A stretch of 33,664 nucleotides of DNA from an uncultured virus (IMG/VR IMGVR_UViG_3300028591_000145). Taxonomy: Duplodnaviria > Heunggongvirae > Uroviricota > Caudoviricetes. The DNA lies in IMG/VR virus record IMGVR_UViG_3300028591_000145; one strand, 5' to 3'. Shown here piece by piece: positions 1-33,664 of this stretch (positions within the stretch are counted from its first letter, which is position 1; each line of letters starts with the position of its first letter). Under the pieces are notes generated by a model that searched no databases, had not been told where the DNA came from, and was given only the letters and a program-made list of their open reading frames with translations. The position numbers were made by a program, and so were the translations under genes.

Positions 1-1
1 T

Positions 2-1222
2 AAACAGTGCGTCATCATTTTTTCCTTCTTTTCTCAAGTCTTCATACAGGTTATTCGGGATCACATCATTATAGTACCAATCCACAAATTCTGAAGTATA
101 GCAATTAGGTATCCGTATACATGGAAATGAAAACCATGCCCAATTAAACTGTACTACTCCTATCATATTTACATTTCCACCGTCATTTACCTGATTACTA
201 AATCCTGCTGCAAGTCCTGTATTATGTTCCTCCGTCAATTCTTTAAATCGACTGCTAATTACAACATCATCTTGTAAATGCCATATGCCACCTAAGTAGT
301 TCTGATTTTTAGCAACCCATTTCATACTTTTTACGAACGAATCAAGATTGCCTACACCTTCTTTATCTTGCCATACAATGATATTATCTTTTGAAATACC
401 TTGGTCAATCATTGAAGGAACTAGGTACTTATTTACATACCACATGCGTTTCTTACATGCATGAATCATGTATGCCATACTTAACCGTGTCTTTTTTGAT
501 TTTAAGAAATTTTTTGACTTGCGATATTTCGCTATTTGTTCAAACGTATATTCTGAGTACTCTACCACTTCTGGCTGTTCCCACCATGTTTTGATCGCCG
601 CATAATGGATTACTTTTGGATCACCTTGAAATTCCGTAAATAATGTACCATTATATGTTCCCGGCATTTCATATACATGACCTTGACAAAACTCCGTAAA
701 TGCATCTTGTTCAATCCACGGATGTTGGTTCGTGTTTAATTCATCTATTACACGGTCAACCATACCATCACGTAATTTCTTTAGGTTAAACAGGCACACA
801 CCGATGTTGTAATATATAAAACCATTTTTGCAACGGTCAGGTTCTTTTGATGCTGAAAAATAGTAATCATCTATCGGCAAATCCCATATATCTGAAATAT
901 CTTGATCCACAATGGTATCTACATCTAATGATAGGATTCTGTCTAAATCTGGGAATAACTTCGAATACGTTGCCCTCATCATAGACATATAAGTAAAATG
1001 AGAGTGCATATTTGCACCATTAGGTTGAAAAAATGTCTGACCGGATACATTTATGCACTCTATCTCATTGGGAAGTGTATGAGGGAAAATATCATCTTCT
1101 ATAAGGAAGTATATTTTTTCTACATCTGAGTTAAGAAGCAGCGATTTAGCTGCTGTCACCATATATGGGTATAAATTACGTGTTCCGCTATAAGCAGCAA
1201 CTTTACTGAGTCTCTTCTTCAT
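2..1222 (-). CDS. Two-domain glycosyltransferase (N-terminal GT8-like plus a second putative GT-A domain), truncated at the window edge
   Basis: Not in the ORF track because it has no stop in the window. Manual translation from ATG 1222: MKKRLSKVAAYSGTRNLY...DRILSLDVDTIVDQDISDIWDL...YNIGVCLFNL...WIEQDAF...VIHYA (GT8 hallmarks: DxD, NxGV, EQD, IHY). It continues in frame into MAYMIHACKKRMWYV...WHLQDDVVIS. Confidence 0.8.
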   Translation of the reverse strand, partial: MKKRLSKVAAYSGTRNLYPYMVTAAKSLLLNSDVEKIYFLIEDDIFPHTLPNEIECINVSGQTFFQPNGANMHSHFTYMSMMRATYSKLFPDLDRILSLDVDTIVDQDISDIWDLPIDDYYFSASKEPDRCKNGFIYYNIGVCLFNLKKLRDGMVDRVIDELNTNQHPWIEQDAFTEFCQGHVYEMPGTYNGTLFTEFQGDPKVIHYAAIKTWWEQPEVVEYSEYTFEQIAKYRKSKNFLKSKKTRLSMAYMIHACKKRMWYVNKYLVPSMIDQGISKDNIIVWQDKEGVGNLDSFVKSMKWVAKNQNYLGGIWHLQDDVVISSRFKELTEEHNTGLAAGFSNQVNDGGNVNMIGVVQFNWAWFSFPCIRIPNCYTSEFVDWYYNDVIPNNLYEDLRKEGKNDDALF

Positions 1223-1547
1223 ATTCCATTTTTTCTTGTTCAGCCATTTTCTTTAGCTGTCTTATTAACTTTCGCTGCGCCCTACGTTTTAAATCCGCAT
1301 AAGCCATAAAGCTTATTTTGTAATGTTCAGGTGATTCAGCTTCTTCCCCGGTCATATAATGAGTACCTATAACTCTTCTATGAAGATGTTTCAGATGGAA
1401 AGAACCGAAATCCTTTATCTGGACATTTTTTTCTTTCATGATTGAATCACCAATCACCTTGAAAATATTTGTGAATATCTTTTCTACCGTTTCATGGTCA
1501 CAACCAGTATTCTTTTCAACGGCTTTTATTATGTTTTTCTCTGTCAT
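1203..1547 (-). CDS. HU/IHF-family DNA-binding protein, divergent paralogue with C-terminal extension
   Basis: VQIKDFGSF...HYMTGE...KISF matches the HU/IHF fold pattern. Confidence 0.8.
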   Translation of the reverse strand: MTEKNIIKAVEKNTGCDHETVEKIFTNIFKVIGDSIMKEKNVQIKDFGSFHLKHLHRRVIGTHYMTGEEAESPEHYKISFMAYADLKRRAQRKLIRQLKKMAEQEKMEYEEETQ

Positions 1548-1574
1548 ATCTAATCTCCGTCAAAATAAAATAAA

Positions 1575-1661
1575 TGGGTGAACGTGGAATCGAACCACGG
1601 GTGTTTCTCATGTAACAGATTTACAGTCTGCCGTAACTCAACCAACAGTTACCTTTCACCC
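1575..1661 (-). tRNA. tRNA-Tyr(GUA), no encoded CCA
   Basis: Acceptor GGGTGAA/TTCACCC; anticodon arm GCAGA-CTGTAAA-TCTGT; long variable arm; T arm CGTGG-TTCGATT-CCACG. Confidence 0.92.
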
Positions 1662-1664
1662 ATA

Positions 1665-2221
1665 TCTGCAAGGAGCCTTCACTCTACAGATGTATTATCG
1701 CCGTAATATTCAGTCACCGTTCTAACAAGTCTGAGCCTATGAATCGTCATCCATAAACTTCTTGCCAGTCTACAGCCTAACTGTACTGTAGAAAATAACG
1801 GATGGAATCGGTTCTCCACAACTAAATTCACGCAACATTCAGATTTTCATCATCTTTTAATGTTAAAATGTCGATTTGCGCTACTCGCTCTTTGCTCCGG
1901 TCTTATAGAATCATTTCTGACTCGCAACGACATAAATGGCTTGTTTGGTGTTCCGTATAGAGCCACATCAGTACCACCTGACGCAGATATACGGTTATTC
2001 TCCACAGGAGCGTCTATTTCACCACCGACCGTTCACAAAAACCTTTTACTCACGATAACCAACTGCGCTTACGCTTGAAGTTAACTGCTCCATGTTCCAG
2101 TCTTCCCGGTTTCGTTACCTTATACCGGATGTCTCACCATGCCAATATCTCGACATTTCAGGCACTTCATCCGCGCAACCCATGCATGTTGTCTACACAA
2201 TCTTCACATGGTTCTTACAGA
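1665..2221 (-). ncRNA. ROOL-like large structured ncRNA (~557 nt)
   Basis: Gap between two tRNAs with no convincing ORF. Ends pair (5' TCTGTAAG with 3' CTTGCAGA) and there are internal hairpins. Blocks GGTGAAATAGACGC..GAGAATA, GAGTAGCGC, CTGAATGTTGCGTGAA, GCTCAGAC, GTGACTGAA and AGAGTGAAG appear in the order I recall for ROOL RNAs. Size and phage/tRNA context fit ROOL. Not verified by covariance search. Confidence 0.8.
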
Positions 2222-2245
2222 AATTCCGCGAAAAATCACGGATAA

Positions 2246-2317
2246 TAGCAGGTGTGGGAATCGAACCCACGATAGCTGCCTTATGAGGGCAGAGCCTTAC
2301 CACTTGGCGAACCTGCA
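2246..2317 (-). tRNA. tRNA with CAU anticodon (Met, fMet or Ile2; identity unresolved), no encoded CCA
   Basis: TGCAGGT/ACCTGCT acceptor; D arm GCC-AAGTGGTAA-GGC; anticodon arm CTGCC-CTCATAA-GGCAG; T arm GTGGG-TTCGATT-CCCAC. Confidence 0.92.
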
Positions 2318-2669
2318 ATATTGCTCATAGGTGCGTAAAGGAGTTAAACCTACGAGCAAGTACGACACACAGGGATTTGCGCCCCATTTACATCCACATC
2401 TATGCAGTGCGCCCTAATCAGCAGAGGTAGGGTTGTGGCATTTTTTGTCGCGGTCTGCACATGTCATTCTGCAAAATGCTACTCGCACTTAGCATTCGCA
2501 TAAACTCCGTCAAGTTTTGAAACTCTTAACAGGACTCCTCGTCCTAACGGAGCGGAGAAATCTTCAATGTCAAAGGCAAAAAACAACCTCATCATGGAAG
2601 ATGCATCCTGCCCGTGGGCATGACCCCACGGTACATCCCTTTCGGATTACAGGCAAATCAAGGAGTATG

Positions 2670-2945
2670 TTAAACGGCATCCTTCAGAAGTTTGCCGGGT
2701 TTGAACCTGACTACGGTTCTGGTTGGAATCGTAATTTCCTCACCTGTGCTTGGATTACGGCCTTTCCTCTCAGGCTTTTCTTTAACTGAGAATGTTCCGA
2801 ATCCTGTAAGCTGTACTGTGTCACCATCTTCAAGTGACTCCTGAATGAAGTCAAGCACAACTCTGAGCGAAGCTGCTGCTTCAATCTGCTTCAGTCCTAC
2901 TCTATCAACAAGAGCGGCTACAATGTCTGTTTTTGTCTGAACCAT
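2670..2945 (-). CDS. hup: DNA-binding protein HU
   Basis: VQLTGFGTFSVKEKPERKGRNPSTGEEITIP...VRFKPGKLLKDAV is canonical HU. Confidence 0.95.
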   Translation of the reverse strand: MVQTKTDIVAALVDRVGLKQIEAAASLRVVLDFIQESLEDGDTVQLTGFGTFSVKEKPERKGRNPSTGEEITIPTRTVVRFKPGKLLKDAV

Positions 2946-3118
2946 ATTGTTCTCCTAGCGTATAAGCAAAAAAATTGAATTTATAGTAAATAACATGACT
3001 GAAAACCAGTAAAGCGGATCGTATTTGAGATTATCTTTAACGATTATACAAAGCCCGAACAAAACAGCCAGACCTGCATTTAAACATGCAACTATGCCCT
3101 TTATTACCGTTATATACA

Positions 3119-3493
3119 TCATTCCATGATTCTCTCCAATACAGCTTCAGCAATCTTATGTGTATCAGCTATGTCATTTTCCCTACATTCTCTCAATGCA
3201 GACTCGATTGAATATATCCATGCTTCGCGTAAATCTTCATCGAACTGTAATTGCAACGATAGAAACTTTATCGCTTCACGAATTGAATCCGTGTCAAATA
3301 TGCCTTGAATCTTTGCAAATTCATCTATATCAGATACAGCATTATAAGTTATAGTTGCTACTGGTATTGAATTAGGCGAATATTCAATGCAGATATTTGA
3401 TATATTATGCTGTTCTATTCCGTTGATATAGACTTTGTGGACTGTATTATTTTCGTTTATTGATTCGACTTTGATTTTACTTAATAATGGCAT
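3119..3493 (-). CDS. Hypothetical protein
   Basis: 124-aa ORF with AAGGTG RBS. Confidence 0.65.
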   Translation of the reverse strand: MPLLSKIKVESINENNTVHKVYINGIEQHNISNICIEYSPNSIPVATITYNAVSDIDEFAKIQGIFDTDSIREAIKFLSLQLQFDEDLREAWIYSIESALRECRENDIADTHKIAEAVLERIME

Positions 3494-3550
3494 TATTTGT
3501 TATACACCTTAATCATGCATCTACTTCTCCAAACTTTTAGTTAGATTATG

Positions 3551-3579
3551 TTGAAATCTTAAACTAAATAGTGTATAGT
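3551..3579 (+). promoter_or_regulatory. SigA-type promoter of the XRE gene
   Basis: TTGAAA-17 nt-TATAGT upstream of an AAAGGGG RBS. Confidence 0.55.
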
Positions 3580-3613
3580 TATATCATTATAACAACGTAG
3601 AAAGGGGATATAT

Positions 3614-3826
3614 ATGAATTCCGTGAATGATGTTATCAAGACAATTATGAAAGATCACAAAGTGTCTCAGGCTGATTTAGCCAGATTATTCCATGTTTCT
3701 CCACAAGCCATATATAACAAGTTTCAACGTGGTACTTGGAATGTAGATGAAGTTATCAAGATACTAGATAGTGTAAACTGTAAACTGGTTGTAGAAGATG
3801 GTTCTATACGGAAATACTGTTTCTAG
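3614..3826 (+). CDS. XRE/Cro-like helix-turn-helix protein
   Basis: VSQADLARLFHVSPQAIYNKF HTH; strong RBS. Confidence 0.85.
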   Translation: MNSVNDVIKTIMKDHKVSQADLARLFHVSPQAIYNKFQRGTWNVDEVIKILDSVNCKLVVEDGSIRKYCF

Positions 3827-4341
3827 CCTTTTTATTTTTTTAAAAATTTTTGAATACAGTGTTTATTGATTTATTATGGGATATCTTATGGATACCCCTT
3901 TTTTGTTTTGAGAATAGTTGAAGTGGTAGCATTGCGGCCACGGTGCGGTCGATGCAGACCCCTGTCGAGTCATTTCGGCGGCACGTCTTCTCCTGCGATC
4001 CGTCAAAACAAAAAATATCACGGTCGAAAAAATTACACACCCTTTTCACGTATGGACGCACCTATTTCAGCATAATCACATCTATTCGGTTTTTGTTCAA
4101 TCTGCACAAATCATTGAAAGAGTGGGTAATACTGCACAATGTATAGCACTTGTATTTGTGTAATATATATAACACTTTTATCTCATGTATTCGTTTAATT
4201 CTGACTAAACGAACACTTGATTATTAACTTATCAAAATGCACAATTTATGCTGTTTTTCGCTCAACTTTTTAACTATATTTCACAACGCTTTTTGACGGA
4301 TGCAAGCAAGCTGTATTTGCTGATCCGCAATGCATTTACAA

Positions 4342-4947
4342 TCATTCATCAAGCTGCGGCTTTTCTGGTAACGATGCGCTTGCATATCTTGCAGCAATTT
4401 CAGCAGCGGACTCATGCTGTGTTTGTTGCGTCTGGATCGTTAGCACATTGTCATTGTCTCTGTATCCGTATTTGGCTTTCAGCAAAAACATTGAACCGAT
4501 CCCGTTGTTTTCCACTGTCTTTTCTACTAATCCGGATTCACAGATATCATACCATTTTTTCACAATCGTAGTATCATTTTTGCTTATTCTCTCATGCCCA
4601 TTACTTAATACACCATTTTTTACATCTCCAAGATTATGACTATCTATTCTAACTAAACAACAAAACGTAATAATCTTTGGTGTATTATTATATTTATAAC
4701 ACAATGGTTTGTATATATTCTGGAATACGTGATCTAATAACTCATAGTCGATACTGCCATATTTTTCTCTGTTCAATAACTGTTTTATACAGTGCGTATA
4801 TAAGTATTCTAGCATACCAGTAAAAACCATTGGCTTATATACCATGTTTTCATCCGGAAGACTGTTTATATACTCATCACAATAAAGCTGTATATCACTG
4901 TCATAAACCTGTATTCCGTTGTTTTCTGCTAATATACATTCATCCAT
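4342..4947 (-). CDS. Probable terminase small subunit / DNA-packaging protein
   Basis: C-terminal NGIGSMFLLKAKYGYRD motif typical of P22-gp3-like small terminases; 201 aa. Confidence 0.6.
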   Translation of the reverse strand: MDECILAENNGIQVYDSDIQLYCDEYINSLPDENMVYKPMVFTGMLEYLYTHCIKQLLNREKYGSIDYELLDHVFQNIYKPLCYKYNNTPKIITFCCLVRIDSHNLGDVKNGVLSNGHERISKNDTTIVKKWYDICESGLVEKTVENNGIGSMFLLKAKYGYRDNDNVLTIQTQQTQHESAAEIAARYASASLPEKPQLDE

Positions 4948-5172
4948 AATCTGTTAATAATGTTTAACTGTAGTTATATTTATATAATCTATATATTACT
5001 GTTCTGGGATTTGCTAAAGCAATTAGATAGATTTAACTATGGTTTTACTATACATATCTATATAATATATATTTAATTATCCATATACTTCATAAATCCG
5101 GTGCAAATCGTCCAGACTTGTTAAAAATATTTGCAATTTTCGTGTATTTCGAGCTTGTCTGAACTGTATGCA

Positions 5173-5202
5173 ATTATACCACTATTTGCAATTTTCTGTC
5201 AA
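5173..5202 (-). promoter_or_regulatory. SigA-type promoter upstream of the terS-like gene
   Basis: TTGACA-18 nt-TATAAT with extended TG. Confidence 0.6.
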
Positions 5203-5794
5203 TTCATAAATTATGAAACTTTTGTGAATTGTGCATTTTCTCCGTTTTGACGGAAAACAATTTGTTTTTCTGTCTGACTATTTGACTTTTATATAAATAT
5301 GCCGTTCTCACGCCATGTAATACTTATTCGTCAATTTGCACAATACGCTTACGCGTAATATGTCAAAACTGCACAATATGTGAATTGTGTATAAAATCCG
5401 CACAATTTAACAGGTGTATTATTTACCCGGATGCGTGGTGGTTCCATGCTTTACCCGGTGCGGTTCATTGCGGCTTTACCCGTCCTAAATTGCCATATTT
5501 CGCTTGTGCGGGCTTTTCATGCATCAATGGTATATTTCCACGGATGGACGCGCAAAAGCATTGTAAAGCATTTTAGGACGTTCCAAGATGCTTTTCAAGT
5601 CGTGGGTGTATCTGTATTGATGATCTGGGGAAATAGGCTTTATAATGGCGTTTTGTCCTCTGTTCGCGTTCTATGCCGTTCTGATAGAAATATATGGTTC
5701 AATTCATAAAACGCATCATGGGCGATTGTATGACGTTATGTGGCATGATATGACAGGCAGTCACGCGTTTATGCGATATGCAAAAAAAGGCAAT

Positions 5795-5820
5795 AAAAAA
5801 AGCGGTTTTCAAGCCGCTTT
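5795..5820 (-). terminator. Intrinsic terminator
   Basis: AAAGCGG stem-loop followed by a U-run on the minus strand, at the end of CDS 5809-6225. Confidence 0.7.
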
Positions 5821-6225
5821 ATAATCGTTAATCTTCTTTATGATTTCGTCTGTTATCCTTTTATGTCGCTTGCAATGTCTCCACTGGTACAGGTGCGCTA
5901 TTTCGTGCGCGATTACATCAATCAAAGTTTTAGGTTCAAGTGTTGGTATTTGTTCAGATTCTTTTAACCACTTCTCATGTATAAACCATGTATCAATGGT
6001 TATTATTGTGTCGCCTTGTAGCGGATTTTCCGGGTTATCAGTGATGCAACAACCGAGTGCTTCTTTGTGCTTTCCGTTATATAAATCATGGTTGTACGCT
6101 ATGATCTGCACCGTGCAACTTGTAGCGGCCTTACATCTATTAACTATAGAATGAAACCAGTTCATTTCCTCATCGGTAAGTTTTTCGTTTCCGAAAAAAT
6201 CATATTCTGTCATTTCTTTAATCAT
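5809..6225 (-). CDS. Zincin-like (SprT-like) HExxH metalloprotein
   Basis: DVIAHEIAHL...H motif. Confidence 0.7.
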   Translation of the reverse strand: MIKEMTEYDFFGNEKLTDEEMNWFHSIVNRCKAATSCTVQIIAYNHDLYNGKHKEALGCCITDNPENPLQGDTIITIDTWFIHEKWLKESEQIPTLEPKTLIDVIAHEIAHLYQWRHCKRHKRITDEIIKKINDYKAA

Positions 6226-6325
6226 ATTTATATTCTCTCCTTTTTCTGTGTGTCCTGTCTCTCTGTCTTCTGGAATGTGAAAGCGGTTTTCCCCGCTTTA
6301 CCCGGCGGGGATCGGGCTTGTTGTT

Positions 6326-6511
6326 TTATTTTCTGTTTGTGAACTCCCATTCGTCAACTTCTGCGTCACTCTTGAAACCCTTCCAAACCTTCAGCACTTT
6401 GTAACCGTTTGCTCTTAGGTCTTCTGCAAATTCTGCGTTGCTTTTGTAATCATCGTATCTTTTAATGCTGAGTCCGTTTGTTCCTCTTACCAGTGCTGTT
6501 CTCATTGTCAT
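6326..6511 (-). CDS. Hypothetical protein
   Basis: 61 aa; AAGGAG RBS; directly downstream of a promoter. Confidence 0.7.
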   Translation of the reverse strand: MTMRTALVRGTNGLSIKRYDDYKSNAEFAEDLRANGYKVLKVWKGFKSDAEVDEWEFTNRK

Positions 6512-6549
6512 TTCCTTATTCTCCTTTCTATGTTGTTTTCCATACTCTT

Positions 6550-6577
6550 ATTATATCACTCTGACAGTATTATTCAA
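6550..6577 (-). promoter_or_regulatory. SigA-type promoter
   Basis: TTGAAT-16 nt-TATAAT with extended TG; similar to the promoter at 7815-7843. Confidence 0.65.
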
Positions 6578-6804
6578 TACGTATTTATCAATTCTAATAC
6601 TTTCATCACATTGCACAATTATGTATCCGGTTTTTGTGCATTTTTTATAAGCTGTGTTTCTGGTGCATTCCGGTCATTTTCGCTCTAATCGCGTTTTATA
6701 TCGCACTGGTATAAATCTAAGCACTCACGCATAAAAGCCAATACAGGGCATTACAGGACGTTACACAGACAGATAAAGCGATTTATTGACGGAAGACAGG
6801 ACAC

Positions 6805-6835
6805 AAAAAAAAGAGCGGTTTCTGATCCGCTCTTT
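6805..6835 (-). terminator. Intrinsic terminator
   Basis: AAAGAGCGG/CCGCTCTTT hairpin plus U-run. Confidence 0.8.
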
Positions 6836-7016
6836 ATATGCCAATTTCTTTTTTTATTAGTTCCGTGATCCATGCATTCACGGACATATTTTTTTTACAT
6901 GCTTCTGCTTTTATCTTCTCTTTGCTGCCCTTCGGCAACATCAAACCGATTTTGTCATATTTGGCAGAATTATATGCATTCTGCCTGTTATATTGCTTTT
7001 TTTTCGCTTCTCTCAT
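6834..7016 (-). CDS. Ribbon-helix-helix (Arc/CopG-like) DNA-binding protein
   Basis: YDKIGLMLPKGSKEKIKAEACKKNMSVNAWITELI. Start moved to ATG 7016 (ATGA overlap with the upstream ORF). Confidence 0.75.
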   Translation of the reverse strand: MREAKKKQYNRQNAYNSAKYDKIGLMLPKGSKEKIKAEACKKNMSVNAWITELIKKEIGI

Positions 7017-7171
7017 TCTTTCGCCCTCTTTGCGTTCTGATCCCACAGTTCTGCAAGTTCCTGTATAACTTCATTATACAGGTTTCCGAAATACTCGTTA
7101 TTATCCGGGCTTGTAATTTCCGGGTTTGGCATATTTCTGATAACTTCTTCACCCATAATCATATTATACAT
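7013..7171 (-). CDS. Small hypothetical protein (52 aa)
   Basis: MYNMIMGEEVIRNMPNPEITSPDNNEYFGNLYNEVIQELAELWDQNAKRAKE; AAGGAG RBS; below the ORF-track cutoff. Confidence 0.65.
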   Translation of the reverse strand: MYNMIMGEEVIRNMPNPEITSPDNNEYFGNLYNEVIQELAELWDQNAKRAKE

Positions 7172-7210
7172 TTTTTTCTCCTTTTCTTCTGCTGCTTCTT
7201 CTGTTCCTGA

Positions 7211-7266
7211 TCCGCTTGACTCTGCATTTCCACGGGCTTGTCACCGTCCTCTGGCTGCATTAAGTT
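7211..7266 (-). ncRNA. Twister ribozyme (type P1), copy A
   Basis: CUUAAUGCAGCC-AGAGG-ACGG-UGACAAGC-CCGU-GGAAA-UGCA-GAGUC-AAG: UAA cleavage site, P2 UGCA/UGCA, P4 ACGG/CCGU, T1 GAC/GUC, T2 GC/GC. P1 is short. Confidence 0.85.
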
Positions 7267-7306
7267 GCCCTCGTAACCTCCGGGGCGGGATACTTCATAG
7301 TGTTAT

Positions 7307-7459
7307 TTATTCTCCATTGTAAACCGCTACCACATGTCCTTCGGCTAAGTAATAATAACTGTACTCACCAAGCACATCATCTCTGATGTAGGTATCGAAC
7401 TCCGTAATGGACTTCTCGCTCACAATTTTGATTGTGCCAAACTCCCATGTTTTAAGCAT
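7307..7459 (-). CDS. Small acidic hypothetical protein (50 aa) between two twister ribozymes
   Basis: MLKTWEFGTIKIVSEKSITEFDTYIRDDVLGEYSYYLAEGHVVAVYNGE; AAGGGAG RBS. Confidence 0.65.
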   Translation of the reverse strand: MLKTWEFGTIKIVSEKSITEFDTYIRDDVLGEYSYYYLAEGHVVAVYNGE

Positions 7460-7493
7460 TTTATTCTCCCTTCTTTTCTTTTATCCTCTGTTT

Positions 7494-7550
7494 TCCGCTT
7501 GCTCTGCATCTTCCCCTGCTTGCAACGGGCTTTCGGCTGCATTAAGCGGA
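7494..7550 (-). ncRNA. Twister ribozyme (type P1), copy B
   Basis: UCCGCUU-AA-UGCA-GCCGAAAG-CCCG-UUGCAAGC-AGGG-GAAGA-UGCA-GAGC-AAGCGGA: perfect P1, T1 GC/GC, one G-A mismatch in P4. Confidence 0.85.
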
Positions 7551-7563
7551 TAAACCGCTTTTG

Positions 7564-7785
7564 TTATGCTGTGAATGCTTTTGTCACTTCTTTTTGAAAC
7601 TCTTCTTTTATGTCTTCCAGTTCTCTTTCGTACCAGTTATTCAGGTTTATAATATCTTGTGCATATGCTCCGATTACCTGAAAACTCTTTTCATACTGTT
7701 TTTTCAACCGAGCTTTTTTCTGCTCCATCTTGTTATAAGCTGCTTCAATCTTCTTTTCTGTTGTCATCATGTCCTTTTTCTCCAT
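7564..7785 (-). CDS. Hypothetical coiled-coil protein
   Basis: 73 aa; first gene after the promoter at 7815-7843. Confidence 0.7.
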   Translation of the reverse strand: MEKKDMMTTEKKIEAAYNKMEQKKARLKKQYEKSFQVIGAYAQDIINLNNWYERELEDIKEEFQKEVTKAFTA

Positions 7786-7814
7786 TCTTTTGTTGCTTTC
7801 CTTTTGATGTACTT

Positions 7815-7843
7815 ATCTTATCACTTCTGTTAGTATTATGCAA
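7815..7843 (-). promoter_or_regulatory. SigA-type promoter
   Basis: TTGCAT-17 nt-TAAGAT with extended TG. Confidence 0.6.
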
Positions 7844-8123
7844 TACATATTTATCAATATTATGCTGTTCTCCGTTTTGCACAATTTACGCATTCTGTAT
7901 TTGTACATTATGTACAATTCGGCTTTCTGCTGCGGTTCCGGTCATTTTCCAGGCGATCCGCTTTTTATACTGCCTGATTTCCCTGTATCGCGCTGTGTTC
8001 CTCTGGTATAGATTTATACGGATATTGACGTTATCGTCCATTGTGGCGCGTTCTGTGGCTTTATACGGTCACTGGTAGAAGTCTGGAAGACAGACAATTA
8101 TATTTTTACGGATTACATACCAG

Positions 8124-8153
8124 AAAAAGAAAAGAGCCGCTTTTTTAACGGCT
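8124..8153 (-). terminator. Intrinsic terminator
   Basis: GAGCCG/CGGCTC hairpin plus U-run. Confidence 0.7.
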
Positions 8154-8354
8154 CCATTCTTTTGTATTTATATATTCTGAATACCTTACAAATATAGTTC
8201 CTTTTTCATGCTCGCACATATATTTGTATTTTTCCCGCGCTTCTTCTTCTGTCGCTGCGTATAATAAAACGTCAGTATTCCAGTTTCTATCCACGTTGAA
8301 CACTTCATAACCTGCTTTCATGTCCAGAAATCTATTTTTCATTTCTCTTTTCAT
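8145..8354 (-). CDS. Hypothetical protein
   Basis: 69 aa; AGAGG RBS; downstream of ardA. Confidence 0.65.
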   Translation of the reverse strand: MKREMKNRFLDMKAGYEVFNVDRNWNTDVLLYAATEEEAREKYKYMCEHEKGTIFVRYSEYINTKEWSR

Positions 8355-8412
8355 CCTCTCTGATTTTAGAAAACAGGGAACAAGATTTCTTTTTCCTGTT
8401 CCCTGTATGATT

Positions 8413-8940
8413 TTATGCTATCATTTCGTAAATATCGCCATTCTCTGTCTTGTAAAAACTACCTTCTATCATTATGTCGCGCCCATATGCTTCGAAATCG
8501 AAATACGGTTCGACATTTTCCGGAATGTCAATACAGCCGCATTCCTTAGCGTAATAATAACCTACTGCAAATTCATCACTCTCGAAGCCTTCAGGCGTTG
8601 TAACATAAACAACATCGTCTAAGTGTTCCCTGATTTCTTCGGATTCTGTATATCCAAAATATTTTAGAACTTCTACCTTTTCCGGAACGTCTTCGATGAT
8701 TTCAGCAAGGTGGTTAAGTTCTTCAAGATTGTCATACTCGCCGATTCTTAAACCCGGAACATCGGATTCATAATCCGTAATAAAATATTCTTCGTAATAG
8801 TTCCCGTTCTCGTCTGGCTCTTCGCTGATTCCGATCCGCTCAAAAACCGGGCTAAAATCATCACAGGGAAGTTCTACCCATTCCCCAATTAAAGCACCTT
8901 CGTTGTACTTTCCAAGATTCGTCAAATAAATTCTTAACAT
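8413..8940 (-). CDS. ardA: Antirestriction protein ArdA (DNA mimic, type I RM inhibitor)
   Basis: IYLTNLGKYNEGALIGEWVELP...YFITDYE...YFDFEAYGRD; highly acidic. Confidence 0.95.
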   Translation of the reverse strand: MLRIYLTNLGKYNEGALIGEWVELPCDDFSPVFERIGISEEPDENGNYYEEYFITDYESDVPGLRIGEYDNLEELNHLAEIIEDVPEKVEVLKYFGYTESEEIREHLDDVVYVTTPEGFESDEFAVGYYYAKECGCIDIPENVEPYFDFEAYGRDIMIEGSFYKTENGDIYEMIA

Positions 8941-9129
8941 GGTCTTATCTCCTTTTCATTGTAGTTTTCTGACTTTTTAAGTTATCAGTGTGCTGTGCTG
9001 CTGTTCTTTTGATGTACTCATATTAGCATAACGTGCCGTTATTCGTCAATGAAATATTCTTAAAAAACTGCACAAAAATAACGTGCCTTTATTGTGCAAT
9101 TTGTAACGTGCCGTTATTCTTCCGGGCAT

Positions 9130-9158
9130 AAAAAAAGAGCGGTTTCTTTTCCGCTCTT
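9130..9158 (-). terminator. Intrinsic terminator
   Basis: AAGAGCGG/CCGCTCTT hairpin plus U-run. Confidence 0.8.
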
Positions 9159-9177
9159 GTTCTTTCTATATAATGGT

Positions 9178-9444
9178 TTATATTTTTCCTTCTTTCTTTC
9201 TCTTGTCCAGTTCTATTTGTTTGTATTTTTCAAGTAAATCCTTATATCTGGCTTCACCCAGATCTGATATAATCGCTGCTGTTATTGCTCTCGCTGCATA
9301 ACCGCCGGGCTTTTCATCTAATACTTTTTCAATTAGCTGCGCCGTTCCTATAGGCACTCGCGCTACAATTCTGTCACGGTGCAATGCTTCATATTTTGCC
9401 GTTGCTTTCACTTGCCTTTTCATTTGATCATCTGTCAATGTCAT
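9178..9444 (-). CDS. Probable ribbon-helix-helix repressor
   Basis: KATAKYEALHRDRIVARVPIGTAQLIEK...YAARAI resembles the RHH protein at 6834. Start moved to ATG 9444 (AAGGTGGAG RBS). Flanked by operator repeats. Confidence 0.65.
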   Translation of the reverse strand: MTLTDDQMKRQVKATAKYEALHRDRIVARVPIGTAQLIEKVLDEKPGGYAARAITAAIISDLGEARYKDLLEKYKQIELDKRKKEGKI

Positions 9445-9744
9445 TTTCTCCACCTTCTTTCTGTATAATGACAGTTTCGTGAATAACATTGTATAACGTG
9501 CCGTGCATATCTGTCAATCGTGAAAAATTGCACAAATAACGTGCCGTATTTTTGTATATTTTAACGTGTCGTTATTCCTTGCTTTTTGGCTAACGTGCCG
9601 TTATAATGAGACTTGCAAGCGAACATTGAAAACAAATACAGATTTTTTTCGGGTGACTTGTTCCGCTTGGCCTGTGTCATTGCGTACCGGGTGCGGGGCT
9701 TGTACGGTGAAAAAGATCACGAAATAAAAGGGGAATGTATAAAA

Positions 9745-9885
9745 ATGTCAGAACAGAACAGAAACACGCTTAAATCCACAATTTACAATCTTTCAGACGG
9801 GGATGCGGCGTTATATGCCGCACTCGCATCCATGACAGATGAACAGCTAGAACAGATTTTGACAGATATTTGTTCTAAGCCGTAA
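9745..9885 (+). CDS. Small hypothetical protein (46 aa)
   Basis: AAAGGGG RBS; first ORF of the rightward early operon. Confidence 0.55.
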   Translation: MSEQNRNTLKSTIYNLSDGDAALYAALASMTDEQLEQILTDICSKP

Positions 9886-9956
9886 ATCCTTGCCCGTCAT
9901 GTAGGCAGAAACCTGAAAAAATCAGGTTTTCCGGGATCGTTCCCCGGCGGCGGCTT
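9877..9956 (+). ncRNA. tRNA-like cloverleaf (non-canonical)
   Basis: AAGCCGT/GCGGCTT; TGCC/GGCA; AAACCTGA/TCAGGTTT; CCGGG-ATCGTTC-CCCGG. Confidence 0.55.
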
Positions 9957-9998
9957 TCTGGTAACTGTAAACATCTTATAAAAGGGGGATACCATAAA

Positions 9999-10373
9999 AT
10001 GAGAATCAGCCACAATACACGTAATTTAGCTGTTGCCGCGTTCCGGGCTTTTGGTACGGATTCAGAACAGGCAGCAGAACAGGCAGCGGAAGAAGCGGAA
10101 AACGCTTTACAAGCAGATTATGAAATCCTGTATAATTTGCTCGTGTCTGGGCAGGTGGATTACTTCTACCATGAAAGTGAACCGTCAAAAATCGGTCGGT
10201 CGCTGGTAGAAGTCTGGACGAGATCGAGTAGGCAGGGTGTGTCTGTTCAAAGATCGACTTTTCTAAAAGTTCCCGGTGGAGAACTGGTAGCACTTTCGCA
10301 TCATAACATTATGACGTTTTCCGATATGGTGAAAGATTCCATTCCGGATAATGTCGATATCATAGCAGCATAA
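9999..10373 (+). CDS. Hypothetical protein
   Basis: 124 aa; AAGGGGG RBS. Confidence 0.75.
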   Translation: MRISHNTRNLAVAAFRAFGTDSEQAAEQAAEEAENALQADYEILYNLLVSGQVDYFYHESEPSKIGRSLVEVWTRSSRQGVSVQRSTFLKVPGGELVALSHHNIMTFSDMVKDSIPDNVDIIAA

Positions 10374-10384
10374 AGGGGGTTTTT

Positions 10385-10579
10385 ATGTATAAGTATTTTA
10401 CTATCTTGCGTCCAGTGTCAATCGGCACGTTCCCGAAAGAGGGGTTTGTCGATTTCGTGAACTTTGATAAAAGACGTTATGTTCCTGAAATCGACCATGA
10501 TGCGTGGGGATATCTTCTGTATAACCGGGAACTGTCAGAAAAAGAGATACACAATTATGATTTTATGCCTATGCCGTAA
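10385..10579 (+). CDS. DarA-related (defence-against-restriction) small domain protein
   Basis: YF..LRPVSIGTFPK...FD.R....AWGYLLYNRELS.KEI..YD pattern recalled from DarA C-terminal / polyvalent-protein domains. Confidence 0.6.
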   Translation: MYKYFTILRPVSIGTFPKEGFVDFVNFDKRRYVPEIDHDAWGYLLYNRELSEKEIHNYDFMPMP

Positions 10580-10647
10580 CACAAAAATCAGTGTTCCCGG
10601 TTGAAATATACCGGGGATATTCACACAAATAAAAATGGGGGTTTACT

Positions 10648-10902
10648 ATGTTTTCAAAAAAAGAGTTATACAACGCTTTAAAAAATGAGGGTGAGGTTAT
10701 TGTGTTGTCAAATGAACAGGAACCGGGTTACTTTTCCACAGTCTTTTGGTTCAGTGACCGGGTAAACGATAAAATATCATGCTTTTGTCGTTCAATGGGT
10801 ATATTACCACGTGATGAAATGAACATTGATAGCCTGTATGAGTTGCTTTTACGGCTCTTTGAAGAAGGATTTCATGTTTTACTACGTGGTATGGATCACT
10901 GA
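10648..10902 (+). CDS. Hypothetical protein
   Basis: 84 aa; GGGGG RBS. Confidence 0.7.
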   Translation: MFSKKELYNALKNEGEVIVLSNEQEPGYFSTVFWFSDRVNDKISCFCRSMGILPRDEMNIDSLYELLLRLFEEGFHVLLRGMDH

Positions 10903-10920
10903 ACAAAACAGGATTCTGTT

Positions 10921-10998
10921 TGTCAAGTCTGGATGCCGTGGTTATGCCCGGATGGACGCACTTGTATAAGTGTTCACGGTTCGATTCCGTGATTGACA
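10921..10998 (+). ncRNA. tRNA-like cloverleaf / pseudo-tRNA
   Basis: TGTCAA/TTGACA acceptor; TCTGG/CCGGA; GCACTT-GTAT-AAGTGT; perfect T arm CACGG-TTCGATT-CCGTG. Confidence 0.65.
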
Positions 10999-11034
10999 TT
11001 TCTGGAAATAATATAGAAGGGAGATAAAAATATT

Positions 11035-11283
11035 ATGACATATCACGATGATTGCATTGTCAGAAAAGTACCAAAGGAAATCCGCAAGCGCACACAGGAG
11101 AATATGGATAAGTATTGTCTTTGCTTATATGATGCATTTAATGAAGCAGTACGGCACTATAACAAGTGTAGTAAGGAACTGTGGGCGGCGTTTATGAAAT
11201 CCGATTATAGATTGTATATTCCATCCGCTTATAATCCTGAGTATCTGGATTTTAGCAAGTATCCACTAAAGTATAGTATTTAA
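11035..11283 (+). CDS. Hypothetical protein
   Basis: 82 aa; AAGGGAG RBS. Confidence 0.7.
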   Translation: MTYHDDCIVRKVPKEIRKRTQENMDKYCLCLYDAFNEAVRHYNKCSKELWAAFMKSDYRLYIPSAYNPEYLDFSKYPLKYSI

Positions 11284-11302
11284 GAAAGTGAGGACGTGAG
11301 AT

Positions 11303-11503
11303 ATGACAAGAGAACGAATTGAGGGCATTCTGTCTGATGCTGTAGCCAGTATTTTTAATGATGCAGGAGTAAACACAGAACAGGTTATTGATACATCTTT
11401 GTGGGCTGGAATTGATCTTGATTCAGCATTCATTTATCATGTTGACGTTCTGTATAAATACGTCAATGCGGCGATTGATGCGGAAAGTGAGGTAAGAACA
11501 TGA
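11303..11503 (+). CDS. Hypothetical acidic protein
   Basis: 66 aa; GTGAGG RBS. Confidence 0.7.
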   Translation: MTRERIEGILSDAVASIFNDAGVNTEQVIDTSLWAGIDLDSAFIYHVDVLYKYVNAAIDAESEVRT

Positions 11504-11646
11504 CTTATAAGCAGTTCACGGAAAAATTGAGCGCATACTTTTCACCGTCTGAAATCTGCATGATAGATAAATATTATACAGATGTTGCGGTGGATACGGG
11601 ATTATGCAGGTGGATCAATCAAAAATCCGGATTTGTTAATCCGTGA
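11500..11646 (+). CDS. Small hypothetical protein (48 aa)
   Basis: GAGGT RBS; ATGA overlap with the previous gene. Confidence 0.6.
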   Translation: MTYKQFTEKLSAYFSPSEICMIDKYYTDVAVDTGLCRWINQKSGFVNP

Positions 11647-11686
11647 TATTGCAACTGGTGTATTCTAAGGAAAGGGAGATTGAATC

Positions 11687-11851
11687 ATGGTAAAATGGGA
11701 TATATTGAGGCCGGGTGATGTAGTACAGGATATGAACGGGATACAGTTAACCGTGACCGTCTGCTATGAGGGGCATGTAGTTGCGGAGTGCCCGGGTGAT
11801 CTGGTGAGGATCAGAGAAAACAATCAGCATAATTACAGGGTTATTAAATAA
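11687..11851 (+). CDS. Small hypothetical protein (54 aa)
   Basis: MVKWDILRPGDVVQD...; AAGGGAG RBS. Confidence 0.6.
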   Translation: MVKWDILRPGDVVQDMNGIQLTVTVCYEGHVVAECPGDLVRIRENNQHNYRVIK

Positions 11852-11861
11852 CTGTTGGCAT

Positions 11862-12143
11862 AAATTCGAGTCCGGGTATCCGGGGAAAGTGAGGGGGAAA
11901 ATGAGATATTTTGTTGTTAATGATTCAATGATTCCGCTATATGGACAACCTGAAAATGGATACACTAAAATGCAAGCCATTAGTAGAGCGCAAAGAGAAG
12001 TAGAGCAGTGCGCTAAAATGTTTAATATTTCATATTTTGAATGTGCATCATGGTTTCATATTCTTGATAGTAAAATGCATTACTGCGTTGAACTAGATAC
12101 AGCTATATAAAATTCGAGTCCGGGTATCCGGGGAAAGTGAGGG
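11862..12143 (+). repeat. 34-bp perfect direct repeat flanking one gene
   Basis: AAATTCGAGTCCGGGTATCCGGGGAAAGTGAGGG at 11862-11895 and 12110-12143; 16-bp partial copy at 14273-14288. Confidence 0.9.
11901..12110 (+). CDS. Hypothetical protein
   Basis: ATG follows the GAGGGGG RBS within the repeat. Confidence 0.7.
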   Translation: MRYFVVNDSMIPLYGQPENGYTKMQAISRAQREVEQCAKMFNISYFECASWFHILDSKMHYCVELDTAI

Positions 12144-12150
12144 CTATATA

Positions 12151-12372
12151 ATGCAGATAATGACGGGAACAAAAAGAGAAATAGCAATTCAGACATGGGA
12201 AGAACAGATTGAAAAGTATATGAAGCGTTTGAATGATTCTATGGAATGCTTCAGGAGATTTCATGAAGCTGATGATCTCACGCACATGTTAGAAGATATT
12301 GAGAAGTTGACCGAAAATGTTACATATTGTCGCAAGGCTATTGAACACATGGACAATCTGGGGATTAAATAA
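12151..12372 (+). CDS. Hypothetical helical protein
   Basis: 73 aa; RBS within the repeat. Confidence 0.7.
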   Translation: MQIMTGTKREIAIQTWEEQIEKYMKRLNDSMECFRRFHEADDLTHMLEDIEKLTENVTYCRKAIEHMDNLGIK

Positions 12373-12403
12373 TAATCCCCATTATAAATATGAGGGCTAC
12401 ACC

Positions 12404-12571
12404 ATGAAATGTAAAGATTGTGTATACTGTAAAGAATACTATCACAGCTACTATAATATCACAGCAAGGTGTACATGGTTCTGTAGAGATACAGCTTCTA
12501 ATAATGAAGGCTGCGACTATATTAAACCGAAACACAACAATACAGAAGAAAAAAAGAGGGTTACTAGATGA
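12404..12571 (+). CDS. Small Cys-rich (CxxCxxC) protein
   Basis: MKCKDCVYC...; GAGG RBS. Confidence 0.6.
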   Translation: MKCKDCVYCKEYYHSYYNITARCTWFCRDTASNNEGCDYIKPKHNNTEEKKRVTR

Positions 12572-12816
12572 GAACAAAGATAATCGAGGTAAATGTAAGC
12601 ACAGGCTATAAAGACTGCAATCATTCCGGGCATTATGCCGTATTATACGATGACACAGCTATAGCAAATCCATACATGGTGTACAGCTATTGGACTGGGT
12701 TTTCTGATCACGGAATTACAAAACATAGGACGCAACTACAGAAATACGGGGATTACGCAAGCGCAATGTATTTTCTGTATCAGGTGACCACAAATCAAAT
12801 CAGCATAGGAAAGTGA
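12568..12816 (+). CDS. Hypothetical protein
   Basis: 82 aa; translationally coupled to the previous ORF. Confidence 0.7.
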   Translation: MRTKIIEVNVSTGYKDCNHSGHYAVLYDDTAIANPYMVYSYWTGFSDHGITKHRTQLQKYGDYASAMYFLYQVTTNQISIGK

Positions 12817-12827
12817 GGGCTACCGGG

Positions 12828-13100
12828 ATGAAAAATACATACACAATCAGCTTAACAGGCATTGACGCTTATATCTGGGATGTACAGAAATACATCATGG
12901 ATAAGGTAGGAGTTGACGCAAGCAGCAGACTCATATATCCTTTAAAGCGGTATATCAACACAGGACGGGCAAGCAATGCGTTTCTGCGGAAGTTGTTCGA
13001 CATTGCACCATATCGAATAGGACGCATTCTAATGAAATCCGGTTCCGATGATGATGTGATCCGCTCAATTAAAATGGCTATTAAATTTGAGACTTACTAA
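12828..13100 (+). CDS. Hypothetical protein
   Basis: ATG after a GAGG RBS. Confidence 0.7.
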   Translation: MKNTYTISLTGIDAYIWDVQKYIMDKVGVDASSRLIYPLKRYINTGRASNAFLRKLFDIAPYRIGRILMKSGSDDDVIRSIKMAIKFETY

Positions 13101-13134
13101 AACCGATCCCTACCCGGTGAAAGAAGGTGATAAC

Positions 13135-13335
13135 ATGAAGGTGAAAACATTTCTGTCCGGTAACGGCAAGCCCTATACCATAACATTCTGGGATTCATGC
13201 CGTGAATTTAAATTGAACGACTTAGAAATGGTTAACTGGCATACCTTTGCAGAGGGTGATGATCTGTACGGTTTCAATCCGGAACCTATAGGAACAGTTG
13301 TCAAGATAACAGGTAATAAGATATTGATTGCATAG
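13135..13335 (+). CDS. Hypothetical protein
   Basis: AAGGTGA RBS before ATG 13135. Confidence 0.65.
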   Translation: MKVKTFLSGNGKPYTITFWDSCREFKLNDLEMVNWHTFAEGDDLYGFNPEPIGTVVKITGNKILIA

Positions 13336-13351
13336 AAGTGAGGGCTGCACC

Positions 13352-13687
13352 ATGATAGTTGAAACAAAATACCGAATATATGAAAATGTATTCCTGAGAG
13401 TTGAACGATATATGGCTGACAACAGCTTATGTATACTACTGTATAACCGGGATTATGCCGTAATAGCTAAATTAACCACCTGTCTGGATGACAAGAACCT
13501 GAAGGATAGCGAAGCGTATATTGATACGAATAACTGCCCGTGGGCTATTGATTTCATCCGCGAATACAATTTAGGTGTACTGACGGGAAAGAAAAGGGTT
13601 TCCGGATACTGTACATATCCGGTTGTCAGATTCAATATGGATGAAATCGAAAAACACGTGAAGCATTCGAGGGCTACCATTGATTAA
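13352..13687 (+). CDS. DUF4313-like protein
   Basis: AYIDTNNCPWAIDFI..YNLG..TG....SGYCTYPVVRF pattern. Confidence 0.75.
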   Translation: MIVETKYRIYENVFLRVERYMADNSLCILLYNRDYAVIAKLTTCLDDKNLKDSEAYIDTNNCPWAIDFIREYNLGVLTGKKRVSGYCTYPVVRFNMDEIEKHVKHSRATID

Positions 13688-13764
13688 ATCCCTAGACATG
13701 ATATAATAATAAAAGAAACTGTAAGATAGCATTTTTGCCGATTTTATCTAAGAAGGAGAAATCT

Positions 13765-13965
13765 ATGAGTGATTTAAGTGTTTTAAGGACAATAGCAACA
13801 CACATTAACCCGAATACTGGAATGACGGTTCCTGATAGAACAATCTTGTTTCTGGACAGCCGCATCGAAGAAGATGCAGACAACTACTATGCTGTCAGAG
13901 CATGGCATACTGACGGGAATGATCGGAAGATATACCCTAAGTCAGAATGGACTGCTGAATATTGA
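13765..13965 (+). CDS. Hypothetical protein
   Basis: AAGGAG RBS before ATG 13765. Confidence 0.7.
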   Translation: MSDLSVLRTIATHINPNTGMTVPDRTILFLDSRIEEDADNYYAVRAWHTDGNDRKIYPKSEWTAEY

Positions 13966-14027
13966 AGGCTACCCGGTTGATCTAAAATCTCTAAAATACT
14001 CTAAAAAATTCTAAAAAGGAGTGTATT

Positions 14028-14258
14028 ATGACTAGCACAGAATATAGCAACGCTATTCATGGTATCCTTGCAAGTGGCAGAGGTTATCAAGCAATCATTG
14101 ATTTGACGGAATACTTAAAAACTCTAAACGACAATGTAGATGCTGCCGTAAGAGAATACAAGTCCGAGCGACAAGCAGTCCGTAAAATCTGTAATAATCC
14201 TAACGTGACACAGAAAGAAAAACTGAGTGCCGTTATGAGCATGATGGGTGAAAAATAA
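14028..14258 (+). CDS. Hypothetical protein
   Basis: 76 aa; AAGGAG RBS. Confidence 0.7.
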   Translation: MTSTEYSNAIHGILASGRGYQAIIDLTEYLKTLNDNVDAAVREYKSERQAVRKICNNPNVTQKEKLSAVMSMMGEK

Positions 14259-14302
14259 ATTGCGCTCGTATTTTCGAGTCCGGGTATCAAAAGGAGAAAA
14301 AT

Positions 14303-14662
14303 ATGGGATACGAAAGCAGACTTTATGTTGTTGAAAAAGGCAGCGTCAAAGGCTTAAGTGGTAAGATTTATGGAATGCACGTAGCTGCATTTGAAATGGG
14401 ATGCGTATATGAGATGGTAGAGAAGATTAAGAAATATCCGCATACCGATACATTCTTCTTCGCTGATGACGGAAACACTGAAGTCACAAGCGATGCATAC
14501 GGAGAACCGTTAACTGAAATTCCCGTAAAGGATATGGCAAACATTATCCGTGAATTATCAAAACATGATGTATACAGGAGATATAAACCTGTACTGGCAT
14601 TCCTTGACACAATAGATGAATCAGAATGGCATAATATAGTTGTGTTACATTATGGACACTGA
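14303..14662 (+). CDS. Hypothetical phage protein
   Basis: 119 aa MGYESRLYVV...VLHYGH; AAGGAG RBS. Confidence 0.75.
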   Translation: MGYESRLYVVEKGSVKGLSGKIYGMHVAAFEMGCVYEMVEKIKKYPHTDTFFFADDGNTEVTSDAYGEPLTEIPVKDMANIIRELSKHDVYRRYKPVLAFLDTIDESEWHNIVVLHYGH

Positions 14663-14951
14663 AAATATTCGAGGGCTGGTATACTGTTTGACCGTCAAAA
14701 ATTCTCTGTAATCGTGTTTTCGATGCTTACCCTATAATTTATACCTTGAATGCGTTTTCGTTCGAAATTGAACCGCTTATGTCAATTTTAATAAGGATGG
14801 CGAGGAAATGAGAGAGATAGACAACATAAATGAAACCGGAATGAGGTTTCAAATCCGTGAAAATGATGTTTTAGAACTATCTGGCGAAAGAAAATTATCC
14901 ATACGGGCTTTAAAAGTCCTGATTGAGGTACTTTCAGAAATCTACTATAGT

Positions 14952-14989
14952 AAAAAGCAGATGGGGTAATTCCCACCTGCTTATTTTTA
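14952..14989. terminator. Bidirectional terminator between convergent transcription units
   Basis: AAAAAGCAGATGGG-GTAAT-TCCCACCTGCTTATTTTT. Confidence 0.7.
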
Positions 14990-15003
14990 TTCGAGGGCTA
15001 CAG

Positions 15004-15834
15004 TCAATCGCAAGAAATATATTTGCTTTGATACTTGTTTTCTGAATGATAAGCGTGCGAAGCGATATTAGCACTTTTACCAATATCTATCACGATATGC
15101 GGTTTTAATGATTCTCTTATTGTAATTAAATCATCATCAGACAAGTTAAACCATTCACATGATCCTTCTCTTAATCGTTTACTGGCATATAAATCATGCA
15201 AAAACTTTTCAAGCAAATCCATATTGCTGACATACTCAATGATTACATATTCAGGCTCTTCCGGTAATTTTGTATATTCTCCAAGGCGTCTACAGTCTTT
15301 TGACTTCCCGATTTTATAATACCCCATGCATTTCATCACGTAAATATAACCGGGCTTACCTATTGGATTGTTTTTAGATGGCACTATATTAACTTTCTTA
15401 TCGTAATTATTTTCATATACTTTGTCGGTAAAGTCCACACCGTCAAGTAATCTGTATTTTGATACCTTGACTGAAGAGATTTTGCCTGACTTAGCTTTGT
15501 AATGATCTTTTTCTACAATAATAAGCCCTACATCTTCAAGTTCTTTCTTTGCTCTTTTTACAGATGATTCACTCATTCCTGCTTGCACTGCTAGATAAGA
15601 ATTCTCACAAGTAAAAGCATTGTAATCATTCATGATCCCTAATTTCCTAGCATTTTCTTCTGAATTATTTTCACCTGTAAACCGATTTTCAAGATGTTTT
15701 AATGTCATATAAAGCCATTTTGCGTTTACCGAGAGACTGTGATACTTTTTCATTTTATCAGCAGTATCGCCCTCATAATGCTTTAACCAAAAAATGTGTG
15801 CAACCTGCATAAAATCACGACTTAGTTTTTTCAT
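15004..15834 (-). CDS. Winged-HTH plus T5orf172/MUG113 (GIY-YIG-like) fusion protein
   Basis: N-terminal LSVNAKWLY...LAVQAGMSESSVKRAKKELEDVGLI; C-terminal GYIYVM...YKIGKS...LEKFLH..Y...R...EWFNL. Confidence 0.75.
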   Translation of the reverse strand: MKKLSRDFMQVAHIFWLKHYEGDTADKMKKYHSLSVNAKWLYMTLKHLENRFTGENNSEENARKLGIMNDYNAFTCENSYLAVQAGMSESSVKRAKKELEDVGLIIVEKDHYKAKSGKISSVKVSKYRLLDGVDFTDKVYENNYDKKVNIVPSKNNPIGKPGYIYVMKCMGYYKIGKSKDCRRLGEYTKLPEEPEYVIIEYVSNMDLLEKFLHDLYASKRLREGSCEWFNLSDDDLITIRESLKPHIVIDIGKSANIASHAYHSENKYQSKYISCD

Positions 15835-15966
15835 TTCTTATCCTTTCTGAAATTTATAACGGTTCATAGAAATTAGAAATAGAGATTCAGTTATTGCAGA
15901 ACTGTTTCACCCTATGTCGTGTAGGCTGCAGCTATACGGCTATTTTCTTTTTTATGTTACGGAATA

Positions 15967-15995
15967 ATTATACCATGTTGTCATACAATTTGCAA
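15967..15995 (-). promoter_or_regulatory. SigA-type promoter
   Basis: TTGCAA-17 nt-TATAAT with extended TG. Confidence 0.65.
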
Positions 15996-16205
15996 TATTC
16001 GTACTATTCACGATTGACGGAACTGTAACGAAAATAGAATGTATTTATGAAACGCGTTTCAAATCTCCTAGAATCGTGTTTTACAGTCCTACCCTATAAA
16101 GAGTACGCCTAAGCGCGTTTCGTTCAAAATAGACACGCTTCTCTTTGTGTATTATCAGTGTCGCGGAGATTCTAGCAAAACAACTTGCCCTAACTTTTTT
16201 CGGAA

Positions 16206-16551
16206 TTATCTTTTTCGACCCCTACCCTTTTTTGATAACTTGAAATCCGTGACTAAAGCATTCCTGTCATCAATGTACAGGTCTGCCCCTATCTTTCGTG
16301 GATCAGAACCATATCGTTCAATCATAAATGGTAAATTTTCATTGACCGCATCAAATTCGAGTCCTACCATTTTACACCAGTCAACAGCTTGTTGCAACAG
16401 TTCCCCTTCCCGGCAAGTCCATAGAATGACTTTATCTCCGTTAGTTCTGGATACCTTCAGGTATTCTATCAAATCTGTATTCGGCTCACCTATATACGGA
16501 TACTTGCCACAATGTAGCGTACCGTCAAAAGTCTACTGCGTATATACGCAA
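16206..16551 (-). pseudogene. HAD-family phosphatase (BT0820-like) with a +1 frameshift in motif I
   Basis: TTG start with AAGGTGG RBS: MRIYAVDF, extra T, then DGTLHCGKYPYIGEPN...ILWTCR...KIGADLYIDDR. Confidence 0.75.
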
Positions 16552-16628
16552 AATAACCACCTTCTTTCTGTATAAAAACTACCCCTATTCCGTAAAAAAA
16601 TTACGGAATAGGGATATATCTATACTGC

Positions 16629-16838
16629 TTATTCTTTTTTACCTGCGCTTTTCGCTTCTTCTTCCTGATAAATTTCATCTAAGCGGTTCGCAACGGCTTC
16701 TCCGATTTCACCTGCACATTCCAGAATGTCCTGTACGGCATTGAGAAAACCATTCCTACACCCGAAATAATATCCTAACAAATACGAAATTGTGACACAT
16801 CCCAAGCAAAGAACAACCATTACTACACCATTTCCCAT
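16629..16838 (-). CDS. Small membrane protein
   Basis: N-terminal hydrophobic segment; AAGGTGG RBS. Confidence 0.6.
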   Translation of the reverse strand: MGNGVVMVVLCLGCVTISYLLGYYFGCRNGFLNAVQDILECAGEIGEAVANRLDEIYQEEEAKSAGKKE

Positions 16839-17021
16839 TTAGCTACCACCTTCTTTTAACTGCTGATTGACTGAATCCTGTCTCTTCCTGTTTTTGTACT
16901 GCCTGTTTTCTGCACAATGAGCGCAGCCGCCGTGGTTTCTACAAGTCTTATCTATGGCTTTAGCCCCACGGTATTCTTTTCTGTGATCTTTACCGGATTT
17001 GATTGATTTGTCTAAGGACAT
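16839..17021 (-). CDS. Small basic Cys/His protein
   Basis: CRNHGGCAHC motif; GAGGT RBS. Confidence 0.65.
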   Translation of the reverse strand: MSLDKSIKSGKDHRKEYRGAKAIDKTCRNHGGCAHCAENRQYKNRKRQDSVNQQLKEGGS

Positions 17022-17034
17022 TTGTTTTACCTCT

Positions 17035-17529
17035 TCAGCTTATTTTTACAGCATATTGATTCGATGAAGCAAGTTTAACACCTAACGTACTGTCATATAC
17101 TTCTTCTGAATCTGGAACATACCGTCCGAATTTAACAATGATATTCTTATACTTTCTCAGGATATTTATATATGTCTGTATTTCATTTGAGTTATACCCT
17201 GTATAGATAACAATATCATCATCACGCTGGTATTTAATACGGAGTTCCGCGATAAATGAAAGCAATTCATCGAATGAATCAAATGGCTCTAAACCTTGAC
17301 AGACTATTGCGTGAGATATTTTATTGTTTATATACCGCTCGCACAGTTTATCTATATTTACCTCAATATCGGGCTGTTTTGCAATACTGGAATTCTGGCA
17401 TACTGGCTGACCACAATCATGTTCACACTTGAATGTACAGGTTGGAAAAACAAGTGTCATTGACGGACGCTTGTAGTTTACAAAGTCCTCGTCTATTATG
17501 CCTTTGAGAGTTATTGTATATTTTCCCAT
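17035..17529 (-). CDS. nrdG: Anaerobic ribonucleotide reductase activating enzyme (radical SAM)
   Basis: CTFKCEHDC...CQN, GLEPF, IYTGY, KFGRY, SSNQY; adjacent to nrdD. Confidence 0.88.
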   Translation of the reverse strand: MGKYTITLKGIIDEDFVNYKRPSMTLVFPTCTFKCEHDCGQPVCQNSSIAKQPDIEVNIDKLCERYINNKISHAIVCQGLEPFDSFDELLSFIAELRIKYQRDDDIVIYTGYNSNEIQTYINILRKYKNIIVKFGRYVPDSEEVYDSTLGVKLASSNQYAVKIS

Positions 17530-20486
17530 TGTCTTAACTTATATTCTTCTCTTCTCTTATCTGACCATGAACTGATTCGTGTCGCAAATCCAACTATCCT
17601 TGTATACTCGCAATCTACAGGTTCTCCGCACTCAGGACATATCTCACCATAAAATGCATGGTTATGTTTGCAAGCCTGAATTCTTGTGTTGAATGCAAAG
17701 TATGTAACACCATGATCTGCAATATAATTAACCATTTCCCACGCTTTATCAAAAGTGTCAAACGGCGAGTCGATATTTACATGGAGAATGCTGCCACCAT
17801 TACAATATCCGTCAAATTCAGAAGCAATCCTAATTCTTTCCTGTAATGTTGTTTTAATCCCGATTGGAATAAATTGATTACCATATAGCGGAAGGTCATA
17901 AATATCTGCATCTGGATAGAAATATTTGTCTTTCTGCATCAATTTATCTGCTGCTGATTCACCCGGTATTTGTTCAGTATTGATTTGATAATCACAATGA
18001 TTCTTTTCAATAAATTCGTCTGCGGCTTCACGCATTGTTTCAAAAATTTTCTTACCGAACTTAGATGCGTTTTCTGTATAATATATATTTCCGAATTCAT
18101 CTTTTTTAGTGTATCCGAGATGTTTCATTGATTCATAAATTCCAATAAACCCACATGTATTATACAAATATTGGAAATCAATCAATCCGTGTGTAAAATT
18201 AGGAAGAATACCTTTTTCAACGTTGCGTTTAATTATATGCCTAACAGCATGAAGCGCACACAAGATAATCGTTACGCGATGTTTTAGTTCTTTTAAATAT
18301 TCTTCTTCAGAATTCGTATCTAAAGCAATCCTTGCAAGATTTATAGTGTTTACTTTAACTGAACCAACTTTAAGGGCTGTGCCACCTATACTGTTAAAAT
18401 AGCCAAGATTTTTAATATCTGACTTTAACCTGCAATTATGTGTAATAACGCCGTTCGGAAGTGTAAAGTATGGATCATTTTCATCTTTCATTTCAAAGCA
18501 ATACACATAATCTTCATCGGTTTCGTATTTCTCGATATTGATAATTTTAAAGAATGTTGAATTATTCCGTTTAATATATACATCCTTTTGATTTCTTCTA
18601 TTACACGGTTCATACCATCTAATGCAGTACACAGGATAGTTTCTATTAAACGACTGCCCTCTTATAATTACTTCACCATCACCAGTTCTATCGGAAACAT
18701 TTATAATTGTGTTAATCCCAAGTGATGTGAATAACGCTTCAATATCACCAACCAATTTTTCCGAAGTCGTATAAATTCTATTTGAATTTCCACCGTCAGT
18801 TAAATAATATCCATCTATAATGCCTTTTCTAAACTCAACTGACTGAAGAATACAATCGAGATTTAATCTCTTTTCAAAACAATATTTACCAGATACAAAT
18901 TTTCTAATAAAGGCTGTGACTTTATTGCTTCGCAAACTTAACGGATAAACATTGTTGTATGTTTTCCCTAATGTGAATGTTTTTAATTCACCTATCTGTT
19001 GACATGCGATTTTTAGCAAGTCTTTTGACGCATTATATTTTTCTTCATTTAATGACAAATCAATCTGTGTGGAATATATAGATTCTTCATGACACATAGA
19101 ACCATCACCAAGATACATACCAATAAGAAGACCTTGTTCATATGTTAAAGAATCATCTACTTCTTTTACGGAATATAGTATACTGTTATTGAACATTAAA
19201 TAATCATTTAATGTCAAATCAGCAGTTACTACTTCACCGCGCTGAGTCATATTTATATGGTTATCTGTAACTAATATCTCTTTATTATTTGATGTTACAA
19301 TTCTATATAAAGGTCGTTTAGGCAATCTTATTACTTTCCCCTTTACCCAACTACCATTATTAAAGATTGTGAAATTGCGTTTAAAACCGTCATAAGGGGC
19401 TTCATATAGTTCTTTTAATGACATAAAATTCACACCGTCAGACGATTTTGATAATGTCATTTGTGAACCATCAAAACAACAATTAGATAATGACGTAACA
19501 GAAGAATCCACAAAAATGTTTGAATCATTCCATTGCATATTATGCTCAATAGCCCATCTTGCAAATTCTTCATCAACAAATTTACCATCTTTTCGTAAAA
19601 GAGATATTGTATTCACCGGAAATGTGAACATGTTAACTTTACGAATTTCAGCCATTACCTGCATATACCATTTTTGGAAATTGATAATGTCTTCCTCGTA
19701 GTCAATCATGAAACTTCCATCAGGGAAAACGCCGCCACCGAATAACGCTTCGAAATATTCATGATCAAATATAGAACTATTTACAAAGGCGGATTGGCTC
19801 CCGTCGCGTGCATACGGTTGATTTTCTGCAAAAATTAGACGTTGAAAATTCTGCTTTGCATAATATTCTTCATTATGACTTGTCTTAATTCCCATATAGT
19901 CATTGTCAACATCTTGTTTCCAGAAATAATACATATACGGAATTAAATTCGGCAAGCCAACTGCGCCGCTTGTTCTATTACATGCAAAACTAATAAACTC
20001 TTTTACGAAATCTACAAATGTAGTAAGATGTTTTGCTATCTGCGGATTCTGACCGTCAATAAAATACAACCCCTTTTCCGCTAAATCTGTTAAATCATAC
20101 GCAAAACAATATGATTTCATTGATGATGAAGGTGGATCATGCAAGTAACTTTCACCCACCCAATCCATTTCTAGCCATTCATTAGCAATGTCAATCCCGA
20201 ACATCTTGCTAATTTCATAGTGTATCTTGTTATATGCGAGTAATTTTGAATGTGGCTTTGGCATTTCTCTTTCAAGAGTAACTACATCTTTATTTGATAC
20301 ATTAGAACTAGAGTCTATGCTTGCGTCTGCCACAACATCCTTGTCTATGAAATTGTCGATAAAATCTGTGTAGCTAAGTTGCCCCTCACTGAATCCGTTC
20401 AGTCTGGCAATCCCTTCACCGTACTTTTTCTGCAATTCATTGTATTTTTCGGTAAAGGCTTCTTTCAAGTTAATTGTTATTTCCAT
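17511..20486 (-). CDS. nrdD: Class III anaerobic ribonucleoside-triphosphate reductase, intein-containing
   Basis: YLHD, YCF, SGAVG, FTFPV, SNC|CRL, GSVKVNTINLARIA, PGES, CPECG, YTRIVGF glycyl-radical loop. Confidence 0.95.
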   Translation of the reverse strand: MEITINLKEAFTEKYNELQKKYGEGIARLNGFSEGQLSYTDFIDNFIDKDVVADASIDSSSNVSNKDVVTLEREMPKPHSKLLAYNKIHYEISKMFGIDIANEWLEMDWVGESYLHDPPSSSMKSYCFAYDLTDLAEKGLYFIDGQNPQIAKHLTTFVDFVKEFISFACNRTSGAVGLPNLIPYMYYFWKQDVDNDYMGIKTSHNEEYYAKQNFQRLIFAENQPYARDGSQSAFVNSSIFDHEYFEALFGGGVFPDGSFMIDYEEDIINFQKWYMQVMAEIRKVNMFTFPVNTISLLRKDGKFVDEEFARWAIEHNMQWNDSNIFVDSSVTSLSNCCFDGSQMTLSKSSDGVNFMSLKELYEAPYDGFKRNFTIFNNGSWVKGKVIRLPKRPLYRIVTSNNKEILVTDNHINMTQRGEVVTADLTLNDYLMFNNSILYSVKEVDDSLTYEQGLLIGMYLGDGSMCHEESIYSTQIDLSLNEEKYNASKDLLKIACQQIGELKTFTLGKTYNNVYPLSLRSNKVTAFIRKFVSGKYCFEKRLNLDCILQSVEFRKGIIDGYYLTDGGNSNRIYTTSEKLVGDIEALFTSLGINTIINVSDRTGDGEVIIRGQSFNRNYPVYCIRWYEPCNRRNQKDVYIKRNNSTFFKIINIEKYETDEDYVYCFEMKDENDPYFTLPNGVITHNCRLKSDIKNLGYFNSIGGTALKVGSVKVNTINLARIALDTNSEEEYLKELKHRVTIILCALHAVRHIIKRNVEKGILPNFTHGLIDFQYLYNTCGFIGIYESMKHLGYTKKDEFGNIYYTENASKFGKKIFETMREAADEFIEKNHCDYQINTEQIPGESAADKLMQKDKYFYPDADIYDLPLYGNQFIPIGIKTTLQERIRIASEFDGYCNGGSILHVNIDSPFDTFDKAWEMVNYIADHGVTYFAFNTRIQACKHNHAFYGEICPECGEPVDCEYTRIVGFATRISSWSDKRREEYKLRQWENIQ
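18435..19478 (-). mobile_element. Intein (348 aa) with LAGLIDADG homing endonuclease
   Basis: Starts CFDGSQ; block B VTDNH; LIGMYLGDG and IIDGYYLTDG motifs; ends VYCFE...NGVITHN followed by extein Cys. Confidence 0.95.
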
Positions 20487-20679
20487 TCACACCTATCCAT
20501 TCAATCGCTTCTTTAAATCCAAAAGGTTTCCCGTCTACAGTCATCACCGGGGCAGTTACGAATCCCATTTCAATAATCTTCTTAGGATCGTTAACGACAC
20601 CGAATTTCAGACCTGCCTGATTAAGTTTGGTTTCGAGAACCTTACATCTCGGACAACCAGTTGTGTAAAGTGTAATCAT
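20470..20679 (-). CDS. Glutaredoxin/NrdH-like redoxin
   Basis: LYTTGCPRC...TAPVMTVDG. Confidence 0.88.
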   Translation of the reverse strand: MITLYTTGCPRCKVLETKLNQAGLKFGVVNDPKKIIEMGFVTAPVMTVDGKPFGFKEAIEWIGVNGNNN

Positions 20680-20732
20680 ATATTCGCCTTTCTGTGTATT
20701 TAATATATTTTCTGAATAGTTCTGTATATTCC

Positions 20733-20793
20733 ATTATATCACAAAAATCAATATGTAGCCACAACTAATCACTTTCCATGACTACATATTGTG
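20733..20793 (-). promoter_or_regulatory. nrd operon promoter with tandem NrdR-box-like sites
   Basis: Extended -10 TGATATAAT (20733-20741); cores CAATATGTAG (20749-58) and CTACATATTG (20782-91), 33 bp apart. Confidence 0.6.
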
Positions 20794-20813
20794 GAATACG
20801 GGAACTATTGATT

Positions 20814-21038
20814 TTACTGTGTTTCTTTGCTTTTATAGTCTGACCACGCAAAAAGTAATTCTGTGAATGTCACCTTTTCTGCCGTGTCGAACCATTCACG
20901 GAGCCAATCTACCGGGATCACATCGGCTTCAGGCATAGATTTCAAATCGTCACATACCTGTTTCAAAGTCGTATTTGTATTCGCCGGGTACGCCCCATTC
21001 CTGTCAATGTATTCATCAACGCAAATATATTTTTTCAA
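20814..21038 (-). CDS. Hypothetical protein related to the LPSAQ module family
   Basis: YIDRN...LKSMPEADVIPVDW. Confidence 0.65.
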   Translation of the reverse strand: MKKYICVDEYIDRNGAYPANTNTTLKQVCDDLKSMPEADVIPVDWLREWFDTAEKVTFTELLFAWSDYKSKETQ

Positions 21039-21349
21039 TTTTTCTTACCTTCCTGTAATTCTTTCAATTTTTTCTGAAACTTAGTTCTACTTTTTTCCCA
21101 TTTAGATAAGCCTTTTTTGATATTCCTTATCTGAATAGGAAGTAATGAATCGTAATCACCTATATTGCTCAATTCTTCAATCATTCTGTCAGCAAGTGCG
21201 ATTCTAGCTTTAAATCTTTCCTCTGGATCATCTGAGCAGCATCCGCATCCCACACATATTTCCCCGAATGATTCATACGGATTATAGCAATCTTTTTTAA
21301 CCTGAAAATCTATTACCATATTCAGCCATCCTCTTATACTACATGACAT
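21035..21349 (-). CDS. Hypothetical Cys-containing protein (start may be 21319)
   Basis: CYNP...CVGCGCC followed by coiled coil. Confidence 0.6.
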   Translation of the reverse strand: MSCSIRGWLNMVIDFQVKKDCYNPYESFGEICVGCGCCSDDPEERFKARIALADRMIEELSNIGDYDSLLPIQIRNIKKGLSKWEKSRTKFQKKLKELQEGKKN

Positions 21350-21794
21350 AAATTACTATAGGCATTTCGCACTGTGAAACGTATAAATGTTTTTCATCAG
21401 ATGAATAAAACTTGTATACTATCAGCGAATTTTCATATGTACCACGTTTCGGAACAGCCCTGAACTTAGCTTCTGAAATTACGTGTCCGGGTGAAAGAAA
21501 ATCTGATTCAAATAGTAAAGTACCGTCACCAAGATAAATTAGTATCTTCATGTCGTATTTGTTTTCACTTAGGTTTATGAAATCAACGGACTGCAATAGT
21601 TTTCCATACTTCAGGTAAATGCCTGTCTTAGCTTCAATTTTAACTTTCTTCTGTTCTTCTGGTGGCTCATATCCAAGGTCATCAGTAAATTTAATGTCTG
21701 GTTCAACGGAAGTTTGTTCTGAAATATTTGTAGTTGAACAAAACCACATGGTACATATAAATACAATAACGAAAATGATTATAACTTTACTCAT
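21339..21794 (-). CDS. Membrane-anchored or secreted hypothetical protein
   Basis: N-terminal hydrophobic helix and beta-rich remainder. Confidence 0.65.
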   Translation of the reverse strand: MSKVIIIFVIVFICTMWFCSTTNISEQTSVEPDIKFTDDLGYEPPEEQKKVKIEAKTGIYLKYGKLLQSVDFINLSENKYDMKILIYLGDGTLLFESDFLSPGHVISEAKFRAVPKRGTYENSLIVYKFYSSDEKHLYVSQCEMPIVIYVM

Positions 21795-22361
21795 TTGTTT
21801 TGTCCTTTTGTTTCTGTATTACCATTATTTGTATTTCCGCGTTCTGCATTTTCAAAAATACATTCATCTGTGCCTATAAAATGCATCCATGATGCAATCT
21901 TACATTCCTGATTCTTTAAATCGCGGACTAACATTGCTCTAAAACAACCTTCTGGGCAATGCTCTGTAGCATCTAAACAATGTGCATAATCGTGATTCAT
22001 ATGCGGTTTACATCTTCCGTACATTTTCTGATAGCACTTACTAATTCTGTTCCATCCACTTCAGCTACCTCATTTCCAATAACAATACTGACCGTATTTT
22101 TATCTGCAAATACATTTGATACAATCACCTTTGGACAATCAATATTCCCATTATAATAATTATCTATCTTACACTCTACATACATATTATTGTTTCATCC
22201 TTTCTTTCACGTAATGGGCAATCTGGTAACTTATGACCTTTCTTTATATCACAATCCCTTATATCGACATGTAACAATCCGCAGTAATATACCCAATCAT
22301 CAAAACTTAAATTCCACGCATCCCAATATTCGCAGTTAGGGCAATCAATCGGGAATTTCAT
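21791..22361 (-). CDS. Three small overlapping hypothetical ORFs (21791-22024, 21997-22185, 22176-22361)
   Basis: Coupled minus-strand ORFs, two of them Cys-rich. Confidence 0.55.
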
Positions 22362-22521
22362 TTTTCATTCTCCTGTAATACTTCAATCGCCATATTTAAA
22401 GCATCTAATATTTCATTTTCATTCATTACCAAAGCACAATTTTTACATTCTGTTCTTTCACACGTTTTAGATAAAACACAAGCAATTTCATTCTTTAATA
22501 TTTCAACTGCCCTCTGATGTG

Positions 22522-22845
22522 TTATTCTAGGCTTATAGGTTCAGGCATATCACACCATGCATCTACAGAATTAAATTTCAATGTACTATTCCATCTGAAT
22601 TGGCTCCATTTATGATCAACTTTCAAACAGCCTTCAGCTACATATGCTCCTTTTCCAACTGATAATAATACATTTGTATTGTAATCTGGCAACCGCTTAT
22701 CACATGATATCCAATTTAATGATTGTGCAGTTGGAACATTTTCAAGTACGCATGTAATGTCATCATCAAGAGCGTTGTCATCATTCGTATGTTCATCTAC
22801 TGTTCTAATTACATCGTCTTCATCTAATAATCTTCCCATCTTCAA
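22522..22845 (-). CDS. DUF551-like domain protein
   Basis: WISCDKRLP...VDAWCDMPEP. Confidence 0.7.
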   Translation of the reverse strand: MKMGRLLDEDDVIRTVDEHTNDDNALDDDITCVLENVPTAQSLNWISCDKRLPDYNTNVLLSVGKGAYVAEGCLKVDHKWSQFRWNSTLKFNSVDAWCDMPEPISLE

Positions 22846-23167
22846 AGTCCTTTGTTTTGTTCTCTTTATCGCACTGTTTTATTATCTTATTACATTCCTT
22901 TAAAATAGTTATTCCGTATATAATCACAAATAACAGTATTATTACAAATACCACTATACAGAAATCAATAAATTCTTCGCTCATATAATCACTCAGCGTC
23001 AATTACAATTAAAATTTAGTTCTATCATCCTATAACTCCAATCACAATATTTCCAAATGCCAATATCCCGGTCAAGCAAATATCGAATAAACCTATATGG
23101 TTAACTATGTTTATTATAAAACACACTAAACAAAATATACCAATAAAGAAATTGAGTTTGTTTTTAA

Positions 23168-23554
23168 TCATAATTCATTGTCCTTCGGTTTGTACGGTTT
23201 CGGCAACGGCATATATGCAATTATTTCTTCACATGTCTGTATTTTTGCGATTCTTCCGCAATCACACCATACCTCTTTGACATACGCTTTTCCTGTTTTT
23301 GTTCTGTACGTTATAAGAATATTGCAATTTACATTTTTTAAATATTCGTTATAGATATATACATTAGATTTACTGTTACATGGAATCCATCCATCATTGT
23401 AATACTGACTTGACATCGCCATATTCGCCGCTGACAATTTTGCAGACAATTCCTCAATCGTATCCGCGGCGTCATTTATTAGTTTTGCCAGTTCACCTTT
23501 ACGATCTTTCGCATAGGCTCGTAATTCATCAATCTGTTTACTTATCAGGCTCAT
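23168..23554 (-). CDS. DUF551-like domain protein
   Basis: GWIPC...IIAYMPLPKPY. Confidence 0.65.
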   Translation of the reverse strand: MSLISKQIDELRAYAKDRKGELAKLINDAADTIEELSAKLSAANMAMSSQYYNDGWIPCNSKSNVYIYNEYLKNVNCNILITYRTKTGKAYVKEVWCDCGRIAKIQTCEEIIAYMPLPKPYKPKDNEL

Positions 23555-26500
23555 CCTGTTCTCCTCTCATATCCGCGCCACAGTTCGGGCAGAAGTCTGT
23601 CATTTCGCCGCTCTTTGGCTCTGCTTTGCACTCTGAGCAGTACGGATAATAGCCGTCGGAATTGATAAGCCACTTTCCCGTCCTCGCCTTCGGCGTGGCG
23701 GATGAGCAACTAATAATTTTGTTAAAAGCAAAGTTATAAAGTGCCTTGTCCATTTTGCATGAGGTATTATACGGCTCAATACGTTTCAAAAACTCGTTTC
23801 TACTCACCGCATCTTCACACTCTGTATCATTTTCGTGGCTTCGCGAAAATGATTTCATCTCCCACTGACTATTATCATGGCATTCTGAACATGGTGACTT
23901 ATATGTTGGTCTGCCACTATACATGCAGTTTGAACAGCCTTTGTCATCCTCACGCGGTTCTGGTTCTCCACGAAGCTGTACAACAAGCGCATAAAGCTGA
24001 TGGATTCCTATTTTCTCTGCGAGATAATAAACATCTGCTCTTGGATCATCCTCGCACGGCTCAAGCCTTTTTGTATCTGTCTGCAAATTCACCTCTCTCA
24101 TATAATTCGCACCTTTCCATATCTGGTTTTCTGCATTTTTCTGTCTGCGTTTTTGAACGAACAATCATGCAACAGTATCCACGTCCGTCTTGCTTGTATC
24201 TATCAAGCCACATGCATTTATCGCAGTTCAATTTTGTTTCTCCCATAGCGAACAATAGTCATCTTCATAGTGTTCGTAATTTGATCCCCATGGACACGCT
24301 ATATTTATTTCTCCATTTTCCCATAAATGGCATGTCCTACACGTTTTTTCTCCGGCATCCTTGCACGGTTCTGGCTGTGCGGATTGTAGATTCTCGACAA
24401 TTTCCTCATATACATCATCAACTATAAACACTTCATTTTTTGGAAATTTCTTATCCGTATCGCAGAGTATTAGTTCTTCTGAAACGTATCTGTCCATCGT
24501 GTTAAGTTTTTGGATGATAGTGTTTCTGCTCACCGCATCCTCGCACGCTTCTGGCCGCTCCGATAGCACCTTAATAGCTTCTGACAATGTATGATACGCA
24601 TCGCGTTCATTTTCATCAAAGCAATTAAACTGGTTGCGTAGGTTTGACAATTTTTCAATTAAATCATTCATCGTCCTTCCTTTCCGCATATCCGCAATAG
24701 AAATCACCTGTATGTTCCATAACTAATTCAGAACTTATATGACATATATAAACATTGCCCCGACCAGAATGAACTCCGTGTTTACATTTATCACAGCGAA
24801 CAATCTCAGTACGTGCAGATGGTAAATCCATAAGATTCTTCCAGATATACATCAAACTGAATTTATATTTTCCATGAAGAACATCTTGTTCATACTGCTT
24901 GAGCCATTTGCTTACCGATTCTCTACTAACTGCATCATCGTACAGTTCTTGCTTCGATGCAACGGATGGAATCATCTCCACATATTTGATTGCCGTTTCA
25001 ACGCCTTTTATTTGTTCTGCCATGACAGGATATTTCTCCCATGCGGTTATCAGTTCTTTTAAATCATTCAAAAGTCTTTGTCTGCTCACCGCATCCTCGC
25101 ACGGTTCTGGCCGCTCTGGCTGCTCGGATGCAAATGTCATAAATCTGTCAATTATACGCTGATATTCCTCTGCTTCTTTCCATCTGTGCTGATTACAAAG
25201 TTCTTCCTTGTAAGCAGATAAGTGTATCCTGATTGTTTCAAAGTCATCATCGGCCAACCGTTCTGGTTGTGCGGATGGTAACTCATCAATATATGCCATG
25301 ATCCCGTCATAGTCATCTTTCGGCATATCGAGTGCATTTATGTATCCTTTGAAATCGTTTTTCCACGCTTCTATCGCCGTCTGTCTTTCAATCAGATCAT
25401 TGTTCATAATTATCATTCGTCCTTCTTCTACAGATTGTACAAGGGCTGCTGTAACCGTATTCAACTTCATTTTCCCACTTCCCATGATGCTTGCATCCAA
25501 CACAAGTAAGTTCAGGCTGTGTGGATGGCAACGCTTCTAACCGTTGCTTTATGGTCGTGTTGCGGTCATCCTTAAACACCGCATCAATCGCCGCCTGTCT
25601 GCTGATTATGTCATCCATCCTGTTCATCCTTCCATTTATTCACCATCACCGAAATCTGTACTGCCGTTAAAGTCGAAAAGACGTTATCCAGACTTTCCAG
25701 CCATTCAATATACGCTTCAATCCATTGTAACTGAATCGCAGGTTCTTGCTGTGCGGATGGCAAATTTGTAATAGCTTTTTTGCAACCGCGAATAGTAAAC
25801 ACTTGACTTGCCGTATCGACAACATCCTCATATGCGTTCAAAGCATCAATCACCACTTGCTGATCAATTAACTTGCTCATCAGTTCTCCTCTCCGCATAT
25901 CCACAATAAAAATCTGCTTTATGTTCTGAAACTAATTCATGGCTTACATTACAAATATAAATATCCCCGCAGCCGCTGTGTGTTCCATATTTACATTCAT
26001 AACATCTAATAATCTCAGGGTGTGCAGATGGCAAAGCACTAATTGCATCTAAAATCCTTTGTGTATTGCAGGCGTGTTTTTCAACTGCATCAATCGCCGC
26101 TTGCTTGTAAATCACAACGTCTTTTTGCATATCACAAACCCCTGTCTTTCCATTAACTCTAAAGCCTCACTATGCCATACCATAAAACCGTAAAACGTAT
26201 TCTCTGACATCGTTTTTGCGAAATCTTCTGCTTTTACTGGCTCATATTCGGGCTGTGTGGATGGCAAATTAAGCAACGTATAAACCTCTTCACACCATCT
26301 GTCTCCATCTTGAATCGTTGAACAGGTTCCCGGCTTATCAACGGTACATTTAGAGCATAACGCATCAATCGCCTTCTGCCTACTTACCATGTCACCGATA
26401 TTTATGTCGTGAACATCTTGTGCCTGAAGTGCGTAGATTGCCATATCGAACGCTTCTCTTAATTGTTCATAATAAACATCTGGATAATTTGCTTTCAGTA

Positions 26501-27413
26501 TCGCGATTGCTTCTTCTGGTTTTAACTTCTTCATATCTACATCCTTTTCTGCATCTGCAATACAATGTTTCATCATCATCTATCCTCTTATAAACATGCT
26601 TGCATGTCATACACTTTTCGACCCAATCATCAATCGCCGCCTGTCTATCAATCAGATCGTTCATTCTTCCCGCCATTCTGCATAACAACACCAATCTAAC
26701 GGCTTAACCCCGTGATTCCAAAATCCGCATCGTCTGTCGTGGCATATCCAATGCTTACAGTCTGCACAGACTATAATCTCAAGCTGTGTGGATGGTAGTC
26801 TACTTACCATATCATGTAATTCAGAATACACATGCCAATTATCCGGTGATACAATCGGATGTAACGTAGTATCAAGGTAATTAAGAATTTCCTGTATTTC
26901 CGTTGACGGTTCGGACTGCGCGGATGGCAACTTTGTTAATATGTCTTCTATAAAACAATTTATACAATCCTGTATAGAGGTTCTTTGAAAATACTCATCA
27001 TGAAAATATCTTTTTAGTTCATCAATCACATTCCGTCTACTTATCGTATCTTCTGTATTTTTGTCGGGAACATCCTGTGCCTGAAGTGCGGAGATCGCCC
27101 CCAAACTATTTCTGAATTTATTAAGTATCATCTGTGCCCTCTGCTTATCGGCATACGTTACATCTGGCGTTGGATGCGTTATTGTTAACCACGCTTCGTT
27201 GTACTCAAATTTTGCACTTTTGAGGATTTTCAGCCATTCCGCAAGCTGCCTGTGTTCATCAGCGCATTTCTTGCATTCGACATATCCATCTTCAGCAATT
27301 TTTCGATCTGGATGAGTTTCCAATTTTGAAATTCGATAGAATTCCTTCGCAGAATCATCGTTTTCCTTCGCTACTTCTTCCATATATTTAATCGCTTCTT
27401 CCAGTTCCATCAC
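23538..27413 (-). repeat. Tandem array of modular paralogous ORFs (23538, 24061, 24228, 24664, 25397, 25611, 25864, 26112, 26467, 26661) sharing 'D.(V/I)SR.AAID...LPS(A/T)QPE' and Zn-finger modules
   Basis: Motifs recur about ten times in the translations. DNA repeats include a 36-bp pair at 24525 and 25081 (one mismatch). True starts are often downstream of those in the track. Confidence 0.8.
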
Positions 27414-27634
27414 TCGTTCTCCTGTTTCAACTCAAAAATCTGTTCCCACATCCAATTCATAGCAACCAACATTTTACTTTTTCTAATGCTGTTATGATTT
27501 TCCATGTCAATAATCTTGCGAATCGCCAAGCCTTTTTCTCCGATAGTATATGCATCATCAAAAATGTTGTTAAAGATCTTTATTGCCGTTCCAATGTTCA
27601 TCACTCGCTCTCCAATTCTTCGTACTCCTGACAT
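27410..27634 (-). CDS. Hypothetical protein
   Basis: ORF in the operon; start probably MNIGT. Confidence 0.55.
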   Translation of the reverse strand: MSGVRRIGERVMNIGTAIKIFNNIFDDAYTIGEKGLAIRKIIDMENHNSIRKSKMLVAMNWMWEQIFELKQENE

Positions 27635-27746
27635 TGTGGCAAAAATCCTGCCGCTGTCATTTCTCTATCACTGATCGTTATACTGCTCAATTCGCATGTA
27701 TCATCATCGTCATGGTTTTTACAAGATTCGCAATAGCACCAGATCA

Positions 27747-28079
27747 TCACTCGCCCTCCTCCCAGTCAATCGCCTGACCACACCATTTACAATGAGAATC
27801 GCCAACACGCAAACCTGTTTGAGATTTGACAAATTGGCTCACTCTAAGCGTTCTCCCGCAGACAGGGCAGCACTCCGTTTTGCTTTCTGCTATTTCGGGG
27901 TCAGCCCTCTTTATCACTTCTCGTATCTTTTCCGCAAATGCATATCCCATAACTGGTTTCTTCGGTATCTGCTTCTCCATCGCTTCCATCGCAATCTCTC
28001 GCGCCCACGGATCAACGTCAAGTGATGATTCAATGTGACTGATAGCACATTCTATACGATCTATTTTCTGCTCTTTCAT
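27747..28079 (-). CDS. Zn-ribbon phage protein
   Basis: EKQIPKKP...CPVCG...CKWCGQAIDW. Confidence 0.7.
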   Translation of the reverse strand: MKEQKIDRIECAISHIESSLDVDPWAREIAMEAMEKQIPKKPVMGYAFAEKIREVIKRADPEIAESKTECCPVCGRTLRVSQFVKSQTGLRVGDSHCKWCGQAIDWEEGE

Positions 28080-28277
28080 TTATATATCTCCCATACACCC
28101 AAAATTTTTATAATCAGGGCAATGATAATATTTAAACTTTTTAAGAAGACATTTATCACCTTCAAAATTGAATTCACATTCTTTGCATCTGAATGCCAAA
28201 TTAGGACGTTCTTTATCTCTACAGTATATTTTTGCAAACATATCTAATGCCATAGTTGCTAAATATTCATCGCTCAT
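28080..28277 (-). CDS. Small Cys-rich protein
   Basis: 65 aa with RBS. Confidence 0.55.
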   Translation of the reverse strand: MSDEYLATMALDMFAKIYCRDKERPNLAFRCKECEFNFEGDKCLLKKFKYYHCPDYKNFGCMGDI

Positions 28278-28495
28278 TGTTTCTATCCTTTTCTTTTTAC
28301 CAATGTCTACACCATCCTACCATCACTGATGTATAACTAAGATACATGCCAGATACCTCACAATGGCAAATCGTGTATAGCGTTTTTTCATTTCTCTCCC
28401 TGATACAATGCCTACAGTTGCAGCAGACTTTTTCGTTTTTTTACACTCATACAACTATATTCTTATTCTTCAACCAACAGTGAAATTTCATTCAT

Positions 28496-29139
28496 TTATA
28501 CCTTTTCTATAAAACATTCGCATCCGTAATCAAATGCGCTTTCATTTCCAGTCATCCAAACCATTGTTCCCTCAGAAGCAAATATATCGCAAATAAAGCC
28601 ACTTTCTTTGATATGTTCACATCCGTTACCGTAATATCTGAACTGTACTAAATCAAATCTATGCTTACATTTCTCACACTTCGGAAATATTTCCTTCTCC
28701 ATCGTCTTTACTCCATTGTATACTTTTTCCACATTGAGGACAGAATTGATATCTGATTTGTTTACTTGTTATCGGCTTTAGAATTCTTTTACAGTTAGGA
28801 CACCTCTCGTAAAAGGTGTCCTTATCCGGTTTTTCTGCAACATTTAACTTAACAGCTTTCATTATTTTGTCGTAAATCATCAATTCACTAAGTGAATCAA
28901 TCTTCCATCTCTCTACTAAAAACTGTCTAATCTCTTCTGCTGTAATATTATTCATTTTTTTCCTCTTCTTTATTCTCTATACTTAGATAGCCGTTTGAAA
29001 TCAATGTCTGAAGTATATCAGCTACCAAATGATCACCAACCCTATTTGAAATATTTACTGTGTTGATTCCATAATCACTAATAATTGAACTTACGCATTC
29101 CCACATTGTTTTGTTTTCCTTTTCTCTTGTGTTAGCCAT
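28496..29139 (-). CDS. Three small ORFs (28496-28732 Cys-rich; 28674-28955 Zn-ribbon; 28948-29139 hypothetical)
   Basis: CPNC...CPQCG in the middle ORF; overlapping operon arrangement. Confidence 0.6.
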
Positions 29140-29304
29140 TTTTTTATTCCTCTTTATCTTTGTTTTCTTTAAGTATTTGATGCGTCCAAAGTATAGTTAC
29201 AATTAAATATAATACCGTTAGAATATAATGCCCTGACCATAATGTGATAAATGTCATAAAGGCACATATAATCATCATTGCTGTTGCCATTCTAAAAACC
29301 TCTA

Positions 29305-30402
29305 TCAGATGTTAACAGGCAATACCATGTAGAAGTAATTCATATCTTCGTCTTTGATGTAACACGGAGATTTAGCACCTGCAAATGAAAGTTTCACTAT
29401 ATTATCAGGTGTTGCTTTAATAGCATCTGCCAACAAATGAGGATTAAAACCTACATGCAAATCTTCACCCTGTTTATCTACGTCAAGCGATTCTGCCATT
29501 GCGCCTGTAGGAGAATTGATTGAGAACTCAATCTCGTTATCACTAATGTCTAAGATAATAGGCTTTTTATCCCCGGCTTTAACAAACAGTCCTGCACGTT
29601 CGATACATTCAATTAACGCATTCTTGTCAACTGTAACCTGCGTTGTGCAGTTGGCGTTGATTACCCGATTAACGTCAAAGTATTCACCGTCAATCAATCT
29701 TGTTGTAATGATTGTATCTTCAATCTTCAGGACTAAATGATTATCGTAAGAATAGATATATACATCTTCATTAGACGCAGGATTGATGATTTTGCTGATC
29801 TCATTCATTGACTTAGCGGGAACAACAACTTTCATATCTGGATGACCGGAAAGCGTATTGACTTCACGAAGAGCCATTCTGTGACCGTCAAGAGCCACAA
29901 TCCTGAGATTATCGTCCTTAATCTGGAATAACTCGCCTGTCATTACCTTGCTTGTTTCATTTGTGGCTACTGAAAATAGTGTTCCTTGAATCATTTCTCT
30001 AAGAGCATCACCTGAGATTAAAAACGGATTTTCTGTTTCTATCTCTGGAAGTCCTGTAAACATTTCAGGATTTTGCCCGGAAATTGAAAACCTTGCTTTG
30101 CCTGATTTAATCGTTGTCACATAGTTATCATCGACACTGACTGAAATATCGCCGCTAGGCATTTTACTAATAATGCTCTGAAACATCTTTGCATCCAGTG
30201 CGACAATACCCGGTTCCGTAACTTCTGCATCAATGGTTGTCATAATCCCAATTTCTAAGTCGTTACCAGTCAGTTCAAGGCTGTTTCCTTCTGCCTTAAC
30301 TAACATGCAGGACATAATTGTCATTGTTGAATGTGACGGAACTGCTTTGATTGCAATATTGATACCGCGATTAAGCGATGTTTTACTGACTTTGAATTTC
30401 AT
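29305..30402 (-). CDS. dnaN: DNA polymerase III beta sliding clamp
   Basis: 365 aa; NDLEIGI, VALDGHRMA, RLIDGEYFD, GFNPHLL, MVLPVNI. Confidence 0.95.
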   Translation of the reverse strand: MKFKVSKTSLNRGINIAIKAVPSHSTMTIMSCMLVKAEGNSLELTGNDLEIGIMTTIDAEVTEPGIVALDAKMFQSIISKMPSGDISVSVDDNYVTTIKSGKARFSISGQNPEMFTGLPEIETENPFLISGDALREMIQGTLFSVATNETSKVMTGELFQIKDDNLRIVALDGHRMALREVNTLSGHPDMKVVVPAKSMNEISKIINPASNEDVYIYSYDNHLVLKIEDTIITTRLIDGEYFDVNRVINANCTTQVTVDKNALIECIERAGLFVKAGDKKPIILDISDNEIEFSINSPTGAMAESLDVDKQGEDLHVGFNPHLLADAIKATPDNIVKLSFAGAKSPCYIKDEDMNYFYMVLPVNI

Positions 30403-30962
30403 TTATCCACCTTCCTATACTCTTCAAGTTCTTTTCTGTAAGCTGCTGTATAGACATATCCGCAACAGTTAAATTCGCTACAATGCCCACGGTATAAGCA
30501 GTCTTTAACCATAACACTAGCCATTACAGGATCAACTTTTTCTATTAAGTCTTTAGCTTCTTCCCACGCTTCTCTTGTTTCTTTCGCTGCCTGATTGCAT
30601 AATCGTTTCCTACTGATGTTTATAAGAGCCTGTGCATTAGCAACCATCATGTAGTCTACAGGCGCATCCTGTGGCAAATCTGAACGTTTAGCGTGCGTTT
30701 CTGATCTGTCTTCCCTTTGAGACTTAACGAAATGCTCACAACCTATTCTGTGACGTACAAGGTGCATGACCTGAAAATACGGAATGTTCTTAAACTTTAT
30801 CGTATAGTGAAGTAATCTAATTGGCGAATGTTCAGCTAGTAAAATCTGCTTTTTCCATGTATTTGTCGGTTCTTTTCCTACACCGTCTTTGCCGATTGTT
30901 TTTCTGGCAGCTTCTTTAACATCGTTCCATTCTTCGCTTCTAAAGCTAACACTTTCAATCAT
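30399..30962 (-). CDS. thyX: FAD-dependent thymidylate synthase
   Basis: AEHSPI, HLVRHRIGCEHFVKSQR (RHR-X7-S), KRLC..A..E.R. Confidence 0.88.
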   Translation of the reverse strand: MIESVSFRSEEWNDVKEAARKTIGKDGVGKEPTNTWKKQILLAEHSPIRLLHYTIKFKNIPYFQVMHLVRHRIGCEHFVKSQREDRSETHAKRSDLPQDAPVDYMMVANAQALINISRKRLCNQAAKETREAWEEAKDLIEKVDPVMASVMVKDCLYRGHCSEFNCCGYVYTAAYRKELEEYRKVDK

Positions 30963-31079
30963 CTTTATTCCTCATCTTCTTTTAACCAGTCTATAAAACC
31001 TTTATGTCCTGTATAGCAATAGTCATTTGCTATGCATATATCACAGTCCGATATTGTTTCACATAGATAATCTGCTAGT

Positions 31080-31490
31080 TCACTGTCCGTCATTTCCCGG
31101 ATTGCATCTGCTTTGCTTCTGTTCATTTAATGCACCTGTTCCTATAGTCATACCTTTACCATCTATAGATATCCATTTGCCAGATTCTCTTATATCAAAA
31201 CTCTGATTTATTGCATTCGCTAAAGCCTGTACAAGATTTTCGTCTTCTGACATTTCTTGTTTTCCAATATGAAACAGAATTCCGTGTATAATTTCATGAC
31301 ATAAAGTTTCTATCTTTAACTGTTCTGCAATATCTTTATTGATATAAATTTTTGCATTTGCATAATCAATATATCCAAACTTTATATCATCTATCTGAAA
31401 TCTATCTTTTTCATAAATTACATCATGCGGAATTCCGCAAATATTTACATTCGTGACCATAACTACCTCTAAACCTTTGTTTAATTTCAA
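31080..31490 (-). CDS. HExxH metallopeptidase-like phage protein
   Basis: ETLCHEIIHGIL...DENLV. Confidence 0.65.
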   Translation of the reverse strand: MKLNKGLEVVMVTNVNICGIPHDVIYEKDRFQIDDIKFGYIDYANAKIYINKDIAEQLKIETLCHEIIHGILFHIGKQEMSEDENLVQALANAINQSFDIRESGKWISIDGKGMTIGTGALNEQKQSRCNPGNDGQ

Positions 31491-31647
31491 ACACCATGCT
31501 CCAATTCATAGTCCTCGCATTTTTCACGGAACATGACTCCAAAATTTGATTCGTGTTCTTTGTTGCAATAATAGTAGATATAATATTCATCTGTGACTTC
31601 ATTATGTAACAGCTTTATGTATTTGTTTTCACAGTTATTGCATAGAT

Positions 31648-31857
31648 TCATAGCTTGTCCTTTAAATACTGTTCAAATTCTTCACATTGCTTCTTGTAAT
31701 CTTTACTGACCTCATACTGGTTACATGTCCAGAATTCTTTTCTACCATCCCACATTGTATATACTGAATTTGAAGCTAATTTCAATGCTTTTGCTGAACA
31801 TGTATGTTTATCTGTATTATGAATACATTCGATTGAACCACATACTATTTTTGTCAT
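31648..31857 (-). CDS. Small Cys-rich protein
   Basis: 69 aa; GGGG RBS. Confidence 0.6.
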   Translation of the reverse strand: MTKIVCGSIECIHNTDKHTCSAKALKLASNSVYTMWDGRKEFWTCNQYEVSKDYKKQCEEFEQYLKDKL

Positions 31858-31979
31858 ATAAAATCCCCGTCAAATAAACTGGTTTGACTTTCAATTTGTG
31901 TATATTGTTTTGCTCTATTCATATGATTTCTAATTTACAACGGTGTTTTTCATCTGCACCAAATAACTTATGCATATAA

Positions 31980-32654
31980 TCAATGTTTTTCATTAAATGT
32001 TTCTTCTTTCCGCTGCATATATTGCTCTTTTGAAATTTCTATAAAACCATCTTTAGTTTCCGTAAAATATCTGTCAATATTTTCTTGTTTTCCTTCTGGT
32101 GTAATCATATATAAATATGCTTTATGATCAAATTCTCCTATCGCATTTGGGTGTAGATAATAAAAATCTTCTGTATATACCTTATATGGTTTATTATGGG
32201 GTAAATATGGCATAGTTATAGGGTATTTTTCATAAACTAAATTATTTGCTTTGAAATCATGCCAACATGTATTATTTTTTACATCTGTGCAAATGACATA
32301 GTCATTATCGGTATATTTTATATTATTATCTTTATCAATTTCCTTAAACAGCGAACTCATTCTATTGTTTTGATATACTTTCGTTCCATCCAAATCTTTT
32401 GTATAAGAATATTCCCACACATCAGACGTATCTTCTATCGGTGTAAGACATTTTCCATCTATAAGGCGATTTAATATATTTTTCGTAAACGCAATACTCA
32501 TTCCGCTATGATTATCTTCACAAAGGCTTTTAAATGCTTTTAATGCTGAATCATAGCAAGCGCATCCATAATCCCACTCATCTTCTTGATTGTCTACACG
32601 TTCTATATTTTTAGCTATTTCAATTTCTCTTCTAGCCCATTCATACATTCTCAT
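31980..32654 (-). CDS. Conserved hypothetical phage protein
   Basis: 224 aa; HSGMS...LTPIED motif; GGAG RBS. Confidence 0.75.
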   Translation of the reverse strand: MRMYEWARREIEIAKNIERVDNQEDEWDYGCACYDSALKAFKSLCEDNHSGMSIAFTKNILNRLIDGKCLTPIEDTSDVWEYSYTKDLDGTKVYQNNRMSSLFKEIDKDNNIKYTDNDYVICTDVKNNTCWHDFKANNLVYEKYPITMPYLPHNKPYKVYTEDFYYLHPNAIGEFDHKAYLYMITPEGKQENIDRYFTETKDGFIEISKEQYMQRKEETFNEKH

Positions 32655-32708
32655 AATTTAATATCTCCATAACTGGTTATGTTCATCTATATCTATTAAA
32701 ACTTATGT

Positions 32709-33308
32709 TTATTGATATGACCATTCATATTCATTTTTTATAGGCCATTCAAATCCAAAATCAGTACGCTTGATTTTACACATCGGTTCATTGTTTAACC
32801 AAAATACAATACCTTCGATTCCGTTAGAATTTAGATATTCTTTAATTCCATTAAATGTACGTTCAGGATGAATTATGTCATTCCCGTGAGGAATCAATAC
32901 ATCATATGCCATATCATATGGATTTCCATTAAAGTGTTTCCCAACTGCTTCATATGTGCCTTTTGTTAAAACTATATGACAATATCTTCGCGTAAAATCG
33001 TATGCTGCCCAAAACCATTTATCCGCAGAATTGTCTCTGCCACACTTTACCCAATGAGGATGATGACCTGTTATCGGGTCTGGATCGCAACAAGGTATTG
33101 CACCTTCTGGTGGCTTTTTACCTCTTTTTGCATCATATCGCCTATATAATTCTCCATTTATAATCGCACAACAAGCACCATCCCATTTTATTGTTGCATC
33201 TCCTTTACCTTCCAGTACCCATTCCATACCGGGATAGACTTCATCTGTTATGCCAACGATTTTATGATCGTTATATATTCGTTGGAACAATGTCGGTATC
33301 TTCTTCAT
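32709..33308 (-). CDS. Putative ATP-dependent RNA ligase (DUF5565 / RLIG1-like)
   Basis: MKKIPTLF, motif I KWDG, motif III YEAVG, motif IV EGIVF, motif V KIKR.DFG. Confidence 0.75.
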   Translation of the reverse strand: MKKIPTLFQRIYNDHKIVGITDEVYPGMEWVLEGKGDATIKWDGACCAIINGELYRRYDAKRGKKPPEGAIPCCDPDPITGHHPHWVKCGRDNSADKWFWAAYDFTRRYCHIVLTKGTYEAVGKHFNGNPYDMAYDVLIPHGNDIIHPERTFNGIKEYLNSNGIEGIVFWLNNEPMCKIKRTDFGFEWPIKNEYEWSYQ

Positions 33309-33310
33309 GA

Positions 33311-33622
33311 TTATTTTCCTATCTCATCTACTATTACCGTTCCTGTCGTATAGCAAATCACATGTCGTTTACCGTTCTCATCATTGAAAATGATTTTATC
33401 GTATTTATAATCAATATCGAATTTTCCTGAATACTGCTTAATTAGATTTCCTGTAGAGTCATATACTTCAACTGTTTTTTCAATGCCCCCATTTATGTTT
33501 GAAGTCTGTGTCTTATATGCTCGATTACCTGATTCTGCGTTACCGTACCACCAAAGCATTCCTATGAGCAAAATAGCAATAATCGGTGTTGCATATAGAG
33601 TTCCATGCCAAAAACTATCCAT
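33311..33622 (-). CDS. Membrane-anchored hypothetical protein
   Basis: N-terminal TM helix; VEVYD..G..IK.Y.GKFDI. Confidence 0.65.
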   Translation of the reverse strand: MDSFWHGTLYATPIIAILLIGMLWWYGNAESGNRAYKTQTSNINGGIEKTVEVYDSTGNLIKQYSGKFDIDYKYDKIIFNDENGKRHVICYTTGTVIVDEIGK

Positions 33623-33664
33623 ACCATCACTAATAACTGAATTGATAATGCAAGCTAAAAACGT

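Follow-up and report, generated by a model that had tools for sequence, protein, structure and literature searches.

What kind of large RNA lies between the two tRNA genes of an uncultured gut phage, and how might its ends be formed? The question arises on the minus strand of a 33,664-nt stretch of viral DNA (IMG/VR record IMGVR_UViG_3300028591_000145, taken at its full length and referred to here as the window), where an earlier note, made from the sequence alone, had described a giant non-coding RNA resembling ROOL, closed by a terminal helix and wedged between two tRNAs. ROOL RNAs belong to the small number of natural RNAs for which the formation of protein-free cages is known. Cryo-EM has revealed an octamer for the env-120 and E. 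faecalis members and a hexamer for the member from L. salivarius (PMC12286853, PMC12990946), the last of these RNAs being the lncRNA of Cousin et al. 2017 (PMC5643018). The window carries genes for phage replication, nucleotide metabolism and anti-defence, and its carrier is an uncultured phage of the ruminant (sheep) gut. A blastn search of positions 1500-2400 against GenBank phages returned only a 47-nt tRNA-like match to one cyanophage, and the DnaN protein matched only uncultured gut 'Bacteriophage sp.' records in the same collection, at no more than 45% identity and with no cultured relative among them. A search for syntenic relatives in IMG/VR through the HU-like protein gave 12 pattern matches, none of which was confirmed.

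The identity of the RNA has been established by comparison with Rfam. As the earlier note had proposed, an Infernal search was made with the ROOL model (RF03087), and a highly significant match was obtained on the minus strand at 1653-2235, with 268.7 bits against a gathering score of 99.1 (E 1.3e-60) and an alignment running untruncated over model positions 1-574 of 574. The proposal of a ROOL-like giant RNA between two tRNAs is therefore borne out over the full length of the family model. Over positions 1300-2800 no rival Rfam family was detected at E <= 1, save for a sub-threshold 19.4-bit match at 2209-2314, which overlaps the tRNA(CAU) gene together with the 5' end of the ROOL RNA. GOLLD, another family of giant phage RNAs, has no match in the window at its gathering score, nor at E <= 1 over 1300-2800. 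The longest open reading frames overlapping 1662-2226 on either strand comprise 50-72 amino acids and overlap one another, which makes the region non-coding by the criterion of length. The sequence itself is divergent, the best BLAST match to the other ROOLs collected being 74% over 96 nt among the matches listed, and this divergence speaks for a chance match, or for the misassignment of an RNase P RNA, a GOLLD RNA, a group II intron or a coding stretch. Such a misassignment has a practically negligible chance of being correct, and the reading as another large RNA or as a protein-coding stretch was rejected, considering the score over the whole model, the absence at E <= 1 of any other family apart from the sub-threshold match, the covariation of the helices, the presence of conserved family motifs outside the pattern used for fishing ROOL loci, and the longest reading frame of only 72 amino acids. 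Because the full-length match lies far over the threshold, the helices covary, no coding frame is present and the context is that of a phage and its tRNAs, the minus-strand RNA is a genuine member of ROOL. The family and its tRNA neighbourhood were already known, the occurrence of ROOL near tRNA islands in phages being textbook for the family (PMC5737381, PMC12286853), and the locus accordingly represents no new RNA family, only a new ROOL in a typical ROOL context.

The RF03087 match, the minimum free energy (MFE) fold, the covariation and contigs from RNA libraries together delimit a predicted mature RNA of about 565 nt (1662..2226, minus strand). Folding of 2226-1662 gives an MFE of -168.8 kcal/mol, compared with -145.5 +/- 6.4 kcal/mol for 100 shuffled sequences (z -3.62), none of which (0/100) folded as well. 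In this fold the RNA is closed by a terminal helix, P1, in which 2221-2214 are paired with 1672-1665, giving exactly the ends, 1665..2221, that had been put forward for the closing helix. Beyond a single U.U mismatch P1 extends to A2224-U1662, its 5' arm (2214..2224, minus strand) then pairing with its 3' arm (1662..1672, minus strand) through 10 of 11 standard pairs, and the final base of the 3' arm, U1662, is the -1 position of tRNA-Tyr. At 8-11 bp this helix is short compared with the 14-24 bp found in most relatives. The Rfam alignment reaches 9 nt into tRNA-Tyr, with only 6 of 16 P1 pairs standard in the register of the model, and this overrun is solely an effect of the longer consensus P1 of the model, which is imposed on the flanking bases. 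Even in this imperfect register, 117 of the 155 model pairs are standard in the window, and two long-range helices, when shifted by one register, show 10/11 and 8/10 standard pairs.

Covariation among homologues, the absence of which had been named as evidence that would refute the ROOL reading, is present. In an RNAalifold consensus of the window sequence and 39 dereplicated ROOLs, 91 of the 100 consensus pairs, P1 included, show at least one compensatory double change, and the covariation term amounts to -25.5 kcal/mol over the 40 ROOLs; these values come from related sequences in a MAFFT alignment that was not fitted to structure, and the counts are of cells rather than of independent events. 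Among close relatives, seen in four sequencing runs, 17 sites differ; 5 of them are in unpaired positions, and the pair is preserved at 10 and lost at 2. The ROOL alignment has 33 invariant columns, and those of UCUGAAUG and GCUCAGACUU are invariant by construction since both formed the pattern with which ROOL loci were fished; conserved motifs independent of the fishing, for example in AAUAGACG, a GUAGC motif and a GAUA loop, are found in the window ROOL as well. Directly upstream of the UCUGAAUG motif, a short A/U-rich variable linker (1850..1875, minus strand; model positions ~355-393, with 16 deleted) corresponds to the non-conserved linker of the family, which is disordered and located inside the cage in the cryo-EM structure (PMC12286853). 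Inspection of the window ROOL by eye identified no self-complementary hairpin loop that could act as the published inter-shell kissing loop. In its length of ~565-583 nt (the family averages 581), its full-length model match, its P1-closed multi-junction fold, its conserved motifs and A/U-rich variable linker, its rumen or gut origin and its phage context beside tRNA genes, the window RNA resembles the rest of the family. It differs in its divergent sequence, its short P1 and its setting, which is a minimal cassette with one tRNA on each side, placed between two HU genes, rather than a large tRNA island.

The two flanking tRNAs are the only ones called by ARAGORN in the 33.7 kb window, and ARAGORN and Rfam place both of them on the minus strand as had been claimed. 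Upstream of ROOL lies a tRNA with the anticodon CAU, of Met or Ile2 type and with no encoded CCA (2246..2317; Rfam tRNA 60 bits; ARAGORN 2245-2318), in which a U1.U72 mismatch occurs; its C11:G24 pair and anticodon stem presumably argue against an initiator, and an elongator Met and a lysidine-Ile2 tRNA would both fit. Downstream lies a class II tRNA-Tyr (GUA), also lacking an encoded CCA (1575..1661; Rfam tRNA 40.7 bits; ARAGORN 1574-1662; cloverleaf MFE), the +1 position of which is G1661 by cloverleaf numbering, with the presumed RNase P site between U1662 and G1661. The gap of 3 nt earlier reported between the ROOL helix and tRNA-Tyr holds for the helix of the MFE fold, whereas for the extended helix it falls to 0 nt. 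On the other side, P1 is separated from tRNA(CAU) by 21 nt, which consist mostly of an 18-nt hairpin of 7 bp, 4 of them G-C (2225..2242, minus strand; -10.3 kcal/mol, z -4.67); in close relatives the substitution G2229>A converts a U.G pair of this hairpin to U-A. Further upstream, a 12-bp leader hairpin (2321..2359, minus strand; -16.1 kcal/mol, z -5.19) ends 3 nt before the +1 of tRNA(CAU), and a weak sigma-70-like promoter match (2440..2467, minus strand; ATGACA, 16 nt spacer, AAAAAT; 9/12 matches) is a candidate start of the tRNA-ROOL-tRNA transcript, proposed from a scan in which such sites were no more numerous than in shuffled sequences. The cluster is preceded by a gene for an HU-family DNA-binding protein (2670..2945, minus strand; PF00216, 105.9 bits) and followed by a second, divergent HU-family gene (1203..1547, minus strand; PF00216, 61 bits) with a GGAG ribosome-binding site, the ATG of which lies 27 nt beyond the 3' end of tRNA-Tyr with no terminator in between. 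In the consensus scan, neither the ROOL/tRNA-Tyr junction nor the stretch from tRNA-Tyr to the following gene showed a site resembling a promoter or a terminator, and no promoter-like site was detected between 2318 and 2226.

The explanation favoured here, with a probability of about 60% for the whole, is that of a ~565-nt phage ROOL which is co-transcribed with its neighbours, released by the host enzymes of tRNA maturation and presumably cage-forming. A single transcript would most likely contain the leader, tRNA(CAU), ROOL, tRNA-Tyr and then the HU-like mRNA. Cleavage by RNase P at the +1 of tRNA-Tyr (U1662/G1661) would leave a ROOL 3' end flush with P1. RNase Z, of which tRNA(CAU) is a presumed substrate because it has no encoded CCA, would cut behind the discriminator A2246 and free the ROOL 5' side, which would then be shortened to around G2226, a base that lies 2 nt before P1. 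The RNA clamped by P1 would presumably fold and self-assemble into a hollow homo-oligomeric cage, as other ROOLs do, although for this divergent member the cage is assumed by analogy with them. It is probable that RNase P and RNase Z release ROOL in this way, and we infer the two cleavages from the anatomy of the locus: they are favoured because the spacing to tRNA-Tyr is 0-3 nt, because other lineages of ROOL, flanked by different tRNAs, show the same abutment, because the ROOL/tRNA-Tyr junction leaves no room for a terminator or a promoter and, as a weak hint, because contigs suggest an RNA end at 2218-2226. For bacterial RNase P, a helix abutting the cleavage site could hinder binding of the leader rather than help it.

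The RNA is present in RNA libraries, where exact contigs from two metatranscriptome studies correspond to 1869-2045, 2068-2218 and 2129-2226, in the 5' half of ROOL. Exact cover is limited to 1869-2226, 1662-1868 is represented by one 42-nt piece (1725-1766) with 4 differences, and tRNA-Tyr by no RNA-library contig, gaps that carry no weight in material of this kind. The four runs are available as contigs, from which neither the limits of a transcript nor its strand or abundance can be read, and DNA may be carried along in RNA libraries. Contig 2129-2226, with a depth of 74.5, runs directly after 2226 into 21 foreign letters, which we take to be Illumina adapter; a contig from a DNA run continues past 2226 through to 2500. 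This gives a weak hint of an RNA 5' end near 2218-2226, close to the predicted 2221, from contigs that by their nature cannot define ends; against it, the two RNA contigs that stop in this region do so 8 nt apart (2218 vs 2226) and not at a single place. A relative is represented in a third RNA library by a contig of 408 nt that bridges tRNA(CAU) and ROOL (1897-2302), with DNA carry-over as a possible source.

These contigs also bear on the proposal that function resides in the uncut tRNA-ROOL-tRNA chimera, with the tRNAs at P1 displayed on the cage or delivered by it. P1 does hold both tRNAs at one point, tRNA-Tyr at 0-3 nt and tRNA(CAU) 21 nt upstream across the hairpin, and cleavage might be slowed by a helix that ends right at the RNase P site. 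In another phage locus (L006) the ROOL linker has a tRNA-Phe embedded in it; a second embedded tRNA, suspected by eye from a T-arm-like motif in the linker of locus L018, was unsupported by the Rfam tRNA model at E <= 0.1. Speculation on tRNAs linked to or embedded in GOLLD has been published (PMC12286853, PMC12990946). Nonetheless, such a chimera is quite unlikely, since contig 2129-2226 stops at 2226 and continues into adapter and not into tRNA(CAU), both tRNAs look ordinary and decodable and would need free ends for charging, and 5 of 40 ROOL clusters have no flanking tRNA at all among the matches listed.

These clusters derive from a survey of IMG/VR loci fished by two exact ROOL motifs, the counts being among the matches listed. 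ROOL is present in 66 of the 80 loci examined, among the matches listed, and these form 40 clusters at 95% identity. The other 14 were rejected as chance matches to the fishing pattern, since Rfam gave nothing for them at E <= 0.01, BLAST revealed no similarity to the ROOL set, and several have a reading frame that runs without a stop across the motif match; they were left out of all counts, and loci L081-L117, available with 300-nt flanks, entered the search for embedded tRNAs alone. In 9 of the 40 clusters among the matches listed, the start of a same-strand tRNA falls between -5 and +10 nt relative to the ROOL 3' end, against 0.79 expected under uniform tRNA placement (~11-fold enriched, Poisson P 1.5e-7), these nine not being independent, since 7 belong to one related group as judged by eye and the whole amounts to ~3 lineages and the window. 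At the other end, a tRNA finishes within 10 nt of the ROOL 5' end in 5/40 clusters among the matches listed, compared with 0.69 expected (P 7e-4). Without exception (219/219 in the clustered loci, the window's two included), the tRNA calls are on the ROOL strand among the matches listed. In abutting loci P1 begins 1-4 nt beyond the upstream tRNA, in three cases directly behind an encoded CCA, and 0-8 nt separate its end from the tRNA that follows. The tRNA species vary, with Thr, Phe or Trp upstream and Arg, Met, Gln or Leu downstream, and the gaps between ROOL and tRNA resemble the tight mode of the gaps that separate tRNAs from one another in these arrays (24 of 70 being <= 10 nt). Several lineages of ROOL, each with tRNAs of its own, thus show near-zero spacing to tRNAs, a recurrence for which no statement or test was found in the literature searched.

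The enrichment has to be weighed against the view that ROOL is an independent transcription unit, in which the hairpin 2242-2225 would terminate the tRNA(CAU) transcript, ROOL would be transcribed from its own promoter and the adjacency would stem from a shared 'RNA island'. This hairpin is terminator-like in the consensus scan, with its 7 pairs (4 G-C) and a stability of -10.3 kcal/mol (z -4.67), and tRNA(CAU) and ROOL might on account of this score be separate transcripts; the U tract behind it is poor (AUUUCUGU), however, and doubles as the 5' arm of P1. It has been pointed out that proximity to tRNAs may have trivial causes (Weinberg et al., PMC5737381), and the L. salivarius ROOL is a discrete 520-nt RNA for which the accessible part of the report describes no flanking tRNA (PMC5643018). 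Against these points, the interval 2318-2226 has no promoter-like site, the position of ROOL 0-3 nt before tRNA-Tyr requires that at least the 3' junction be cut from a common transcript, the contig of the relative from an RNA library bridges tRNA(CAU) and ROOL, and abutment is ~11-fold more frequent than under uniform placement. Independent transcription is hence unlikely.

Abutment is not universal. A downstream tRNA within 10 nt is absent in 31/40 clusters, and 5/40 have no tRNA in flanks of ~1-1.4 kb, both among the matches listed, which indicates that ROOL ends can also form in other ways. The 31 clusters without an abutting downstream tRNA lend some weight to the idea that the window ROOL, too, is cut from a longer transcript by other enzymes, such as RNase III acting on P1, RNase Y/E or ribozymes, the tRNAs being passengers. 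Rfam searches detected no ribozyme family in the window, nor did the flanks of the 66 loci with a ROOL contain one at the gathering score, and a P1 of 8-11 bp is short for RNase III. Moreover, tRNA-Tyr needs a cut by RNase P, which sets the ROOL 3' end within 0-3 nt of P1 anyway, and a release by such other enzymes is very unlikely.

Release by tRNA-maturation enzymes may be extended from this locus to the family, in that ROOL genes would be slots in phage tRNA operons, processed with the tRNAs and coupled to them in output, and the cage would have a tRNA-related job. P1 would be placed in such a way that a mature, helix-clamped ROOL arises when RNase P cuts the following tRNA and the preceding tRNA is processed at its 3' end; no dedicated nuclease would be needed, the flanking tRNAs would serve as interchangeable punctuation under selection, and ROOL output would be coupled one-to-one to phage tRNA output. 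Together with the tRNA located in the cage-interior linker of L006, this would point to a job such as keeping phage tRNAs in store, or shielding them, while infection proceeds. Phage tRNA operons have increasingly been linked to counter-defence. This extension is tentative and somewhat short of an even chance, any role in infection being conjectural. Should it be confirmed, ROOL production would be tied to phage tRNA operons, and structural biologists would learn which ends suit native-like ROOL constructs.

Two known systems invite comparison. Like ROOL, GOLLD is a large and ornate RNA of phages and prophages, found near tRNA arrays and assembling into a cage made of RNA alone (PMC12286853, PMC12990946), and GOLLD env-38 is located downstream of a tRNA-Met (PMC12286853); it differs in its unrelated sequence and fold and in a length of >800 nt, with tRNAs embedded in some members. 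The window cassette is compact, consisting of hairpin, tRNA, hairpin, ROOL, tRNA and mRNA, and its maturation would be testable with two purified enzymes. Punctuation by tRNAs operates in animal mitochondria, and bacterial mRNA-tRNA and rRNA-tRNA co-transcripts are cut by RNase P and RNase Z. The cassette resembles these systems in that ROOL is bracketed by same-strand tRNAs with little spacer, tRNA end-processing alone would define its ends, and the downstream HU-like mRNA would gain a 5' end 27 nt before its start codon. The difference lies in the product, which is a large structured RNA, presumably self-assembling, whose P1 abuts the predicted cut site. As for proteins, no constant partner was detected in a Pfam scan restricted to same-strand ORFs (117 of 172 flank ORFs), no family occurring in more than 4 of the 40 loci; the commonest flank families were DUF6275 in 4 loci, YunG-like in 3 and HU in 2.

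The RNA lying between two tRNAs on the minus strand was matched by the Rfam ROOL model (RF03087) at 1653-2235 over all 574 model positions, with a score of 268.7 bits (gathering score 99.1) and an E-value of 1.3e-60. A permissive Rfam rescan of 1300-2800 detected nothing beyond ROOL, the two tRNAs and a single chance match below threshold, and no ORF longer than 72 aa overlaps the ROOL region. The free-energy fold of 2226-1662 reached -168.8 kcal/mol, as compared to -145.5 +/- 6.4 kcal/mol for 100 dinucleotide shuffles (z -3.62, 0 as good). The closing helix of this fold pairs 2221-2214 with 1672-1665, which are exactly the ends (1665 and 2221) proposed in the earlier note, and the terminal helix, P1, runs on past one U.U mismatch to A2224-U1662, with 10 of 11 pairs standard. 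The longer consensus P1 of the covariance model is pushed one register off, into the flanks (6/16 pairs standard), and the model match therefore extends 9 nt into tRNA-Tyr. In the model, another long-range helix is likewise displaced by one register (8/10 pairs shifted vs. 3/10 unshifted), and 117 of 155 pairs are standard in the uncorrected register. An RNAalifold consensus from a MAFFT alignment of the window and 39 of the 40 cluster representatives of a survey of related loci (L070 was omitted, being truncated by the end of its contig) comprises 100 pairs, 91 of which, P1 included, display at least one compensatory double change, with a covariation term of -25.5 kcal/mol. The earlier note had staked its ROOL-like reading on a significant covariance-model match and on covariation among homologues; as both have been found, the RNA is almost certainly a ROOL family member by every defining feature that could be checked. 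The family is already known, and the window adds one more member to it rather than a new family.

Comparison of the window with close relatives from four sequencing runs shows 17 differing sites within ROOL, of which 5 are unpaired, 10 keep their pairs (mostly via G.U) and 2 break them; 10 pair-keeping changes out of 12 are modestly unusual if about half, a rough estimate, kept pairing by chance. A close relative in run X3 carries a 21-nt insertion at about 1779, inside an apical hairpin (1791-1770) whose stem varies across the family alignment, and both of its substitutions at 1675 and 1681 leave pairing intact in the GAAG-loop hairpin beside P1.

From 5' to 3' on the minus strand, the cassette follows an HU gene (2945-2670) and a 351-nt intergenic leader (2319-2669), and consists of tRNA(CAU) (2317-2246), a 7-bp spacer hairpin (2242-2225), ROOL (about 2226-1662) and tRNA-Tyr(GUA) (1661-1575), these tRNAs being the only ones within the 33.7-kb window. 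tRNA(CAU) has a U1.U72 mismatch and is without an encoded CCA. The Rfam tRNA model and the cloverleaf fold place the +1 base of tRNA-Tyr at G1661 and its discriminator at A1575, again with no encoded CCA; the ROOL helix thus ends 0-3 nt short of the RNase P site, where the base at -1 is U. A second, divergent HU gene (1547-1203, minus strand) starts 27 nt past tRNA-Tyr and is followed by a family-8 glycosyltransferase gene (2-1222). HU-family genes hence stand on both sides of the cassette; among the matches listed they were also detected within about 1 kb of ROOL in 2 of 40 other representative loci (L005:677-1084 and L001:2191-2553, both minus), and a family-8 glycosyltransferase occurs near ROOL in locus L023. 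So few cases do not establish an association for either gene.

Available parts of the literature describe ROOL, like GOLLD, as located near tRNAs and in prophages, which co-transcription could explain (PMC5737381), and as 'often near tRNA islands' or 'within tRNA arrays' (PMC12286853; PMC12990946). No published account of ROOL end formation was found in the sources consulted, some of them titles and abstracts. IMG/VR was fished with two conserved ROOL motifs, yielding at least 117 stretches, 80 of them with 1.5-kb flanks; all figures cover the matches listed, a sample biased by the choice of motifs and by the extent of the listing. Among these, 66 of the 80 loci contain a ROOL at the Rfam gathering score (191-382 bits), forming 40 clusters at 95% identity. 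The other 14 loci neither matched an Rfam family at E <= 0.01 nor resembled the ROOL set, and were dropped. The window's ROOL falls outside all 40 clusters, its best BLAST match among those listed being 74% over 96 nt. No ribozyme family was matched in the window, nor at gathering score in the 66 listed ROOL loci. Other structured RNAs occur in the ROOL/tRNA islands of related phages, namely skipping-rope RNA (RF02924), RAGATH-33 (RF03102) and tmRNA (RF00023), at L009:835-977 (-), L080:2069-2208 (+), L053:2904-3016 (+), L001:678-1094 (-) and L066:1818-2244 (+).

Using merged Rfam and ARAGORN tRNA calls and covariance-model ROOL ends in the 40 representative loci, at least one tRNA was found within about 1-1.4 kb in 35 loci among the matches listed, and all 219 tRNA calls (the window's two included) lie on the ROOL strand, none opposite. 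Among the same matches, a tRNA starts at -5 to +10 nt of the ROOL 3' end in 9/40 loci (0.79 expected under uniform tRNA placement; Poisson P 1.5e-7) and ends within 10 nt of the 5' end in 5/40 (0.69 expected; P 7e-4), while within 50 nt a tRNA is present downstream in 16 and upstream in 7. According to a duplex search in the abutting loci, P1 opens 1-4 nt past the preceding tRNA, in three cases directly after an encoded CCA, and its last pair lies 0-8 nt before the next tRNA. Gaps between tRNAs in the same arrays have a median of 72 nt, with 24 of 70 at 10 nt or less among the matches listed, and the ROOL-tRNA spacing corresponds to this tight mode; ROOL behaves like another unit of the tRNA array. 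In the alignment, seven of the nine abutting clusters appear by eye to be related to one another, which leaves about three independent abutting lineages plus the window. Within the related group the flanking tRNAs vary (Thr, Phe or none upstream; Arg or Met downstream), which speaks for abutment being maintained through exchanges of the tRNAs. The value added here lies in having quantified a near-zero spacing that recurs, and in a clean, minimal cassette on which maturation can be studied by experiment.

Transcripts punctuated by tRNAs are known in other systems, and the window cassette would work alike, with cleavage here deduced from its anatomy. Transcription would start upstream of tRNA(CAU), a candidate being one weak promoter-like site at 2467-2440 from a scan that overall did not score above shuffles, and RNase P would cut the 5' ends of both tRNAs. 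The cut at 1662/1661 would make the ROOL 3' end coincide with the end of P1, an arrangement expected to withstand 3' exonucleases. On the other side, RNase Z would cut the CCA-less tRNA(CAU) after A2246, and the 20-nt remainder, spacer hairpin included, would be trimmed to about G2226; if the setting is Bacillota, the enzyme might presumably be the 5'-to-3' exonuclease RNase J1. Once the 3' end of tRNA-Tyr is processed, an HU-like mRNA with a 27-nt leader bearing GGAG would remain. We place the probability that ROOL is matured by tRNA-processing enzymes at roughly 0.55-0.6. Judged by family membership, the P1-clamped RNA would then assemble into the ROOL cage, and it is likely that the window's member forms one.

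The main obstacle to this single-transcript maturation is the spacer hairpin (-10.3 kcal/mol, z -4.67), which scores terminator-like; its following U tract is poor, and the same bases constitute the P1 5' arm. Since a G-to-A change in relatives improves one of its pairs, the hairpin is probably a real structure, with attenuator, exonuclease stop or folding insulator as candidate roles. The leader has the highest G+C content at the window's left end, folds better than its shuffles (z -2.73, 0/100 as good) and matches no Rfam family. It holds a GC-rich 7-bp hairpin near 2631-2612 and, directly before tRNA(CAU), a 12-bp hairpin (2359-2321; -16.1 kcal/mol, z -5.19) ending 3 nt before the tRNA's +1, a layout of helix, about 3 nt and tRNA that recurs at the ROOL/tRNA-Tyr junction.

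The RNA evidence comes from assembled contigs, and these are no proof of transcription, strand, level or ends. A sheep metatranscriptome (X19) contains exact contigs at 1869-2045 and 2068-2218, and a bovine one (X20) an exact contig at 2129-2226 (depth 74.5) followed by 21 further letters, which we take to be the start of the Illumina adapter; the dominant fragments would therefore have ended at 2226, 2 nt before P1. The contig of the DNA run X3 passes through 2226, up to 2500. In a third RNA library (X21), a 408-nt contig from a relative, with 7 differences, spans 1897-2302 and bridges tRNA(CAU) and ROOL. Many short pieces with unrelated flanks match 1986-2030 in the RNA libraries, indicating that other ROOLs with the same conserved core are present. 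The contig ends give a weak hint of a ROOL 5' end near 2218-2226, and the pattern is compatible with a processed co-transcript.

In one of the 117 listed loci, L006:1073-1668 (+), a full-model ROOL (326.5 bits) has its variable linker replaced by a complete tRNA-Phe(GAA) at 1427-1500 (53.1 bits with the Rfam tRNA model, and an ARAGORN call as well); the conserved UCUGAAUG motif starts exactly where this tRNA ends. This linker lies inside the cage in the cryo-EM structure (PMC12286853), and the available parts of two papers describe tRNAs embedded in GOLLD and none in ROOL (PMC12286853; PMC12990946). If the embedded tRNA were processed, this ROOL would be split in two pieces. The linker of L018:1430-2022 (-) and of its near-identical cluster mate L049 shows, by eye, a T-arm-like GGTTCGACTCC motif and a possible anticodon-like hairpin; the Rfam tRNA model finds no match in the L018 linker at E <= 0.1, and the motif could be the remnant of an embedded tRNA or a chance resemblance.

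The window is phage-like, carrying a DnaN sliding clamp, a ThyX-like protein and the two HU proteins. No close relative was found among GenBank phages, and the best relatives of the clamp are uncultured gut phage records at no more than 45% identity; the stretch is complete in a sheep-gut metagenome run, possibly the one it came from, with relatives in bovine and sheep gut runs of many studies. The anaerobic ribonucleotide reductase NrdD (17511-20486, minus; 991 aa) is interrupted by an intein (PF14890 at residues 353-684) with a LAGLIDADG-type homing endonuclease region (PF14528 near 552-613), and is followed by an NrdG-like activase gene (17035-17529). Counter-defence genes encode an ArdA anti-restriction protein (8413-8940; 123.7 bits) and a Tad3-like Thoeris inhibitor domain (31980-32654; 95.5 bits), and an RNA-repair-type gene encodes an RNA ligase (phrog_14301, 32709-33308; 201 bits), all on the minus strand. 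Genes flanking ROOL in other loci include those for RtcB (L030) and for an Acb2/Tad1 hairpin protein (L010). A 276-aa protein with an HTH/DnaD-like N-terminal part and a T5orf172/MUG113 (GIY-YIG-related) domain is encoded at 15004-15834 (minus), where small unknown ORFs on the plus strand (a block at about 9999-14662) give way to the replication genes on the minus strand.

Follow-up and report, generated by a model that had tools for sequence, protein, structure and literature searches.

The role of self-cleaving ribozymes in bacteria and phages was described as largely unresolved in a 2019 review (PMC6765202). The closest described systems include the clustered hammerhead ribozymes that flank single genes or small groups of them in prophages, with a triple arrangement around ardA as one case (Perreault et al. 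2011, PMC3088659). According to that report, the clustered hammerheads cleave in vitro in polycistronic constructs of ~2 kb, and the arrangement at an Agrobacterium ardA gene cleaves when the DNA fragment is cloned and transcribed in E. coli; the processing of long phage transcripts was proposed as the task of such arrays (PMC3088659). The locus described here lies in a 33,664-nt stretch of DNA from an uncultured virus (IMG/VR IMGVR_UViG_3300028591_000145; this whole stretch is termed the window). It shares with the hammerhead arrays several same-strand ribozymes in phage spacers, an ardA gene nearby and in-between genes that are not constant, as well as the proposed processing of the transcript to single-gene mRNAs; the idea of circles was raised for the hammerheads, too (PMC3088659). 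However, the ribozymes of the window belong to the twister class and their cleavage is predicted, whereas three of the hammerhead arrays were shown to cleave (PMC3088659). The layout is already known for phage ribozymes from the hammerheads of 2011, and the locus is an expected arrangement and no surprise. For natural tandem twisters flanking a phage gene, no paper was found in the literature searched, outside which Roth 2014 and Felletti 2017 lie.

The engineered Tornado system also places two twisters around a payload, and yields ends with a 5'-OH and a 2',3'-cyclic phosphate (PMC13622603). It differs from the window in an added stem that mimics RtcB substrates and in ribozymes that leave together with the flanks (PMC13622603). 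By contrast, the window has no end-joining stem, and as both of its twisters are of type P1 and in the same register, the predicted 282-nt fragment between the cuts keeps the whole body of the upstream twister, copy B. The glmS ribozyme resembles the locus in that self-cleavage in the leader of a bacterial mRNA gives a downstream product with a 5'-OH, the fate of which sets expression; it depends on a metabolite cofactor and serves one specific gene (PMC6765202), in contrast to the twisters of the window, which show neither a ligand pocket nor a fixed gene association.

A cmscan search with E-value thresholds over the whole window revealed exactly two ribozyme matches, both to twister-P1 (RF03160) and both on the minus strand (Table 1). 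No match to another ribozyme family was obtained at E<=1; the E-values were computed over the whole window, both strands and all 4227 Rfam families. The small genes around the twisters are all encoded on the minus strand, which is thus the sense strand. An earlier note on this DNA, made from the sequence alone, had described two sense-strand twisters at these sites and had named a search with the twister-P1 profile as a check; the Rfam profile search matched both copies, below the gathering score. At Rfam gathering thresholds, the window gives only one ROOL RNA and one tRNA match, and no twister. The scores of both copies lie under the RF03160 gathering score of 67.2 bits, a curated cut-off rather than a structural feature, because the optional P3 stem (model positions 15-33) is missing and its position is filled by the 4-nt loops AGAG and GAAA in the two window copies. 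The stems P0, P3 and P5 of twisters are optional, with P3 present in 78% of annotated twisters, and the crystallised rice twister is the basic form that lacks P3 and P5 (PMC6154101). When 30 P3-less relatives, without the window copies, were used to build a covariance model, this model scored copy A at 56.3 bits and copy B at 54.3 bits.

Table 1. Features of the twister locus, in coordinates of the window.
Feature	Position	Strand	Description
Twister copy A, profile match	7266..7214	minus	RF03160, 40.8 bits, E 8.4e-6 window-wide
Twister copy B, profile match	7548..7496	minus	RF03160, 38.6 bits, E 3.7e-5 window-wide
Twister copy A, element	7211..7268	minus	type P1, no P3/P5; predicted cut U7262/A7261
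Twister copy B, element	7493..7550	minus	type P1, no P3/P5; predicted cut U7544/A7543
Hairpin AAGCGG-UUUAU-CCGCUU	7544..7560	minus	from fold; immediately follows the 73-aa gene's stop
GC-rich hairpin GCCCCG..CG.GGGC	7267..7286	minus	from fold; ends 5 nt before the copy A cut
Predicted double-cleavage product, 282 nt	7262..7543	minus	84-nt leader, ORF50, 45-nt trailer with hairpin
ORF50, 50 aa	7307..7459	minus	SD GGGAG 8 nt upstream; between the twisters
73-aa gene, upstream	7564..7785	minus	homologues in L131 (91%) and L132 (58%)
52-aa ORF, downstream	7013..7171	minus	SD AAGGAG; holds the twister-like relic 7139..7085
ArdA anti-restriction gene	8413..8940	minus	upstream of the twisters; Pfam PF07275, E 1.3e-35
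Terminator-like hairpin and T-run	6810..6835	minus	after the Arc-like 70-aa gene

Both copies share with the known type-P1 twister (RF03160) the helices P2 and P4, both pseudoknots (T1, T2) and, in L1, a U-A cut site; this cut site is followed by A, and the core blocks GCC, AAGC and GAG are all present. In the cmscan alignments, P2 is formed by UGCA/UGCA in both copies, and P4 by ACG/CGU in copy A and CCC/GGG in copy B. The T2 pseudoknot, which joins L4 with L2, is GC/GC in both. The T1 pseudoknot, which joins L4 with L1, is entirely Watson-Crick, with GAC/GUC in copy A and UGC/GCA in copy B; T1 is CCC/GGG in the Rfam consensus, and A and B differ by fully compensatory three-pair changes. The earlier note had read T1 of copy A and the compensatory nature of the changes in the same way, whereas its GC/GC for copy B has to be replaced by the three pairs given here. 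Compared to RF03160, both copies lack P3 and have a T1 other than CCC/GGG, copy A is almost without P1, and copy B has an A at the near-invariant C47. P1 is 2 bp long in copy A and 6 bp in copy B (UCCGCU/AGCGGA). The heptamer AAGCGGA stands behind both cores, at 7217..7211 in copy A, where it has no local partner, and at 7500..7494 in copy B. The change of C47 to A is the single core deviation of copy B, and gives a G38.A47 mismatch adjoining P4, at a pair that 90 of 92 distinct relatives among the matches listed have as G-C. The identical 3' strand of P1, the minimal P1 of copy A and the mismatch at P4 of copy B had all been pointed out in the earlier note. Judged by their sequence, nested helices and covarying pseudoknots, both elements are genuine twisters, for which self-cleavage is predicted.

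IMG/VR was scanned with a pattern of the blocks common to copies A and B, which gave at least 129 stretches. P2 is nearly invariant in this set because the search pattern fixed it, the GC of T2 was likewise fixed in the selection, and it was the model that fitted the nested helices. By contrast, neither the pattern nor the model constrained T1, which therefore serves as the independent test. T1 is fully complementary in 94 of 97 distinct pattern matches among the matches listed, in seven variants (CAC/GUG 60, GAC/GUC 14, CGC/GCG 7, UAC/GUA 5, CCC/GGG 4, CUC/GAG 3 and UGC/GCA 1). The set used for covariation comprised 126 matches (94 distinct) from the viral contigs listed, two metagenome relatives and the window. 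In this set, 96.3% of the cells at paired positions are paired, compared to 81.1% in shuffles, and 12 of 17 pairs show compensatory changes; none of 500 shuffles reached any of the measures. Among these 94 distinct relatives from the matches listed, T1 is 98.6% paired with two of its three pairs covarying, and P4 is 97.2% paired with all three pairs covarying. The Rfam gathering score systematically misses phage twisters that lack P3: at least 129 pattern matches from viral contigs have scores like those of the window copies.

The arrangement in tandem recurs in this twister subfamily. Two or three copies are held by 23 of at least 116 viral contigs; among the 116 listed, one copy is found in 93, two in 20 and three in 3, counts that are lower bounds, with flanks covered over 300-1200 nt per side. 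In the 23 multi-copy contigs among the matches listed, the copies are always on one strand and are spaced by 128-3299 nt. One contig (L044) has three twisters ~308 nt apart with one small gene per interval, single small genes between twisters are also found in L030, L061 and L113, and L090 has one, possibly two, genes in between. A rough count of ORFs (n=78) puts the median distance of the twisters at 20 nt to the stop upstream and at 24 nt to the following start. The same count, which is noisy, places 25 of 78 twisters in overlap with a same-strand ORF of at least 60 aa and 42 of 78 with an opposite-strand one; most of these overlapping ORFs are probably spurious.

Folding of the flanks revealed a hairpin ahead of each cut site in the window (Table 1); that of copy A, at 7286..7267, stands where the optional stem P0 would be expected. 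The 3' arm of the hairpin at 7560..7544 consists of the P1 5' strand and the cleavage-site U of copy B; as this arm is shared, the hairpin is an alternative to P1 of copy B. It also occurs, with a different loop, in two metagenome relatives (L131 and L132), and a counterpart in L013 reads AGCGG-UUUUA-CCGCU. Such hairpins are a general feature of the subfamily: the 40 nt upstream of the cut have a mean MFE of -11.4 kcal/mol versus -6.3 kcal/mol in control windows (n=89, Wilcoxon p 7e-14), and 82 of 92 distinct contexts among the matches listed have a GC-rich hairpin whose end lies 0-6 nt ahead of the cut. The stem P0 stands 5' of P1. This recurrent pre-cut hairpin is presumably the optional stem P0 (PMC6154101). 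From the fold we infer that the hairpin of copy B may become the 3'-terminal hairpin of the upstream product, where it would trap the released strand and make cleavage irreversible; equally, it could delay cleavage instead. Given the 2-bp P1 in copy A, and C47A together with the potentially P1-locking hairpin in copy B, either of the two may cleave slowly or not at all.

The gene content of the window is that of a phage, with ArdA, DarA_C, an intein-bearing NrdD, DnaN, ThyX, a homologue of the anti-Thoeris protein Tad3, an Rlig1-like RNA ligase and PHROG matches. The phage contig behind the window is at least 95.7 kb long; one run, labelled sheep gut metagenome (X1), is the only run that contains all sampled words of the window, and the region 6800-8000 has no blastn match in phage GenBank records. 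The setting is a phage early-type operon with ArdA. A near-consensus promoter-like site was found at 9517..9488, and no promoter-like site between the two twisters. Of the terminator-like sites on the minus strand, the one at 6835..6810 probably closes the transcription unit in which the two twisters lie; further ones lie at 9158..9135 and 8155..8133. ORF50, the gene between the twisters, has no Pfam, PHROG or NCBIfam match. It has four other small homologues at 67-77% identity, which makes five proteins including ORF50 itself in a set of 5.8 billion sequences. The only homologue with context (65% identity, in L001) is free of twisters, so that an ORF50-type gene can do without them. Two proposals of the earlier note, a gene at 7307-7459 between the twisters and an early-operon setting, agree with these results: ORF50 is a real gene with a Shine-Dalgarno sequence and four other homologues, and the intergenic twisters are co-directional with the genes, with no promoter-like site in between.

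We consider it fairly probable that both copies are functional minimal type-P1 twisters, and that intercistronic self-cleavage breaks the message into linear pieces. In the layout of ArdA ... 73-aa gene / twister B / 50-aa gene / twister A / 52-aa gene, Arc-like gene and terminator, twisters A and B would occupy two consecutive intercistronic spacers of an early-type polycistronic transcript, and would cut co-transcriptionally between U and A at the 5' edge of each twister. Each upstream product would then end with a stable hairpin and a 2',3'-cyclic phosphate. The 5'-OH at which each downstream product starts would be buried within the compact fold of the twister, after which would come a purine-rich leader and the Shine-Dalgarno sequence of the next gene. 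The long message would thereby be split into separate linear mRNAs of a single gene or a few genes, the 50-aa gene being carried by the predicted 282-nt piece, the 84-nt leader of which is mostly the body of twister B; the stability and translation of the pieces would thus be uncoupled. The cut sites and the monocistronic RNA of about 282 nt put forward in the earlier note coincide in their coordinates with this prediction. Metatranscriptome contigs (X15) contain a perfect 188-nt contig on 7012-7199, nothing on ORF50, and at the twister cores only short, mismatched twister-like pieces; these contigs cover 5% of the sampled words and 5 of 30 bins, and inform about neither ends nor strand nor absence. 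Its pair of minimal twisters, the single gene that they enclose, a conserved P1-competing hairpin, and close relatives that carry one or three twisters at shuffled positions make the locus a compact natural test bed.

The upstream 73-aa gene has no relative in viral_contigs; including those in metagenomes, it marks at least two further loci, L131 and L132. L131 has a single twister after its 73-aa homologue, with the same hairpin and P1 strands, a different core and different genes behind it. This twister scores 59.8 bits and contains P3, T1 CAC/GUG, T2 AC/GU and P2 UGCU/AGCA. In L132, which also has ArdA, a stretch of 630 nt takes in three twisters, in the order A-like, P3-bearing and B-like, with the 73-aa homologue between the latter two; copy A is 94% identical in its core to L132 2441-2493. 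The P3-bearing twisters of L131 and L132 represent a third core type (T1 CAC/GUG; T2 AC/GU, a compensatory change; P4 CCU/AGG), and at the site after the 73-aa gene they score 59.6-59.8 bits, which is also below the gathering score. AAGCGGA is common to all twisters of the window, L131 and L132, and CCGCUU/AAGCGGA occurs with all three core types. In the window, homology to L131 extends from position 8154 down to 7539, ends 5 nt past the copy B cut and resumes at 7019; in between, L131 has other genes and the other twister core. Furthermore, an upstream half of an A twister of the L132 type, comprising the P0 hairpin and ACCGCUU with no core behind, is orphaned at 6316..6281; it shares 97% identity with the sequence that flanks the A-like L132 twister. 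In one DNA contig of the ruminant-gut run X6, the 73-aa gene and twister B are followed by 183 other letters that replace 7021-7491, and another X6 DNA contig lacks 6561-7832 altogether. The closest relatives thus have one or three twisters at shuffled positions. From the shifted homology joints and the cassette variants it follows that the region is a mosaic of small cassettes, in which the unit of ORF50 plus twister is, as far as sequences tell, specific to this phage.

In such a mosaic, one or both twisters might be inactive, decaying or selfish copies left over from duplication or recombination. This would fit copy A, which lacks the 5' strand of P1 while the matching half lies orphaned as described above, the rare C47A change in copy B, the twisters of the relatives, one or three at other positions, and the presence of a true relic at 7139..7085 (minus), inside the 52-aa ORF, which has lost P2 and scores 16.7 bits (E 0.0014-0.008). 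We nevertheless regard decay as unlikely: the core blocks and both pseudoknots are intact, the differences between A and B are compensatory, both copies score 54-56 bits compared to the relic, and P1 of twisters, though conserved, is dispensable for cleavage (PMC6154101). A related view, compatible with cleavage, takes the locus as a portable cassette at the DNA level, in which the twister, the shared P1 strands and the purine-rich leader provide a homology patch for the swapping of small early genes. Comparable promoter-stem-loop cassettes are known from T4-type phages. The stop of the L131 homology so close to the copy B cut and its return at 7019, the separation of the A core from its L132-type upstream flank, the replaced and missing segments in the X6 contigs and the CCGCUU/AAGCGGA strands common to the three core types all speak for such swapping. 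However, an all-against-all comparison of 72 viral twister contexts showed no sharp pile-up of breakpoints at the cut site: the 50 nt upstream take in only 5 of 78 internal starts, and among the ends, 1 of 87 lies in the 50 nt downstream and 15 of 87 at +51..100. Moreover, intergenic spacers of phages are mosaic joints anyway, and the strong covariation argues for selection on an RNA fold and not on the DNA sequence alone, which leaves the cassette view, taken as the explanation of the locus, rather improbable.

Two other alternatives concern the consequences of cleavage. In the one we judge least probable, P1 would mask the ribosome-binding site of the next gene until the cut, making cleavage a translational switch. 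The 3' strand of P1 is indeed SD-like in some relatives (aggagg in L090, ggagagg in L004 and L041), but in the window, ~35 nt separate the P1 3' strands from the downstream Shine-Dalgarno sequences of ORF50 and the 52-aa ORF, which do not pair with these strands; for the window, masking of the ribosome-binding site by P1 was rejected on account of this spacing and the fold. In the other, a natural counterpart of Tornado, the two ends of the 282-nt piece would be joined, either by RtcB or through the twister's reverse reaction, to give a circular mRNA with the 50-codon gene. The chemistry of the ends is suitable, as the 5'-OH and 2',3'-cyclic phosphate left by twister cleavage are substrates of RtcB (PMC13622603), and the three twisters of L132 have compatible P1 strands (CCGCUU/AAGCGG), with which an excised piece could rebuild a nicked twister. 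Circularisation, which the earlier note had raised, is highly unlikely for the window all the same. The 3' end of the fragment (..CAACUU) pairs over just 2 bp with the P1 3' strand of copy B, the ends of the fragment are unpaired in the MFE fold, and no RtcB is encoded among the 27 window ORFs scanned against Pfam. In 10 of the 14 adjacent twister pairs compared, the downstream 5' strand and the upstream 3' strand form fewer than 4 bp, and the 3' ends would be tied up in the upstream hairpins. Tornado requires an added stem to join its ends (PMC13622603), and for the clustered hammerheads, circular or spliced products were sought and none was detected, as stated by Perreault et al. 2011 (PMC3088659).

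The phage RNA ligase of the window was considered as a circulariser and rejected: it is Rlig1-like and not RtcB (PHROG 14301 at 2.6e-59; PDB 9c6l 'RNA ligase1' at 6e-10, in an alignment that includes the KxDG motif), and no end-healing enzyme occurs in the ORFs scanned. Rlig1-type ligases join 5'-P/3'-OH ends. Two sequence joints, 7248->7535 in X3 (side 26, depth 3) and 7199->7493 in X2, were also set aside, both having a short side and possibly stemming from unrelated twisters. The X15 contigs contain no 7262->7543 joint, on which they are silent in view of their coverage of 5 of 30 bins. The protection from decay that the earlier note had attributed to the 5'-OH is doubtful as well. In Firmicutes, the glmS cleavage product decays by the action of RNase J1 on its 5'-OH end. 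Because the precedent of glmS, the product of which is degraded by cellular RNases (PMC6765202), is a destabilising one, protection by a 5'-OH is no safe assumption for the linear pieces.

As a speculative extension, for which we see only a slim chance, the 'twister plus leader' cassette of ruminant-gut phages might be a unit of both evolution and expression. Paralogues would keep the P1 strands CCGCUU/AAGCGG while their cores diverge to three types, and the shared P1 would be selected for cassette swapping at the edge of the cut site, or for the rejoining of RNA in relatives such as L132. If so, excised pieces would begin with AAGCGG and, where P1 is intact, end with CCGCUU, so that they could re-pair with themselves or with each other. 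Rejoining would then give circles or trans-ligated messages, an ability that the 50-codon piece of the window would have lost.

Twisters that lack P3 or possess only a short P3, with UGCA in P2, are common in viral contigs, with at least 129 pattern matches (L002-L130) among IMG/VR stretches, several of which (L090, L004 and L041) carry a Shine-Dalgarno-like P1 3' strand. The two copies of the window, together with their relatives in L131 and L132, two related loci with a homologue of the window's 73-aa gene, scored 38.6-59.8 bits, all below the Rfam gathering score of 67.2 bits; standard annotation may therefore overlook such twisters. In the relatives, the twisters of L132 include three core types packed within a short segment, and one interval of about 200 nt between them is devoid of any ORF of ≥35 aa. 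The T2 pseudoknot of the L131 twister and of an L132 twister is the variant AC/GU, which is compensatory compared to the usual GC/GC.

Partial twisters are also present in the window. The relic in the 52-aa ORF, a small gene downstream of copy A, retains P1 (GAAAUA/UAUUUC), P4 (CCGG/CCGG), T1 (UAC/GUA) and the ACAAGCCCGGAUAA block, but neither strand of P2 is present, nor is the UAA loop of the cut site. In the frame of this ORF, the relic reads ...EITSPD.... The orphan upstream half shares 97% identity with the flank of an A-like twister in L132, and is followed on its 3' side by the leader of the SprT-like gene, without a twister core.

Features in the window and in the related loci L131 and L132
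Feature	Coordinates	Strand	Details
Orphan upstream twister half	6281-6316	-	hairpin CCCCGC..GCGGGG + AAAACCGCUUU
Twister-like relic	7085-7139	-	inside 52-aa ORF; 16.7 bits, E 0.0014-0.008
About 860 nt without minus-strand ORF ≥40 aa	4947-5809		between 201-aa and SprT-like genes
ROOL RNA, full-length	1653-2235	-	268.7 bits, E 1e-60
tRNA	2246-2317	-	60 bits
tRNA-Sec-like match, weak	1576-1661	-	32.7 bits, below cut-off
NrdD (anaerobic ribonucleotide reductase), intein-interrupted	17511-20486	-	intein with LAGLIDADG domain
Tad3 anti-Thoeris homologue	31980-32654	-	PF25185, 2.4e-27
Rlig1-like RNA ligase	32709-33308	-	PHROG 14301, 2.6e-59; PDB 9c6l 'RNA ligase1', 6e-10
Three twisters, three core types	L132 2438-3069		within 630 nt
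Twister with T2 variant AC/GU	L131 1296-1359		

The stretch at 4947-5809 is conserved at about 78% with L131 (window 5739->4032 against L131 2277-4015), and has no Rfam match at E≤1. The tRNA directly adjoins the ROOL RNA, at the opposite side of which lies the weak tRNA-Sec-like match. A weak GIR1 match on the strand opposite to NrdD (19354-19496; 23.5 bits, E 0.14) is probably due to chance. The lysine motif IKWDG of the RNA ligase is aligned with PDB 9c6l, and the ligase and Tad3 genes are neighbours.

Follow-up and report, generated by a model that had tools for sequence, protein, structure and literature searches.

With regard to tRNA-like structures that lie inside longer transcripts, the closest described systems are the t-elements of plant mitochondria, which Forner et al. 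2007 searched for with the motif GGTTCRANYCC (PMC1920247) and which, in the part of that report drawn on here, set mRNA ends through cleavage by RNase P on the 5' side and by RNase Z on the 3' side, with release of a free small tRNA-like RNA. Comparable structures lie in the long MALAT1 transcript, as mascRNA, and in MEN-beta, and the excerpts of PMC4919922 considered here describe their cutting by RNase P and RNase Z, which frees a small RNA of tRNA shape and leaves the long RNA processed. The same excerpts cite Hartmann et al. 1995 for the precursor of the C4 antisense RNA of phages P1 and P7, which belongs to a phage immunity operon and is a substrate of RNase P. Y-RNA-like tRNA mimics of bacteria and phages, such as YrlA, are the subject of Chen et al. 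2014 (PMC4201824). In the literature searched, tRNA-shaped punctuation of phage protein-coding operons was not found; it is documented in organelles and in some eukaryotic lncRNAs.

In this study, the whole 33,664-nt stretch of the uncultured Caudoviricetes record IMGVR_UViG_3300028591_000145, hereafter the window, was analysed for two folds of its rightward operon, E1 (9877-9956) and E2 (10921-10998), which the original prediction had taken for non-decoding tRNA-like cloverleaves that serve as RNase P/Z processing signals or as decoys for tRNA-targeting defence toxins. All features given below are on the plus strand unless stated otherwise. Set beside the t-elements, as far as these are characterised in the sources used, E2 shares the non-canonical cloverleaf, the GGTTCRANYCC T arm (found as GGTTCGATTCC inside a four-way junction), the lack of a usable anticodon and of an encoded CCA, the presumed position inside a longer transcript beside mRNA coding regions, and the RNase P/Z action proposed for it. 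It differs from them in coming from a ruminant-gut bacterial phage and not an organelle, in being known from sequence alone, and in a D loop that holds an extra hairpin, while E1 is without the T-arm motif. The C4 RNA is an antisense regulator of downstream genes; no target complementarity is established for E1 or E2. The likeness that may be proposed is that of a phage early or immunity transcript with a non-tRNA RNase P substrate that yields a small RNA and a downstream mRNA. As for mascRNA and MEN-beta, these belong to eukaryotic nuclear lncRNAs and have no sequence relation to E2. Stable RNAs C and D of phage T4 belong to a cluster of tRNA genes and are not placed among protein genes. Like the YrlA mimics, they resemble E2 in being phage- or prophage-borne, tRNA-shaped and non-decoding.

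Genomic setting of the two elements

The rightward operon probably starts at an early promoter at 9579..9607 (TTGCTT, 17 nt, TATAAT), recognised in the sequence by eye and from repeats; a repeated operator-like site, TAACGTGCCGTTAT, overlaps it. The consensus promoter scan did not return this promoter because its -35 box matches at only 3 of 6 positions. The first small ORF of the operon (46 aa, 9745..9885) is without a Pfam or PHROG family, and its last codons and TAA stop (9883-9885) lie inside the closing helix and linker of E1, the helix being partly within coding sequence. E2 is situated between an 84-aa ORF (10648..10902) and an 82-aa ORF (11035..11283), with the ribosome-binding site of the latter about 17 nt after the element. 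The two elements sit in the two longest intergenic gaps of the operon, of 113 and 132 nt, and the phage proteins encoded nearby comprise ArdA, a DarA_C domain protein, Tad3 and an RNA-ligase-1-like protein. Two real tRNA genes, tRNA-Met and tRNA-Tyr, are present in the window and are both found by ARAGORN and by Rfam; each has a U-rich trailer and no encoded CCA. A 7-nt anticodon loop and an encoded CCA are missing from E1 and E2 alike, as had been claimed, and the absence of CCA does not discriminate, because the phage's real tRNA genes lack it as well.

In the opposite arm, on the minus strand, two twister-P1-like matches to Rfam were noticed at 7214-7266 and 7496-7548. For the twisters predicted in the left arm, support from Rfam thus stays below threshold: the core nucleotides are aligned in both matches, and the scores of 40.8 and 38.6 bits fall short of the gathering score of 67.2.

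Structure and non-randomness of E2

RNAfold gives four-way junctions at both loci, in agreement with the four-stem folds originally described. The E2 module extends over 10921..10999, including the discriminator position T10999, and its junction has an energy of -26.1 kcal/mol (z -1.80; 8 of 200 shuffles as good). It consists of a 6-bp acceptor-like helix (10921-10926 with 10993-10998), in which two of the six pairs are G-C, a D-like helix GTCT/GGAC around an extra hairpin (10927-10957), a 6-bp hairpin with a GTAT tetraloop (10958-10973) and a T arm at 10974-10992 that is perfect, (T)CACGG/TTCGATT/CCGTG(A). Both the intact T arm and the 4-nt loop in the anticodon position had been foreseen. 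The T-arm motif GGTTCGATTCC (10978-10988) is identical in the T loops of the two real tRNAs, these three being its only exact matches in the window, and over 20/20 positions the T arm matches those of tRNA-Phe genes annotated in phages (E 0.8). The 6-bp acceptor and the 6-bp T stem together give 12 stacked pairs, the same as in tRNA. The T-arm arrangement of a tRNA, namely a 5-bp stem and a TTCRANY loop with the 7-nt 3' acceptor strand directly after it, is found in E2 and not in E1. In addition, E2 has a U at position -1 and a U-rich 3' trailer of the type seen in the phage's own CCA-less tRNA genes. The anticodon loop of a tRNA, 7 nt on a 5-bp stem, is replaced in E2 by the 4-nt GTAT on 6 bp and in E1 by the 5-nt AAAAA on 9 bp.

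Across the whole window, a scan for four-way junctions of 65-95 nt closed by at least 6 Watson-Crick pairs, with a minimum free energy of -25 or lower, returned exactly four loci, which are tRNA-Met, tRNA-Tyr, E1 and E2, against a mean of 0.28 in shuffled windows (n=39); at -30 or lower, at least one locus was returned in 2 of the 39. A strict tRNA top-half descriptor (T arm plus acceptor) matched only the two tRNAs and E2. Any match to this descriptor occurred in 17 of 2000 shuffled windows, and a match that also folds as a four-way junction in none of the 2000. On the strength of these scan and descriptor tests, E2 is clearly non-random and tRNA-derived.

With default settings, ARAGORN called neither E1 nor E2 a tRNA, as had been expected. 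Lowering its threshold to 80% gave nothing for E1 and a forced 'tRNA-???' with a 2-base anticodon for E2; the alternative fold of 85 nt that accompanies this call was dismissed as forced. Among the Rfam tRNA-clan models, alignment within E2 is confined to the T hairpin, and the cyano_tmRNA model aligns only its 17 nt, at 7.5 bits. A tmRNA tRNA-like domain is expected to carry a G3:U70 pair; E2 has U3-A70 at this position. No Y-RNA family was among the Rfam matches to the region, and no Ro/Rsr gene was seen in the window. Ribozyme models (twister, twister-sister, hammerhead, pistol, hatchet and hairpin), searched over 9500-11400 and on the isolated elements, gave no match to E1 or E2 at E <= 10, and a RAGATH-36 match to E2 (8.7 bits) was rejected as it spans only the T hairpin. 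A promoter within either element was likewise rejected, the TTGACA at 10993-10998 having no -10 box at a usable distance.

Structure of E1

The fold of E1 (9877..9956) has an energy of -31.2 kcal/mol (z -3.28; 1 of 200 shuffles as good). Its 7-bp closing helix (9877-9883 with 9950-9956) encloses a hairpin at 9891-9907, a 9-bp hairpin with an A5 loop at 9908-9930, and a 5-bp hairpin, CCGGG/ATCGTTC/CCCGG, at 9931-9947. The overlap with a stop codon, the ATCGTTC loop and the A5-loop arm reported earlier were all found. E1 has no T-loop signature, no GG in the D-like loop and a linker of 7 nt, and only 2 nt separate the T-like stem, with its ATCGTTC loop, from the acceptor. It is borderline against chance and tRNA-like in topology only. 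The view that the polycistron contains non-decoding tRNA-like elements can be kept for E2, which has intact the T-arm and acceptor geometry known to be recognised by RNase P and RNase Z and whose unit is conserved elsewhere, and not for E1, in view of the missing T- and D-loop signatures, the 2-nt spacer and a closing helix that is not kept in some relatives. A weak SAM-III-type alignment in the E1 region (Rfam, 15 bits, E 8.6) was also seen, and an analogy of the A5-loop hairpin to lambda nut/boxB was dropped, being one of shape.

Relatives and distribution

Relatives are known from summary tables of ruminant-gut DNA contigs, from sequencing runs including X6, X8 and X9; parts of this stretch are present in at least 14 studies. 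The E2 unit of about 80 nt (10920/10922-11001) is found again in run X9, with 1 mismatch and between unrelated flanks, where it is likewise intergenic and followed by a ribosome-binding site, and it occurs with another, third upstream flank in run X8. Because it recurs in this way between unrelated flanks, E2 is regarded as a self-contained module. Recent exchange, and not selection, could account for the near-identity of its copies. Contigs of X6, X8 and X9 also carry a homologue of the 84-aa ORF that is followed, after 10913, by unrelated sequence without E2. With respect to E1, the summed contig depth of the relatives peaks over E1 and its leader (9885-9998), and among the 40 of 255 rows listed, 9853-10006 shows one majority difference (9887) as against many in the flanking ORFs. 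Some relatives have a 1-nt deletion at 9876 together with a 1-nt insertion after 9881, by which the reading frame is kept; the pair puts a bulge into the E1 closing helix, and no compensating change is listed.

Searches of public collections returned little. Among GenBank phages, blastn of 9500-11400 found no homologue, and with the isolated elements as queries (E <= 10) all matches were either due to chance or of no more than T-arm length. In IMG/VR, exact 24-mer and 26-mer searches and a purine/pyrimidine-degenerate E2 pattern had 0 matches, while a gapped acceptor plus T-arm pattern had two (L020 and L021), which are other phage tRNA-type genes and were rejected as E2 homologues; the GTCT/GGAC D-like helix and the acceptor TGTCAAG are also present in the tRNA-type gene of L020. 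The gapped pattern and an E1 23-mer each had 0 matches in GTDB genomes. An E2 19-mer had four matches in JGI metagenomes, all of them unrelated sequence, and hence chance, on inspection; ARAGORN found no tRNA at these sites, the sole tRNA called, in L002, being downstream of the match. When neighbouring proteins were used as IMG/VR anchors, the 124-aa and 84-aa proteins gave no match, the DarA_C protein gave one locus at 39% identity, and ArdA gave 14 loci that share no synteny apart from ArdA itself. Single-sequence covariance models run over the window and 14 loci gave no credible match. An E1-like alignment in L005 (15.8 bits, E 0.19) was put down to chance, because by our own estimate its 15/16 shared motif is expected about 0.3 times in the sequence searched.

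Discussion

Our tentative reading, which we hold at somewhat less than even confidence, is that the two elements differ in kind, E2 being a t-element-like, tRNA-derived structure and E1 a cis-acting leader or intercistronic structure. E2 would be a tRNA that has lost decoding, in which the anticodon arm became a tetraloop hairpin and the D loop was expanded by a hairpin, with the canonical T arm kept coaxial with the acceptor-like helix. We infer that it is transcribed within the rightward early polycistron as part of one RNA, where its 5' edge (10920|10921) would be cut by host RNase P and its 3' side, past the discriminator at about 10999, by RNase Z in 3' processing of the CCA-less type. 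The cistrons before and after the element would then lie on separate RNAs, with a tRNA-shaped product of about 79 nt set free. By analogy with the plant-mitochondrial t-elements, RNase P/Z punctuation is plausible for E2; for E1 it is unsupported. E1 does not appear to be a tRNA mimic in any defining respect; what is robust in it is the A5-loop hairpin together with the GC hairpin, and its role is probably one in cis, be it in partial termination, in the stability of the RNA or in coupling translation to that of the next gene. Against this reading stand the z-score of E2, only -1.80 when taken by itself, its Rfam tRNA-clan alignment that stops at the T hairpin, and the loss of both closing helices in long context described below.

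The alternative that survives best, although we consider it unlikely, is that E2 is a decaying tRNA pseudogene in a spacer and E1 a chance fold of intercistronic hairpins, with no cloverleaf function in either. Both anticodon arms are unusable, and the Rfam tRNA model (RF00005) has no match to E1 or E2 at E <= 10, isolated elements included. Both closing helices are also lost when folded in long context: the E2 acceptor helix has a probability of 0.06-0.18 with 50-300 nt of flank (<=0.07 at 150-300 nt) and the E1 closing helix 0-0.01 once flank is folded, unlike the real tRNAs, which keep 0.92-0.96 at 150-300 nt. The borderline standing of E1 against shuffles, its uncompensated closing helix in some relatives and the lack of homologues in four public collections are consistent with such decay. 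On the other hand, a neutral relic would not be expected to turn up in at least three contexts, between unrelated flanks, as an 80-nt unit with sharp borders and 1 mismatch, E2 retains four helices and the perfect T arm, and E1 with its leader has the highest depth and the fewest majority differences in the relatives (among the 40 of 255 rows listed).

Another explanation places the weight on the product and not on the cut, so that E2 would be released as a stable tRNA-shaped RNA serving as a sponge or decoy for a reader of the acceptor and T arm, such as a tRNA 3'-end-modifying defence toxin, the CCA-adding enzyme, or RNase P/Z themselves. We regard this as distinctly improbable, though E2 behaves much as a gene does, as an independent module moved among contexts, the upper half of the tRNA is intact in it, and counter-defence and RNA-repair functions are encoded nearby (ArdA, DarA_C, Tad3 and the RNA-ligase-1-like protein). 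With the anticodon loop missing, a decoy role is conceivable only towards toxins that recognise the acceptor and T arm, and anticodon nucleases are excluded as targets. Further, the consensus scan shows no dedicated promoter or terminator around E2, and no partner gene is consistently adjacent, as the flanks differ by context.

To much the same low degree, E1 and E2 may be cis-acting mRNA structures unconnected with tRNA enzymes, E1 being a leaky terminator or attenuator and an element affecting the ribosome-binding site of the next gene, and E2 serving to stabilise the upstream cistron from its 3' side or the downstream one from its 5' side. The central hairpin of E1 is terminator-like in its order of A-tract, stem, loop, stem and U4, yet the consensus terminator scan does not call it, there being only 4 T. 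E1 lies about 300 nt past the likely early promoter, after a 46-codon ORF with its stop in the closing helix, and its third hairpin has a CCCC complementary to GGGGG in the ribosome-binding site that comes next. In every context, a probability of at least 0.93 was obtained for the hairpins at 9908-9930 and 10974-10992 (0.94-0.97 for the E2 T arm), which also fits such a role; what it leaves unexplained is the exact tRNA T arm abutting an acceptor-like helix in E2.

Less probable again is a combination of cut and product, in which E2 would be a portable non-decoding tRNA cassette of ruminant-gut phages whose RNase P/Z excision segments the early polycistron, as the twisters may do in the opposite arm, and whose CCA-tailed RNA soaks up an acceptor-attacking defence enzyme. 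It is very improbable that E2 is a DNA-level mobile or recombinogenic element with terminal inverted repeats TGTCAA/TTGACA that shuffles early genes, for although its borders (10920/10922 and 11001) are sharp across contexts and it has the 6-bp terminal inverted repeat with TTCTG on both sides in the window, the exact tRNA T arm and two more internal hairpins would be unexpected, the 33.7-kb window has no second copy and no adjacent recombinase, and the TTCTG repeat is absent from the other contexts.

If E2 is merely a relic, the finding is ordinary. If it is cut by the host's tRNA-processing enzymes, phages would split their early operon transcripts by tRNA-shaped punctuation, which would explain the recurrence in phage genomes of tRNA-like sequences that gene finders reject, and would offer a handle on the expression of mosaic early regions. 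Should the reading of E2 as a cassette and defence sponge be true, bacterial viruses would have their own counterpart of tRNA punctuation, put to a further use against defence.

Genomic setting of the two elements

A sampled-word look-up placed the window's phage in ruminant-gut metagenomes, with all of its sampled words in one run, which may be its source, and 12-25% of them in other runs from goat and bovine gut. The genes of the window include ArdA (8413-8940, minus strand), a DarA_C-domain protein (10385-10579), an intein-containing NrdD with its activase, a DnaN clamp, ThyX, Tad3 and an RNA-ligase-1-like protein, together with one ROOL RNA and two tRNAs. The NrdD intein (gene at 17511-20486, minus) includes a LAGLIDADG domain (Pfam Intein_splicing, LAGLIDADG_3), and the Tad3-type Thoeris inhibitor adjoins the RNA-ligase-1-like protein at 31980-33308 (minus), suggesting that the right end of the window holds a cluster for counter-defence and RNA repair.

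A block of small ORFs runs on the plus strand from about 9745 to 14662, preceded by a likely promoter, recognized by eye (TTGCTT, 17 nt, TATAAT; 9579-9607), surrounded by repeated TAACGTGCCGTTAT-type sites, likewise seen by eye. The divergent region between a leftward 103-aa ORF (9178-9489) and the rightward operon contains, within 9028-9610, six or more copies of a TAACGTGCCGTTAT-like site, an arrangement resembling the operator array of a phage repressor. The 5' leader of the operon (9646-9727, plus) has the top summed depth of the stretch, 138.6, in the relatives' contigs of one ruminant-gut run (X8), and related contigs join it at 9646 from differing upstream sequences; its fold was no better than shuffles (z -0.4). 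Two successive small ORFs of the operon are each preceded by a copy of a perfect 34-nt direct repeat (11862-11895 and 12110-12143, plus), which consists of a hairpin CCGGG-TAT-CCGGG and then a ribosome-binding site and has the look of a duplicated intercistronic cassette. The two longest intergenic gaps of the block, 9886-9998 (113 nt) and 10903-11034 (132 nt), contain the elements E1 (9877-9956, plus) and E2 (10921-10998, plus), respectively.

Other RNA elements were observed in the window. Two paralogous twister-P1-like sequences on the minus strand (7214-7266 and 7496-7548) scored 40.8 and 38.6 bits in Rfam, below the gathering score of 67.2 (whole-window E values 8e-6 and 4e-5); their conserved core stretches align, one optional stem is shrunk to a short loop, and the pair sits in an ORF-poor, strongly AT-skewed part of the leftward arm. 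The tRNA-Tyr(GTA) called by ARAGORN at 1574-1662 (minus) is unusual, with 89 nt, a 6-bp D stem and a variable region of about 14 nt that is apparently unpaired; Rfam matched it only to tRNA-Sec (32.7 bits, below gathering score) and not to tRNA, and the ROOL RNA (1653-2235) adjoins or overlaps it with its 3' end.

Structure and tRNA likeness

The original prediction described two four-stem, tRNA-like folds that would escape tRNA callers, and RNAfold returned both four-way junctions exactly, also with 20 nt of flank (E1, -31.2 kcal/mol, z -3.28; E2, -26.1 kcal/mol, z -1.80). ARAGORN called only tRNA-Tyr and tRNA-Met, Rfam at gathering thresholds gave only ROOL and tRNA-Met, and nothing tRNA-like appeared in Rfam at E <= 10 across 9500-11400. 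When isolated, E2 aligned in Rfam by its T hairpin alone (cyano_tmRNA, 7.5 bits; RAGATH-36, 8.7 bits, truncated at the query edge), and E1 gave no relevant alignment. ARAGORN relaxed to 80% forced an 85-nt 'tRNA-???' with a two-base anticodon on E2; E1 was called only at 60%, alongside obvious junk. E2 does not belong among the decoding tRNAs.

The acceptor-like helix of E2, TGTCAA/TTGACA, has 6 bp, two of them G-C, and the perfect T arm that had been claimed (TCACGG/TTCGATT/CCGTGA) is indeed present and directly abuts it; acceptor and T stem make 12 stacked pairs, as in tRNA (7+5). The motif GGTTCGATTCC is the same in both real tRNAs of the phage, and the 20-nt T arm is identical to those of tRNA-Phe genes annotated for several phages in GenBank, an identity that is only descriptive because its E value is 0.8. 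Inside the D-like helix GTCT/GGAC sits one additional hairpin of 6 bp, the anticodon arm has the 4-nt loop described before (6-bp stem, GTAT tetraloop), and there is no variable region. The encoded CCA is truly missing, but this does not discriminate and is uninformative, because tRNA-Tyr and tRNA-Met lack it too; T-rich trailers follow all three alike. E2 shares TGTCAAG and the GTCT/GGAC D stem with a tRNA-type gene of another IMG/VR phage (L020), a likeness that fits derivation from a real tRNA and does not show homology. That gene (2499-2571, minus), called 'tRNA-Ile(AAT)', has a 6-nt loop in its MFE anticodon arm and may also be non-decoding. The IMG/VR phage whose ArdA is closest (L005, 64% identity) has, at 11232-11280 (plus), a stop codon and then a T-arm-like hairpin GGTTCAAATCC closed by GGGCAG/CTGCCC (by eye); a real tRNA-Gln lies about 125 nt further downstream, and the hairpin sequence may represent another non-decoding tRNA-like element.

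E1 is closed by the 7-bp helix AAGCCGT/GCGGCTT, whose 5' strand comprises the last codons of the 46-aa ORF. The reported overlap with the stop was found, the first base of TAA (9883-9885) being the final base of that strand and the others falling in the linker. The extended arm with the A5 loop was also recovered, as a 9-bp hairpin with an AAAAA loop, preceded by an A-tract and followed by U4. In other respects the predicted fold departs from tRNA: the linker after the closing helix is 7 nt (2 nt in tRNA), the loop of the 4-bp hairpin is 9 nt long and lacks GG, the CCGGG/CCCGG hairpin has the loop ATCGTTC, with A and T in place of the T54 and A58 of a T loop, and two unpaired nucleotides separate it from the closing strand. 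The tRNA resemblance of E1 is therefore topological only.

Chance expectation and folding context

With a strict descriptor (5-bp Watson-Crick T stem, TTCRANY loop, a 7-nt strand immediately after the T stem pairing at least 6/7 with the 5' strand, total length 60-100 nt), three loci of the window were matched, namely E2 and both tRNAs. Any match occurred in 17 of 2000 dinucleotide-shuffled windows, and a match with an MFE four-way junction closed by its own ends in none of the 2000. A looser descriptor with G-U pairs was unspecific (0.37 loci per shuffle). An unbiased scan for four-way junctions with a length of 65-95 nt, at least 6 Watson-Crick closing pairs and MFE <= -25 yielded exactly four loci, tRNA-Met, tRNA-Tyr, E1 and E2, against a mean of 0.28 in 39 shuffles; one at MFE <= -30, the class of E1, was present in 2 of the 39. 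Therefore, E2 is clearly non-random, and E1 is borderline on structure alone.

Each element was also folded with 0, 50, 150 and 300 nt of flank, and the mean pair probability of the E2 acceptor helix was 0.87, 0.18, 0.06 and 0.07, and that of the E1 closing helix 0.91, 0.76, 0.00 and 0.01, respectively. The E2 T arm (0.94-0.97) and the E1 A5 hairpin (0.93-0.95) were stable at every flank. Real tRNA acceptor stems kept 0.92-0.96 at 150-300 nt, and that of tRNA-Met fell to 0.18 at 50 nt. Although the model is without tertiary contacts and the flanks are coding and would be ribosome-covered, the predicted loss of the closing helices in long context is a real weakness.

Occurrence in related contigs

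No E1 or E2 homologues were found as sequence in GenBank phages, IMG/VR, JGI metagenomes or GTDB genomes. The comparative data are summary tables of contigs from four ruminant-gut runs (X2, X6, X8, X9) on 9600-11300 at 80% likeness or more. A 503-nt X9 contig carries 10922-11001 with one difference, both flanks unrelated to the window, and a ribosome-binding site and start codon again downstream; an X8 contig joins at 10920 from another, different upstream sequence. Those X6, X8 and X9 contigs that have the upstream-gene homologue depart from the window at 10913, without E2; an X2 contig covers gene, E2 and gene (10633-11162, 10 differences). The summed depth of bin 10911-10967 is 2-3 times that of neighboring bins in X6 and X8. 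By these data E2 behaves as a sharply bounded, portable unit of mosaic phages.

Summed depth also peaks over 9885-9998 at E1, and several contigs switch partner, on the downstream side at 9972 or 9999 and on the upstream side at 9778 or 9798. The 40 differences listed, out of 255, include only 9887 (E1 linker) within 9853-10006 and many in the flanking ORFs. In part of the depth, one base is deleted at 9876 and one is inserted after 9881, which keeps the reading frame and stop but bulges the closing helix, with no compensating change at 9950-9956 among the differences and indels listed; this pair counts against the cloverleaf of E1.

Proposed roles

E2 is real and probably functional, and a t-element-like signal is its best-supported reading. 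Plant-mitochondrial t-elements are non-canonical cloverleaves, found via the GGTTCRANYCC motif, whose edges match mRNA ends generated by RNase P and RNase Z; after excision the element gains non-templated C/A (PMC1920247). E2 has the sequence motif and shape by which t-elements are recognized, their defining functional feature being transcript ends at the element's edges. Known substrates of bacterial RNase P other than tRNA include polycistronic mRNAs and the precursors of phage regulatory RNAs (PMC4919922). Cuts at E2 are predicted at 10920|10921 and after T10999; the small hairpin 10906-10920 would then end the upstream mRNA, and the downstream mRNA would start about 17 nt before its own ribosome-binding site. 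A released E2 RNA could possibly serve as a decoy, only for factors reading acceptor and T arm. For E1, a cis-acting leader element, working by partial termination or by coupling with the ribosome-binding site that follows, is favored over tRNA mimicry, which is doubtful.

We infer all of these cleavages and roles. Among the papers listed in a full-text search of open literature, no description of tRNA-like punctuation within phage protein-coding operons was found. The system-level idea of the original prediction, that the two elements and the twisters would together segment the early-gene RNAs, is a proposal.
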